Shown piece by piece: positions 1-64,000 of a stretch of DNA of 64,000 nt. The DNA comes from Lepidodermella squamata. Lineage: Eukaryota > Animalia > Gastrotricha. Under the pieces are notes generated by a model. The model saw only the letters and a list, made by a program, of their open reading frames with translations, was not told where the DNA came from and ran no database searches. The stretch lies in NCBI GenBank assembly GCA_047495785.1, contig JBLDXI010000007.1, forward strand, positions 2,418,001-2,482,000, written 5' to 3'. Numbering within the stretch: position 1 is the stretch's first letter; the number at the start of each line of letters is the position of its first letter. The position numbers and the translations under genes were made by a program.

Positions 1-1494
1 TTTGCATCTCAAAAAGTAACCCATAGCTTCAGATTGCTGAACCTGTCCATCTACCGCGATAAAGCCGCCGTAGATTCCAAGTTCGCCCGCGTATTTTGTG
101 ATTGATACATTGTCGGGAGATTCACCGGATGCGACACTGATGTTTGGCAGAAATGGAGGTCTTATCAAGCTCATCAGCACATAATTTTGCCTATCAGGCT
201 CATTCCGAATTTCGTGTAACTTTCGGCGGATATCCTCGCCGAAGTAATTGTTGCCACCACCTTCTTTCATCGGTTTCAGAACGAAATCCTCAGGTTTAGA
301 GATTCCTTGATCAATAGCTGCATCTCCAACTTCGCCTAGTTCAAGGCCATGCATTTCAGCGAAAGTTGACCTCATCCTCGCCATGGAATCAGCATTCATC
401 CCGAAGTGTTCGAGAACACCAGGTTTCGCTAGAACTTGCTGGATCTTCTTGTAATTTGCCAATTGGTGCGCGACACAAGGCGACTTAGCTGCTCGGCTGA
501 GTTCGATTGGCCGCCGAACTAGGTCCCAATCTCCGTTAACCCAATCGTAATTTTCTTCGTTGTAGCCTGTCCTGTAATAGACTACTGCGATTTCATGACC
601 TTCGACCGACAGCCGCCCAGATATGATCACTTCCTCTCGGTTGATCGAAGACCTTAGCTCAGCAAAAGTCCTCCGCATGGTCTGGATAGTGCCGTCAGCT
701 TCGCGAATCGCTAACTCAATCCATCGTTGTTCGAAGACATTTCTCGCAGGATCGTCAGCAATAATGAGAACCCATTTTTCTTGACATGCAAATATTTCAC
801 AGTACTTGTTCACCGCCTCGGCCATCATGCAGCCTTGGGCTTTGTATGGTTCATTTTTACGTCCACCAGGCAGCCTCATCGGCTCTGCATCTTGCGAAAA
901 GACTTGCTCAACGAAGAAATCGTGCCATTTGTTCACCTTTGATTGCATGGCCGACCCTCCAACAGCTATCATATTGTACTCGACCTGTTTTATCTGAAGT
1001 CGTTCGTTCGTTTTATGGAGCATGTAATCATTTCGGCTCAAGGCGATGTACAGTTTCGTTTGAGGCTGATTGTAAGCTTCTTCGTATAGACTCCACAGTT
1101 TTCCGGTGAAACTGTCAGTTTTTATAATGTTCTCCAAGTTGTTGAATAGGAATTCCCGGTCAAGAGAAACTGCGTGGATAAGACGCTGAAATGATCAAAA
1201 TCTGAGCAGTTCGAAATAAGAAAATAAGTTTACATGGAAATCAGTCTCTATCTGGTAAACTAATTCGAAAAGCCGTTGTGGGAATGGCATTGGGAACAAT
1301 AGGAAGGGATAGTTTAAAGCAGTATTGCTCGAGTTGGGGTCTTCACGAGTCCTTAAAAGGCCGCCATGGAGCATGACAAATTCTTTTGCCATTAACATGA
1401 TGTCTCGCAGCTGACTTTTCGACATGGTTAGCTTAGTCTTGTTAGGCAGTCTCAGAACCAGCTGCTGATCCGACTCGAAGGCTAGGATCTCCAT
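1..1494 (-). CDS. GSS: Glutathione-synthetase-like (eukaryotic ATP-grasp) paralogue 1; exons 1494-1234 and 1185 to beyond window start (3' end outside window)
   Basis: Phase-0 48-bp GT-AG intron 1233-1186 joins MLHGGLLR..YPFLLFP exon to an open frame with LSRNDY, QVEYNMIAVGG, ARNVFEQ, YYRTGY, KPMKEGGGNN, ELGIYG; homologous to the 2672-4211 gene with an intron at the same position. Confidence 0.9.
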
Positions 1495-2671
1495 TGTTTC
1501 AGGTTTATTGATTTGCGTCTGAGAGTTTTAAGGAGGCTAGGAATATATCTGAATTATATTGCCGAGTCGAATTTAATTAAAACCGGCGCTTTGCTTACAA
1601 TGATCAATAGAGTAAGGTGGTCGATTTTTCTCATGAAATTGTACCGCGGACTTGTAATGTAAATAATTTGCTCTGAGCCCTACAGCGACATATCATGTTG
1701 TATTCTATAGGTAGGTATCAGCAATTAGTTGCGGTCGAAACAAACTCTACTGCACGATTAATTATTTATGCTGAACTTATTATTCGTGGAATAACAGCGC
1801 AATAATCGCAAAAAAATTTACTCCGGAATAGCGGAGGAATAGCGATCTCGTATGTATTGACCTCACTATTGTCGTGCTCCCACTTCTGTAATTAAGCGCA
1901 TTAGAGTTGGTGAATTACATTACGCGTTATAAAATATAAAATACTGGGTTAAATTATAATTATTTTGATATTATTGGAAGTGGGATTTTGAGCGCTAAAT
2001 GAGATTTTTCGAACGGAAACTTCAAATCTATCAGAATAAAATAAATAACTTGTATTTGACGTAAGCTTTCCGTGTGAGTGACTACGTCCGAACACCAAAA
2101 CTTTGAGCCATTCACTATTGCCCCAATATTTGACCCTATACCTATGTTAAGAACAGCAGCTATGAATCAATTTTTGGTTTTAATATTACAGCTATTTTCT
2201 GTATAGCTTTTTGCCGGGCAAGTTTTCGGTATTGTATTGAAAGTGCAGTTTCATCATTATTTGCCCAATGAAATGATAAATAAATATTATCGTGGTCGGC
2301 TGCGTTTTTATTCAAAATTCTTTCGGTGAAACGCCGAATGGCTATTCGATTGAAAAAATCATCGATTAAACTAAAAAAGGTTTCTTTCGAAGTCGATTTC
2401 TCACTTTATTATTCGCAACTTCTTTTTCGCAACTTGAAATTATCACTTCTTAGAACCATTATTAGGAAAGAGAAATTTGTCACATGGCAAAATAAATCTA
2501 CTTTAAATATTTGTTTTCGGTAAAGGAAGTTGAAATCGATTAGTCGTTAGGTGGGATTTTGGGCGATGAGGTTGATCCGATAAGAGATATCATGGCCGAT
2601 CACACAACATCCTCCAACCTAACCTTTCACTTGCAGCCTTTAACGCTTAATTGGTTGAGTAAATAGGTAAG

Positions 2672-4211
2672 CTATTCTTCTGTGAAGTAGGCCGAGCTAA
2701 TACATCCACGGCCGCATAGAATACCGGTTTCCTTTGAGTCCCGTGGTCTGCACCTCATTTGGTAGCCAGTCACTTGATTATTTATCATTTGCCCATCAAC
2801 CGAGATGAAGCCACCATAGATCCCAATCTCAGCGGAATATTCAGTTTCCTGGGGATCATCAACACTTTCACCGGGTGCTACGCTGATATTGGGCCAAAGT
2901 GGGGGCTTTATAAGGCTCATAAGTACGAAGCAGTCTCTGCATGGTGCTGATTTGATTTCGACCATTTTATCACAGATATCCCTGCCGAAATAATTGTTGC
3001 CACCGCCTTCTTTCATAGGTTTCAGAACGAAGTTTTCAGGGTTTGAAATTCCACAAAGCATAGCTCTGTCTCCTTCTTCACACAGTTCAAGGCCATGCAT
3101 TTCAGCGAAAGTTGACCTCATCCTCGCCATGGAATCAGCATTCATCCCGAAACGTTCGAGAACACTAGGATTCGCTAGAACTTGCTGGATTTTCTTGTAG
3201 TTTGCCAATTGATGAGCAACACAGGGCGATTTAGCGGCTCGGCTTAGTTCAATTGGTCGCCGAACAAGGTCCCAATCTCCGTTCGTCCAGTCGTAATTTT
3301 CCTCATTGTAGCCTGTCCTATAGTAGACAACTGCGATTTCATGACCTTCGACCAACAGCAGCCCAGATCTAGTCACTTCCTCTCGGTTGATCGAAGACCT
3401 TAACTCAGCAAAGGTCCTTCGCATTGTTTGAATAGTGTCGTCAGCTTCGAGAATTGCAAACTCGATCCAACGTTGTTCAAAGATATTTCTTGCAGGATCG
3501 TCAGCAATGATGAGTACCCATCTTTCCTTGCAGCTGAAAACTTCACAGTATCTATCTACTGCAGACGCAATCAAGCGACCAGTTGACTTATCAGGGTCAT
3601 TGATCCGTCCCTCGCTAAGTTGTAATTTGGAAGTATCTAACGAAAGATATTGCTTGAAGAGGAATTCGTGCCATTTCGTTACAATAGGCTGAATAGGAGC
3701 ACCGCCAACCGCTATCATATTGTACTCGACCTGTTTGATCTGGAGCTCTTCGCCAGGACTAGGCTCGTGTAGCATATAATCGTTGCGAGTAAGAGCTAAG
3801 TATATTCGAGGATGGGTATTTTTGCTGTCATAAACTTCTTCATACAGCTCCCAGAGCCGTCGAGTAAAATTATCACGTTCGATTATGTTCCCTAGAGAAT
3901 GAAACATGAAGTCCCGATCCAACGAGACCTTATGGATAAGGCTCTAAAAATGTGAAAAACATAATGAGAAAAATGGAAGTTGTTCAACAAACCTGAAAGT
4001 CTGTTTGAAGCAAGAAAACCAGATCGAACAAATGCCGCGGGAATGGGAGAGGGAATAACAAGAATGGGTAGTTCGAGGCTGTATCGCTAGATCCTGGTGT
4101 TTCCTTGGTCCGCAACAACCCGCCATGAAGCATCACGTAGTCCTTTGCCATAAGCAAAAGTTCTCGTTTTTGGCCTCGAGTTAGGCTTTGCATTTTACGA
4201 CTAACGAGCAT
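2672..4211 (-). CDS. GSS: Glutathione-synthetase-like paralogue 2, ~496 aa; exons 4211-3993 and 3943-2672
   Basis: 49-bp phase-0 intron 3992-3944; motifs LTRNDY, QVEYN, RNIFEQ, YYRTGY, KKIQQVLA, KPMKEGGGNN, EIGIYG match eukaryotic GS, but substrate loops are divergent. Confidence 0.92.
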
Positions 4212-5284
4212 TTACTACACGATCGCTCGGCTTATCTACCGAGCCACAGCTTAAACCAGGTTTTAAATTTGTCAGTGCTACAATAGTAAAAGCCTTGCGT
4301 GCCACTTCACAAGAAAAACGTGAGGGGCTTTGTTTGATCTGCCGAAGAGCAAACGTCTTTTATACCGTATTGATCCGAGGTGAAATGTATGCAGCAACGT
4401 GAAGAATAACGCAACCAGTACGTTTACACATCTTTGGTTATTTCTGACATGGAGCAAAAAGGCGGTTTATGAGGTTTTGAACTTCTTTCACGCCAAATGT
4501 CACTTTGTTTATTATATCGCGACACACCATTCAGTGAGTGAAATGAAAAGTTATATAAACATCTCAAAACTGTGCTCAAAAGGGGCTGGACGGACAATTT
4601 TGGTGTAATAAATCCCTTATTACTATAACTGCATAATTGGCCACATTAGTGGCAGCTTTCAATGGCGAGACGTATTATTTCTAGCCGTTTGGATTTGTTT
4701 GCATTTTTTATGCGCACCCATTAATTATCGCCTTTTGTTGTTTACACGACAATGCTTCAAGACATATTCACACATTTTTCTGCTGGCTGGATACATGTAT
4801 TTAGCGCAATTCTTATTCGGAACGCAGAAGGCCGTATCACAGCATACAACTTGCGGCCGACAGGGATTGCGGCTGACGGTTGCAAACAATTAAAATACCG
4901 CCAGGAAATTCATTTTAGCCAGGATCAATTTTTCAGTTGTGGATATATAACATAAGGCAACAGGAAAAAGGTTCAGCTTGTGATTTTTGATAACTGACAA
5001 ATGAGTATTGGATACTATTCAAAGACTATGATAAAGCACTGAGTAGCTGCTCGAGTACGGGCTACGACTCTGGAGTTGATTATAGTCGATAATATCGATC
5101 AGTGTTTCACTCTTCACTAATGAGCAAAATGTATCTTCGGTCTGGATGCTATTCCAAGGCATCGACAGCATGCAATTCGCACGAATCTGACATCTACAAT
5201 GTCAGCAGAACTGCCCTTCTTTCATCATTTCGTTGTCCAAAAGACGGTCTCGCTTGTAGAGGAGGCGGTTAACAGGCTATCACC

Positions 5285-7663
5285 ATGTTGAGGGTATCCG
5301 AACTTCATCAGTCCTCTCAAAAATTCAGTTGCATCTCTGAAATTCGAGCGCTTTGCAGTATGAGTTTTATAGCAGCGGGACTTCTTGTACTTTCTCTTTA
5401 TGCCTTTCAAACGGTTGCTGAAAAACCGTATAAACTACTGCTATTCTCAACGGCAACGTATACAGGTTCTGAGCCGAGGGATGGACGTATTTGCCAGGCT
5501 GCGATGCAGGTTGCAGTTAACACTGCGAACTCTCGAACCGACTTGCTGCCTGACTATGAGCTCGTAACAGACTTTCGCGACGAAGGATTTCAAGCGCAAT
5601 TTGCTCCGAGAAGCTACGTCGCATTCATCAGAGCTGCGGAAGAGAAAATCAAGGCAGACCGTTCGAATCGAACTTTTCTAGCCCCAGTGATGTTGGGAAC
5701 TCTCCAGACATGCAATACGATCACTCGAATTTCTCAGTTCATGCGGCAGATACAATTCACGCCAGGATGCAGCGGTCCTCAATTTACGGCATTACGCACG
5801 ACTTACCCTCACCTTTACCGAAATCGAATTCCATCTGACTTTCAAGTTGTACCAATCACTGCTTTGATAGCATCAACACCTCGATGGCAGCAGTTCAGGG
5901 CAGTTGGTTTTTCTGCGACATCTGACAGCTTCTTAAACGACACCTTTATTCAGGGATTGAGGTTATATTATGGCAAACAAGACCTCGGCTCGATCAACAA
6001 CGATGTAGTGGATGACGGCTTGATGTGGCAGATTCGACGAAGGAACGCTAGAATAATCATTGTAGCAACAGGCTCAGTGGCTCAGAGCACTCAGTTTTTA
6101 TGTCTAGCTTGGCACGCCGGCGTAAGACCTCCATTATTCGTATTCTCACTAGTCTCGTCAAACTTCATCGATCCAACAGCGAGTGATATCAAATTACCCG
6201 GCAACTGCACGAGAGAAATTTTGTCGCAACAGGTGCAGCACACATTATGGACCGGACCTTTCGATTTCGCCATTGAAGATCACGGCGAAACGAGTTTTGG
6301 TTACGACCAGCAAGTATTTGACCTACTATTGGACGATTTGACGAACAACTCCCGATCGCCGGATTACGTACGTCGTCACAGGTGTTTCGACTCGATGGCT
6401 CAAGCTATTTTTTCATTGGATGGAGGGGAGAAGACTTTGAAGTCTAGAAACAAAACTCTGAAAGATTTCGCTAACAACCCCGATGTTGTCTGGAAGGCAG
6501 TAAATGAGAGCGCAGCTGCTTCCGATTTCGTAGGTTTGAGAATAGGACGCATCAAGTACACCCCAAGGCTGGAACTTGATTACGAGCCCTTGTATCTAAC
6601 TCAATGGACCCCTAAAGAAGGAATGCGGATAATTATTCGCGCCACCTTCAATGGAAACGCCACTAGTTCCGTGTACGACCTTCGTAATTACCATGCAGAA
6701 AAATTGAACGAACCAATATGGTTAACAGCAGATAAATTGGCTCCGAGGGATCTCTCGGAGATATTCTATATCTATGAATCAATCACAGCCGCTGACTTCA
6801 TTGTCATGGCTGTATTGGTCAGCGTTGCTGTCCTATTCAAATTAGTCATCGGCCTCCGTTTTAAACAAAGGTCAAATAGATTTTCTGCAATACCAGACAA
6901 TTTCATATCAGTTTTGTCGATATTCGGATGTTTGATATCTGACGCAGCCGCTCTGAGCCTACTTTCGATTTACAGTGGTGTTTACTCCAGTGAATTCTGC
7001 CTGTTGCAGATTGTTCTTTCTGTTATCGGTATCGCCCTTGTGAACTCAGCCCTTCTAGCAAGACTAACATCATTATTTCGATGGTCTCGAAAGAGATTAT
7101 TAGCGAGAAATCTGACGAGAATCAGGAGGATTCAAGCCAGGCTTTCGTTAAACCAAGTGACTGGGGCTGGGATTTTGACGGAAAGATCAGTTCGTTGTAG
7201 GATCCAGCCTAATTCTGTCATTGAAGCAGCTGCATTCCTGACGATTAATTTTGGAGCTTTGATTGCGTTCCTCGGAGCAGATCCTGTATATCTGGTACCG
7301 CAAAGCAGTCCTGTTCAATACGACGTGGAATCAGATGCTTACACCTCGAATCTTAAAATATTCTGCACATCGCGATACCTTAGACTCTGGGCACCTCTCC
7401 TTGCTGTGTTTCACATTGTACTCCTTGCTTTAGGCACTGCCATGGTTTTCGAGTATAGATCTGTCGGGAAGAGACACGTAATGATTCGAGCTGCTGCTGT
7501 TAATGCATTAACCATCATGGCCGTCGTTCTTTGCTTGATGGTCCTGCTCCCAGTTGACCGGTTCGTTCTACGCGATTCGATTCTAGGTTACGGTATATGG
7601 TTATACTCGAATTCGACAATCATTCTACAGTTTTACAAGGCATTTTTGAGAATGCGAAATTAG
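5285..7663 (+). CDS. Intronless class C GPCR, GABA-B-receptor-like (Venus flytrap domain + 7TM region)
   Basis: 792-aa ORF; hydrophobic signal segment (MSFIAAGLLVLSLYA), AMQVAVNTANSRTDLLPDYEL, YPHLYR, NARIIIV, FLCLAW as in GABA-B-type flytrap domains; no Cys-rich domain; multiple C-terminal TM helices. Confidence 0.8.
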   Translation: MLRVSELHQSSQKFSCISEIRALCSMSFIAAGLLVLSLYAFQTVAEKPYKLLLFSTATYTGSEPRDGRICQAAMQVAVNTANSRTDLLPDYELVTDFRDEGFQAQFAPRSYVAFIRAAEEKIKADRSNRTFLAPVMLGTLQTCNTITRISQFMRQIQFTPGCSGPQFTALRTTYPHLYRNRIPSDFQVVPITALIASTPRWQQFRAVGFSATSDSFLNDTFIQGLRLYYGKQDLGSINNDVVDDGLMWQIRRRNARIIIVATGSVAQSTQFLCLAWHAGVRPPLFVFSLVSSNFIDPTASDIKLPGNCTREILSQQVQHTLWTGPFDFAIEDHGETSFGYDQQVFDLLLDDLTNNSRSPDYVRRHRCFDSMAQAIFSLDGGEKTLKSRNKTLKDFANNPDVVWKAVNESAAASDFVGLRIGRIKYTPRLELDYEPLYLTQWTPKEGMRIIIRATFNGNATSSVYDLRNYHAEKLNEPIWLTADKLAPRDLSEIFYIYESITAADFIVMAVLVSVAVLFKLVIGLRFKQRSNRFSAIPDNFISVLSIFGCLISDAAALSLLSIYSGVYSSEFCLLQIVLSVIGIALVNSALLARLTSLFRWSRKRLLARNLTRIRRIQARLSLNQVTGAGILTERSVRCRIQPNSVIEAAAFLTINFGALIAFLGADPVYLVPQSSPVQYDVESDAYTSNLKIFCTSRYLRLWAPLLAVFHIVLLALGTAMVFEYRSVGKRHVMIRAAAVNALTIMAVVLCLMVLLPVDRFVLRDSILGYGIWLYSNSTIILQFYKAFLRMRN

Positions 7664-8468
7664 ACTAAAAAGACCAGACTAAAAATAATTTTTACCAATA
7701 AAACTAACTTTGTCGTTACATCGTGGAATGGGGCATTTTCCGCATTTTCAGCCGGCTTTCAGTCGAAAACCGTGGGATGCGAGCAGAGCGAGAGCTTCAG
7801 CTAATGATATTTTTTCTGATTTTTCTAGAAGAGTGCCCAAAAATGAACAAAGTCCCCGCAATTTCTCAGTTTTATTGAAATAACCAGGCGGCAACAAAAT
7901 GAGACCCTTGGCTTCATCGGTGGTCGCTATTCTGAGTTTTTGGAAGCTCAGATATAAAACAAAAAATCAAATGTGCCTGCAAAGGCCTCGACTTAAACCT
8001 GTCCTCCTAAACCTTAGAACAAGGCAGCCAACTATTTCGCCTGTCTTGTTTAGCACATTCAAGCTCACTGTGTCAGAAGTGTTAAAAATCAGCGTCATCA
8101 CCTTAGTCTTAGGTGCGAGCGTCAAGTCTGCCATTAAGTTGATTCACTGGCGCCATCAATCATGATGACTGACTTTAGACTTGAATGAATGCGTGGGGCC
8201 ATAAATGGCACTGGTGTGAATACCGAAGGCGAGAAATTAAGCGGCGTAATGGCTTTTTCCTCACTACTCTGAAAACCAGCAATGTATTTATCCTCAAAAG
8301 CTAAACCCCGTATTTATTTTGATTGCCGAAAGCGCATTTAATCGGCTTAATATCATAAAATCTCAGCTTTTGCTTGTTATCTCAGCAGCGCACTGACCAG
8401 AATCAATTAAACCAAAGCGAATTCACTCCCTCGGGAGAATGGTTAAATGAATTGCACAACCCTCGTAA

Positions 8469-9134
8469 ATGTTTCAAATGCCTGGATTTAGCGTTAACAT
8501 TTTCGCGCTTTTTTACTCGAACATCCTCATCAGCGAGGCAATTATCGCCTCGCCTAATCCGTTCTCATTATCGTCCAATGGCGTCAAGCTGCCTGTTGCT
8601 GTTTTCTTCAACCAAAAACGGCAAGACGATGCGAAAAGGCATGTGCGATTCCCCAACGCAGGGCCTTGCAGCTCTTTCATTGCAAGTCTTTCGCCGGAAT
8701 GCAACAAAAAGCCACAGATTGAAAAAATTACCGCCGAAATTCCAGTGAACAACTCAACAAATGAAACAGAAATATCGACAAAAATTCCGACGAAGCCTGG
8801 TAAACTGAAAATTCTAACAACTCAGAAGCTTATTTATGAAACAACGACTGCGATTGTTGCAAATTCTTCAACTCTCGTTCCACCTACAACAAAATCGTGG
8901 AAAAAAGCGCTGGATATATTAATGGACTCGAGAAATTTCGGGCGAGACTTCCGGCAGATTACAATACCTCAAAACAAGCCGACAACGGATAATTACCGTT
9001 TAGAACCAGCGGCTATTCACATAGATGACCACTCCGATTCGGCGCAAGAAGGCCTCTTTATTACGGCATTTCTATTCTCGTTCTGGTTCTCGTGTCTCAC
9101 ACTTGTAATAGGACTGTATATTGGCTTTTGTTGA
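8469..9134 (+). CDS. Uncharacterised 221-aa protein: signal peptide, Thr-rich stalk, C-terminal TM helix
   Basis: Single ORF; N-terminal hydrophobic segment; ends EGLFITAFLFSFWFSCLTLVIGLYIGFC; AATAAA immediately after stop. Confidence 0.65.
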   Translation: MFQMPGFSVNIFALFYSNILISEAIIASPNPFSLSSNGVKLPVAVFFNQKRQDDAKRHVRFPNAGPCSSFIASLSPECNKKPQIEKITAEIPVNNSTNETEISTKIPTKPGKLKILTTQKLIYETTTAIVANSSTLVPPTTKSWKKALDILMDSRNFGRDFRQITIPQNKPTTDNYRLEPAAIHIDDHSDSAQEGLFITAFLFSFWFSCLTLVIGLYIGFC

Positions 9135-9293
9135 ATAAAAACCTCGCAATTCAATTTTGAGACGCCCTGGGGTCGACTTTTCTAAATAGATAATACAAAA
9201 AAATATCGATTAAGCCCCAGGCGGATTAATGCGAAATTTGGCGATTGAAATTGATGTAGGGCATTTCGGCCCATTGTCCATTCAATGGTTTGA

Positions 9294-9956
9294 ATGCATG
9301 CGAATGTCTTGGCTGATTTTTTAATACCAATGATTTTACTCGCTCAATTTTCGCGGCAAGCGTCAATGATTGTTGGACTTGCGGATAAGGCGGACGAAGC
9401 GCCTGGGATCAACAGCGATGAAGGCGATGGTTGGATGCAGATTTTACAGACAATCAGCTGCCGGACGAAAGACTGCACCTCTCCGGTTTTGCCGTTTAAA
9501 GATTCTACCAGTTTCGAGTCTACAACGCAAAAATACCGAGATCTGAACAAGCTGTGCTGGTTGCTATCGATCCGCACCCCGGCTGATTGCGTGAAACGTC
9601 TTTCTGTGCTAAGCAGCTTCACTGGGTCGAGTATGAAGAAGAAAACGAAGCAGGGTGAATTCAAGCCTGACGTAGTGCTGGTATTTCCGAAAAACACCCG
9701 GGAGAACATCAACAAAATTGCGCATGAAAGTGGGTATGACTCACCGGCGGCAGATTCTACGACAAGAGCAGTCGCACGTGGGAAGGAGTTGGTTTTCAAG
9801 AAAAATGTCTCCATAACGATCATCGCTGCGACTGATTTAGACGTCCACCACGGCGACGAGGGACATTTCGTCGGCATTGTAATGGCTGGTGTTTTCTTGT
9901 CTATTTTCTATTTTTGCTTCTTTTCCTTCTGTTGCATTTACATATGCTGTATGTGA
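9294..9956 (+). CDS. Uncharacterised 220-aa protein: signal peptide, C-terminal Cys-rich TM helix
   Basis: Single ORF ending EGHFVGIVMAGVFLSIFYFCFFSFCCIYICCM; same size and layout as the upstream neighbour. Confidence 0.65.
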   Translation: MHANVLADFLIPMILLAQFSRQASMIVGLADKADEAPGINSDEGDGWMQILQTISCRTKDCTSPVLPFKDSTSFESTTQKYRDLNKLCWLLSIRTPADCVKRLSVLSSFTGSSMKKKTKQGEFKPDVVLVFPKNTRENINKIAHESGYDSPAADSTTRAVARGKELVFKKNVSITIIAATDLDVHHGDEGHFVGIVMAGVFLSIFYFCFFSFCCIYICCM

Positions 9957-10252
9957 AGTACGCGTGACCTCATTAACATCTTATTCATTAACTTCGAGTA
10001 TTAGAAGGGTCTCAGAGACTAGTAGATACTCGAAAAAGCTTGATGTTAGGAAAATTCAAATATTTTTTCATTGACCGATGCATCAGGTGTCATTTATGGC
10101 CATATATTCCCACTGAAACTGATGGATATTATTGTTAACGCACTTGATATATCGCATCATCGATTCATGCAATAAACATTCATAATTAATTAATATCGTT
10201 CGCAATGCTTTGAACTGCCGAACAGATTATCAAATTGATTGTTCCATCAATC

Positions 10253-11881
10253 ATGGAATTTGCCGGAATTTATCTGCTGTTTTTCGGCGCGATACTTTTG
10301 CAAAGCTTTGCCGTTGATTTCGATGATTACGACACTCCACTTCTTGACCGAGATAGGCGTCAGGTTGGCAAGACCAAGTCCAAGTCATACCAGACAGATG
10401 AAGTAGTGAGCAATGCAGATAATTTTACCTACGAATCCGACCTAAACACCACCACTTCAACTGCCGCTACAACCACAACCCGTCTATCAACCCAGGGCAC
10501 TACCACTCCAAACCGCTATGGCGATTTCCAATGCCCGAAAAGGATGGTTGATCAAATTGAAAGTAACAAAGATGACTGCAACATACTGCCTCGAGTTCCG
10601 GTTAAAGTTGCGATTCGGGTCATCATAATGTCCCTGAATGATGTTGACGATACCACAGGAGTTGTGAGCCTAACAGCCCGTCTCGAGTTCAAATGGCAAG
10701 ACCCACGGCTGAAGGTTGACGACTGCAAAAACGCCACCCTGGTCACGCATCTCATCGACAAAATCTGGTACCCATACTTCGAGATTCAAAACGGCGCACA
10801 GGACGTTGTGTTCCCTGATAGTTGGGAGAAGTACCCGGCCGTTGTCAATGCAAACGGGGTGGTTGAATGGCGTGTGTCGCTTCATCTTGACCTGACCTGC
10901 GTGTTCGACGTAACTTACTTCCCTTTTGACACGCAACTCTGCAACATATTGATTCTATCCCCAAACTACCCGTTCGATGACGTGGTCTACGTCCTTGAAG
11001 ACGCGAAGGCTGCTGTGGTCAAGTACAGGGAGTCGACATCTCACCCTATGTGGAGCCTGACCCAGCAAACTGCCGATTTCCCAACTCGAAGCCCGGGTAT
11101 CCAAATGTGGTATCGAATTGATAGAAGACCGTTCTACTACGTCTGGACCATTGTCATACCCTCTGTTGCTACAGCAATCCAAACTGGTTCGACCTTCATA
11201 TTGCCAGGTATGTTGCTATGTTGTTAGCGTCCTTAGTTACCTGTTTTGTATCAGCTGGCGGGGATGAGAAGATAAGCACGGCTGTTAGTGGTCTTCTCGG
11301 CTACTTTTTCCTCTTCACCTTGTTCATCTCAACTACCCCGGCTACGAGTGATACAACCCCTGTTTTGATGATTTTCTTCGCTTACAACATCCGTAAGACC
11401 TTTCAATTTACTCATCACCCATGAACAAGGTTTTTTTCTAGTTTTGACCGGCCTGGCGATAGTTGCAGCGTGTGTTGTCCAGAATTTACTGAAACTGGAA
11501 GATGTTGAGGCGGCGAAGATGGAACGTCGGCAAAGTGAAGGGGAAGTTTTCTCCGAGTCTGAAAATCCTTTGAAGCAGAAAATCAACCGAAGTGCGAGTC
11601 AACCGCCCGTAACCAAGGAATCAAACTTCAAGGTCGCTATCGCCAGAAATTCGCTGGATGGCCCAGTAGGCAATAAGGCTATGCAAACGAAACCCGCGAA
11701 ATCTAAAAGAGTCAAATGGTATCGAAGGCTAACAGCAGCCGAGGCGAATGAAGTCTGCCTCCTACTGTTTTTCGGGCTGACTCTCATTGGATTCTTGTCG
11801 TTTGGTCTATGCGTGACGTATACGAAGAACCGAGTCGAGGAGATGAGTGTATTCACAGATATGATGCCTTACATCAAGTGA
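10253..11881 (+). CDS. Cys-loop ligand-gated ion channel subunit (nAChR-like, non-alpha), ~510 aa; exons 10253-11207, 11255-11392, 11442-11881
   Basis: WQDPRL, IWYP, Cys-loop CVFDVTYFPFDTQLC, RRPFYY-M1, DEKIS M1-M2 linker; two frame-compatible introns of 47 and 49 bp. Confidence 0.92.
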
Positions 11882-12626
11882 GGCGCATCGCACGCACTCG
11901 AGAACGTTCTGAGGACAAAAACAAACAATTTGGCAACAACCCAAATTCAATTTAATTTCTAATTTAACTTACTAAGATTCATCGTCCGATGATTATTCAT
12001 TTCCCCAATTTCGTACTTTCGTGCTCGGCTTTCGAACTTTCAGTCAATGCATTGGAATATTTGACGTCAAATAGTTCAAATTTATGACATAGGTCACCAC
12101 GACGGCGTGATAACGAGAGCGAACGGCAAAACATGGGTAATAAAATCGCGTCGGCGGGCAGAAAAAATCCTCCTCTCTCAATTTCAAGTAATAAAATTGC
12201 TGGACGAAGGTAAATATACATGATAATTTCACACCTTCCTCGCCTCTTCGAGTCAGCCAAACAAAAAACAGCGTTCCGTCAACAAGGCAATTAAAACGGG
12301 GAGTTTTCCTAATTCCTGACTCTGCCGTATATTATGATGTGAATAAGGATGTTTTTCAGAGTTTAATTCACACCTGGAATTTTAACAGGTTACCAGACGC
12401 ACGTGTCCAGATCTTGACAGAAAGGGCAAAAAAGCGCCAAGATGACGCTGAAACGCGTGCGCATCATTGGCTGCTTGTCAAGTTTTATTGCCACGTGATG
12501 ACGCATCACCTCGCTGTTACTACAACACCTTTTCCACCACGTCTATGGCGCGTCGGAAGTCTATTGCCTCATCAGTCTGTCATTTTTCAACCACACGGAC
12601 AATAAAATAAACTGTATATAACTGAA

Positions 12627-14659
12627 ATGTTTTCTCTAATTGATAAAATCTCGTCGTTCATCGCTAAGCCCATCAGCTCGGCCGTCATGCTAGACATGTT
12701 TTCAAATGTGAATAAAAGGCGACGATCATCCATAGCCATCTACCCATTCAAACATATCGAAAACCAGCCGTCACTCCTCAAAGTCGATGAAGCTAATTTC
12801 GTCGAGAAAATGGCGATAAACGGCCAGCAAATGCTGGTCATCTACGGCTCTCAGTCCGGAACTGCCCAGGGCTTCGCGCATCGACTCGCGAAATCGGCGA
12901 ATCGATTTGGAATCAAATCGGTTGTTTACGACGCCAGCGAGTTGAACTATGATGATCTGCCGAAATTGGCCGCTGAAATCAGCAATAATCTCGTCGTCTT
13001 CTGCGTCGCAACTTACGGCGATGGCGAACCGCCTGATAATGCCTACGACCTTGATGATTGGCTCAAAAAAGGATCATCATCCGCCTTAAAAGGCGTCAAC
13101 TACGCAGTTTTCGGGTGTGGCAACTCGAGCTACGCGAATTTCAACAAATTCGGAAAATTTGTCGATGAATCAATGTCTCAACTCGGCGCGGAAAGAGTGT
13201 GCGATATTGGAATCGGTGACGTCCGTGAAGATATTCAAGGCGACTTCACGCAATGGTCCGATAAGTTTTGGGAGTCAGTTTGTCATAAATTCAGCATTCA
13301 GCCTGTTTCGACAAGTTCAAACGAGAGGCGGCGATTTTTGCGGGGAAAAATTTGGCCTGGTGCCAGAATTTTCAGAGGCGAGCCAGCTCTCGCCGGGTCT
13401 TATGAAGACCAAAAACCTCAATTCACCCCGAAAAATCCTTTTCTATCGGAAATCACCCTGAAAAAAGAGCTGAATAAAGTTGGACCAAGATCTTGCCTTC
13501 AAATCGAGCTGGATATCAATGGTAAAACTTTATTAATATTAATAAAATCCACCTTAATTTTTTTTATTTTTCCCCAGGAAGCGATTTTTCTTATAAACCT
13601 GGTGATCATCTGGCGATCTTGCCGTCAAACGATCCAGACCTAATCGAATCGTTAGGCAAACGCTTGAATATCGACCTCGATGAGGTGATAAATCTGGAAG
13701 CTATCGATCTGTCGGATTCGCTAAAATGTCCCTTCCCATGCCCGACAACTTATCGAACAGCCTTCACGCATTACCTCGACATTTCAGCCCCGGTAAAGCC
13801 GTCGGTTTTAGCCACTCTATCGCCTTACGCTGGAGACGAAGATCTAAGGCAGAAGCTAAGTCTAATGAGTTTATCGACTAAGCGTGGGAAATCGGCCTAT
13901 AAGCACTGGATCGTAAAGGATAGGAAGAACATTTTGGATGTTTTGATGGAAAATCCGAGTTTAAACCCACCCGTTGATTTATTATGCGAAATTTTACCAA
14001 GACTGGCTCATCGATACTACTCAATCGCCTCTTCGTCTCAATTTTCCCCGAATTCAATTCAAATCGTTGTATCAATTGTCAAATATCAAACTGAAACAGG
14101 CCGTGAGATGAAGGGTGTCTGCACGGACTTTTTATCCCGAGCTAAAATCGGCGATAAAATTCCGATTTTTCTTCGCAAATCGAATTTCCACCTGCCGCCG
14201 GTGAAAGATGCACCAATTATTATGATCGGCCACGGATCAGGATTAGCGCCGTTTCGAGGATTTCTACAAGATCGATGCGCGGCTGCAATCAAGGGATCTT
14301 CTCATCTCTATTTCGGGTGCCGAAATAAATCCGTGGATTTTATTTTCGAGGACGAACTAATCGATTTAAAATCGAGAGGGATATTGCCAACCTGCGAGGT
14401 AGCTTTCAGCCAGGACGGTCCAGAAAAATCTTATGTTCAACACCTCTTGGAGAGAGATTCCTCGAAATTATGGCATTTGATCAATGAAGAATGTGCAGTT
14501 ATTTACGTATGCGGAAATGCGAAAACTATGGCCGTTGATGTATTTGCGGCATTACGCGGTATTGTCGCCCAGCAAGGCGGGATGAATGATGAATCGGCAG
14601 CGAGGTACATGAAAAAACTGATCGATCAGCGAAGATATATGACTGATGTTTGGGTGTGA
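12627..14659 (+). CDS. POR: NADPH-cytochrome P450 reductase, ~658 aa; exons 12627-13521 and 13578-14659
   Basis: FMN motifs YGSQSGTA, ATYGDGEPPDNA, FGCGNSSY; PFPCPTTYRTAFTHYLDI; RYYSIASS; YFGCR; YVQH; YVCG; terminal DVW; 56-bp intron restores YKPGDHLAI. Confidence 0.95.
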
Positions 14660-16338
14660 ATAATAAGTTTTCAGACGGCGTAACCTAATTTTAAATTACG
14701 AACTGTTTTTTTACGACGCAGTTTTCTGTTTTACTCAATAACACCTCCCGGTCGTAAAAATAGCAGAAGGAGTTTCTATTTTACTCGCTGCGGTTTTAAT
14801 ACCTATTTTTGTTTTTTTTCACATGGGAAAAAATAAAGCATTATCAGTGCGAATTGGTTTCATTGATCAAAGTTCGATATTCTATTGTCTTCATATAAAT
14901 AATGGTGTTTTTATTTTAAAATAAAGCCTAAAAATGATTTTTTGCAATCATTTACCTCAATTTTTTCATTACCTGGAAAACTCATTACCAGGTGCTTCTT
15001 TATTCAATTTAAATAATTTAATTTACAGCCCACGGTCTTTTTTTCATTGGGATGAAATTTCGATTATCCAGTGACTTCTAAAATTACTTTTCGGATTCAA
15101 TGCTAAAATTATCTTTATTTTTTTCAATTTATATGACGATTTCAACTTTTTTCTCATTTTTTCCCCATGTTTTAGCTTCAGGAAATTTTGCCTAATAGCA
15201 TGAAATATTAATTCGAGAGGGCTTTTCAAAAGTTCGTTCATGTTTATTTTTAATCCTCGCCCATGGCCGTTTTGTTCGGTAATTTTCCAAAAAATTGTCC
15301 GCACGTCCGTGTAAGTTGCATTTTCGATGCGCAGTTTATTTTAAAATGTTGCCCTAGATCAAGAATATATTGCCGGCACGCGGTGTTATGATAATTGTAA
15401 TCACTCGATAAAAATTGATTGCTTGCCGGGACCGGGGATTAAACAAATAAAGACTGAGACACTGGATCTGCGTCATTGCACATTCCGCTTGTAAATATAA
15501 ATACTCACCTATCTCAAAAGATGATGTGCGGCAATTACAGGAAAGTCTCATCTATTAGTAATTTTATCGATTTGGACCCACTATCAAGTATAGATTCGTT
15601 CAACTCTTGAGCGTTCTCGATTTCTTACTATCGCGCACTCGGCAGCAACTTCCGCTAATTTTCAGGAAATGAGATGTCATATGATCTCTGTCATCACACT
15701 TCCTGTTTATATTAGGTCAAATGACATTATCACATTCCAATAGTTTTCAGGTCATAGGTATAGGTCACAAATCCCAAAAGACCGAGTTTAAAAATTCCTA
15801 GTAAATTTCGAGTAAAACTCTGTAAAGCTTTATTATGAAATTCTCATCAGCTGACACCCTTTATAGACTCCAGACACCCTATATCGAGTGTGCTAACAGA
15901 TTCAATTCACCTTTGGCGAGTCGGAAAGTGGCCAAATATCATGAGATCCCTATTAAATGCTTAAGCCTGCAAGCTAATTTTCAGGGGAAATACGATGCTG
16001 CCTATTAAAATCGAAACTTGGGAAAATAATGGCCGCACTCGAATAAAGACCGTACCCGATTAATTTTGACCTATTTCTCGAAAAACAGGAAAATTACTCG
16101 CCGCCGCCTTTTTATACTGCACTGTATTATTAGCGAGAATAGATTAGTCATCACCTTTTCCTCTTGAATCCGTAATCATCGAAAATCGAAACCAATGTCT
16201 CCATGCATTGTGATTTGTTTTGTTATTTCAGGTGACACTCTTAAGGAGGCTGTTAATTATTAACAAAAAACGTCGCAATTTTACTCTGCAAAGATTCCGA
16301 CCACATTCAGTTTCAGAAATTTCCAGCATTAATCAACG

Positions 16339-17469
16339 ATGAACGCTGTCACATGCCAACCTGGCTGGGGGGGTCCCGACTGCTCGGATGGTTAGACAAT
16401 TTTTAATATAAATTTTAGATTTTATTTTTAGAATAATATCGTGTTCAGAAATATTGGAGGTGTAAATGATCGAAGCCTCCCAAGTGGCCGTTTATTTTTT
16501 CTTTGTTCAGTTTTTTGAGACAAAGGTTACCATGAGACTCATTGCGCTTTAGTTTTTCATAAACTAACGCGCTGGGAATATTCAGAAATAGTAGCAGCTT
16601 GTTTGGCCTATAAAATAATGTTTATCCAATCGCTGGGGTAACTCATTATTCAGCCAATTATAGCCGAAGTGACTAACCAATGTCCCGAGGGAACAAGTTT
16701 AAACGGACATTTGCATACAGGAGTCGGCTCATTATTTGAAATGCAAAGCTAGCTTGTTATCTTTTGCGCAACAAAATTTAAGAGATTTTTTTTCAAATTT
16801 CAGTTATGGACAACATTTTCACAAGTTAGTCACCGTATCTGATAGAATTTCTTGCATAATTTAATTAATTTTTATTAATGTGAAGACTTTAAAATGTGGC
16901 CAAATGTGGGTTTCAAAATTTCAAAATCTCACATTTTTCTTCTGTTCAGTGCCGATTTAAATTCAAATTTGAACGAAATTTTAAGGAAATTTCAGGTTTA
17001 TATTTTAAATTTCATAGTAAGAGTTTTTTAATTCTTTTTAATTTTCTTAAAACTTTTTTTAAAACTTCAAAATTTTATTTTTGCAGCAGTCTGCAATCCA
17101 AAATGTAAAGAAGGCGAGGTTTGCATTGCCCCGGACACTTGCTCTTCAAAAATCGACATCCCCGAAGCTAACGGCGTATCGAGGTGCCGTCATTTCTTTG
17201 TCGCTGATTCGGCCCTGGAAGAAAATCACGCGCTCGAAGATCACTTAATACAACTACCAAGATTATCAAGCAGCCAGGTGGCCACTCTGGTGCTGATCTG
17301 TGTCGCCAGTTTGTCAATCCTATTCATATGTTCCTTACTGGTTTATGCTACGAAACGAAGCGCTGAGCATTACATGAAGAGAATAGCGGCGGCTGATAGA
17401 AAATCAACATCGTCATCGAAAAAACTGGTGATTCAAGATAATGCGCGGCTCAGCATAGATGAAGCCTAA
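16339..17469 (+). CDS. Small EGF/NIM-repeat-like single-pass membrane protein, ~144 aa; exons 16339-16390 and 17087-17469
   Basis: Splicing gives TCQPGWGGPDCSDAVCNPKCKEGEVCIAPDTC then TM VATLVLICVASLSILFICSLLVYA; exons conserved in copy 2 while the intron diverges; further 5' exons possible. Confidence 0.65.
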
Positions 17470-18124
17470 AATTGGTATCCGAAAACTTTCCAAGCACGAC
17501 GTGCTCTATCAAAAATGTCCGGCTTCATTTTGCTGCCCAGATTTTTTGTTAAAGAATAAAGATGAGTCATTTATTTGATTTTTTCTCCAATTTCCAATAT
17601 AAAAAACTAGCAAGGTGGCGACTCAGTTTTATCTGGAAGACACGATATCGATCGATTATCGAAATGAACTAAACTATTCGCGTTGTTTGCGCAGCGTGCA
17701 GGTTTTGTTTTTGCGAGTTTTTTTCTGCCGTGCCTAAGGGGACGCCTTTGCACCAACGCCTGGCGACTGATTATTGTGTGACCGCAGCTGCTGCTGCTGC
17801 TGCGTCGCAAAAAGACGAAGCGAAGCTGCACCGAATCAGTCCGAAGGCTGATAATGGCTCTCTTGCGGGTTGGGACTATTACCAACAAAAAACAGAGATA
17901 ACAAGCTACCCTGGTAATTTTATTATCGCTGATCTCTACCAGAAACAGGATTTTTCGTGCGCAATGGTCAAATAAAAACTCCTCCTTAAAAAATATAATT
18001 TATTCTGTTTTTTTCAGAAATCACTTTGTTCCCCATGTTTTTTCTGTTTTTATCGTCTTTAGATATTATGAAAGAACAGATTTTACATCTTGCAGAAAAT
18101 TGGCATCAATTATAACGGGTCGGC

Positions 18125-20718
18125 ATGTCATTAACCTGCAATAGAACAAATGCGTCGTGCCCTACTTTCAACGTGACCTCACACGATAATGACAACACTC
18201 TAATTATTGCTTTCGAGTGCATCTTTGTCGCTCTTTCTCTACTAGCTAGCATTTACGCCCGTTTCGCCGACCAGGATGACCGGAAAAAAGTTGAAGCCGT
18301 TCAATTTAGTAATTATTGCATAAAATCGCTATAATTTCAGTGGAGTTTTATGCCGCTTATCAACAATGAATCGCATCAAAAGTTGGAATATAAAATTTCG
18401 ATTTTCTGCTCCGGTGTTCGATCCGGTCACCTGGGTCCGAAAATTTCTATCCGCCTGCTCGGTGAAATTTGCGATACAACATGGCGCCATTTGGACGATG
18501 GCATTCGAAAGGTTTTATCCCCAAATCCCTTTCGAAATTGAATCAACTTTTTTCTACATAGTCATTCGATGGGTCGTCGAAAGTAGAAAATTTCAGTCTG
18601 AGAACATTCACGCCACTCGGTCGGATTAATACGGTTGAGGTGAATGTAGGGTGTCAGCTCGAGCCCCGGCTAAACGATGTCCCTTATTCGATTTACATCG
18701 ACCGCATTGTTGTCACGGACGTTGAGGAAAGTAACAGGTAAAAATTAATAAAAAATTGAATTGCTGTCATTAATTTCATTAATTCAGATTCGTGTTCTTT
18801 GCCAAGTCCCGAATTGTTAATGGCGGCTTGAATAAATGTTTCCAGCTGGCCTCGAAAAAAGAATTCGAGAGCTTCTTACTATTGTTAAGCGATTACCTCA
18901 CAACTTGGCTATTTCAAAGCCATTCTTGGATGTCAGCTTTTCAGGTAGATCATTTCAACTTGAGGTGCTTCGAACAACATTTTTGTTCCGCAGAGATGTT
19001 TTCCTGATAGTTTGTCGAAAATGCATCGAATCGCCATTTTGGCCAGCGGGGTTAGCCTTGCAATGACTTCGAACGCCATTCTCGTTAACTCAGATTACAA
19101 AGACAATAGCCAACTCATCTCAGCATTCTATATTTCACTTTCCCTCACTGTTCCTCTGTATGCAATTGAACTCGCATACCGAACTAAATTCTGGCTGGCT
19201 TCATGGGCAGGTATATCATGAGATTCGTCAATATTTATTGTAAACAAAATCACTATTTTTTAGCATTTGCTGCCGGCTTTTCATCTGCCTCGTACCATGT
19301 CACTGTGTCTAGTTTGTCCTGGACGTCAGAAAATTCTAAACAATGGCTATATTTCATGCTGCTGTATCTCGTTTTCGACATTTTCGTCGTTCAGTTGTTA
19401 AAAGGAACCCTCATCGCAGTTGTTAATTCGGCGTTGGGCCGGCTACCTGGCGATGAATCACCCTGGAAGTACGAGACAATTTTCAACGATGGTCTCCTGA
19501 TCACAGATATTGGTCTCGCTGAAAGCCAGGACTGCGAATCAACCAACAGTATTTCACATTTTAATTTCAATTATTTTGAAAATCTTCCCATAAATTAGGC
19601 TTTTCTAGGTTTTTCTGATTCCATTTTTTGTTTCAAAGTTTTTTGCGGCATAGACGTTTTTATCTTCCCATTTTAGTGCGTTTGGCGACGTGGCCTTACC
19701 TGTGTTCATAACTGAGCAAAATAGGAACATTGTGGGCTAAGAAGCTCTTGATCTACCTTGAAATACTTCCAAATATGGCATAGGTGACAGATAGTAATTT
19801 GGAAAATTGATGATCCGGGCTTCCCGATTTTTTTTTCTTTTTTTTTCACGGAGTCGATAAGGTTTCCCAACTCTACCATTAGCAACATATCGATCGTATC
19901 ATTAATAATGGAATGTTTTCGTGAAAAAACAAGAAACAAGATTTTCCCTCCAACCTTTTGCATGCATAATTACTTTGTTTTTTCACAACAAATTTGCATA
20001 ATTAATGATGCAAGGTAAAAAATTGCTGCGGGGAGCATACGTCCTGTGGAAACTTTGGGTTATTAGCACCCTGAATGCATTTTTGAAGGATGAAGGAGGT
20101 GATATCTATAAAGCTTCCCATTCGCCTTTTAAATGAGCAGCAATACATTTTTAAACTTCGACGTTTAGGAATTTTTAAGGGAATTACCAAGTTTCTTGAA
20201 TCGTGGATATAACATTCAAGTATTTTCTTGTTTTAGTTGAAAATGCACTTCTTCGACTTGATCGATTCGTCGAGCGGCGATTATCGATGATAGAAGCCGG
20301 CGATGATCAGGACAAACTGATAAGAAATGCAATCGCCTTAATGGCCGAGAGAATGGTCGCGCCGCCGAACGAGCAGCTCATCGACGGCCCAGTCTATGTC
20401 CCATCGCCCGAAGAAGGCAACGCAACATCTGCCGGGCCGGACTACGCAGACGACGGTTATCAGTCCATCACAGGCGGCATCGATTCATCTCGCCGGGGTT
20501 CGATGTGGTCGTTCGAGGCTGATGATGAAGAAATGGCGATTCGGCAACGCCGTTGGACGACTTCGACCCCGGCCAGGAGGAGGTCGAGTTTGCTGAATAT
20601 GCAGAACGAACAGGTGGAGTGTGGTGGCTATCGGGCGAGGGCTTCGACGTCTGATGCGCACAGTGTGGCGGCTCGAGCCGCTCGGAAACTTGCTGCTATC
20701 AGATCGAACAGGGTTTGA
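18125..20718 (+). CDS. Miniature polycystin-1-like protein (TM1-PLAT-TM2-5 + disordered tail), ~550 aa; exons 18125-18289, 18341-18511, 18562-18737, 18788-18944, 18994-19210, 19264-19548, 20237-20718
   Basis: PKD1-family signatures YARFADQDD, YKISIFCSG..ISIRLLG, PLGRI..IDRIVVTD, HSWMSAF, AMTSNA, SKQWL..VVQLLK; five 49-53 bp introns are frame-compatible; the last-exon link (688-bp phase-1 intron) is inferred. Confidence 0.72.
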
Positions 20719-20939
20719 CTTATATAATTTGATGCTTATTTTTAGAATCGTGAAGTATTTACAAGCAAATGTAACGATTGAAACGCCTGGTTATGTTGTG
20801 TAATGTTGTGAATTTTAATTCGACTTGTGAAATAAAATTTCTATTTTGTTCAATGCTTGGCGGTTTGTTGGTTGGTCTAGCCAAAGACCTGGCTCGATTG
20901 GATGCTGTTGTAGTAAGCTCTTATTTAACGGAATCGTGT

Positions 20940-22040
20940 TTATTCAAATTTCAAATAACGGAGCAAAACAGGAGGCAAGACGCCACTCAATCCATTGTCT
21001 ATAGCATTGTTTCGCTTTTTGTAACCAGTCGGCAGTCGGTTGAGAATTGCCATCCTACACATAGCTTGAAGCTTCATCGGGAAAAGTTCCATAACACGAG
21101 GCATCAAAATCTGATTCACAACAATTCCAGCTGAATCATTCGTCGGGGCTTTGTATGCTTCAGGGTTGAATGAAGAAGTCATACGAGCAAATAAAAGCAT
21201 ATCAAATAACTGATGGTCGACTTGATCAGGGGTATTTATTCTGTCGCAAGCCCATCGCGCCACGATTATGCTCGTGAAATAGTCATCTTCGGCACAGGAT
21301 TTGCATAAGAAACCAGACCTTATCAGAGATATCGTGAAGTCAGCTATAGGACCACGGGGATAAACGGGTAATGTTATCCCTTGAATGGTGGCGTAATCTG
21401 GTTTTGTAACCATGCAATTGCCCCAGTCATGGTAAGCCAAATCATTAGAATACTCAGCTCCAGCTTCGATCAGCATTCTCGCTATTTCCCAGTTGGAATT
21501 CCACCTGATACAGGAATTTAACAAGGCCATTGACCTATCTTTTGGTACATCCAAATTCGCCCCACGGCTTAGAAGGAGCTCCACAACAGGTTTAAACTCA
21601 CGTTCGACACTCCATTTCAAAGCCGTGTTTAAATGAGGATCTCCGTAATTGACATCAGCGCCATGATCGAGTAGAATTCTCACGGTTTCCACGCGATCTT
21701 CGAGACGGTCTCCACCTCGATTATCTATTATCAAATATGAACCGAATGAATCAAGTTCAGCGCTTCTTATATCAGGATGGCAGGCTGCTGTTAAGCATGT
21801 GAATTCACAATGAGGTGGAGCGTAACTTTTGAGACCGTATGATACTGGAGTATCCAAGTTCACTTTAACCACGGATAACAAATAGTTGAGGCATTTAGGA
21901 CTTGCTGTAGCGCTGATCAGCCGAGCGATTTTGTCGGATCCAAACACTGAAATCTCCCTGTCCAGCAGGCGGGAAAACTCGGAAATGTTGTCGTCATCGC
22001 ATGCTTGAGCGAATTCAGCTCGATCAAAATCATAGCTCAT
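20940..22040 (-). CDS. Ankyrin-repeat + SOCS-box (ASB-like) protein, ~366 aa, intronless
   Basis: VRILLDHGADVN, VVELLLSRGANLD, ARMLIEAGA ankyrin motifs; C-terminal PMKLQAMCRMAI..LPPVLLRYL SOCS box; ATG at 22040 matches the start of copy 2. Confidence 0.85.
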   Translation of the reverse strand: MSYDFDRAEFAQACDDDNISEFSRLLDREISVFGSDKIARLISATASPKCLNYLLSVVKVNLDTPVSYGLKSYAPPHCEFTCLTAACHPDIRSAELDSFGSYLIIDNRGGDRLEDRVETVRILLDHGADVNYGDPHLNTALKWSVEREFKPVVELLLSRGANLDVPKDRSMALLNSCIRWNSNWEIARMLIEAGAEYSNDLAYHDWGNCMVTKPDYATIQGITLPVYPRGPIADFTISLIRSGFLCKSCAEDDYFTSIIVARWACDRINTPDQVDHQLFDMLLFARMTSSFNPEAYKAPTNDSAGIVVNQILMPRVMELFPMKLQAMCRMAILNRLPTGYKKRNNAIDNGLSGVLPPVLLRYLKFE

Positions 22041-22820
22041 TTTCAATGCGAAATGTATATTTATGTATACGAACGCGGAACGTGAGCTAATAACCAATGC
22101 GATAAGCAGAAATGTATGTTTATGTGAAATGTATATATGGTACGAGGCTAAGTAATACAGTGCTCCCCCGATATTTGCAGGGGGTCGGGGTCCACGCAAG
22201 GGTTGCTTTTATAGAGGGCTAGCGATGAATCATAAGTGCGTCACAGGTTTTTTTCTCAGTTGCTAGGACGACGTTGATTTAAGTGGTTAGCCATATCCAA
22301 AATAATCTGGTCTGAATGAATTATTCTTGCAATAATTTTCGATGTGGCCCATTTCATTTTTTAAGCAAGATTTGTTCACTTAAATTCCAATCATTAAATT
22401 TTGACGAATACTATTTTGAAATATTTTTCAACCCATAGATTTTTTTATATGATAAGGTACATAAATACTAAAAACCTTAAACAGAATTCAAAATGTGGTA
22501 ATTGCAGGTATCTCGTTTTCGGAGTTTGAGCTTCATTTGAAAAATCGCCCACCCTCCCCATTTAGCGGCATCGTTAAAGGCTTAGTTAAACGAAGCTTTG
22601 TCAAAATTGCAATTCACTTCTTTTCCCTTTTCATCCAATTTTTTCAACCCAGTTACTGATAAGAGATAAGGGGAATGCGATAAGCACCAATTTTGTGTAG
22701 GTGAATGCAAAGATGACGCAGAATAGAAGCTCGTGTATCTTTGCAGCGAGAGATCCTTTCATACGCATCAAATAATAGCACTGAGAAATACCTACCTTTG
22801 AAGAGCGATTGAGGTCCACG

Positions 22821-23910
22821 ATGTTTAAATTGTTATCCCTCCCTTGTGTCTTGGTATGCAATGAACAATTCGTAATGAAGCATTTTCATTGTAGTTACTG
22901 TTTCGCTTAGCTGGCAGGTTTGGCCTGTGCTGAAGTAAATCTCAGTGACAGAGCTGCTCTCCCCAATGCAACACCGGTTGCAGAGATAGATTGGTCGAAC
23001 AAGTTCGTACTTGAAGACGAATCTGGTCATGCTTGTGCCATCCTCGTTGCTGAATACTTCAACGTTACGGCAGTGGATTGCAACGGAATCTATGGTAGCT
23101 GGCTTATCGTCAAGAACAACACCAAGGTTGAGGGAAACTGCGAAGCTGAGTTCAACTTTATGAAGATTATCGATGCCGCCAATAAGGTTCAGGTCAGTGC
23201 TTTCGATTAGATCCTGATGAAATGAATTACTTGGGCTGTGTTTTGTTGAGTTCCAGAGATGCTTTCAGCAAAACTGAAATGCTTTCTTATCTTTGAAACC
23301 TACTGTCGTGGAATGACAAATTTTAGATTGATTATTTATATGATCTTGCCTCTTGCCCTCGGAATCCTTAAACAAACCTGATTTCTCGTGTATCCATTAC
23401 GGAATTATATAATTGAAGTTGTCATACTTTTTTAAGGTCTGGTTCAACTTCACCAAGACTGGCAACGATAACTTCCATATTGGCTACGCTGCTGTTGCTT
23501 TCGGCCTCGTGGATGCTCCCATGTGCATTGATTCGCGTGACATGGTAAGCAGTGACATGAGAGCTCCTGAGGGCTACGTTTACCGCTGCAAAGCCGAGAC
23601 AAGCATGGTCTTCGGAACAGCCATCGTATACTTGTCAGGCGTCAAGTTGCAAGCTTTCCATCAAGGCAATAGCACTGACTTGACTGGTATGGATGAGTAC
23701 ATCTGCGCGGAGGATGACCCCGAGTCAAACATTCTATCGATCGTCGTCAGTTCCCTGGCTGTTCTATTCATCATAATCGGCATAGTAATCCTTGTGCTCA
23801 TTGTGCGTGCGGTCTATTTCAACGGCTTTTATGTGAAAAAGAGCGAGCCAATTTTAGGTGTAAATCACGATGAGCCAGCGAAACTAAATAAAAGATTATT
23901 CTATGGCTAG
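22821..23910 (+). CDS. Single-domain LAMP-like type I membrane glycoprotein, ~262 aa; exons 22821-22853, 22911-23192, 23437-23910
   Basis: Signal peptide restored by 57-bp intron; LAMP-like motifs CAIL, VEGNC, FNFTK, APEGYVYRC, VKLQAF, CAED, then TM. Confidence 0.8.
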
Positions 23911-23924
23911 CTATAGAATACCTA

Positions 23925-24547
23925 CAGGGTGTTTCATAAAAATTCGTACGAGATGCATGATATTAGCATGCAGAGATAATATAAGAAAAGTACTGCCGTT
24001 ATCACAAGGTTGCATTGTTCTTGTATTAAGCGTCAATGCTCATGGCAGAAGTTCAGCAGAGCTCCGAATTCGCCGCGCTTGTTGTGAGTTTAAAAGATCG
24101 ACTTTGAAAACATATAGGCAGAGCTGTGATAGTCCATGATTAGCCAAGGACGTTACGATGAGCTCAATCGCCACGGTACATGACTGCGGGGTTTACCGAT
24201 TAGCAATTGTTCGGCCAGGCCATTTGAAGAAGTAGGATTAAATTATTCCCGAATATTTCATTTACATTTCTAGAATAAAAGTGAAGGGGAGATAACTTAT
24301 TCGGCCAAACTACGGAGTCAAGTTATGCGAGAGTGGAAAATTAAATTTACCCTAAATTTTTCACGTCAACTCATACGAAATTAATAAATATTTAAATGAC
24401 TATTTTTAGTGACATCTCATCCGTTACAACTCGGCCGGGGGGTCAAGGGATGAGTTGTCACTAAAATTATTTGTTTGATATTTAAATAATTTTTGATAAT
24501 ATTTTTTAAAATTCAGAAAAAATACGAGGAAATTTTTGGCCACCCTG
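23925..24547. mobile_element. Non-autonomous TA-flanked element with CAGGGTG termini (Tc1/mariner-like)
   Basis: TA-CAGGGTG ... CACCCTG-TA; imperfect beyond 7 bp; internal hairpin ~24405-24467; same element at 55243-55834. Confidence 0.5.
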
Positions 24548-25558
24548 TATGATATCACCCGGAATTCTCTATAAATCGGATGTACAGAAATTTAACTGGA
24601 ATGATGCCAAATAGGAATCTAAATTCCAAATAAGCTCAAATATTTTAACGTGAGAGCTAATTTTGTCTTGGCAGAGTAAGATCGATAGGTAATATTTTGT
24701 ACGATTTTTTTCCCATGAAGAATTACTGAGGAATGAAAAATGTATAGCTTAAGGGCAAAGGGGATAAGACATTGTTTCAGCTGAAACCATTTATAATTCA
24801 AAGGGAGCTTCTGAGATACAATAATTATGTGCATCAAAACTATACTTGTTGAAATGGACCTCATCTTCAGCGACTAGACACTTCGTATTTACAACAGAAA
24901 ACCGGTCGAAATAACAAAAATTGATTCAGAGTTGAAGCTCTAAATTCACAGTCCCAAAATGAGCTCACTCAAAAATGGGGCGCATTTTTTACCCGAAATG
25001 CTAAGTCATTTTCGAAGTATGCTAATGCAGAAACATTAGCACTTAGTTGGTGATGGCGCAATAGCGCAAATGGCGTTGGCGATTGCTCTAAGAGTCGCGC
25101 GTTAACGTCGTCTCCGCCCATCATTGTCGTAGCATGCTCGCGGACTGGCGCGACACCCTACGCGCATTTGAAGCTATTGCAGACGCTAGATTTCTGAAAT
25201 GCGTGCTTTTCACTTTAGAGTTATTGAAAAACATGCATTTTAAATTCAAAGAATTTTCAGCTGAATAGCAAAATATCGATAGCTAAGAACCCCTCACGAA
25301 ACATTTTCGGAGCCCGAATTTTCGAACTGCAGGGTCTTTCTGTCTGGTTTTCTTGCCTGGGCCTCTCTCGACCTGAATGGTACGGTATCCCACGTAACGC
25401 CCATACTTCACACCTTCTTTGCTCCTTGCAACAAAGACTCATATAAATGCGCTTAAAAGTAAGCATGGTACATTGTATCAAAGATTGTATTCATGCAAAA
25501 TACAATCTTTTTTTAAGCAGAGAAAAGCGCAAACGACTTGAAGCTTGAAGCTCCCACC

Positions 25559-25824
25559 CAGAGCGAAGTACTGCTAGGGATGGTAGGGATCATCCCTACC
25601 AGTTCCATCGATCCGTGCCGTGAGCTCATTCAGGTACCAAGTACCTAAGGGGGGACTTCTAGTCCCTACCAGTTCCGCGCAGAGAGCGAAGTACCGCTAG
25701 GGATGGTAGGGATCATCCCTACTAGTTCCATCGGTCCGCAAGGTGAGCTCAGAAAAAGACCAAAGGGGGACCCTTATGTCGATTTTCCTTATCCCTATCA
25801 GTTCAGCGGTCCTACTTCGCTCTA
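25559..25824. repeat. Short dispersed inverted-repeat element (MITE-like), partly tandem-duplicated; related copy at 34488-34634
   Basis: agagcgaagtac..gggatggtagggatcatccctac occurs twice (25559, 25680) and closes with tacttcgctct. Confidence 0.6.
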
Positions 25825-26171
25825 TGCTTCGCCCATTAGAAACATACAAACAAACCTCGAACAATTCAAGTACAGCAAAGTTAAGATAGTGAAATTCAAC
25901 CAAAGTTCACCTCAGAATGTTCGAACGCACCTCTCTAGCGAAAGCACAAGATCGGCTGTTAGCGGCTGTTGGTTCTGGATCGCTTTTAGCTCTCAGCTTT
26001 GAATACTTTTTACTGAGAGTCAAAAATGACTAGACGAATTGTGCGAATGTTCGATCATTGCTTAGAATTTTTAGGTTATGAATAAATTATTTACAGTGGC
26101 ATCCTATTCCGCATTTTCGTAAACAAGCCGACGAGGTGTGAAATCGAAATCGTTGAACACTTGTTTCCGAC

Positions 26172-29100
26172 ATGAAACTGCTCATCGTGCTAAGCTACCT
26201 GGGCAGCGCCATTGGTCAAGGAATACCCCGATGTGGAACGGTGGTTCCACAGTTGAGCCTCTTCAGCCATGTTGACGCAGATCGAGCGGTTAACTGGGAT
26301 TTGTACCAGCTGTTGGACGCGGCGAATTCACCACTGAATGCTACTCGTCTCTCTATAGGAGGATGGCATGGCAACGCTGGCCTACGGTCGAAAAGCGTTA
26401 GTATTGCGATTATTTCCGATCTTTCATATCACGCTTTTGTATTTTACCAGTTTTTTACGCTGACAAATTTCTACATCGAAGTTGTGGTTTACATTACCTC
26501 GCCAATGACTGGGGTTGCAGAAGGCGTTCAAATTACGATCGGCAACAACGCTTCAATGAACCCGTTCACAGGTAAGGCCTCTGGGCAGCATAAAATTTGT
26601 CAAGTCATCATTGGTTTTTTAAGCGGGCAATTATTATGGCATTGATTGGACATCATTTGTTGGCATGGGCGTCCACTCAATCCCCTTCCTAGGGACCTAT
26701 TTGAGCTGGATGAGCACAGTCCCATATGGACAAGACAGCCCGCCCTATTACTGCTCAGTTCGCGATGTCATCGCGTGTCAGTCAGGTATCGATGCTAACA
26801 CTTGGATGCTTAACACGCTCGTCAAGATTCAAGTTCGCGTCGAGGCTGGTTACAAAATGTCTATAGCTTCGTGTTTCGGTAATGGCACATGCTTGGGCCC
26901 ATTAAATGGGTCGTCGAGTCTCTACTCGTTGCTGAGCTCTTTCTCAGGTCAGCAGATGGTTCTCGGCGTTAGTACAAGAAATGGGGGAAATTCAAATCAA
27001 GTTGATATCCTAAGCATCGGCGTCTACGATTGTTCGAACGATTCATCTCCGAACCGGTATGTTCAAAATTATGTTAAAGAAATAAGAGTACCAATTATGC
27101 TTCGGCAGGATACCTATTTCTGGGACATTCTCACCCCAATGGTCTCTTATCAATCACGTGGCCGATCGAGCTAGGTATTGGGACTACTACCCCTACGCTG
27201 GTATGAGTTCAGCCGGTCAGCAGGCTAACACAACCCGACTGTCATCAGAGGGTTCAGCTAACGTCGAAACTGGCCTGTGGAATAGAATAGTAAGTCACTA
27301 CGTATTCCGTGCTTACATTACCATGCCAAAATGGCTCGTTTTATAGTTCATTGTACCATTTTGCCCCGTTTGTAGTAACATGAAATATTTATGGTGATAC
27401 CGTAATCCGGTACAACTTCGAACAGGTACAAGTTTGAACATTTCTCTGAAACCATGGGGATCTACCGCTTGGGAATTTCACTGAATATGGGTCTCGTTGA
27501 GATGTAACATTTTGCCAAGTTTCATGAATACAACCCCCACGGTCTCTTTCTTAAAAATTCCCGAAAAATAAACGTTTTCGGTCTACTTTGAAGTGTTGTC
27601 CGGCGATAACAGTAGCAGATATCCCCGAGGTCCAACTTGGCGAATTCAAGCTTATACTTTTCTGAAGAAGTAGCCAAAAAGGCACGCCCTTCTACAGAGT
27701 GGTTTTCGCGTGGCATGCGCTCAAGGTTGCAAGGGTAGCCGGTACAACTTTGAACACTCGAAAGTACAAGTTTGAACACGGTAGAAATTCATTATTTTTC
27801 AAGGAGAATTTTTCAAGTTTTTTAAAGACTTCGCTCGCATTTACTGAACTCCACTAGGCTCCATAGAGAACGTAGGGATCAGAAAAAAGACTTCTTATCT
27901 CGTATTGGCAACGAATTAATTTCAAATACCGAGTATAAAGTCAACCATAAAAATGTTGATGGCTTATTATTTTTAAATGTTCACGCACTCCGTCCTCTAT
28001 GGGCAAACCAGAGCAGGGTTTTTTTTTAATTCGCAACAATTCGAACAGTATATACTGTATTTTGTGTATTGTCGTTCGAAAATAGCACTTTCTACAAAAA
28101 ATGAAATAATGATTTTCCACGCGTTCGTAAATTCGCTGTTTTTCAAACAGCATAAAGTGTATTTTTCCAGCACATGATTTTTGAATCTGTGCAATATGCA
28201 GAAATAGTAAGCCATTCGCAAATATGACTTTATTAATCAGGCGAAATCGATGTGGAGGGTTCGACTCCTCGTGGGGTCAAGCCATTTTTATCTTATAATT
28301 TTCGCCCCGGCACTTTTTATGCGCACAAGCAGCCCCATTTCTACACTTTGCACACTTTTTCTGGCTGTATTTTTTGTAGGAAAAATAGGGCTGTATTTTC
28401 TGTATTTTTTATTCGAATTCGTAGAAAATACAGGAGAAATACAGTATTTCTGTAGCGAATTTTCGAATGCAACAAACTGTAGCTGTAGCTGTATTTACTG
28501 TTGCGAATAAAAAAACCCCTCAGTGAGTTGAAAATCGCAAATTTCACGCGAAATTCTCGCCACGAATAAATATACGATTTTTTCCGCACAAACTGCCGGA
28601 TAGTGCCGAATTAGTGCCAAATCGGGGCTGAATCAATGCTGTATATAGTGCCGAATGAGAAAATAGACATTTTAAACTCTAATTGACTCTAATTGAGGCG
28701 ACTTCGTAATTCAAACGTTTACACACAGAACCACAAAATGAATGAAAATAAATTGAAATTACGATGATCAGGGATGAGTACTGATCTATGGGTAACTTCA
28801 AAAAATAACCGGCGACTCATTTTTTAAACCAATATCCTGCGACTAAATTTATAAATATTTTGTAAAAGAAATAAAGAAGTAAAAATAAATCACATAATAT
28901 ATTCAATATTATCCGGATCGTATCGTAAAATATGCCTTCTTAGTGGCCGAATTATAAACTCATAAAACCTTCTTCCAAGCAGGGATTTTTTGATATTTTC
29001 TAAACAGGCGGGCATTTTTTGATATAGAAATATCAAGAAATCCCTGTCTGTCCAAAAAATATCACCAAAAACCCCACTTGTCAAACACACAAGAGAAACC

Positions 29101-32100
29101 CAAAAAGTTCAAGCAACACTCCAAAACGATTTTATTAAGAATCACGAAAAATTTGGCATAATTTTGGGAGAAATTGCACACGCCAGGCATCGAATCGGGC
29201 AGCATTCACCCCAATCAAACAGCACTTAGCCACGAGCTCGGGAAAATCGGGCAGAATTCGTCCAGAAATTGGTGAAATTCGGGCAGAATTCGTCCAGCAT
29301 GTCGCGGAAATACAGCGAATCGAGCGAAGTAGACGAATTTGCTGAAACCGTGACAAATTGCGGCTATTCGTTCAAGATTTCGTCGATCGTGTTCTTCGTC
29401 GACTTAGAAGCAGCTCTGCAAAGCGAGTTGCCGAAGGCGCATTGATAGCCATCAGAAGCCAATCGAGCAGAACCAGTGCGAGAGCTCGATTGCAAGATTC
29501 AGCACCAGCAATTTGTTTGGCGTGCCAGAAATGCGGAAAATTCGATGTGAAAAACGAACCAAAAACTCGCAAAATGAAGAATGCGTGAAAAAAATGAGCA
29601 AGAAACAAATTTTTCATGATTTTTTTAAGTTGGATGTTGAACACCTTTCTTTTAAACATCTTTTAATTTCAAATTAAATCAATAGAAATTCTGCGAGAGT
29701 GTACCATACAATACTAGTAACCCTGAAAATTTTACGATGCGACCCGGATAACACACATATACGGGAGCCATTCAAATTATATGGGTTTCAAATCGACTTC
29801 AGGCGATTATAAACCCATATACCCTTCTTGTCTTCCGTATATTATATAATAATTAAAAAAAATATTTGTTCTGAAGGTCAGGCGCGAAAATTCATAGCCA
29901 CGCAGGCAGTCAGCGGCATTTCCAACCGTTAAACGGCATTTCCAGACTTAGCAATCGGCTATAAACTTAGTTTAGCTGTCAGTAGATGTCTAAATCGATT
30001 GCAGAACAGGTGCCAAAAGTGCCTAATAAAAGTGCTGAAAATGGGTGCAGAATGGTGCCCAATTTAGTGCCGGAAAATCCGAAAGGTGGATTTTTTATTA
30101 CACTCTTTATAGGATTGGTGTTCAAAGATCAAAGTTGTACTTTCGGGGTACCCGGTACCCGTTGCCAAATCCTTACGCTTGCGAATTTCCGAGAATAAAA
30201 AATATCAGGATGCTACGCAAGGCGGCCCCTATCGAACTACGTTGAAAACCCGACCAAAATCGCATCTGTTGAATTTACACAGCAAATTGAAGTTTGCATG
30301 GACGTAGGTGTTCAAAGTTGTACCGGATTACGGTACATCATGTTGAAATAAGATGACTCACTGTTGGAGGAAACGCACTTGCTACATCGTACCCTCGTCA
30401 GTTAGAGAATTTCAGACGGGAAAACCCGGAAAATCAGCGTGAAAATCATTTGCTCTAAAAATGCAAAAGGAAATATTCCATGTTCCAGATGCCGACTCGC
30501 GCCCCGATTCCGATTGCTAGTGACATTTTCAACGCATCTAGCAACATTTCAAACACTGGCTCGAAAACAGCGAAATTGAAATTTTGTATTTTGCAGTACT
30601 TGCGCCCAGGGAATTGTGAGCTGTCGTAATATGTAGGGGTGTAGCGCAGCGCCCCATGGTGTCCTATGGGCCTCAATGGACTAAATGACAAAAATAGATC
30701 CACACTAAGAAACAAGGCTTTTTTTGAACATTTCCAGACTCCAAATAAAAACTGCCAGCTAACGCTCGCGAGTTTCCTTAATTTCAGTCATTTTACGAAG
30801 GTGTCCTAAGGTGAGCCATTCTCATAGGACTCTGCTGTGTCATACGAGACAAAAATTATCGCTGGTATAGCGAATAGTTGATGATGAAAAATTTATTTCC
30901 TTGACTTTCGCAGCCTTTCAACACGCCTAGTTTTCAAATGGAACTAACGGTCCGCATAACAGATTCAGACAACGCCTCGTCGCCAGGATTTGCGCTTATA
31001 ATAGCTAACAACGCATCGATCGGTCGACCATCAACTTCTCGTATGTTGAGCGCGACATCCATCTGAATAAGACATTGGCTTCCTCTTCCAAAAAAAAAAT
31101 AAAATGCTATAATAGCCCATATTTTCCACTTGCAGAAAATGGGTTCAGTTTAGATTCCAGCAAGTTCATCGGCTTCGCTGTAGCAGCGAATAGTTTCGCA
31201 GGAACTCTGGCTGCAACGGTCACCGCATCTCCACCTGGTGGAGGCACGCTTTTCAACCAAAATTGCAATACGCCAGGCTTGGTAATCTGCACATCGCTCA
31301 GCTTAATAGCAGCTCGAAATAACCTGGTCAAATACCAAATACGGGTTGAGAATGGCACTTTTCTCTCGGTTAGGTTAATTAATCTGTTCGATTCCTTCCT
31401 CAATGTTCCTTTCAGGTTTCAACGTGTTTCGTTGATGGCACGTGCTTTGGACCTTCCACGGCCACTCTCCCTGTCAATCTAGCGAGTCTGATGGCAACAG
31501 AAACTATGATGCTAGGAATAGGTGCTCGGAACGGTCCGACATCGGACACAATAGATGTGATCAGCCTGGCGGTTTATGACCTCTCAGCATCAACAACAAC
31601 TACGCCATCTGCAAGAAATACAAAGCAGATGCTGGTAACGACGGCATCGACCACCACTTCGAATAGCGAATTTCCGATTCCGCAGCTTAACGAAGGCAAC
31701 TTCGTACCTACAGTTGAAATTGGTGATCTGCTACCCTGCAAAGCTATCGGCATAGCCTATCGCTCGCCCAGTACGAATACGCAAATTTACGCGACTCTTA
31801 CTTTTGATCGACTAACAGCTGTTCATCAGGCCGAGCGGGAAGTCTCGCTTTGGGGCTCTCTTCTACTGCAGTGGGTGGTCTCTGCATGCGAAGCTACGTA
31901 CACAGCTCCCGATTTAGACGAGAAAGAACGCCTGGTCTCAACTCGTCGAACAGACATCTGGCGGCCGTCACTGATTTTCGCCAACAAAACGCCCGACTTT
32001 GACTCGAGCAACCCGGCTGGCGGGTCGACGATGGACATCGCCTACTACCCAACTGTCCCGAACCGAACGTTGTATTTCCACTGGAACCGTGTCGGAACCT

Positions 32101-32762
32101 ACACAACCAGCTGCAATCTCGATCTGACAAACTTCCCGTTCGATAAGCAAACCTGCGATCTGACGATGCTCATGTCCGAATCGGCCTACTTTCTCTCCTT
32201 CGGTGGGGTACATGTTGTGGCTGTTGATCTATCGTACGGAACCTGGGCGTTCGACTCGCTGTCAGTGACGCATGGTAACGTAACCAGTGTCGCCAGGTTA
32301 TCAGTCCCAGTCTCCTATGCGAAGGTGAAATTATTCTTCAAGCGCTCGCCAGGCTTCTACATCGTCAACATGGTTGTGCCCTGCTACATTCTGATCAGCC
32401 TCGCCTTCGCAACTTTCTTCATGGACCCGGGTCTGCCTGATCGTCCGAGCATTTGCTGCACAATCATGCTGTCGCTGGTTGTTGCCCAGTCGGATGTACT
32501 CTCGAGCGTTCCCGCGACGGGTCAATCAATTCTGTACGCGAATTACATTCTCACCCTTACTGGTATAATAGCCTGCATCGCCTTCTACGAGATCGTTACG
32601 TCTTGCCTGGTATCGAAAGACGAAGCCAAGTACGTGAGGCGCTTTCCTGTTATCGGCGATTTGTCGGCGCCGCTTATCAATCTGCTCGACAGCCTCGCCT
32701 TCTTGGTAGCTTTCGAGTGCGTTCTCGTCGTCAATCTCTACTTCGCATACGAAATCGACTGA
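26172..32762 (+). CDS. Fusion protein ~888 aa: signal peptide, 2 x L-type-lectin-like domain, Thr-rich linker, Cys-loop ligand-gated ion channel; exons 26172-26396, 26451-26571, 26624-27056, 27109-27289, 30914-31040, 31136-31368, 31416-32762
   Basis: All six GT-AG junctions are frame-compatible (2667 nt); the two N-terminal repeats align with each other; the last exon contains both the end of repeat 2 and IWRPSL, CNLDLTNFPFDKQTC, KRSPGFY and four TM helices. Confidence 0.82.
27400..30333. mobile_element. 2.9-kb non-autonomous Tc1/mariner-superfamily element in intron 4 of the lectin-channel gene
   Basis: TIR CCGTAATCCGGTACAACTT(C/T)GAACA at both ends, TA on both sides; TIR submotif repeated at ~27740-27780; no intact transposase. 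Confidence 0.85.
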
Positions 32763-32937
32763 GTGCAAGATTTCGTCCAACACTCTGACTCTTTTGCTGT
32801 CTCTCTCAACTGGAAATTTAATTACTGGTGTAATTGTTATGTGACCAGTAAATCACTGCTATTTGTTGTCAGTTTTTCTATAGTTGTTCGCCTGCAATTT
32901 TCACTTGGCGGGAGGGGTGAGACGGCAGCAACATTTG

Positions 32938-33350
32938 CCGTGTTTTTCATGTGTTGTACGTACGATGGTGCGCGCACCTTTTTCGTCGTATTCTGTATTT
33001 CAGCGCGTCGTATGTGCGTCGTGCGTACGACGGAAAAGTTGTACGTACGATGCAGTTTTCGTCGTACGCCTAGGGGGCGTACGAGCGCGCGCGTACGACG
33101 CGCCTTATCACCGAGCGTCGATCTACGCATCTTTCGGCCTGCGCGCGCGCGCGCTCGAGTTATGCGTAAATTTTGTGCGCGCTTCGATTGGTCAACGGGG
33201 CCCGGTCCCAAAATTGAGCTGCGCGCCCGGTCACGAATATCAAAGAAAGCCGATTTTCGCGTTGTATGTTGTATTTCAGCGATTTGTCGTACGCGCGCTG
33301 TATGCTCTCTCGTACGCGCACGATGAGCGTACAACACATGAAAAACACGG
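32938..33350. mobile_element. 413-bp CG-rich MITE
   Basis: 23-bp perfect TIR CCGTGTTTTTCATGTGTTGTACG; TTG on both flanks (possible 3-bp duplication). Confidence 0.75.
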
Positions 33351-33912
33351 TTGCTCTCCTTGATCTTTCGGGCGGAGTCAATTGCAGCCGTGTACGATGA
33401 CTTCACTCGCCAAGTTCGGGCTTTATACCGACTCCGCAGGCTACTCGCTTCTCGATTTTGTTTTGACTTTCTATGTTATGCTATAATCCTTTCATGCGCC
33501 CCTAGTATCCAGTATATGCCCACGTTCTGGCGAAACACAATCCGGTCTGTGTGAAAGATATTTTCAAAACGTCTAGTTAACTTTGTCCGCCCATCTCGCT
33601 GTTGTCAATGAGAAAATAAATAATTTAGGGTGTTGTGACTCCTAGACACTAATTGATAGATTCTACGTTGCAAACAGCCAAACGTCTGAGTTGTGCTGAA
33701 TATAGCTTAAAAGCTTTGCTTCGATGTAGTTTTTCTGTAGGATATTTTATTCGCCATCATAATGCTGACGTGTGCAGCACTGAGTTTGCTGCTGCTAAGC
33801 CTGCGTGGCGTTGAAGCGCTAGCAATAGCCCGATGTGGTACTCTGTTGCCACAGTACTCGCTTTTCGATCACGTGACCGACCGTGCAGCAAACTGGGACT
33901 TCTACCAACAAC

Positions 33913-34094
33913 CAGTGTAGAAGATGGACATTTTGCCGAAAGGGGGATATAGGTAAGGGTCCCCCCTTACATCTCTCAAGTTTCCGTAGGGGCCAGGGAA
34001 AAAATCGTAAGGGTCCCCCCTGTGGTTAGGCTTCGAGCCCGAGGGCTCGAACCAGGGACAATCCCCCCCGTCCCCCCCGCCATCTTCGACACTG
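33913..34094. mobile_element. 182-bp hAT-type MITE inserted in coding exon
   Basis: TIR CAGTGT(A/C)GAAGATGG; exact 8-bp TSD CCAACAAC at 33905-33912 and 34095-34102. Confidence 0.9.
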
Positions 34095-34487
34095 CCAACA
34101 ACCGGGCCTGAATGCGTCCAACTCGCCGGTCAATGCGAGCCGCTTGACTATCAGCAGCCAATTTTCGCAGAGCTCAGCTTTGTGGGCGAAAGCCGTAAGT
34201 TTCGATTTGCATTTGACCTTCTCGGCCGCAGTTTAATTTAGTTTTTGCATAATTTGGCCGTTTACACTAAGCGATGTCTACATCGAAATATCAGCCTACA
34301 TCGCCACTGGCGGGTATGCGTATGGCGCCGATGGATTAGCTATTATCGTTGCTAACAATGCTTCTTTGACTCGACTCAATTCAGGTAAATGTCATGCAAA
34401 TGTTTGAAATATGAGTAACGGGAATCACTGGGTTATGATAAGCATGGTAGATTCACTGGTAACGAATAAATATTGGGTCTGATGGAA

Positions 34488-34634
34488 CAGAGAGGGAAGT
34501 ACCGCCAGTGATGATGAGGATTGTCCCTACCAGTTCAATACGGTCAACTGAATCAATGACCGAAGACCGAAGGAGAGGCTCTTCTGTGGATTTTCCCTAT
34601 CCCTGCCAGTTCTACTGTCCTACTTTGCTCTCTG
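34488..34634. repeat. MITE-like copy related to 25559-25824
   Basis: cagagagggaagta ... tactttgctctctg inverted ends; shared internal ccctaccagttc. Confidence 0.55.
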
Positions 34635-35788
34635 CGATCGAATAATTCCGAACAGTCTGATTTCGACCATAAGTTGGCTGAGGTCAAGTAAAACGAATTC
34701 TAGCAAAGACATCGTTTCGTACAATTTGAAAAGAATTAATAACAAATTTAAATGTTCAAATCGATCGTATCAACAAAAAACAAGATCGCTTAATTTAATT
34801 TTTTTCCGTTTTCGGATTATTTGTGCAGATGAAAGGGTATAGACGTTCTATGTGAACTGCGTGGCGTATAATAACAAAAACCGGTGCACCATTTGTGACT
34901 AATTCAATTCAAATATAATTTATTTTAGGTGCAACGTACGCCGTTGACTGGTCGTCGCTGATAGGCCTATTCGTGCGCCTTTATCCATACAGAGGCTACT
35001 TCGGCTCATGGCTGAACACGCGACCTTATGGTAACGATTTGCTCACTTGCTCCAGCCGAGATATCGTATCTTGCGGCAGTCTTTTGAGAACCCAGGACTG
35101 GGTTCTGAGTCATCACCCTCCAGGTTCGCGTAGAAGGCGGCAATAAAGTCTCCATCGCGCTGTGTCGTGCTGACGGCAAGTGCATAGGTCCTTACACGGG
35201 ATCTTCAGACCAATATAGTCTGCTGAATAAAATCTTCGCCAATCAGACGATGATGCTGGGCATTGCTGGGCAGGCTGGAGGAGTGTCAGACACTCAGGAC
35301 ATATCATTGTGGAACCACTGGTAAGTTGAACCTTGGCGCGCACGCTGATTGGTCAATTTATCGTTGCTAATGACTCCGGAATGAAACATTTCTGTCGTGC
35401 GATCCACTAATAAATTATTTTATATTTATGAAAAAAATGACCTTGCCACACCCCCTGCCCGGTTTCCATTGGCCACGAGCGTAAACTCCATATTAATTGT
35501 GGTAAATTGCTGCGGCAAAAAACACTTGTTGCAAAAAATCTTATGGATCGCACGACAGAACGTTTCATCCGGGAGTCATAGCAACGATCGATTGACCAAT
35601 CAGCGTGCGCATTGCATTGGACTTTTAAGTGGTCACACAATGATTGAGCGTGGCAGTTTATGACTGCTCTAGTTCACCACCTTCGACCAAGTAAGTAACA
35701 TTATTTTCTATATTTCGCCAATTACATTGCTGTCTAATCGGGATGAGTCAGTAAAAGAGTTATCAACAGTTGATTAAATATTCCAGCT

Positions 35789-36382
35789 ATGATGTATGCC
35801 TGCGAGTCATGGAATATTACGGAAGACGACGAAAGTACGCTAAATACCCAAGAATATAAGTGGCTGCGATGCATTTTAGGAATTACAGTAATGGACTATA
35901 TTCCCAACATCGATATCAGACTATCAATGTGTGGCGGAATAATTGAAGTCGGTAGATTAATTGAAAAACAACGGCTTAATTACCTAGAACATATAATAAG
36001 GATGGAAACGTATGTCGATGATAAGGGTGACCCGATACCACCGGGGCCAGTATACGACCTTTACAGGTGGGTAGCGCCTAAGGAATGGCAGAGACCGGTG
36101 GGGAGACCTCGAACTAGGTGGCTAGATTCGGTAGAAAGAAGTCTGAGAAGAGTGGGTCTTAATACAACCGAAAATATAATAAGGAAAAAAACTGACGGGT
36201 CCCGTGCAGTGTGCGAAGTAGGATTTTCGAGCTGGTGTGTTCCTAATATTGAGCAACACAAAAATTGGATTTCTAAAACAAACGTTTTTACCTCCGGCCA
36301 TTTTGACGGCTGGCAAGCAACTGCTGCGGCGCAGATAAAATCCGACCTTTATCCGGTCACGCCATTTTATTATTTCCTTTAA
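35789..36382 (+). mobile_element. 5'-truncated non-LTR retrotransposon (RTE-like) ORF C-terminal fragment
   Basis: MYACESW..KWLRCILGIT..RLNYLEHIIRM..RPVGRPRTRWLD is typical of the post-RT C-terminus of RTE-type LINEs. Confidence 0.8.
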
Positions 36383-36956
36383 TCGGCCTTCGGCCCTGAA
36401 AATTATCTGCTATCTTACAAGCTCGAAATCCGAATATTGAGAAAGACGAATTCCATTTCGGTATCAATCGATTCAAGATGCTAATAAGCAATGCTGGAAC
36501 TGACAGGATTGAGAAAAAAGTGCTACATAGGCCACACATACGAGCGAAGCGGGCAATTTTTTAAAATTCACCCCGAAGAAGGGTCTGAAATCTCAAAAAA
36601 ATGGCAATGCAATTATATAAATGAGATGATGCGGAGCATTGTTCAAAAAATGGTTTCAATGCAACTACCAGTAGGGTCGACGTCGAACCTTGAATTAGCC
36701 ACCGTTGCACAATCTCCTATTAAACCCGGAGGCGAGCGCAGCGAGCTTTAGCTGACGATATTTTGGCGATTTTAGTGTCAGGAATAGCCGGAAAATGCTT
36801 AAAAACTCGGCATCCATCGTCCTCACAATGGGTGTTCTCTATAATTACTTTGGTTCTATAATGGATTTCACAACTCCAATTAAATTTTGAAATTTTCTCC
36901 CGCCAGACCGAGCTGGGGTGTCGCGACACCCCAGCACCCCTGTACTTCGCACCCTG

Positions 36957-37356
36957 GTTGCATTCGGTCCCGTGTGGAAGCTCCCGCTTGCGTTGATTCG
37001 CTTGACATGGTAAGCAGTGACATGAGAGCTCCTGAGGTCTACGTTTACCGCTGCAATGCCGAGAAAAGCATGGTCTTCGGGACAGCCACTGTATCCCTAT
37101 CAGGCGTCAAGTTGCAAGCTTTCCATCGAGGCAATAACACTGCCTTGACTGGCATTGATGAGTATATCTGCATGCGGAGGATGCGGTGGTGATAGGCAAT
37201 CTACCTCTACTGATTGCCGTCGGTTCCGTCATCATCATAGGTGGCATTGTAGCCCTTGTGTTCATTGTCCGTGCGATCTATTTTCGAGTGAAAGAAGCCA
37301 ACCCAAAACATCTAGCTTTTAAAAACGAAGAGCCGTGTGGCAAAGCCAACTATTGA
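36957..37356 (+). pseudogene. 5'-truncated, frameshifted LAMP-like copy
   Basis: Matches 57945-58339 but lacks upstream exons and has 2-bp insertions (~36974, ~37175). Confidence 0.8.
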
Positions 37357-37914
37357 TTTTCTGCCTGTCGACCTTGGCTAATTGACTCAAGTTGTACATG
37401 CATGCATATGCCAAGCATATGAAAGCTAATTGGCCTCTATAAACCCTTTGTAAATATTCCAGGAAGAGAGGCTTGAAATAAACTAGACCATTGATGCTGA
37501 TCATATCCATTTTCTACTTGCAATGATGACCTGGTTGCGAGATTTTTGAAGGTGTAAAAATGCGTTTCTCGATTACTCATCTCGAACAGTCGTTTTGTGG
37601 ACACTCCCGCCGACGACGAAATAAGAGTGCCATTACATCATATTCTGGCATGGCGTTGGACTTCACACCTTAGTCGAACCAGCCGAAGTGGGAAATGTTT
37701 CGCATTCCAAGTTGAAAGTGGAATAAGGAGTAAGTATATCGTTGTTGAGGTCTAACATAGACCTGTCAATTATTTAGCGCTGACAATGTGAGAAAAACAA
37801 GCTACTTGGCGGCCGAGTGCAGAGAAATTAAATCCTATTTATAAAAACCTGAGCATATAAAAGCGTTGGCACTAACTTGGAGTTAAAAGAGATTGTCTTC
37901 GCTTTTTCGAAAAA

Positions 37915-38352
37915 ATGGTTCGGAGCTTGGCATTATCTATCCACCTTTTATCCGCTTTTCTGGTCCTGGCCAGCTCTCACAGACAAGCAGATGCGGATGC
38001 TGATGGCAAAAACATCTACGATGACGTTGAAGTACTAAGCAGCGATAATACTAACAAGCAAGGTGAAATCGTGAATTCTGACGCCGGCGAGACGCAACTG
38101 CAAGCCGACTGCAGTGGTTTGGATAACAATCAGAAATTCGTTGTCTGCTGTCATTTCAGTGCGGATAAATTGGTCAAGTGTTGGCTAGAGGACCGCAAGA
38201 CTTCGGACAAAACCTCAGCTGAATCAAGCGAATCCATGTCAACGACTACGAAGAGGACCACGCCAAGAAGGATTACTACTGCCACAAAATTTCAATCGAC
38301 GTCTAGAAAAGCTAAAACTACGACAAATGAAAATTACTATAATTATGAGTGA
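37915..38352 (+). CDS. Small secreted protein family member A1 (145 aa)
   Basis: Signal peptide; TQLQADC..QKFVVCCHF core; Thr/Arg-rich tail; TATAAAA ~60 bp upstream; intact in duplicate. Confidence 0.75.
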   Translation: MVRSLALSIHLLSAFLVLASSHRQADADADGKNIYDDVEVLSSDNTNKQGEIVNSDAGETQLQADCSGLDNNQKFVVCCHFSADKLVKCWLEDRKTSDKTSAESSESMSTTTKRTTPRRITTATKFQSTSRKAKTTTNENYYNYE

Positions 38353-39051
38353 TTAGGCTTTTCCCATGTTCGATGATGAATGACGGCTGTGAATTCCATA
38401 GATGAATAATAAACGCATAACAAAAATCCCAAGAATTCGTTTCATGAATGCGATTTTAGTTCACTATGTTTGAAGAGGGCGCCAACAATTCGTTAAATAT
38501 ACATTAGACGGCTGAAAAGGTACCTGGAACTTTCCTAAATATTCTTTGCCCGCTTTCACAGCACAACAGCCTTCGGTTTGATCGGCCTAAAGAGGATACT
38601 TTTTGTTAGACTCTATGCCCCACAACCGGCCGAGGGGGAAATCAGACATCAAATTACAGTGAAACCTCAAAACTCACAATGAAAATAAGGCTCAAAAATT
38701 ACCCGCAAATATTCCAACCTCCAACCTAATCCAAACACGTTTTCGATCGCTTAAAAACAGTAAAATCATAAAATCACCTTATACACCTGTTTATGCACAA
38801 ATTTCTGAATAAAACTATGATTTTAACCCTGAGAATTATGGTTTTGTCCAATGGTATTCTAAATTCCATTGGGCGAAGGTCTACCGAAATCGGATCTCAT
38901 TTCAGACATGTATTAAGCTGTTTTGATGGCAGCTGAGTGCAAAGAAATGAAATTGCACGTTTTATAAAAAAAAATCGCTCATTCACGCGATGCATAATGA
39001 TAGCAATGGCATGGAGTTATCAAGGGTTACATAATATTTCAGTTCTTGAAA

Positions 39052-39516
39052 ATGGAATTCACCATTCAACGGCATTCAACATTATCTCCTCTCTATGTCT
39101 TATCAGCTAGTTTGATTCTTATTGGCGGCGTTCAATCAGCGGACGACAATATATACAACGGGGGAATGCCGGAAACGAGCAAATTTGATGGAGCTGACTG
39201 GTATGACCTTGACAGCAGTGAAATAAGCAATACTACCAGGCAAGGTGATTCTACGACACAACTGCAAGTCGATTGTAATAGTTTGAATAACAGTCAGAAA
39301 TTCAATGTCTGCTGTCATTTCAGAGCCGAAAAAATGGATCACATGGCCCGAAATGCCTCTGACGCTCAATCAAGTGAATCTATGACGAATGGAGCATCGG
39401 CAACGAAGAGGACCACGCCGAGGACTCGAAGGAGGATTACAACCACAGCGGACTCTCGATCAACGTCTAGGAAAGCTAAAACTACGACGCTTGACAGCGA
39501 TTATTCGTTGGACTGA
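39052..39516 (+). CDS. Small secreted protein family member B1 (154 aa)
   Basis: Hydrophobic N-terminus; TQLQVDC..QKFNVCCHF core and KRTTPR..SRKAKTTT tail shared with A1. Confidence 0.75.
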   Translation: MEFTIQRHSTLSPLYVLSASLILIGGVQSADDNIYNGGMPETSKFDGADWYDLDSSEISNTTRQGDSTTQLQVDCNSLNNSQKFNVCCHFRAEKMDHMARNASDAQSSESMTNGASATKRTTPRTRRRITTTADSRSTSRKAKTTTLDSDYSLD

Positions 39517-39797
39517 TTTTTGGGCTGTTCAATAATCCTTAATAGGAAATTTTGTAGCTATATATTCCGAAAATACCTGATAAACATCAGGAAATATTTT
39601 GAAGTTTTTTTTCATAACAATGCTTTCGGTCAGTTCCAGTTCGCTTCAAAAATTTGCCCGAAAATGTGTAATTCGCGGAGAATTTAAAAAAAAAATAAAG
39701 AGAATATTGATCAATTTATTTCAGTTGCAAAAAATATGTTAGATGAATGGGCGCGCGCCTGTTTCTCTTCGAAATCGTAGTATTTTAAGATTTTTCA

Positions 39798-40087
39798 ATG
39801 CAAATTTTACGAGGCATGATTTCTATGGTTCGATTATCGAAAGTCGTACCTTTCGTCATACTCTTATTAATTATCGGCCTGTTTTCTATCCATCCTCTTA
39901 ATCTAAATATTCAAGGTCAAAATCAAGCAATATTGTTCGGAGCTCGACACCTCATGACTTTCAGAAGCCGGAGCTTAAAAAATGAATCGATCAATCGCGA
40001 AGCTCTTACGAACATTACTGTATCCGACTACCTACTCAGAGATGGCAATGATGGTTTTGACGCGAATTCAAGTTATGAAGCGGTGAA
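39798..40087 (+). pseudogene. Truncated 5' fragment of the fucosyltransferase-like gene
   Basis: Matches 62979-63270 then homology ends at the duplication junction; no catalytic region. Confidence 0.7.
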
Positions 40088-41184
40088 TTCCCTTTTCATC
40101 ATTGGGATGAAAGTTCGAATATTCAATGAGTTCCTGAACTACCAACAGTATTTATCGGATTTATCTGCAATTTTTCAATTTATTATTTATTTATTTTTGC
40201 ATAAATCTGCAATTTAGTTTTACATTAATTCTGATAATTTTTAATTCAATTTAAATGGCGATGTTAAGTATTTCCAATTTTTCCGAACTTTTAGCTTCAG
40301 GAAATGTTTGCCTACTAGCATGAAAAATTAATTTAAGAGGGCTTTTTAAAGGTTATTTATAGTTTTATTTTTAATCCTCGCCCATTGCCAATTTTTCGGT
40401 AATTTTTCGAAAAATTGTCCGCGTGTCCGTGTAAGTTGCATTTTTGATGCGCATTTCACTTTATAAGTTGCCCTAGATCAAGAATATTGCCGGCGAGCGG
40501 TGTTATGATAATTGTAATCACTCAATAAAAATCGATTGCTTGCCGCGAACGGGGATTAAACAAATAAAGACTGAGACACTGGATCTGCGTCATTGCACAT
40601 TCCGCGCTTGTAAATATAAATACTCACCTATCTCAAGATGATATTTGCGGCAATCAGAGAAATATGTCTTATCTATATATTAGCAATTTTATCGATTTGG
40701 ACCCACTATCAAGTATAGATTCATTTAATTTGGGTGTTCTAGATTTCTTACTATCGCGCATTTGAGAGCCACTTCCGCTAATTTTCAGGAAATGAGATGT
40801 CATATGATCTTTACCGTCATGCTTCCTGTTTATACTAGGTCAAATGACATAATCACATTCCAATACTATTTAGGCCGTTATTATAGGTCACAAATCCCAA
40901 AAGTGATTAGTTTTAATTTCCGAAATTTTAGTAAAATTCTTAATAAATTTTATGCTGATTAGGGATGCGAGAACGAATTGGTCATCACCTTTCCCCCTTG
41001 AATCCTAGATCATCGAAAATCGAAACCAATGTCTCCATGCGTTGTGATTTTATTTGTTATTTCAGGTGACACTCTTAAGGAGTTGGTTAATTATTAACGA
41101 ACAACGTCGCAAATTTTATTCCGCAAAGATTCCAATCACATTCAGTTACAGCATAATCCAGAAAATTTCTGCATTTAGTCAACG

Positions 41185-42305
41185 ATGAACGAAGGAAGAA
41201 TTGCTGTCACGTGCCAACCGGGTTGGGGTGGTTCCGACTGCTCGGATGGTTAGATAATTTCAATATTTTTTAAATATTTTTTTCGCGTTTAGAAATGTTG
41301 GAGGTGTAATTGATCGAAGCCTCCCAAGAGGCTGTTTGCTAAATTTTTTGAGACAAAGGTTACCATGTGACTCGCTGCGCTTTAGTTTTTCATAAACTAA
41401 CGCGCTGGCGGGAATATAATCGGACATAGTAGCATAGCTTGTTTGGCCTATAAAATGTTTATCCTATCGCTGGGGGTAACTCATTATTCAGCCAATTATA
41501 GCCGAAGTGACTAACCATGGTCCCGAGGGATTAAAGTTAAAACGGACATTTGCATATAGGATTCGGCACATTATGAGATGCGAAGCTAGCTTGTTATCTT
41601 TTGCGCAACTTAATTTACGAGATTTTTTTTCAAATTTCAGCTAATGGACAACATTTTCACATGTTAGTCGCCAAATTTGATATTAATTAAAAAAAAAATT
41701 CAAGTAAATTTTAATTTTTACCAAAAAATGAAGACTCTAAAATTTGGCCAAATGTGAAATTTCGAAATATTAAATTTTTATTCTCAATAAAGATCAGTTT
41801 CGATTTAAAATTTAAAATTCTTTAAAATTGTCTAAATTTCATTCCTTAATTTAAAATTTCTCAAATTTCATTTCACATTTTAAATCTCTTAAATTTTATT
41901 AAATGTCTTTTCCTTATTACAGCAGTCTGCAATCCAAAATGTAAGGACGGCGACGTGTGTATCGCCCCAGACACCTGCTCTTCGAAAATCGACATCCCCG
42001 AAGCTAATGGCGTATCGAGATGCCGGCATTTCTTCGTCGCTGATTCGGCTCTGGAAGAAAATCACGCGCTCGAAGATCACCTGATACAACTACCTAGATT
42101 ATCTAGCAGCCAGGTGGCCACTCTAGTGCTGATCTGTGTCGCCAGTTTGTCTATCCTCTTCATCTGTTCCTTACTAGTTTACGCCACGAAACGAAGCGCT
42201 GAGCATTACATGAAGAGAGTAGCGGCGGCTGATAGAAAATCAATCTCGTCATCGAAAAAACTGGTGATTCAAGATAATGCGCGGCTTAGCATGGATGAAG
42301 CCTAA
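41185..42305 (+). CDS. EGF/NIM-repeat-like membrane protein, copy 2
   Basis: TCQPGWGGSDCSDAVCNPKCKDGDVCIAPDTC + TM; mostly synonymous differences from copy 1. Confidence 0.65.
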
Positions 42306-42965
42306 ATTGGTATCCAAAAACTTTCCAAGCACGACGTGCTCTATCAAAAATGTCCGGCTTCATTTTGCTGCCCAGATTTTTTGTTAAAGAATAAAGATGA
42401 GTCATTTATTTGATTTTTTTCTCCAATTTCCAATATAAAAAACTAGCAAGGTGGCGACTGGAAGATACTATATCGATCGATTATCGAAATGAACTAAACT
42501 GCGCGATGTTTGCGCAGCGTGCAGGTTTTGTTTTTGCGAGTTTTTTCCTGCCGTGCCTAAGGGGACGCCTTTGCACCAACGCCTGGCGACTGATTATTGT
42601 GTGACCGCAGCTGCTGCTGCTGCTGCTGCTGCTGCGTCGCAAAAAGACGATGCGAAGCTGCACCGAATCAGTCTGAAGGCTGATAATGGCTCTCTTGCGG
42701 GTTGAGACTATTACCAACAATAAACAGAGATAACAAGCTACCCTGGTAATTTTATTATCGCTGATCTCTACCAGAAAAACAAAGGAATTTTCATGCGCAT
42801 TCTAAAATGGTCAAATAAAAATTCCTCCTTAAAAAAATATAATTTATTCCGTTTTTTTTAATTACTTTGTTCCCCATGTTTTGTCTGTTTTTATCGTCTT
42901 TAGATATTATGAAAGAACAGATTTGACATCTTGCAGAAAATTGGCAGCAATTATTGCGGGTCGGC

Positions 42966-45900
42966 ATGTCATTAACCTGCGATAGAACAAATGCGTCGTG
43001 CCCTACTTTCAACGTGACCTCACACGATTATGACAACACTCTAATTATTGCTTTCGAGTGCATCTTCGTCGCTCTTTCTCTACTAGCGAGTATTTACGCC
43101 CGTTTCGCTGACCAGGATGACCGGAAAAAAGTTGAAGCCGTTGAATTATTGCCGTAATTATTGCATAAAATCGCTCTAATTTCAGTGGAGTTTTATGCCG
43201 CTTATCAACAATGAATCGCATCAAAAGTTGGAATACAAAATTTCGATTTTCTGCTCCGGTGTTCGATCCGGTCACCTGGGTCCGAAAATTTCTATCCGCC
43301 TGCTCGGTGAAATTTGCGATACAACATGGCGCCAATTGGACGATGGCATTCGAAAGGTTTTATCTCCAAATCCCTTCCGAAATTGAATTTACTTTCTTCT
43401 ATAGTCATTCGATGGGTCGTCGAAAGTAGAAAATTTCAGTCTGAGAACATTCACACCACTCGGTCGGATAAATACGGTTGAGGTGAATGTAGGGTGTCAG
43501 CTCGAGCCTCGACTCAACGATGTCCCTTATTCGATTTACATCGACCGCATTGTTGTCACGGACGTTGAGGAAAGTAACAGGTAAAAATTAATAAAAAATT
43601 GAATTTCTGTCATTAATTTCATTAATTCAGATTCGTGTTCTTTGCCAAGTCCCGAATTGTTAATGGCGGCTTGAATAAATGTTTCCAGCTGGCCTCGAAA
43701 AAAGAATTCGAGAGCTTCTTACTATTGTTAAGCGATTACTTCACAACTTGGCTATTTCAAAGCCATTCTTGGATCTCGGCTTTTCAGGTAAAAAATCATT
43801 TCAACTTGAGGTGCTTCGAACAACATTTTGTTCCGCAGAGATGTTTTCCTGATAGTTTGTTGAAAATGCATCGAATCGCCATTTTGGCCAGCGGGGTCAG
43901 CCTTGCAATAACTTCGAACGCCATTCTCGTTAACTCAGATTACAAAGACAATAGCCAACTCATATCAGCATTCTATCTTTCACTTTCCCTCGCTGTTCCT
44001 CTGTATGCAATTGAACTCGCATTCCGAACTAAGTTCTGGCTGGCTTCATGGGCGGGTATATCATGAGATTCGTCAATATTTATTGTAAAAAAAGCATTAT
44101 TTGTTAGCATTTGCTGCCGGCTTTTCATCTGCCTCGTACCATGTCACTGTGTCTAGCTTGTCCTGGACGTCAGAAAATTCTAAACAATGGCTATATTTCA
44201 TGCTGCTGTATCTTGTTTTCGATGTTTTCGTCGTTCAGCTGTTGAAGGGAACCCTCATCGCAGTTGTTAATTCGGCGTTGGGCCGGCTACCTGGCGATGA
44301 ATCACCCTGGAAGTACGAGACAATTGTCAATGATGGAATTCTTATTACAGATATTGGTCTCGCCGAAAGCCAGGACTGCGAATCAACCAACAGTAATTCA
44401 AATTTTACTTTCAATTTTTTTGAGAATCTTCCCATAAATTAGGCTTTTCTAGGTTTTCTGATTCCATTTTTTGTTTCAAAGTTTTTTGCGGCATAGACAT
44501 TTCTATCTTCCCATTTTAGTGCGTTTGGCGACGTGGCCTTACCTGTGTTCATGACTGAGCAAAATAGGAACAGTGCGGGCTAAGAAGCTGCTCGTGATCT
44601 ACAGGGTGTTCTTTTTAAAACCGAACATCTTGGCGCCGACGTAGTAGGCCTTCAAAACATGCAAATTTAAGCCCTGTAATTTTATAAAAAATATTTTTTT
44701 CACTGTATGAATAAAATTTAATGATAAATATTGGAAAGCGTTGTTTGACCTTCATCACACGTCTCTAACGGTTCCCGTGGTGGCAGCGTCCTTCGTTGGC
44801 CCATGACAAGTCACTCCGCTCGCTGTGTCAAATCCTGCTGCTGTTTCAAATGGCCGCTATGTACTCTCCTCAATCGCTCTGATTTTGCGAGCAATGGCTA
44901 GGCTAATTGCTCTTCTGTTATTGGAAACTATGCTTACATAGAATATATTTCATAGAATGCAACTTACAAAAGATCAGCGAATTTTTGTCGTTCAGTTTCT
45001 CGGCAACAAAGAAACTCGAATTCCCTACAGAGTATTCTCGGAAAAGTTTATGCAAAGGTTTCATCGCAAGGCACCCAGTCGTTCCAGTATATGGCAACTA
45101 GTAAAAAAGTTTACATCTGCAGGCTCCGTCCTCAACGCCAAACGCGAAAGGCGCTCAACCGTGCGTACGGATACACTTAAACTTCTCATTGCCCTTGAAT
45201 TCATGGAAAGACCGAGATTGTCGTTACGCCGAGCAACGTTACTTCTTTCTCTGTGTAAATCTGTCATATGGACTGTTTTGCGAAAGGACTTGAAGTGGAA
45301 AGCATATCGTACGAGAAGAGTGCAACGACTGCTTCAAAAAGATTACACGCCTCGTTTAATATTCACCAAGACTTTGTTGCGAATACACGAGAAGGATCCT
45401 GAGTTCCTTAAGAATATTTTCTGGACTGATGAGGCAATATTTCGTTTAGATGGTAATGTCAACACTCGAAATACGGTCTATTGGGGCGAATCGAATCCCC
45501 ACGATGTCTACGAACAACCCTTGCACTCCCAGCAGGTACATGTCTGGGCAGGTTTATGGTCTGGTGGTGTCGTCGGTCCATTCTTTTTTGACTCTAAGAA
45601 AAATTCCCGGCAGGTAAGTTCCGCGAAAGGTAAGAAAAAGCAGTCGGGTTCTCAGAAAAGCACGAAAGGTAAGAAAAAGCAATCGAGTTCTCAGAAAAGT
45701 GTTGCGCAAAAAAACAAAAAAACGAAAGCTAAAGCTATTCTTAGAAAAGCTTCCGAGGCGATTCGAAAGAAAGCGCTAAAAAGTACGACCAAACGCCGAG
45801 CTCCAAGGCCAGAAACTAAAGGAGTTGGAGAAGCATCGTAAGTTGTTGAAAACCGAACTTTAATCCCGTATATTTCTTTTATGTTAACAAGTTTCTTGAG

Positions 45901-48900
45901 AATGTTGGAGCAAGAAATCTGGCCCGAGTATGTGAGGCTTGTTCCGCAAAGTTCAAAGAATCATTTTCAGCTTGATGGAGCGCCATCGCATCGCTCGCAG
46001 CTTGTGGTAGACTGGCTTGATGAGAAATTTGGAGAACGCTGGATCGGTAACGGAGGAACTGGGTGGCTGAGATGGCCACCAAGGTCAGTTGAAGGCTTCA
46101 GTGAACATATTTTTCCTTAACATACTATGTACCGTAGGTCCCCCGACTTGACTCCTCTCGATTTCTCATTTTGGGGATATTTGAAAGCTAAAGTTTACGC
46201 CAGAATGCCAAAAAGCCTCGATGAACTAAAGAAATGTATCATTGAGGAAAGCCATGCAATGCCACCCGATTATTTCCAAAAGATTTGCGTCAATGAAATG
46301 ATACGGCGATCGGAAGCTTGCATCGAAGCCAAAGGGAGACAGTTTGAACATCTCGTGTAATGCTAATTTTACTCATATCTACCGCTCTTTGTTGTTGTTT
46401 GTTTTTTAGCATTGCGATGTTTCTTGTCATTTCTCGGTGTTTGTCACGCGATCTGCGAGTGACCAGTCTTGAAAATCGTAAACTAGCTCGAGCAGCAAAG
46501 GCGCATTTCAGCAAGAATGTTATCTAGTCCTGACTTTATATTTTACTGTGACGTCGTCGTTGTGATTCTTTGCGCATTCTCTTATTAAACAAAGTTAATT
46601 ATCGGATTATTGTGAATTATGTTTTTGTAGAAAACATAGATGCTGGAGAGGCTAATTCTCATTTTACCCATGTTCTTAATGGGAGTTTTAGGATTCAACA
46701 AAACGTCGGAGTGTCCTCAAGATCTTGCACAATGGCCTCTGAACAGCCCGCTCATGAAACAATGCATTTCTTATTGGAGCTTCCTTATTCGCACCTTCGG
46801 TTGCCGGAGTGGTGTTTGGTTGGACGGTACCACCTGGAGTGAAGTTGTCTCGAAATTGGTCGGCTGCGTAAGCGATTTACGACGAGACGTCATCCCAACC
46901 AGAAACGCGGATCAATTTTGCCAGATTCCGGCTGCTCTTGAAAATCAGTCATGCAAATCAGCGTTGCGCACTGATTTCGTATTAATACTCAGGGTTGGAA
47001 CAACTGTGAGTTTCTTTGCAAATCAAACCGTACCAAAGCCTAAGTTCTGGGTGATTAGGGTTGCTTCTTTGGAAACGAAGATTTTCTGAAAGTTCACGAA
47101 GGACAGCAGGTAAATAATTGATCTACTATTGATCTTCGTCATCTATTTTGTTAAACTTAGTTTTCAACGATGGCGGTCTCTGTTCCACTCGGATATTTGC
47201 GTACCCGATATCCCGGCGAAGGTGGTAGCATTTTCTGGTGAGTATTTCGAAATTTGTCTTACACTAGTGTTCTATCTTATTTATGTCTAGGGAAATTTCA
47301 TCCGCCCGCGTTATTAATTTCTGCCAGTTGCAATTTCGTCGCATCCGTTTTTTCTTATATTCGTATTTCTTTAAAATGTCCTGTTTACTAATTGCGACTG
47401 CTATATTCGTTTGGCGTTGCATGGTAGTCTTGTTCAAATAAAGCGAAGTCGTTTTCAAGGAGACAGTTTTATTTTATTGATAATTATTACGACAGCAAGG
47501 CTAAGTACAAAATGCCACGACGATGAGATCAACAATGAGATCAAACGCACTTTTTGACTGAACAATAATTTAAAACCATATCCAGAACCAGTATGGTAAA
47601 TAAGCGAGCATTGCGAAATATATCGAGAACACAAATAATTTGAGTGAGCGGCATAACCAACAACATATACGCCGATGATACTCATCTAGAAGAACGATTT
47701 TCATAAATGAGCACATGTGGAAAAGATAAATTTTTTTCGCGAATATCTTTGGTGTTAAAGCGATAAAACGATATAAAAATAACAAGCGGCGCAGCGTGAA
47801 CATTTTAGGAACAAATTGGCAGTGGTAGCCATAGGTAACAATCATCTCAACCGACGCACAGCATGTAATAAATTGAATTTTTCGTTTATCCGAATGTCGA
47901 ATTAGGAGACTTCCGACCAAGTACAACGCGTAGGGCAAATATTGCAAACTCGTAGACAAGTCCTCACGAACTGATAGTGGCAAAGTTACGATCACCACAA
48001 TCACAATATTCGGTTGTGCAATTGTTCTTCCAATTGACGTTCTTGCAGCGATTGAAAACAGAACCAGATTTAACATGATGCGATAAATCGTTAACCCGTC
48101 AATTTCACCGACTAAAAACGCAAAATCGTAAGACATCTATTTCACTCAAAACACATTTATTTTATTCAAAAAATTACAATAACAACTCATAATAAGGATG
48201 AGAAGAATGAGGTGAAAACGAGATCATTGAATAATGAAGCAATAAATTATACCATAGATAATAGAAATAAGATTTGCGCCGGCACCTCGGCGCCGGCGAA
48301 AAAACCGGCGCCCGCGCACCTGGCCGCCAACGAATTATTGCACAATTACACATATGCGCGCGGCAGTTGCGACAGAGCGCGACGCCGATTACGCTCACAA
48401 AACGCACAAGACACGCGCACACTGTTATTATGTTACAACTGAAACAATTTTCAAAATTTTAACAACAAATTTAATACCAAATGATAATGACCAAGCCAGG
48501 CGAGGAACCAGTAGCGAAACAGATGGCGCTAATTCCTTAACTTGTAGCGTCCGTTAGTCTTCCGCGCCTGCTCTGGCAGATGGAAATAGCTTTTCAATTT
48601 TGCGAAAAAACCGTTCATCGAATAATGATTGAAATTAGCGTACAAGAATAAGAATACCCATCGTACAAAGCATGACACGCTGTGAGCATTAATACCAAAA
48701 GGTTCAAAAAATATACTAAGTTCGATTTGAGTCTCAAACAGCGCGTCAACAATAATTTCCAGAAATGCACTGGCTAACACATGAACGAGGCCTGTTGATT
48801 TTTTGCCGTATCGAATAAATTTATAAGCCAATATGATCAAATATGGAATAAATTGGAAAGATTTAAAGGACCCATGGCAGCATGACAACGGTAGAATTTG

Positions 48901-51900
48901 GCTCAGTAGCAGGTTCTGGAATTGGTACTGCTCGAGATACTTTTCAACTTCAGTCACAGTTTCCTTATAACTATTGAGCAGTGATGAATAAATGGTGATG
49001 GCGCTCTGGAAGAAAATTAGCTTACATTAGAAAAAAATCAAATATTAAGTACTTACAGATGAAACAACATCAGCGATAGATTTCTCTCCTTTCTGCAAAT
49101 AGTGACAAAGAGGGGCAACACTCGCATATAGAATCGAGTATACGTTGAACATGTTGTCTGGTAACGTTGAGATGCAGGTACGAAATTCAATGGAACTGGC
49201 CATTCTCGAGCAATTTTTGACCATTTCAAGCTTCATCTTAGTCTCCTCTTGACGGCAAACCAGGAATTCAGCTGCGATTGATCGCTGGAGAAATAATTTA
49301 GATAACAGGCATGAAAGAAATTTGACGATCATACGTGATCAGGCTTCTCCTTTTTGCATTCTGCAGCAGCCCAAGCATAAGCAGGTGGCCAACACTCCCC
49401 GGCCAGCTGAGAATAATATGCCCGAAATTGTTTTCCGCTGTACAAAAGCCACGAAGACCCCCCCATATTATCTTTTTCAACAGGTTTCGCAGAGGACTTT
49501 GCAGAGGTCTTCGCAGAGGCCTCCGTGGCCATTGCTGTATCGAGAAGAGCAACGATAATCATGATCACCATGAAATTTGCCATAATAAGAATCTAACAAT
49601 TAAAAACAACTCCCAGTTAACTTGAGCTTAACTTTAATTTTAAGAAGTCAACGCCTGCGCGAAGCTCTTCTGGATCGGGTTCGATTGCGTCGGGGTTTTG
49701 GTTGTTCGAGGTGTCGTGAGGTCAGCCTGAGGTAAAGAGGACTCTGCAAAAATAAAATTATTAATATAGCCCATGAAAGAAAAAAAACATTGATAATAAT
49801 GAAAACGAGCTCGGTGTACGACTCGATGACGCAGCTGCAGCTAGCTTCGGCCAAATCGAAGCTCTGCCCCATCTCAGATGAGAGCAGCAGGGCATCGATA
49901 TCAGTATCCATAAACAAGTAACAAGTAATGAATCTATCGAATTAATATCGATTATTATTCATTTGAAAACATGAACATGCAATTATTAACAACATTTAAA
50001 AGCAGTAAATAGGAAATGCATAAAGATATTGGGTCCGAAAACAATGGGCAATGGGCAAGACTACTTGTCTTTTTTGGGGGTCGGGCTGCTGGGAGGCGGG
50101 GGAGGGGATTGACTGCTGCCTTCTTGCACAGCTGCCGACAAAGTCGTCAGGGCATTGTAATGTTCGTATGAATGAGACAGCCTTGTGCGGCGATGGCATC
50201 GGCGACCAGCCATACATCCGAAAAGGAAAGAGAGTGTTGTAAGTAGCATGAAGGATACTCCGACAAGGATAAGATGAAACTCCGACATGTCGATGTGAAT
50301 AAGTAACGGTTTAGAGGGGCCCGCGAGTGTGGGTTGGGTCGAGCTAGGATGGTCAGTAGGTCGATTAGTCGGTAGGTTTGGTAGGTCGGTAGATTCGGTC
50401 AAAGTAAATTTAGAGGGCAGGCGGAAAATAGGCAAAAATCTGGTTGTGCTTTCATCGTTGCTGAATGGGTATTATTTAGGGTAATCCTATTGCATTATGT
50501 TTGATAAGACTCACGTATCACAAAGCCCATAGAGCTCGCACTCGATAGGAACGCTGCGGGCGGGGCATGCCAAAGTTAGTAAAAACATCAGGAACAACAT
50601 CTAGGTCGAGTCAAATTAAATATAGCAATGTGGGGTGTTTTTGAAGCTCGGTACTGCAAAAAAAACCGCGGTAAGGTCACAAAAATCGCCGGCTAACATC
50701 AAGCTATGATACTGTGTCACTAACTGAAATGGGTCATGAGTGGAAAAAAATGCTCAGTATACACCTGCACTTGGAAGTGATGCTTCAAACTAAAATAAAC
50801 GCAGTTTTAATAAAGGGTATATTGCTAACCCCAAAATTTTTCAGGATACCGCGAGGAAACCCATTTTAGTCATCCCATAATGTACTCTGGAATCAACTAT
50901 GAAGAAAATAAATGTTTAAACTTGGTAGGCTTGAAGAACGCACTCTGGGTAGCACTCTGGAATGCCGTGGAAATGCCTCAATTTCGGTATTTAAAAGAGG
51001 GAATTTAATGATCAGCCAATGGAACATTAGAAATTTTCAATAAAAAACTCGACGGTTACGTTATACACCAACTCCAGCTCTATCGAAAAACGCGTTTAAA
51101 AATAGGGGTAGCGGGCGAAACGAGAGCGGAAAACCCTAATGAAAATGGGTCTTATCGACGTTTTTCAAAAAAGCTTTGTTTCAAGTCGACGGCCCAAGTG
51201 CCTGCCGCCCAAATTTTGAATAAAAGTGGGTGGAGTCGAATTTTTTATTTTTCAAAATTTGGTTACAATATGATATAATTAATATATTTTTAAAAAATTA
51301 TTGATATTGGTAGCAATTTATATTGCTGCTGCTGCAGTAAAACAGAGGCAAATTTGAAGATGTTCGGTTTTAAAAAGAACACCCTGTACCTTGAAATACA
51401 TCCAAATATGGCATATAGTGACAAATATAGTGACAGATAGTAATCTGGAAAATTGATGATGCTTCTGCTCAGTATGGCGCCAGAGTCCCCTAAAGAGTTC
51501 CAAGCCCGATATACATCTGTTTTTTTCTTTTTTTTCACGGAGTCGATAAGGTTTCCCAACTCTACCATTAGCAACATATCGATCGTATCATTAATAATGG
51601 AAAGATTTCGTGAAAAAAACAAGAAACAAGATTTTCCCTCGAACCTTTTGCATGCATAATTACTTTGTTATTTTCACAACAAATTTGCATAATTAATGAT
51701 ACAAGATAAAAAATTGCTGCGGGGTGCATATGTCCTGTTGGGGTTTTAGGCGCCCTGAATACATTTGTGAAGGAATGGGATGTTCCATAGTTAGACTTCA
51801 CTGTTTCCAGTTAGTTAGTGTTCCAAAATGTTAGTTAAATTTCCCAATTTTTAGTCGTAGGATTTGATGGAAAAGCGATATCATAATTATGACTCAAAAA

Positions 51901-52565
51901 TGAAAAACCAGTCGCCTAATCCGACATGTTTCATTTTTGAGTCATAATTAAATTTCCCATTCGCCTTTTTTAATGAGCATCAATAACTTTTTAAATGAAT
52001 TCCACGTTAAGGAATTTTTTGAGGAAATTACTTGAAGTTTCTTGAATCGTAGATACAAAATTCAAGTATTTTCTTGTTTTTAGTTGAGAATGCACTTCTT
52101 CGACTCGATCGATTCGTCGAGCGGCGATTATCGATGATAGAAGCCGGCGATGATCAGGACAAACTGATAAGAAATGCCATCGCATTAATGGCCGAGCGAA
52201 TGGTCGCACCGCCGAACGAACAGCTCATCGACGGCCCAGTCTACGTTCCATCGCCCGAAGAAGGCAATGCAACATCTGCCGGGCCGGACTACGCAGACGA
52301 CGGTTATCAGTCCATCACAGGCGGCATCGATTCATCCCGCCGGGGGTCGATGTGGTCGTTTGAGACTGAAGACGAAGAAATGGCGATTCGGCAACGCCGT
52401 TGGACGACCTCAACCCCGGCCAGGAGGAGGTCGAGTTTGCTGAATATGCAGAACGAACAGGTGGAGAGTGGTGGCTATCGGGCGAGGGCTTCGACGTCCG
52501 ATGCGCACAGTGTGGCGGCTCGAGCCGCTCGGAAACTTGCTGCTATCAGATCGAACAGGGTTTGA
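42966..52565 (+). CDS. Miniature polycystin-1-like protein, copy 2; inferred last intron 44393-52083 hosts the transposon
   Basis: Same exons as copy 1; donor ACA|GTAATT and acceptor TTTAG|TT are phase-1 compatible. Confidence 0.65.
44957..46360 (+). CDS. Tc1/mariner transposase, rosa/DD41D-like (DD43D), ~431 aa; exons 44957-45837, 45892-46083, 46138-46360
   Basis: N-terminal HTH region, FWTDEAIF, VHVWAG, GPFFF, FQLDGAPSH, WPPR|SPDLTPLDF, WGYLKAKVY, GRQFEHL; two 54-bp introns give one open frame. Confidence 0.92.
46640..47441 (+). CDS. Transposon cargo gene 1: ~214-aa Cys-containing protein with signal peptide and C-terminal TM; exons 46640-47005, 47059-47109, 47161-47237, 47291-47441
   Basis: Three GT-AG introns of 53, 51 and 53 bp give a 645-nt open frame; no recognisable family. 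Confidence 0.72.
47570..48136 (-). CDS. Possible cargo gene 2: hydrophobic 188-aa ORF
   Basis: ATG-initiated ORF with several hydrophobic stretches; exon structure unresolved. Confidence 0.4.
   Translation of the reverse strand: MSYDFAFLVGEIDGLTIYRIMLNLVLFSIAARTSIGRTIAQPNIVIVVIVTLPLSVREDLSTSLQYLPYALYLVGSLLIRHSDKRKIQFITCCASVEMIVTYGYHCQFVPKMFTLRRLLFLYRFIALTPKIFAKKIYLFHMCSFMKIVLLDEYHRRICCWLCRSLKLFVFSIYFAMLAYLPYWFWIWF
48529..49583 (-). CDS. Transposon cargo gene 3: ~317-aa signal-peptide protein with Cys-containing ectodomain and hydrophobic C-terminal region; exons 49583-49335, 49284-49057, 49005-48529
   Basis: Phase-0 introns of 50 and 51 bp (GTATGA..CAG, GTAAGT..CAG) join three ORF-track fragments in frame. 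Confidence 0.75.
49648..49911 (-). CDS. Possible cargo gene 4: 87-aa single-TM protein with acidic N-terminus and Arg-rich C-tail
   Basis: MDTDIDALL..LVFIIINVFFLSWAILIILFL..RRNRTRSRRASRRR; topology obeys the positive-inside rule. Confidence 0.5.
   Translation of the reverse strand: MDTDIDALLLSSEMGQSFDLAEASCSCVIESYTELVFIIINVFFLSWAILIILFLQSPLYLRLTSRHLEQPKPRRNRTRSRRASRRR
50061..50600 (-). CDS. Transposon cargo gene 5: ~161-aa type I membrane protein with Pro/Thr stalk; exons 50600-50515 and 50460-50061
   Basis: Signal peptide MLFLMFLLTLACPARS, 54-bp GTGAGT..CAG intron, TM followed by RRCHRR, Pro-rich tail. Confidence 0.72.
51884..51950. repeat. 67-bp palindromic insertion (mini-MITE) absent from copy 1
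   Basis: taattatgactcaaaaatgaaa ... tttcatttttgagtcataatta; copy 1 at ~20105 lacks it. Confidence 0.6.
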
Positions 52566-52785
52566 CTTATATAATTTGATGCTTATTTTAGAATCGTGAA
52601 GTATTTACAAGCAAATGTAACGATTGAAACGCCTGGTTCTGTTGTGTTATGTTGTGAATTTTAATTCGACTTGTGAAATAAAATTTCTATTTTGTTCAAT
52701 GCTTGGCGGTTTGTTGGTTGGTCCAGCCAATGACCTGGCTCGATTGGATGCTGTTGTAGTAAGCTCTTATTTAACAGAATCGTGT

Positions 52786-53874
52786 TTATTCGAATTTCAA
52801 ATAACGGAGCCAAACAGGAGGCAAGACGCCACTCAATCCATTGTCTATAGCATTGTTTCGCTTTTTGTAACTAGTTGGTAGTCGCTTGAGAATTGACATC
52901 CTACACAAGGTTTGTAGCTTCATCGGGAAAAGTTCCATAATATAGGGCATCAATATCCGATTCACAACAATTCCAGCTGCTGAATCATACATCGGAGCTT
53001 TGTATTCTATAGGGTTGAATGAAGAAGTCATACGAGAAAATTGAAGCATATCGAATAGCTGATAGTCGACTCGATCAGGGATACTTATTCTGTCGTAGGC
53101 CCATCGCGCGAGGATTGCGAACGTCAAATCTTTGGCACCCCGTTGGCATGTATACCCCGACCATATCAGAGATTTCGCAAAGGCGGCTTTAGGACCACGG
53201 GGATAAATGGGTAATTTTATCCCTTGAATGGTGACCCAATCTGGCTGCGAAACCATGGAATAGACGTCCCAATAATAGCAAGCCAAATCATATGAAAAAT
53301 GAGCTCCAGATTCGATCAGCATTCTCGCTCCCATTTTGAATCAAACCCAATAATACAGGAATTGAACAAGGCCATGGACTTCTCTATTGGTACATCCAAA
53401 CTCGCCCCGCGGCTCAGAAGGAGCTCAACAACAGGTTTAAACCCATGTTTCACACTAAATGCCAAAGCCGTATCCAAATGAGGACATCCGTAGTTGACAT
53501 CAGCTCCATGATCAAGTAGAATTATCACGGTTTCCACACGGTTGTCGAGACGGTCTTCACCTCGATTATTCTTTGTCACATGCGAACTGATTGATTCAAG
53601 TTCAGCGCTTCTATTATTAGGATGGCAGGCTGCTGCTAAGCATGTGAGTTTGCTGTTAGATAGACCGTACGAGAATGGAGTATCCAAGTTCACTTTAACC
53701 AGGGATAACAGATGCTTGAGGCATTTAGGACTTGCTGTAGCGCTGACCAGCCGAGCGATTTTTTCAGCTCCAAACACTGTAAATCGCACTGTCCAGCAGA
53801 CACGAAAATTCGACAATGTTGTCGTCATCGCATGCCTGAGCGAATTTAGCCCTATCGAAATCATCAAAGCTCAT
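52786..53874 (-). pseudogene. Ankyrin-SOCS-box paralogue with two frameshifts
   Basis: Colinear with 20940-22040; +1 shift near 53780 and -4 shift near 53330 split it over three frames. Confidence 0.8.
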
Positions 53875-54153
53875 TTTGCAATAAGAAATGAATGCTTATT
53901 CATACGAACGTTGAACGTGAGCTGATAACCATTGCGATAAGCAAAAATGTAACAAAATTGCGATTCATTTCTACAACCATTTCCTCCTAAATTTTCCACC
54001 CTGTTACTGATAATGAATTACGGCAATCGGGAATGCGATAAGCAGCAAAATATAGAAGATGACGCAGAATACAGTTCATGTCTCTTTGGCGCGAGAGATC
54101 TTCTCGTACGAGTCAAATACTAGCACTGAGAAATACTTGCCTATGAAAAACAC

Positions 54154-55228
54154 ATGAATTTCACGGCGTTTAAATTGTTATCCCTTCCTTGTGTATTGGT
54201 GAGCAATGAGCATTTTGTAATGAAGCATGTTCATTGTAGTTACTGTTTCGCTTAGCTGGCAGGTTTAGCCTCCTGTGCTGGAGTAGATCGCGGTAACCGA
54301 GCGGATTGGTCGAATAAATTCGTTCTTGAAGACGAATCTGGTCATGCTTGTGTCATCCTCATTGCTGAATACTTCAACGTTACGGCAGTGGATTGCAACG
54401 GAATCTATGGTAGCTGGCTTATCGTCAAAAACAACACCAAGGTTGAGGGAAACTGCGAAGCAGAGTTCAACTTTATGAAGATTATCGATGCCGCCAATAA
54501 GGTTCAGGTAAGTGCTATGGATTTTGTTTGATTAGATCCTGATATTAGTGAATACGATATGTAATGAACGAGTTTTGTTGAGGTCCAGAGATGCTCGCCA
54601 AACTCGAATGCCAAAAGCAAATGATTAGGGATTAGGTAATAATCCAAACTTTCTCTCGGGATCCTCAAACAACTTGATATTTTCATCTCCCTTACATCCA
54701 TTACGGCGTTATATAATCAAACTCAAATGATGTAACTAAGAAATAATCTTCAAGGTCTGGTTCAACTTCACTAAGACTGGCAACGATAACTTCCATATTG
54801 GCTACGCTGTTGTTGCTTTCGGCCCCGTGGATGCTCCCATGTGCATTGATTCGCGTGACATGGTAAGCAGTGACATGAGAGCTCCTGAAGGCTACGTTTA
54901 CAGCTGCAAAGCAGAGAAAAGCATGGTCTTAGGAACAGCCATCGTATACCTGTCAGGCGTCAAGTTGCAAGCTTTTCACCAAGGCAATAGCACTGACTTG
55001 ACTGGTATGGATGAGTACATCTGCGCGGAGGATGACCCCGAGTCAAACATTCTATCGATCGTCGTCAGTTCCCTGGCTGTTCTATTCATCATAATCGGCA
55101 TAGTAATCCTTGTGCTCATTGTGCGTGCGGTCTATTTCAACGGCTTTTATGTGAAAAAGAGCGAGCCAATTTTAGGTGTAAATCACGATGAGCCAGCGAA
55201 ACTAAATAAAAGATTATTCTATGGCTAG
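54154..55228 (+). CDS. LAMP-like protein, copy in X'
   Basis: Same three exons as 22821-23910; in-frame deletion in exon 2; last exon nearly identical. Confidence 0.75.
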
Positions 55229-55242
55229 CTATAGAATACCTA

Positions 55243-55834
55243 CAGGGTGTTTCATAAAAATTCGTACGAGATGCATTATATTAGCATGCAGAGATAATAT
55301 AAGAAAAGTGTACTGCCGTTATCACAAGGTTGCATTGTTCTTGTATTAAGCGTCAATGCTCATGGCAGAAGTTCAGCAGAGCTCCGAATTCGCCGCGCTT
55401 GTTGTGAGTTTAAAAGATCGACTTTGAAAACATATAGGCAGAGCTGTGATAGTCCATGTGATAGTCCATGACTCAATCGCCACGGTACATGACTGCGGGG
55501 TTTACCGATTAGCAATTGTTCGGCCAGGCCATTTGAAGAAGTAGGATTAAATTATTCCCGAATATTTCATTTACATTTCTAGAATAAAAGTGAAGGGGAG
55601 ATAACTTATTCGGCCAAACTACTACAATTAAATTTACCCTAAATTTTTCACGTCAACTCATACGAAATTAATAAATATTTAAATGACTATTTTTAGTGAC
55701 ATCTCATCCGTTACAACTCGGCCGGGGGGTCAAGGGATGAGTTGTCACTAAAATTATTTGTTTGATATTTAAATAATTTTTGATAATATTTTTTAAAATT
55801 CAGAAAAAATACGAGGAAATTTTTGGCCACCCTG
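55243..55834. mobile_element. Duplicate of the CAGGGTG-terminated non-autonomous element
   Basis: Matches 23925-24547. Confidence 0.5.
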
Positions 55835-56288
55835 TATGATATCACCCGGGATTCTCTATAAATCGGATGTACCGAAATTTAACTGGAATGATACCAAATA
55901 GGAATCTAAATTCCAAATAAGCTCAAATATTTTAACGTGAGAGCTAATTTTGTCTTGGCAGAGTAAGATCGATAGGTAATATTTTGTACGATTTTTTTCC
56001 CATGAAGAATTACTGAGGAATGAAAAATGTATAGCTTAAGGGCAAAGGGGATAAGACATTGTTTCAGCTGAAACCATTTATAATTTAAAGGGAGCTTCTG
56101 AGATACAATAATTATGTGCATCAAAACTATACTTGTTGAAATGGACCTCATCTTCGGCGACTAGACACTTCGTATTTACAACAAAAAACCGGTCGAAATT
56201 GACTGGCTTGGTAATTGCAGGCATCTTTTTTTACAGAGTTCGAAAAATCTCTCCCCATAGGTATTTAACCGCCTCGTCTCATCGTCTT

Positions 56289-57018
56289 GCACATTTTCCG
56301 GCCCGCCGGTGTTTCCTCCGCGCGCGCGCTCCTATTGGTTGGCTCGTTTTACGCGTAAATACGCCTCGCTCGCATTTATTGCGCAACAAATAATTGCAGC
56401 CCTCCCTCGCGCGCGCGCAGGAAAATGTACAAGTCCGAAATTCAGGAGAATAACGGCGCGCTAGGGGTAGATAAGTGGTGGGTGGAATAAAAGGCGAAAT
56501 TTTCATATTTTCGCTTTTTTCATTGGTATTTCAAGTTGATTTTAAATTTGAACAGAATTTTTCCCTGAAGTATTCAACGTCACCCCAAAATAGCCTAAAA
56601 TAGCCTAAAATAGCGCGCCTAATGGCTAAATGGCTATTTCCATTTTATTTTCGAAAAAAATCAATCACATCCTTTCTCTTAAATCAACTTTTTAAATTCT
56701 TATGGCCGGTGTTTTTGGATACGAACAGACAAGTCATCAAATGAAGACGTGTAGGCCTCCACGATGCAGTCAATTTTGTTGTCGTATTAACAATACCAAA
56801 CATCCTTTTCAAGGGTGGGCTATATATTTTTGTTGGAAGGCATGCAGCATGCTTGTCTTCGACTTAGCAAACTGTCTTAGACTTAGCGCACGGGCGCTCA
56901 GGGCGCGTTCGAGTGCGCGCGCGGGGGTAGGCTATAATTATCTTGAAATGTTGCGCAATAGGCCCCAACCAATAGGAGCGCGCGCGCGGAGGAAACACCG
57001 GCGGGCCGGAAAATGTGC
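56289..57018. mobile_element. 730-bp Mutator-like non-autonomous element
   Basis: Over 50-bp TIR GCACATTTTCCGGCCCGCCGGTGTTTCCTCC...; exact 9-bp TSD CATCGTCTT (56280-56288, 57019-57027). Confidence 0.9.
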
Positions 57019-57234
57019 CATCGTCTTCAAACTTGCGATTCATATCTAAAACCGTTTTCTTCTAATTTCTTCCACCTTGTCACTGATAAGGAATTCCGAG
57101 AACCGAAAATGTGATAAGCAGCAGCACATTTTTGAAGATGACGCAGAATACAGCCCATGTATCTTTGCAGCAAGAGATCCTTTCGTACGTACCAAATCAC
57201 AGCACTGAGAATTACCTGTCTATATAAGGAAGAA

Positions 57235-58339
57235 ATGTATTTCACGGCGGTTAAATTATTATACTTCCCTTGTGTATTGGTATGCAATGAATGAATTTGT
57301 AATAAAGCATTTTCATTGCAGCTACTGTTTCTCTCAGCTGGCAGGTTTGGCCTGTGCCGGAGTAGATCGCAGCAACCGAGCGGCTGTCCCTAATGCCACA
57401 CCGGTTGCAGAGATAGATTGGTCGAATAAGTTCGTCCTTGAAGACGAATCTGGCGATGCTTGTGTTATCCTCATTGCTGAATACTTCAAAGTTACTGCAG
57501 TGAATTGCAACGGAATCTATGGTAGCTGGCTTATCGTCAAGAGCAACACCAAGGTTGAGGGAAACTGCGAAGCTGAGTTCAACTTTATGAAGATTCTCGA
57601 TGCCACCAATAAGGTTCAGGTCAGTGATTTGGATTTTGTTTGATTAGATTCTGATGAAATTAATGACTTGGGCTGAGTTTTGCTGATTTCCAGAGATGCT
57701 CACAAAACTCAAATGCTTTCATAGCTTTGAAACCTACTGTCGCGCAATACAGTACTGTACTGTAACGCAATACTGTAACGATTTTAAGTTTTTAGATTTA
57801 TGATTCATATGCCCTCAGAATCCTTAAACAGCCTGATATTTCATGTCCATCACATCCATTACGGAATTATATAAGTAATATTTAAGGTCTGGTTCAACTT
57901 CACCAAGACTGGCAACGATTACTTCCATATTGGCAACGCTGCTGTTGCATTCGGTCCCGTGGAAACTCCCGCTTGCGTTGATTCGCTTGACATGGTAAGC
58001 AGTGACATGAGAGCTCCTGAGGTCTACGTTTACCGCTGCAATGCCGAGAAAAGCATGGTCTTCGGGACAGCCACCGTATCCCTATCAGGCGTCAAGTTGC
58101 AAGCTTTCCATCAAGGCAATAACACTGCCTTGACTGGCATTGATGAGTATATCTGCATGGAGGATGCGGTGGTGATAGGCAATCCACCTCTAAAGATTGC
58201 CGTCGGTTCCGTCATCATCATAGGTGGCATTGTAGCCCTTGTGTTCATTGTGCGTGCGATCTATTTTCGAGTGAAAGAAGCCAACCCAAAACATTTAGCT
58301 TTTAAAAACGAAGAGCCGTGTGGCAAAGCCAACTATTGA
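57235..58339 (+). CDS. LAMP-like protein, second paralogue type (different TM/tail)
   Basis: Three exons homologous to the other LAMP-like genes; ends EPCGKANY. Confidence 0.78.
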
Positions 58340-58895
58340 TTTTCTGCCTGTCGACCTTGGCTAATTGACTCAAGTTGTACATGCATGCATATGCCAAGCA
58401 TATGAAAGCTAATTGGCCTCTATAAACCCTTTGTAAATATTCCAGGAAGAGAGGCTTGAAATAAACTAGACCATTGATGCTGATCATATCCATTTTCTAC
58501 TTGCAACGAGGACCTGGTTGCGAGATTTTTGAAGGTGTAAAAATGCGTTTCTCGATTACTCATCTCGAACAGTCGTTTTGTGGACACTCCCGCCGACGAC
58601 GAAATAAGAGTGCCATTACATCATATTCTGGCATGGCGTTGGACTTTACACCTTAGCCAAACCAGCCGAAGTGGGAAATGTCTCGCATTCCAAGTTGAAA
58701 GTGGAATAAGGAGTAAGTATATCGTTGTTGAGGTCTAACATAGACCTGTCAATTATTTAACGCTTACAATGTGAGAAAAACAAGCCTTGGCGGCCGAGTG
58801 CAGAGAAATTAAATCCTATTTATAAAAACCTGAGCATATAAAAGCGATGGCACTAACTTGGAGTTAAAAGAGATTATTTTCGCTTTTTCGAAAAA

Positions 58896-59345
58896 ATGGT
58901 TCGGAGCTTGGCAATATCTATCCACCTCTTATCCGCTTTTCTGGTCCTGGCCAGCTCTCAAAGACAAGCAGATGCGGATGCTGAGGGCAAAAACTTCTAC
59001 GATGACGTTGAAGCAATAAGCGGCGATAATACTAACAAGCAAGGTGACATGGTTAATTCTGGCTCGGACGAGACGCAACTGCAAGCCGCCTGCAGTGGTT
59101 TAGATAACAATCAAGAATTCGTTGTCTGCTGTCATTTCAGTGCGGAAAAATTGTTCAAGTGTTGGCTAGAGGACCGCGAGACTAAGGACAAAACCTCAGC
59201 TGAATCAAGCGAATCTATAACGACGACAATGAAGAGGACCACGACCTGGACTCCAAGGAGGATTGCAACCACTACTACAAAATTGCGATCGACATCTAGG
59301 AAAGCTAAAACTACGACAAATGAAAATTACTATAATTATGAGTGA
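58896..59345 (+). CDS. Small secreted protein family member A2 (149 aa)
   Basis: Duplicate of 37915-38352, frame preserved. Confidence 0.75.
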   Translation: MVRSLAISIHLLSAFLVLASSQRQADADAEGKNFYDDVEAISGDNTNKQGDMVNSGSDETQLQAACSGLDNNQEFVVCCHFSAEKLFKCWLEDRETKDKTSAESSESITTTMKRTTTWTPRRIATTTTKLRSTSRKAKTTTNENYYNYE

Positions 59346-60080
59346 TTAGGCTTTTCCTATGTTCGATGATGAATGACGGCTGTGAATTCCAAAGATGAAA
59401 AATAAACGTATTAAAAATCCCAAGAATTCGAGTGGTTCATGAATGCGATTTTAGTCCATTATGTTGAAGATGGCGGCAAAAATTTTGTTTGAAATATATA
59501 TTAGACGGCTGAAAAGGTACCTGGAACTTTCCTAATAATCTTTGCCCGCTTTCACAGCGCAACAGGCTTTTTGGTTTTATCGGCCTAAAGAGCATACTTT
59601 TTGTTAGACTCTGCGCTCTGCGCCATAACCGGCCGAGCAGGAAATCCGACATCAAATGTCAATGAAAACTGAAAACTCACAATGAAAATGAGGCTCCAAA
59701 ATTAGCCGCTAATTTTCCAACCTCCAACTTAATTTAAACACGTTTTCGATCGCTTAAAAACAGTAAAATCATGAAATCACCCAAATTTGCAGATAAATCC
59801 GCAATAATCACCACCAAGCCTAATCTACCATGAATTTCTGAATTGAACTAAATTTAAGCCTGAAAATTATAGTTAAGTCCAATCGTATTCTTAATTTAAT
59901 TGGGGCGAAGGTCTATCGAAATCGGATCTCATTTCAGACATTTATTAAGCTGTTATTATTGCAGCTGAGTGCAAAGAGATAAAATTGCACGTTTTCTTTC
60001 AAAAAACCAATGCATAATGATAGCAATGATAGCAATGGCATGGAGTTATCAAGGGTTACATAATATTTCACTTCTTGAAA

Positions 60081-60545
60081 ATGGAATTCACCATTCAACG
60101 GCATTCATCATTATCTCCACTCTATGTCTTATCCGCTGGTTTGATTCTCATTGGCGGCGTTCAATCAGCGGACGATAATATATACAATGGGGGAATGCCC
60201 GAAACGAGCAAATTTGATGGAGCTGACTGGTATGACCTTGACAGCAGTGAAATAAGCAATTCTACAAGGCAAGGTGATTCTACGACAAAACTGCAAGTCG
60301 ATTGTAAAAGTTTGAATAACAGTCAGAAATTCAATGTCTGCTGTCATTTCAGAGCCGAAAAAATGGATCACATGGCCCGAAATGCCTCTGACGCTCAATC
60401 AAGTGAATCTATGACGAATGGAGCATCGGCAACGAAGAGGACCACGCCGAGGACTCGAAGGAGGATTGCAACTACAGCGGAGTCTCGATCAACGTCTAGG
60501 AAAGCTAAAACTACGACGCTTGACAGCGATTATTCGTTGGACTGA
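60081..60545 (+). CDS. Small secreted protein family member B2 (154 aa)
   Basis: Duplicate of 39052-39516, frame preserved. Confidence 0.75.
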   Translation: MEFTIQRHSSLSPLYVLSAGLILIGGVQSADDNIYNGGMPETSKFDGADWYDLDSSEISNSTRQGDSTTKLQVDCKSLNNSQKFNVCCHFRAEKMDHMARNASDAQSSESMTNGASATKRTTPRTRRRIATTAESRSTSRKAKTTTLDSDYSLD

Positions 60546-60741
60546 TTTTTGGGCTGTTCAATAATCCTTTATAGGAAATTTTGTAGTTATATTACATTCC
60601 GAAAATACATGATAAACATCAAGACATAGTTTGAACTTTTTTTCATAAAAATGCTTTCGGCCAGTTCCAGTTCGCTTCAAAAATTTGCCCGGAAATGTGT
60701 AATTCGGAGAATTTAAAAAAAATAAAGAAAATATTGATCAG

Positions 60742-62876
60742 CACTTTTTTTCGTGCACAGTGCCTAATATTAGTGTGCACGACTGTTACCAGGCCATCGT
60801 GCACACACACTGGGTCATTCACGCATGCCAGTACTTTAAAATTTCAAAACGCTATAATTCTCCCAATTTTAATTTAAAAAAATTGAAAATTTGCAGCCAC
60901 ATAATATTCGCCAAGCGGAGACTAACAAATTTTACCCGATGAAAATCGAGTGAAAAATCAGCGAGATAAAAATTATATAAAATTCAGCCCATAATTAACA
61001 GCAATAATATAGTCGGCCACGCTAATTACCTGAGTGCGCGCGTATTCCGAAATATAGGTCAAGGCGCCAGAGAAATTTTTTCACCTATTTTTCATTATTT
61101 CATTTCAAATTTGTAGAGATTGACCGAAGGAACAAGGCCATTATAAATAGCCGTAAAATATGCAAATTCCAAATTACGAGAAAAATAGATAACTAGGATG
61201 CCTTTCTGACCCATCCTTCTCTTTCTACACTTTTGATCTATAGTCATCAAGGCCGAGAAGCGTCCATTTGATTCTGGTTAAATTTATTTAAATATATATG
61301 AAAATTACAATTATTGAAAATAACACCCATTTTTCATTTGATAAGACATCAATAGACCTGCCGCTTATTCGCTGTGGAGGTGTGCTTACGTCTTGCTAAT
61401 TTTTTCCATATTCAGTCGCAAATTGTCTCTTGGAATCTGATTTCCAAATTGCCCTGTCATAAACCGTTGATTTTCTACGATTTTTTGAAAATTTTAACTT
61501 TTTCCGAAAATAGAGGAAAACACCCCTTTTTGTTGATCACGACAGCCGCAGCGGCAGCCCACTAGGATTCCATAGGGCTGCCGCGTAAAATTAATGAGAC
61601 CCCTGCCGCGTCCGCCCGGCCCTGCCAAAAAACGTGACCCAGGTCACATTCCATTACCTGTAATAAAATCTCAAGCCCTGTATAAAGGCATATGCGCGCC
61701 GACCAAAGGGAGGCGCGCTCCCGTAATAATTTCATGACCTGGGTCACATTCCCAACCCGGTAAAAAACCGAAACCCAGAAGATGGCACGTGCGCGCCGAC
61801 CGAAGGGAGGCGCGCTCCGATAATTGACCTGACACAATTAAATGACCCAGGTCACTATTATTGCGCACGCGCTTCTTTGCGGCCAAAGAGACAATAAATG
61901 ACCCTAAAAAACAGGGATGCGCGCCGACCGCAGGGGGGGCGCGTCCAGTAAAAAAAATTATTCCTGATTTTACCTATTATCTCAATTATAATTATCAAGC
62001 AATGGCCCTGAAGACAATAAATAAACCAGATTAAAAAATGAGGTAGCCACGAGAGAAAATAAATGACCCAATTTAAAACGAACACGCGACCGCAGGGAGC
62101 GTGTCCCAGATTGAATTAAAGAGTTAAAATGAAACCGCAAATACGCAAGAACAATGCGCCGAGCGCTCCCAATAATTATTTAAAAATATTACTCGCGCCG
62201 ACGAAGGAGGCGCGTCCACAAAAAATTAAACAAAAATTACACGAAATAAGGTAATAATATTTTGTCTGATTTTCCCGATTTTAGTAGCAACAAACCAGAC
62301 CCAATTGGACGCTTCTCGGCCTTGATGGCTATAGATCAAAAATGTAGAAATGAGAAGGATGGGTCAGTTGGTAGAAATTAAAATAGCGCGCTCGCGCCGA
62401 CGAAGGAGGCGCGTCCAATAAAAATTAAAATTAAAATCTCAAAACAAGAAATATTATTTCTGATTTTACCGATTTTTAAGGTAATAAATACGGTTTCATG
62501 TTTGAGTACAGCGTCCCGCGCGCGCTAATAACCTCAATCAAGGTGCGCGCACTATTCCCTATATTATATATGTTTGAGTACGGGCGCGGTAATTATCGGC
62601 GATTTAATTACTGGTCCTTACTAGGTCGTGCAAGATCCGTCGTGCACAGCTAAATTTTAAACGCGACAAATTGTAAATAAATGATCTGATCCATTACATA
62701 GACCTCCTTAGCCCGATAATGCTGATATAAAATTTAACCGGTTTATTCTGCCCGGTTATTTTTAAAATCGACCGAAATGATTTTTAAAGCCTGACAAAAG
62801 TGAGACTGACATTTTCATCGTGCACGGCCGTCGTGCACACTATATAATAATGCCCAATGTGCACGATAGAAAAGTG
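60742..62876. mobile_element. 2.1-kb non-coding insertion with CACT-type imperfect TIRs (CMC/CACTA-like), containing a nested inverted pair 61206-61266 / 62306-62367
   Basis: Absent at ~39714 in Y'; ends CACTTTTTTTCGTGCACA / TGTGCACGATAGAAAAGTG; subterminal TCGTGCAC repeats; no clear TSD. Confidence 0.7.
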
Positions 62877-62978
62877 TATAACGTATTATTTCAGTTGCAA
62901 AAAAATCTGTTATATGAATGGGATTAGGAGGCGCGCGCCTGTTTCTCTTCGAAATCGTAGTATTTTAAGATTTTTTAA

Positions 62979-64000
62979 ATGCAAATTTTACGAGGCATGA
63001 TTTCTATCGTTCGATTATCGAAAGTCGTACCTTTCGTCATACTCTTATTAATTATCGGCCTGTTCTCTATCCATCCTCTTAATCTAAATATTAAAGGTCA
63101 AAATCAAGTAATTTTGTTCGGAGCTCGCTACCCTATTAGTATCAAAAGCCGGAGCTTACAAAATGAATCGACCAATCTTGGAGCTTTCAAGAACATTACC
63201 AATGTATCCGACTACCTTCTCAGAGATGGTAATGATGGTTTTGGCATGAATTCAAGTTATGAAGACGTGAAAGAGGAGCTCGACTTTCGACGCAGAATGG
63301 CCAGCGATTTAGCTGCCTCAATTTTGGAGCATTCAATAAATTATATAAATTCAAGATTATCCAATATTGAACCCTTAAAGGTAAAGCTGAACTTTTTTAA
63401 TGCTGATAAAAATTGTGACAAAAATTAGTAATTTAATCTTATATTGTTATAGGTTTTGGCTTATAGATGCAACAAAGCTGGGCACGTTTGCGGGGGACTC
63501 GGCGATCGGCTAAAAGGACTTACAAGCGTATTTTACCTTTCTATCGGCCTTCAACGACTACTTCATGTAGACTGGACCTACTTGAACCGGCTCGATGACT
63601 ACTTCAAAAACAGTCTAACCATCTCGTTAAATCAAACCGTTAAAGATGGTGAACAATTTCGGAAAAATCCTTACTACTTCCGGAATGGCGAGGAGCAGTT
63701 GAATTTCCTGAATTGGGGCTCCGGTCAAAGCTTAGCTCGAGAATTATCGCAAGATTCCTACGTCTCGATAGTTACAAACCAGCTTATCGGCACTGAAGCT
63801 GCCCTGAAAAATCCTGACTTTCAAAATAATTTCCTTCAAATTATCAACCCAATAGTTCGAAATTCTACGTCGAAAATCGACGGCTCGGTCTTTGTTTCGG
63901 CCGCGCTGAGGCTTGTAACCAGCCATCCGGAGCCGAGACTGAAAGATTTGTTCGAAAAATGCGTTGTAAATGCTAGTGGAGGTTGGAAATTTTGGTTGAA
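62979..64000 (+). CDS. Type II membrane fucosyltransferase-like glycosyltransferase (runs off window); exons 62979-63380 and 63453 onward
   Basis: N-terminal TM + stem; CGGLGDRLKGLTSVFYLS..QRLLHVDW resembles the GGLGNR/GDR motif of GT-B fucosyltransferases; frame open to window end. Confidence 0.65.

Follow-up and report, generated by a model that had tools for sequence, protein, structure and literature searches.

To our knowledge, animal glutathione synthetase (GS) is regarded as a housekeeping enzyme encoded by a single gene, and the exceptions within the family are found in plants, with homoglutathione and related thiols, and in plant-parasitic nematodes, with GS-like effectors. The window analyzed here, a 64,000-nt stretch of contig 7 of Lepidodermella squamata (positions 2,418,001-2,482,000; GC ~42%), comes from an assembly of 121.2 Mb in 151 contigs and opens with two adjacent genes of the GS family, referred to below as W1 and W2. 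A sequence-only reading of this locus proposed that the substrate pockets of both proteins have been rewired and that the enzymes may be new peptide ligases acting on non-canonical substrates. The locus thus raises the question of whether these paralogues still use γ-glutamylcysteine (γ-EC) and glycine, and, if a substrate has changed, which of the two it is.

Two Glutathione Synthetase Genes in Tandem

W2 is a complete gene of two exons (2672-4211, minus strand) with a product of 496 amino acids. Exon 1 (3993..4211, 73 codons) begins with the ATG at 4211 and is defined by its open reading frame and splice donor; it gives an N-terminal match to PF03917 and is covered by the RNA-like run described below. 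A 49-nt phase 0 intron with GT..AG borders (3944..3992) separates it from exon 2 (2672..3943, 423 codons and the stop), which encodes the substrate domain and the ATP-grasp core. Exon 2 matches both PF03917 (GSH_synth_ATP, 1.1e-68) and the inserted substrate domain PF03199 (GSH_synthase, 9.6e-21). Family searches and fold prediction were run on single exons, and the exons were joined for alignments, dN/dS and trees. The closest solved structure to W2 is human GS (2HGS; E 1.4e-58, identity ~31%). The portion of the protein encoded by exon 2 (423 of 496 residues) was modeled with AlphaFold at a pLDDT of 90.3 and a pTM of 0.90, and Foldseek aligns the model to the closed human enzyme (2HGS) with an E-value of 2e-36 and a TM-score of 0.86, with a circularly permuted ATP-grasp fold. 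Domain content and fold thus place W2 in the GS family.

W1 lies ~1.2 kb from W2, towards lower window coordinates and also on the minus strand, and runs off the start of the window (1-1494). Its exon 1 (1234..1494, 87 codons) is followed by a 48-nt GT..AG intron (1186..1233) that is homologous to the W2 intron. Exon 2 (1..1185) is cut by the window start; the final 25 codons, including the glycine-binding A-loop, are found 1-75 nt before the window (contig 7: 2417926-2418000). The Pfam result for W1 matches that of W2 (PF03917, PF03199). Both proteins have a hydrophilic N-terminus and no signal peptide, and W2 contains 11 cysteines against 6 in W1.

Residue-by-residue alignment to human GS, whose numbering is used throughout, bears out the claim of the sequence-only reading that the ATP/Mg and catalytic motifs are kept. 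The set consisting of E144, N146, K305, K364, E368, N373, E425, R125, R450, and K452 is complete in W1, and W2 has all of it but for a conservative K452R. In W2, the R125 equivalent sits in RNDY (3776-3787, minus strand), and E-Y-N-M-I-A-V-G-G (3701..3727, minus strand) aligns with human E144-F152 (E-I-N-T-I-S-A-S-F), so that both Mg ligands, E and N, are retained next to the changes S149A, S151G, and F152G. D-D-P-A-R-N (3485..3502, minus strand) corresponds to human Q211-N216, with ERN changed to ARN and N216 kept. R-C-R (2747..2755, minus strand) holds the catalytic R450 and the K452R change, and the A-loop E-T-G-I-L-C-G (2711..2731, minus strand) aligns with human D458-G464, DGGVAAG. The protein also has YYRTGY (R267, Y270), NYKKIQQ, KPMKEGGGNNYF, AEIGIYG, and the R450 equivalent; K305, the K364, E368, and N373 of KPMKEGGGNN, E425, and Q220 are all kept. 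W1 reads E-Y-N-M-I-A-V-G-G and A-R-N exactly as W2 does, and its A-loop is E-A-G-I-M-S-G. The motifs that the earlier reading had given for both paralogues (NMIAVGG and ARN) and for the Ala-loop of W2 (TGILCG) are therefore as it described them. The change at K452, an ATP-contact lysine, was not part of that reading; together with G459T, it might lower the activity of W2.

Evidence for transcription comes from Logan contigs of a 2015 run (X1), which is labeled "RNA?" only. Its contigs span both genes' exons and UTRs, and their loose ends carry cDNA template-switch adaptor sequence. X1 coverage is missing from ~0.9 kb between the two genes and upstream of W2. One X1 contig joins positions 1885 and 1934 of L011 with CT..AC on the plus strand, which corresponds to removal of the GT..AG intron of W1; no joint for the W2 intron is found among the X1 joints listed. 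For transcription of W1 and W2, X1 constitutes good but not formal evidence, the run being only guessed to be RNA.

A Five-Gene Family With One Conserved Member

W1 and W2 belong to a set of five PF03917 GS genes in the genome, three more than the sequence-only reading had seen. The others are C31 on contig 31 and another tandem pair (D1 and D2), which lies 230 kb from W1/W2 on the opposite, plus strand of contig 7. The position of the intron is common to all five genes, each of which has open reading frames and intact splice sites. The genome contains a single γ-glutamylcysteine ligase (GCL) gene (PF03074, 509 bits, one 662-aa open frame), and a bacterial-type GS (gshB, PF02955) is absent from it. 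The possibility that a bacterial-type enzyme relieves all five genes of glutathione duty was rejected for the latter reason. With one GCL and no bacterial-type GS, glutathione synthesis must rest on at least one of the five GS genes.

C31 is the gene to which this duty would fall most naturally. It reads E-Y-N-M-I-A-V-S-F, S-R-N, and S-G-V-A-A-G and has the highest HMM score of the five. Since the A-loop still has its Ala-Ala and neither S151 nor F152 has changed, C31 is presumably the housekeeping enzyme, acting after the one GCL in the pathway. The more canonical GS that the sequence-only reading suggested looking for elsewhere in the genome does exist, and its presence leaves W1 and W2 free to diverge. 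The one close relative that public protein data yielded, P0001 from two ENA metagenome assemblies, is 55% identical to C31 and 49% identical to W2, and its gene, like C31, has a PF01168 (PLPBP-type) gene as its neighbor. P0001 is a syntenic, C31-type orthologue in a related species. It reads A-I-S-L and T-G-I-A-A-G, and since both it and C31 have S151 and Ala-Ala, the C31-type gene keeps these features across species. When contig-7-type orthologues were sought in other species, a word-based protein search returned one member of the clade, which was the C31-type P0001, and two metagenome scans gave nothing closer than ~30%.

In phylogenetic trees, the five genes and P0001 form a clade with 100% support on a long stem. 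Within it, the four contig-7 genes group together at 93%, or at 97% when a gene-conversion tract is left out, and are divided into the sister pairs (W1,W2) and (D1,D2). The C31 branch is by far the shortest (0.21 in the full tree, 0.11 without the conversion tract). Pairwise identity among the contig-7 four ranges from 48 to 67%. W1 and W2 are 67% identical, with a dN of 0.24, a dS of ~2 that is near saturation, and a dN/dS of ~0.12; synonymous sites are saturated in every other GS pair. W1 and W2 are old duplicates under purifying selection. Differences between strains were listed for a subset of variants in the two genes (11 synonymous and 6 non-synonymous) and are weak evidence for that reason; in W2, four of the eight listed variants are non-synonymous. 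A nematode origin was also considered and rejected, the proteins being no closer to nematode GS than to other animal GS. The nematode SL1 leader was not found in the genome with up to two mismatches allowed.

The γ-Glutamylcysteine Pocket

The sequence-only reading took the serine and glutamate changes of W1/W2 as a sign that the γ-EC pocket had been rewired, and this part of its proposal was not supported. The pocket positions changed in the two proteins are S149A, S151G, and the pair Q211D/E214A, while five of the side-chain contacts (R125, N216, Q220, R267, and Y270) are kept. Most of the 37 animal GS sequences in the comparison have alanine at residue 149, as does the active Globodera pallida enzyme Gpa-GSS1 (S4 Table of PMC5919673). 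In the potato GS/γ-EC complex, both serines touch the cysteine via the backbone, and small uncharged residues replace both of them in GS-like proteins (Lilley et al., 2018; PMC5919673).

Nor is a missing E214 peculiar to W1/W2. The residue is missing from all five GS genes in the genome, where it is replaced by S, A, or T, and the canonical-looking C31 is among them. It is also missing in nematode, tick, and two other lineages. Across 42 aligned GS sequences, 16 combine D or E at 211 with a non-acidic residue at 214, and the remaining 26 combine a non-acidic 211 with E214; none has both carboxylates or neither, and the exchange involves at least five separate lineages. From this perfect reciprocity, we infer that the carboxylate binding the γ-glutamyl amine has moved by three residues, from 214 to 211. 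Of the six side chains that Lilley et al. list for the Glu pocket, W1/W2 retain four (N, Q, R, and Y); the active Gpa-GSS1 has three, and the proteins of Clades 2 and 3 have between zero and two (PMC5919673). Given that A149 is ordinary, that the serine contacts are made by the backbone, that the missing E214 seems to be compensated, and that five contacting side chains are kept, the γ-EC pocket of W1 and W2 appears to be essentially intact. Most of the supposed rewiring would then be ordinary or compensated variation.

The Glycine Site

What remains of the earlier proposal is the change in the A-loop. A scan was made for positions at which the four contig-7 genes differ from C31, P0001, and the general consensus. 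Very few sites emerged, and S151G was the sole one in the pocket. The A-loop pair was inspected directly and is A-A in C31 and P0001, M-S in W1, D1, and D2, and L-C in W2. All four contig-7 genes thus combine G151 with GI[ML][SC]G, and these derived positions lie around the point at which the third amino acid is joined. Residue 152 is more variable, with G in W1 and W2, C in D2, and L in D1, as compared with F in C31; D1 additionally carries N216D. The features that are truly derived and common to the contig-7 four are G151 and the replacement of Ala-Ala by Met/Leu-Ser/Cys.

These two features may not be independent. A residue other than alanine at 462 is found in 9 of 10 sequences with G151, among them members of three or more further lineages that are unrelated (F, M, or C at 462), and in 11 of 26 sequences without it. 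This association makes it possible that positions 151 and 462 are structurally coupled. Together with the 211/214 reciprocity, it advises caution where "rewired pockets" are called from the human motif alone.

A changed A-loop is also a limited guide to substrate. The canonical G-G-V-A-A-G is lacking in W2 (TGILCG) and likewise in W1 (AGIMSG), while C31 has SGVAAG, and the motif is not strictly required, as active nematode GS deviates from it too. In Gpa-GSS5, the nearest tested precedent, residue 151 is likewise G and Ala-Ala is absent, yet the enzyme prefers γ-EC and glycine (PMC5919673), so that a change in the A-loop alone is no proof of a new substrate. Gpa-GSS5 is itself a weak guide because its in vitro rate is very low, at 23 units against a background of 2 (PMC5919673). 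The other point of reference is the legume homoglutathione synthetase (hGS), with which the loops were compared on the basis of Lilley et al. (2018; PMC5919673) and an alignment of PDB entries. W2 GILCG and soybean hGS GVLPG both have Leu as the first replaced residue. The hGS signature Leu-Pro, which goes with a preference for β-alanine, is found in none of the contig-7 genes, W2 having Leu-Cys and W1, D1, and D2 having Met-Ser.

Probable Function of the Contig-7 Enzymes

Taken together, these observations suggest that W1 and W2 are probably still glutathione-type, γ-EC-dependent ligases, possibly slower or broader in their activity, and a probability of about 0.6 is assigned to this reading. 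The four contig-7 copies would represent a lineage-specific GS expansion that has been diverging beside the housekeeping gene C31. W1 and W2 would bind ATP/Mg and γ-EC, phosphorylate the C-terminal carboxylate of the dipeptide to give an acyl phosphate, and then add an amino acid at the remodeled glycine site. The product would most likely be glutathione, made with altered kinetics or a broadened choice of amino acid as by the nematode Clade 2 GS, which by analogy W1 and W2 most likely resemble. The derived A-loop, which has long been conserved in four paralogues, and the Leu that W2 has in common with soybean hGS speak against this reading, and such a loop would also fit a real change of third substrate. 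A changed third substrate is possible for W1 and W2. This alternative has the contig-7 four accept γ-EC and prefer an amino acid other than glycine (e.g., β-alanine, serine, or glutamate) to form a homoglutathione-like thiol, which would make them neofunctionalized tripeptide synthetases and an animal counterpart of legume hGS. In its favor, the Ala-Ala pair, one determinant of glycine specificity, persists in C31 and P0001 and in none of the four; the derived loop has been maintained while synonymous sites between the paralogues reached saturation; the W2 loop aligns with that of hGS; and the canonical C31 is available for glutathione needs. The alternative is nonetheless tentative and the odds lie against it, as G. 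pallida Clade 1 and Clade 2 GS lacking Ala-Ala still prefer glycine (PMC5919673), the Pro that forms the second hGS residue is absent, and G151 with a non-Ala 462 recurs in unrelated invertebrate GS and may reflect structural coupling. That the four are γ-Glu-Cys-X synthetases with an X other than glycine, so that the animal makes a second thiol tripeptide, is doubtful.

Two further readings concern the dipeptide site and the integrity of the genes. [quoted passage not shown] It is true that S149A, S151G, F152G, Q211D, and E214A all fall in the dipeptide pocket and that D1 has N216D. Set against this are the five retained contacts (R125, N216, Q220, R267, and Y270), a Glu pocket that is kept at 4/6 when Gpa-GSS1 has 3/6 and Clade 3 proteins 0-2/6, a loss of E214 that is compensated and common to C31, serines that bind by their backbone, and the lack of a signal peptide in W1/W2. 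Decaying or non-catalytic copies, whether pseudogenes or pseudoenzymes, are more improbable still. K452R and the 11 cysteines of W2 (W1 has 6) might be taken to point that way, as might the four non-synonymous changes among its eight listed strain variants, but the Mg, ATP, and catalytic residues are all kept and the structural model is confident. The pseudogene reading in particular was rejected on the frames and splice sites that are intact in all five genes, a dN/dS of ~0.12, and the exon-only coverage by the RNA-like run, in which the W1 intron is spliced out.

With one conserved GS and four old, constrained, and divergent copies in a free-living gastrotrich, GS is seen to expand in non-parasitic animals too. 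Because the differences among the five paralogues are concentrated at the glycine site, they offer a simple system for studying which positions set third-substrate specificity. Two rules for reading GS sequences also follow from the alignments: the carboxylate that binds the γ-Glu amine is expected at 214 or 211, never at both or neither, and G151 tends to accompany a residue other than alanine at 462. If the third substrate proved to be an amino acid other than glycine, the animal would be the first metazoan with a homoglutathione-like pathway, and G151 with non-Ala 462, as seen in further invertebrate GS paralogues, would point to an enzyme class that is widespread but has gone unnoticed. 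A literature search found no link between GS expansions and gastrotrichs, and the genome paper (PMC11660948) does not mention glutathione.

Comparison With Known Systems

The nearest known system is eukaryotic GS itself (EC 6.3.2.3; human 2HGS, potato St-GSS1 5OES, and yeast 1M0W), which has the same PF03917 and PF03199 architecture and the same fold. The Mg ligands E144, N146, and E368 are the same, as are K305, K364, N373, E425, R125, and R450, and in W1/W2 also N216, Q220, R267, and Y270. The differences are S149A, S151G, F152G, and Q211D/E214A in W1/W2, the altered A-loops, and K452R in W2.

The Clade 3 effectors of cyst nematodes (Gpa-GSS22, 5OEU; Gpa-GSS30, 5OET) likewise have the GS fold, conserved ATP and catalytic residues, and small residues at the two serine positions. 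They differ in having signal peptides and in having lost all six Glu-pocket side chains, neither of which applies to W1/W2, and they are much more distant from W2 (9e-36 for 5OEU and 6e-12 for 5OET, compared with ~1e-58 for human GS).

A closer parallel is provided by nematode Clade 2 (Gpa-GSS5; Lilley et al., 2018; PMC5919673). There too, extra copies without a signal peptide exist beside a housekeeping gene, the second cysteine-pocket serine (S160 in St-GSS1, S151 in human GS) is replaced by Gly, and the Ala-loop pair is not conserved. The two groups nevertheless have independent origins, the gastrotrich genes falling in their own clade with 100% support. The Glu pocket is kept at 4/6 in W1/W2 as compared with 0-1/6 in Clade 2, and W1/W2 lack the P[AS][AS][EQ][FL] C-terminal extension, ending instead in YFSDE (W1) and YFTEE (W2).

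Legume hGS (EC 6.3.2.23; soybean 3KAJ/3KAK/3KAL) is also a GS duplicate in which the Ala-Ala of the A-loop has been replaced, and the closed soybean enzyme aligns to the W2 exon 2 model with a TM-score of 0.85. In hGS, the second residue of the pair is Pro, whereas it is Cys or Ser in W1/W2, and W1, D1, and D2 have Met as the first. In the legume enzyme, the Ser and Glu residues of the pocket are the canonical ones, and it arose by a separate duplication, the present one having taken place in an animal. To judge from sequence and phylogeny, the contig-7 expansion is the same kind of event as those that gave rise to legume hGS and to nematode Clade 2, with duplication of a housekeeping GS and divergence of its copies near the substrate loops, and is independent of both.

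Gene Conversion Between the Tandem Copies

The two tandem glutathione synthetase (GS) genes W1 (window 1-1494, minus strand, crossing the window start) and W2 (2672-4211, minus strand) are not uniformly diverged. Their proteins are 86% identical across the central ~170 codons of each gene (W2, window 3028-3517; W1, window 282-771), as opposed to 56-57% in the flanks, and identity at third codon positions is 0.6-0.93 in this central tract vs. 0.3-0.4 outside it. These identities mark the central tract as a product of gene conversion between the copies. The tract ends before reaching either the Mg-ligand E-x-N loop or the glycine-binding A-loop, leaving both outside. The W2 protein contains 11 cysteines, whereas W1 has 6, and several of them sit within or beside lid loops (LCEEGD, DICDKM, PCRDCF, RCRPRD, and ILCGRGC); W2 also carries K452R and G459T.

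Covariation at the Substrate Site

Across an alignment of 42 GS sequences, positions 211 and 214 (human numbering) display perfect reciprocal covariation, with only two states: Glu214 with a non-acidic residue at 211, or Asp/Glu211 with a non-acidic residue at 214. This reciprocity recurs independently in five or more lineages of animals, nematodes and ticks among them. In an alignment of 37 GS sequences, 10 carry Gly151, of which 9 have a residue other than Ala at 462, and the combination is spread over several unrelated invertebrate lineages, represented by the compared proteins P0002/P0006, P0004, and P0015 and by the contig-7 clade (W1, W2, and the second tandem pair, D1 and D2). This distribution suggests that Gly151 with non-Ala 462 is an alternative arrangement of the third-substrate site that has arisen repeatedly.

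Genomic Context and Related Copies

Directly upstream of W2 lies a receptor-type gene (5285-7663, plus strand), a single intronless open frame of 792 aa in which hydrophobic segments come after a ligand-binding domain of the ANF_receptor family (PF01094, 1.9e-10). Contigs of the RNA-like run X1 over stretch L011:585-4780 contain many short “opposite strands” joints, ~100 nt apart, which in all likelihood are not biological but artefacts, hairpins or chimeras produced when low-input cDNA was amplified.

The canonical-looking GS on contig 31 has a counterpart in a related species, known from two environmental assemblies only, that adjoins the same PF01168 gene (L012:2979-5517 and L013, ENA metagenome contigs) and features an extra intron within the glycine loop, between EGGG and GHN.

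The most derived GS copy is D1, with N216D, K306I, and the longest branch. An in-frame ATG upstream of D1, outside the window (L005:1043-1123; G000:C7:~2646901), would add MRSGTFLGIFIPLIFAATFFLLFYNRI, and this extension from a putative start is possibly a signal anchor or signal peptide. Among GS proteins, published secretion signals are confined to the Clade 3 effectors of nematodes.

Follow-up and report, generated by a model that had tools for sequence, protein, structure and literature searches.

A gene-carrying element in a duplicated block

The window analysed here, a stretch of 64,000 nucleotides from Lepidodermella squamata, contains a 6,785-bp element (C7:2462602-2469386) in which a transposase gene, three cargo genes (A, B and C) and two further ORFs (D and E) lie between inverted ends (Table 1). 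The two arms (44600-44631 and 51357-51388) are 32 nt each and 100% complementary, confirming the perfect 30-bp terminal inverted repeats (TIRs) and the TA duplication described in the initial annotation. The 28-nt core of the TIR occurs exactly twice in the window, against an expectation of zero. Short TIRs, here presumably recognized by the transposase, and a TA target-site duplication are both defining features of Tc1/mariner elements. The terminal motif C[A/C]GGGTGT is common to this element and to two others that have homologous transposases, L066 (CCGGGTGTCC) and L071 (CAGGGTGTTT).

At the left junction the sequence is gtgatc-TA-CAGGGTG, at the right junction CACCCTG-TA-ccttgaaat; the paralogous site (19745-19770), gatc-TA-ccttgaaat, has one TA only. 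The block before the insertion (40967-44602) is 89.5% identical to 16133-19756, and identity picks up again at 51520, opposite 19830. Both blocks belong to an old tandem segmental duplication (15117-24912 against 40237-56199) with 83-96% identity overall and 89% beside the insertion, and we therefore reject the unfilled site as an allele. The exact empty site that had been proposed near 19754 thus stands as to its single TA and matching flanks, but it is a paralogous block of about 89% identity. Together with the TA-flanked ends, the unfilled paralogous TA supports insertion of the 6,785 bp as one unit, as had been claimed. The element would have entered the TA after the local segmental duplication, and we infer the mobility of the loaded element from this one insertion event alone.

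Table 1. Features of the element and of its unfilled paralogous site, in window positions
Feature	Position	Strand	Details
Unfilled TA in paralogous duplicated block	19754..19755		
Left TA target-site duplication copy	44600..44601		single TA at the paralogous unfilled site
Left terminal inverted repeat	44602..44631	+	CAGGGTGTTC...; 100% complementary to right arm
Transposase, 431 aa	44957..46360	+	exons 44957-45837, 45892-46083, 46138-46360; introns 45838-45891, 46084-46137
Cargo gene A, predicted, 214 aa	46640..47441	+	predicted introns 47006-47058, 47110-47160, 47238-47290
ORF D, predicted, 188 aa, multi-hydrophobic	47570..48136	-	
Cargo gene B, 317 aa	48529..49583	-	exons 49583-49335, 49284-49057, 49005-48529; transcript continues to ~48140
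ORF E, predicted, ~87 aa	49648..49917	-	length counted from ATG 49911
Cargo gene C, 161 aa	50061..50600	-	exons 50600-50515, 50460-50061; predicted intron 50461-50514 (54 nt)
Right terminal inverted repeat	51357..51386	-	
Right TA target-site duplication copy	51387..51388		

The transposase

The transposase proposed as intact is borne out: it has 431 residues in three exons, and both introns (54 nt each, GT..AG) are present in cDNA contigs, which join 45837 to 45892 and 46081 to 46136 (cut +2). Its N terminus matches the helix-turn-helix family DUF4817 (PF16087; E 3.8e-5; 23.7 bits, above the 22.6 cut-off), and D158, D322 and D366 align with the catalytic triad of six homologues. Such an N-terminal DNA-binding domain and a DDE/D triad within an RNase-H-like domain are further hallmarks of the Tc1/mariner superfamily. 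The Pfam domain DDE_3 is weak in this protein (E 0.057) but clear in the homologues P0004 and P0005. The second and third catalytic aspartates are 43 residues apart (D,D43D), compared with 41 in the nearest database homologue, P0001. An 82-residue Lys/Ser-rich insert (residues ~213-294) within the catalytic domain is found only here and in one degraded paralogue. The nearest relatives in the genome are a degraded copy (64-71% amino acid identity, with stops) and four identical 385-residue ORFs at 39%. The element is apparently still functional as a mariner-type transposon and expresses its own spliced transposase, although the insert in the catalytic domain counts against this reading.

Elements of the Tc1 family have a mean length of about 1.3 kb and a single ORF (PMC7325037), compared with 6,785 bp and at least two further transcribed genes here. 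Within the same listing rosa is the DD41D group (PMC7325037). Our element resembles rosa/DD41D ('Visitor') in its TA duplication, TIRs of about 30 bp and D,D,D triad with a long spacer, and differs from it in the 43-residue spacer, the 82-residue insert, two introns and two to five further genes. The TBE and Tec elements of ciliates likewise combine Tc1/mariner-type transposases with additional ORFs, three in all (PMC7325037). Unlike our element, they are DD34E elements of ciliate germline nuclei, and among their extra ORFs are a zinc-finger protein (TBE) and a site-specific recombinase (Tec), not membrane proteins; we saw no sequence relation between them and the present element.

Expression and features of the cargo genes

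RNA cover of the cargo was judged from one cDNA data set, which supports genes B and C only. For gene B there is a cDNA contig of 1342 nt, which has a SMART adaptor on one of its ends and covers 49556-49335, 49284-49057 and 49005-48140. Its introns of 50 and 51 nt, which read CT..AC (GT..AG on the minus strand), are both seen in this cDNA. The contig establishes the multi-exon structure that had been proposed for the gene and provides the transcript support for cargo junctions whose absence had been named as grounds for abandoning the cassette. As for the introns of 50-54 bp, those of gene B and of the transposase are present in cDNA and those of genes A and C are predictions.

Gene C, which is transcribed, encodes a small membrane protein of type I, with a signal peptide, a stalk rich in Pro and Thr, a single membrane helix and a Pro-rich tail. 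An unspliced transcript covers exon 2 (49958-50447, with an adaptor at 49958), confirming expression of the gene, and the splicing that had been claimed for it lies outside this cover, as exon 1 and the intron are uncovered. Degenerate paralogues of C on contigs C24 and C48 are 52-58% identical at the amino acid level and contain stops.

Gene A and the two ORFs stand at the level of models. For gene A, exon chaining and hydropathy give the expected multi-exon gene, with three GT..AG introns of 51-53 nt, a hydrophobic signal at the N terminus, seven cysteines and a membrane helix at the C terminus; it has no cDNA cover (X1), no paralogue in the genome and no Pfam match. The two ORFs that had been listed as weaker were both located, and neither has cDNA cover. 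The length of D is attained in just 2 of 300 dinucleotide shuffles. From its match to the B-family profile over positions 162-261 (E 3e-4 in a search of 4195 ORFs), D is probably a truncated or divergent B-family paralogue that kept the membrane core alone; it has no database homologues. Part of it (47667-47866) is about 76% identical in DNA to repeats near a B-like gene on contig C10. E has one membrane helix and an Arg-rich tail, and its paralogue adjoins a C-like ORF on C48 (phmmer 1e-9). The degenerate paralogues of C, D and E on C24, C48 and C10 may be remnants of related elements or, just as readily, the source from which the cargo was captured.

The B family recurs beside homologous transposases

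Gene B belongs to an unannotated family, with 20 matches among 1.84 billion representatives in a profile search, that is absent from the Pfam, PDB and ESM Atlas representatives searched. Its proteins (270-350 aa) combine a signal peptide with an all-helical domain, lumenal or extracellular, that contains six cysteines, and with three or four membrane helices in which a Glu is conserved; they also share the motif 'SQ.lP...F..QF' and a basic tail, 'NGR[F/Y]', at the C terminus. Every one of these features is present in gene B (six-Cys domain, 'SQ.lP..F..QF', membrane helices with the conserved Glu, NGR[F/Y] tail). It matches L065/P0008 (phmmer 1.8e-24), the C10 paralogue (4e-19) and, in the genome search, the family profile (5.6e-52). 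The fold search that had been suggested for the cargo gave nothing: for the family's AF2 model, at pLDDT 77, neither the PDB nor the ESM Atlas yielded a match.

In four independent metagenome contigs, out of five with sufficient flanking sequence, a B member adjoins a homologous DUF4817/DDE_3 transposase (P0013/L066, P0009/L067, P0011/L068 and P0024/L069). One of these, L066, is an entire element of 3.4 kb, TA|CCGGGTGTCC...GGACACCCTG|TA. The transposases of these relatives are 25-32% identical and their B proteins 22-25% identical. A sister lineage in the L. squamata genome gives four B-profile matches (6e-47), each at most about 1.5 kb from the start of one of the 39%-identical transposases, and an ORF matching Pfam NEMP (PF10225) lies on the opposite side of each of these four transposases. 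This sister mariner shares the transposase clade, as nearest intact relative, and a B-family gene with our element, and differs in having other ends (no TIR match within 3 mismatches), no introns, four identical copies and the NEMP ORF. The genome has 15 NEMP places, including these four, and none is within C7:2462602-2469386.

As B-family genes accompany homologous transposases both in other organisms and within the sister mariner, the family appears to have long been kept by selection as a passenger of the transposon lineage rather than to have been captured by chance. Its deep conservation across lineages points to selection on the cargo. The earlier proposal of a gene-carrying family with surface-protein cargo under selection is therefore upheld by this recurrence, with selection read from conservation, but not in placing the cargo at the cell surface.

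B could instead be an ordinary host family of small invertebrates or protists that sits near transposons and has been captured repeatedly and independently without benefit. The transposases beside B are indeed very divergent (25-39% amino acid identity), as are the B proteins of the metagenome relatives (22-25%), the order and orientation of the genes vary between B-carrying elements, and at least one B-like gene (C10, L004) has no transposase within 3 kb. We nevertheless consider repeated capture unlikely: it is one and the same transposase clade that accompanies B in those contigs, the ranking of pairwise divergence across four elements agrees for transposase and B, and many of the genomic B-family loci occur as two or four identical copies, the pattern that repeats would give.

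A single loaded copy among shorter elements with the same ends

The check proposed at the outset, for other full-length copies with the same cargo, returned none: the 6.8-kb element is single-copy in the 121-Mb genome, and contig depth (X2) is flat at 34.8. The elements that share its ends are 3.7 kb long and non-autonomous. A 30-nt pattern of TA and the first 28 nt of the TIR has 34+34 matches in the genome with at most 3 mismatches. They include about 16 TA-flanked 3.7-kb copies, mutually 96-99% identical, that contain neither a transposase nor any of the cargo genes, and one further 3.7-kb copy, 87% identical, inside a 7.7-kb composite. Only terminal positions 1-28/34 are common to the 3.7-kb and 6.8-kb elements; the unrelated interior led us to reject the 3.7-kb partners as deletion derivatives.

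Since the transposase-less 3.7-kb elements end in the identical 28 bp, the single 6.8-kb copy is likely to be the source of the transposase that moves these recently amplified copies. The arrangement recalls MITE/Stowaway-like cross-mobilization in that the terminal 28-34 bp and the TA target are all that the 3.7-kb partners have in common with the autonomous copy. At 3.7 kb, however, these partners are no miniature elements, and internally they bear no relation to the autonomous copy.

The single copy raises the possibility of a one-off transduplication, in which an ordinary mariner of about 1.9 kb acquired some 5 kb of host sequence, a few membrane-protein genes included, as a neutral load and became a dead end. 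Consistent with this are the absence of the cargo from every other element with these ends, the fragments resembling C, D and E on C24, C48 and C10, and the lack of cDNA cover for A, D and E. There is, however, no near-identical donor locus for any of the cargo genes: the best paralogues are 23-58% identical in amino acids, mostly with stops, and no close parent copy of gene A or gene B was found elsewhere in the genome. Moreover, gene B keeps every family motif and is transcribed and spliced, and B genes lie beside homologous transposases in the four metagenome contigs and the sister lineage. We regard transduplication as improbable, and the one-off captured fragment that had been named as the alternative to a cargo-bearing family finds no parent for B.

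Least probable, to the point of being very doubtful, is that a short transposase-only mariner inserted first and the 5-kb block arrived later by nested insertion or repair synthesis. The order of events cannot be read from one copy, and two short stretches inside the element (49634-49686 and 49940-49973) have further copies in the genome. Against later arrival, the cargo is not enclosed by a TIR pair of its own, by a target duplication or by any other transposon edge, and L066 and the sister lineage have the transposase-plus-B layout within their own ends.

We thus consider it probable that the 6.8-kb element is an autonomous Tc1/mariner transposon of a DUF4817-HTH, D,D~41-45D clade (rosa/DD41D-like) that carries a cassette of membrane-protein genes, among which the B family is a long-retained, selected passenger of the lineage.

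A KAR5-like layout and the possible role of the passengers

KAR5, GEX1 and Brambleberry are nuclear-fusion proteins, located in the nuclear envelope and with a role in fusing nuclear membranes. Their layout comprises a signal peptide, six conserved N-terminal cysteines, a helical or coiled region and two to four C-terminal membrane helices (PMC4291462). The signal peptide, the six cysteines and the membrane helices recur in B, a likeness to this family (Pfam Tht1, PF04163) in layout alone, together with close cysteine spacing. The intervals are 12, 23, 14, 11 and 25 residues in Kar5p (C56, 68, 91, 105, 116 and 141), compared with 12, 17, 15, 12 and 23 in gene B and 12, 16, 13, 11 and 24 in the C10 paralogue. 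Kar5p, at about 500 residues, is longer than the B-family proteins. Tht1 has no match in the genome, where the controls were silent too, or among 19 B-family sequences at E values up to 10, and no solved structure turned up for a comparison with the KAR5 fold. The KAR5/Brambleberry-like architecture of B is therefore suggestive, and fits a membrane protein of the endoplasmic reticulum (ER) or nuclear envelope at least as well as a surface protein.

Based on this layout and cysteine spacing, the basic C-terminal tail and the repeated occurrence alongside NEMP-family genes in sister elements, our guess is that the passengers may be ER or nuclear-envelope membrane proteins that act in germline or early-embryo cells and favour propagation of the element. 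The cellular site is a conjecture, given that the AF2 model matches nothing in the PDB or ESM Atlas. A broader proposal, which we offer tentatively and consider unlikely, is that this Tc1/mariner clade, and apparently other DNA transposons in this genome, encode their own nuclear-envelope or ER machinery (divergent KAR5/Brambleberry-like, often NEMP-like and small single-pass proteins) that would act on germline or zygotic nuclei and raise transmission of the element. Possible means would be access of the transposition complex to chromatin, a bias in how pronuclei or karyomeres fuse, or assisted transfer from cell to cell or from one individual to another.

Implications

Tc1/mariner is the textbook minimal transposon, with two ends and one gene. 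The lineage described here departs from that pattern, keeping membrane-protein genes down to 25-39% transposase identity, and we found no description in the literature of such cargo on mariner elements. Genes B (spliced) and C are expressed in this transposon-borne setting. A 6.8-kb autonomous copy beside 3.7-kb partners with only 28 bp in common also provides a natural test of the load that a mariner transposase can carry. If the passengers do act at the nuclear envelope, this would add a novel mechanism by which a cut-and-paste transposon manipulates its host.

The element inserted as a single unit

The two arms of the element are perfectly complementary, with gtgatc-TA flanking the left end and TA-ccttgaaat the right. 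The window contains exactly two copies of the 28-nt TIR core, with an expectation of none. The ends and TA duplication described in the initial annotation hold, and elsewhere in the window a single TA joins matching flanks. Self-comparison of the window shows that this unfilled site is paralogous, not allelic: it belongs to an old tandem segmental duplication whose copies are 89.5% identical up to the insertion point, with identity resuming past the element. The element was also taken to have inserted whole, and indeed all 6,785 bp are found in one paralogous block and cleanly missing from the other, as expected of insertion after duplication. Tc1/mariner excision normally leaves a footprint. 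A nested arrangement, with the cargo bracketed by its own inverted repeats, is ruled out because no such repeats were found within the element. A second large diverged tandem duplication is present, and duplications occupy much of the window. An ASB-like gene lies to the right of the insertion; its ORFs encode ankyrin repeats and match the SOCS box weakly.

Features of the element, its surroundings and related loci (positions are in the window unless a contig or fetched stretch is named)
Feature	Location	Strand	Detail
Element arms	44600-44631 / 51357-51388		32 nt each; TA + 30-nt TIR starting CAGGGTGTTC
Left junction	44460-44750		single X1 contig: 139 nt host flank, left TIR, then element
Transposase CDS	44957-45837, 45892-46083, 46138-46360		open, 431 aa; cDNA joins 45837 to 45892 and 46083 to 46138, two 54-nt introns out
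Lys/Ser-rich insert	45593-45838		82 aa
Direct repeats in insert	45624-45699		two, 37 nt
Gene A (prediction only)	46640-47441		three 51-53-nt introns; 214 aa
Gene B	49556-49335, 49284-49057, 49005-48140	minus	cDNA contig 1342 nt; introns 50 and 51 nt; 317 aa from ATG at 49583
Gene C	49958-50447	minus	cDNA, adaptor at end; 161 aa
Gene C predicted intron	50461-50514	minus	54 nt
Unfilled site	19745-19770
First duplication	15117-24912 vs 40237-56199		83-96% identity
Second duplication	36957-40087 vs 57944-63271		83-96% identity
ASB-like gene	52786-53867	minus	~1.4 kb right of insertion
Degraded transposase paralog	G000:C7:3902137-3903675 (L002, L003, L006, L009)		64-71% aa identity; stops; two ~420-bp interruptions
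B-family paralog on C10	L004:55-918		single exon, 288 aa
Degenerate C-like/E-like block	L005 700-1800 (G000:C48:728616-729716)		in ~1.9-kb intron
3.7-kb family	L045-L059, L061, e.g. G000:C2:1930623-1934385		~16 copies, 3.57-3.79 kb; mutual identity 96-99%
Foldback variant	L062 (G000:C121:12882-18459)		5.6 kb
Ty3/gypsy-type pol ORF	L067 5082-9113		1343 aa (RT, RNase H, integrase); 1.6 kb from transposase/B pair

An intact and transcribed transposase

Transcripts were taken from X1, a public run of 2015 identified as cDNA because its contigs carry SMART cDNA adaptors and lack short GT..AG segments. This run contains the left host–element junction, so its source organism has the same insertion; the contig spanning that junction either reflects transcription reading through from the host side or derives from genomic DNA present in the library. 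The transposase gene, initially described as intact, is spliced and transcribed, and its cDNA-supported reading frame is open throughout.

The protein matches Pfam DUF4817 (helix-turn-helix) above the cut-off at its N terminus and keeps the catalytic residues D158, D322 and D366 in an alignment with six homologues. A word-based protein search with the transposase returned only six relatives, at 35–38% identity, and a PDB sequence search gave no match. The last two catalytic aspartates are 43 residues apart, compared with 41 in P0001, its closest homologue in the databases (38% identity), a spacing that would place the transposase with the rosa/DD41D kind of Tc1/mariner (PMC7325037). Directly after the GPFFFD strand, the catalytic domain contains a low-complexity Lys/Ser-rich insert that is missing from all six aligned homologues and is retained in the cDNA-covered exon. 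A degraded paralog at 3.90 Mb on the same contig begins exactly at the ATG and has this insert; neither TIRs nor the 5′ leader were found there. The motif that ends the TIR is found again on elements with homologous transposases, as TA-CCGGGTGTCC in metagenome contig L066 and TA-CAGGGTGTTT in L071, indicating that ends and enzyme belong together.

Two passenger genes are transcribed

Genes B and C are both represented in the cDNA. Of the spliced cargo genes proposed initially, B is confirmed with both introns removed; C is transcribed, with cDNA cover that excludes its first exon and predicted intron; and A stays a prediction, having neither cDNA cover in X1 nor relatives. The predicted C product comprises a signal peptide, a stalk rich in Pro and Thr, a single membrane helix and a Pro-rich tail; that of A combines a signal sequence with cysteines and a helix at the C terminus. 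The two further ORFs are likewise predictions, and X1 provides neither cDNA cover for D nor RNA support for E, a small tail-anchored-like ORF. ORF D (188 aa) has a length reached in just 2 of 300 shuffles. Its match to the B-family profile, over the membrane core (E 3e-4 among 4195 ORFs), suggests that it may be a truncated second copy of B.

No near-identical donor for any cargo gene was found elsewhere in the genome. At ordinary thresholds A and B match only themselves in the genome; C, D and E have weak paralogs on contigs C24, C48 and C10, mostly with stops. The degenerate C48 block, which combines gene C-like and ORF E-like sequence, sits in an intron of a beta-ureidopropionase-like (carbon-nitrogen hydrolase) gene, and no TIRs were found around it. 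A Pfam search with all cargo ORFs gave nothing above noise, and a word-based protein search with gene B exon 3 and ORF D gave no match. In the ESM Atlas, feature searching returned no usable match for gene B exon 3 or the C10 paralog.

The ends are shared with a 3.7-kb family

We searched the 121-Mb assembly (151 contigs, in which the window is C7:2418001-2482000). A search of the genome for the nematode SL1 leader detected none. The further full-length copies with the same cargo that the initial annotation proposed to look for are absent: the whole element matches only itself, and depth across it is flat and single-copy in a DNA run that contains it. The 30-nt TA+TIR pattern nevertheless occurs 34 times per strand at up to 3 mismatches (backwards control, 0). 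Twenty paired TIR sites were fetched and examined, most of them belonging to a family of ~3.7-kb elements, each copy TA-flanked at its own separate site. One extra copy of this family, 87% identical, lies in a 7.7-kb composite, and the remaining fetched sites (L049, L051, L060, L062, L063 and L064) are rearranged or composite forms of 5.4–10 kb. Among these, L062 holds the right part of the 3.7-kb family twice in opposed orientation, a near-palindromic ‘foldback’.

The element and the 3.7-kb family have in common only positions 1–28 (to 34 at one end), and these ends are identical. Past the terminal positions the interiors of the fetched copies show no DNA or protein likeness to the element, and the copies contain no transposase or other long ORF. 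The family matches nothing in Rfam; just two short arrays are reported in it by Tandem Repeats Finder, and BLAST detects an internal repeat at an offset of ~370 bp with ~72% identity. The high mutual identity of the copies points to recent amplification. No other element in the assembly has both these ends and a transposase, which makes this copy the obvious candidate for having supplied the enzyme, and we infer that its transposase probably amplified the 3.7-kb family.

Gene B belongs to a family linked to the transposase clade

The single-exon paralog on C10 has its cysteine pattern and membrane part in common with gene B. A profile built from this paralog and the gene B exons found 20 matches among 1.84 billion representative proteins, 6 of them below 1e-10. 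The resulting alignment (A3) defines the family: its members combine a signal peptide and six cysteines (CW..C, A..L.C, NC, C, C) with the motif ‘SQ.lP...F..QF’, membrane helices that include a conserved Glu, and, at the C terminus, ‘NGR[F/Y]’ and then basic residues. All of these features are present in gene B. No member matches any Pfam family. The AlphaFold model of the homologue P0013, made with A3, is all-helical, with a pLDDT of 77 that exceeds 90 over the Cys domain. The fold search suggested in the initial annotation yielded no specific match with this model and nothing convincing in the PDB or ESM Atlas: Foldseek returned nothing from the PDB at E<=0.001, atlas TM scores were below 0.3, and VIA wide reached a maximum Z of 5.4, with generic helical bundles only.

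Across organisms, the B family is linked to the transposase clade. Of the contigs encoding B-family matches, five had usable flank; four of these, all from metagenomes, place the B gene next to a DUF4817/DDE_3 transposase homologous to that of the element (phmmer 1e-23 in L066, 6e-39 in L067, 2e-23 in L068 and 7e-8 in L069, where the transposase is fragmented). No paper mentions the sample accessions of the related contigs. The 3.4-kb element in L066 is complete, with inverted ends flanked by TA, and contains the transposase, a divergently oriented B gene and two small membrane ORFs, one of which is also conserved in L068. L065 encodes the closest relative of gene B (P0008), adjoined by a C-like small type-I membrane gene, and has no transposase within its 3.7 kb. 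In L071 (P0004), which has a transposase and a related end motif, no B gene could be recognised in the next 1.6 kb. L067 also carries a Ty3/gypsy-type pol ORF.

Pairwise identities (transposase/B) are 47%/38% between L066 and L068, 35–37%/24–26% between these two and L067, and 27–32%/22–25% between the element and the others. The divergence ranking of the four elements thus agrees between transposase and B gene, a congruence that, with four taxa, lends weak support to their linkage.

A second mariner lineage carries B-family and NEMP genes

The nearest intact relatives of the transposase in the genome are four identical 385-aa ORFs, 39% identical to it, on C17, C24, C33 and C61. Four Pfam NEMP (PF10225) matches end ~290 bp before these four transposase matches begin, and four B-family profile matches (6e-47) lie ~0.9 kb past the matched N-terminal stretch, at most ~1.5 kb from the ORF start. 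Within this one genome, then, a B-family gene is carried by two mariner lineages whose ends differ and whose transposases share 39% identity.

Known by their coordinates and scores, B-family matches number 21 places in the genome, many as identical pairs, triplets or quadruplets, and NEMP matches 15 places, many in identical multiples. Two further B-family places lie 1.3 and 5.7 kb from other NEMP matches; several NEMP/B pairs at most 1–6 kb apart occur on C17, C24, C33, C61, C102 and C54. This distribution fits a B family that resides largely on mobile elements, and suggests that several different mobile elements may carry the NEMP/B pair.

Discussion

Typical Tc1 elements average ~1.3 kb in length and contain one ORF. 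The multi-ORF exceptions known within the superfamily are TBE and Tec of ciliates, whose additional ORFs differ in kind from the membrane-protein cargo described here (PMC7325037). In full-text literature searches, no paper dealt with mariner elements whose cargo is of the membrane-protein, NEMP or KAR5-like kind, and DUF4817 was mentioned only in passing.

The B family has the layout of the nuclear-fusion proteins KAR5, GEX1 and Brambleberry, in which a signal peptide and a six-Cys domain precede a helical region and, at the C terminus, membrane helices (PMC4291462). Cysteine spacings are close, at 12, 23, 14, 11 and 25 in Kar5p and 12, 17, 15, 12 and 23 in gene B. The Pfam Tht1 profile matches neither the genome nor the B-family sequences, so we do not file the B family under KAR5. 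By this likeness, B-family proteins might conjecturally act at the nuclear envelope, a site to which the co-carriage of NEMP-family (nuclear envelope membrane protein) genes in the sister elements also points.

The transposon machinery of the element is ordinary; its conserved membrane-protein load is unusual. We infer that selection maintains the passengers because they benefit the element, and their candidate roles include host benefit, a toxin–antidote kind of drive and aid to cell-to-cell transfer.
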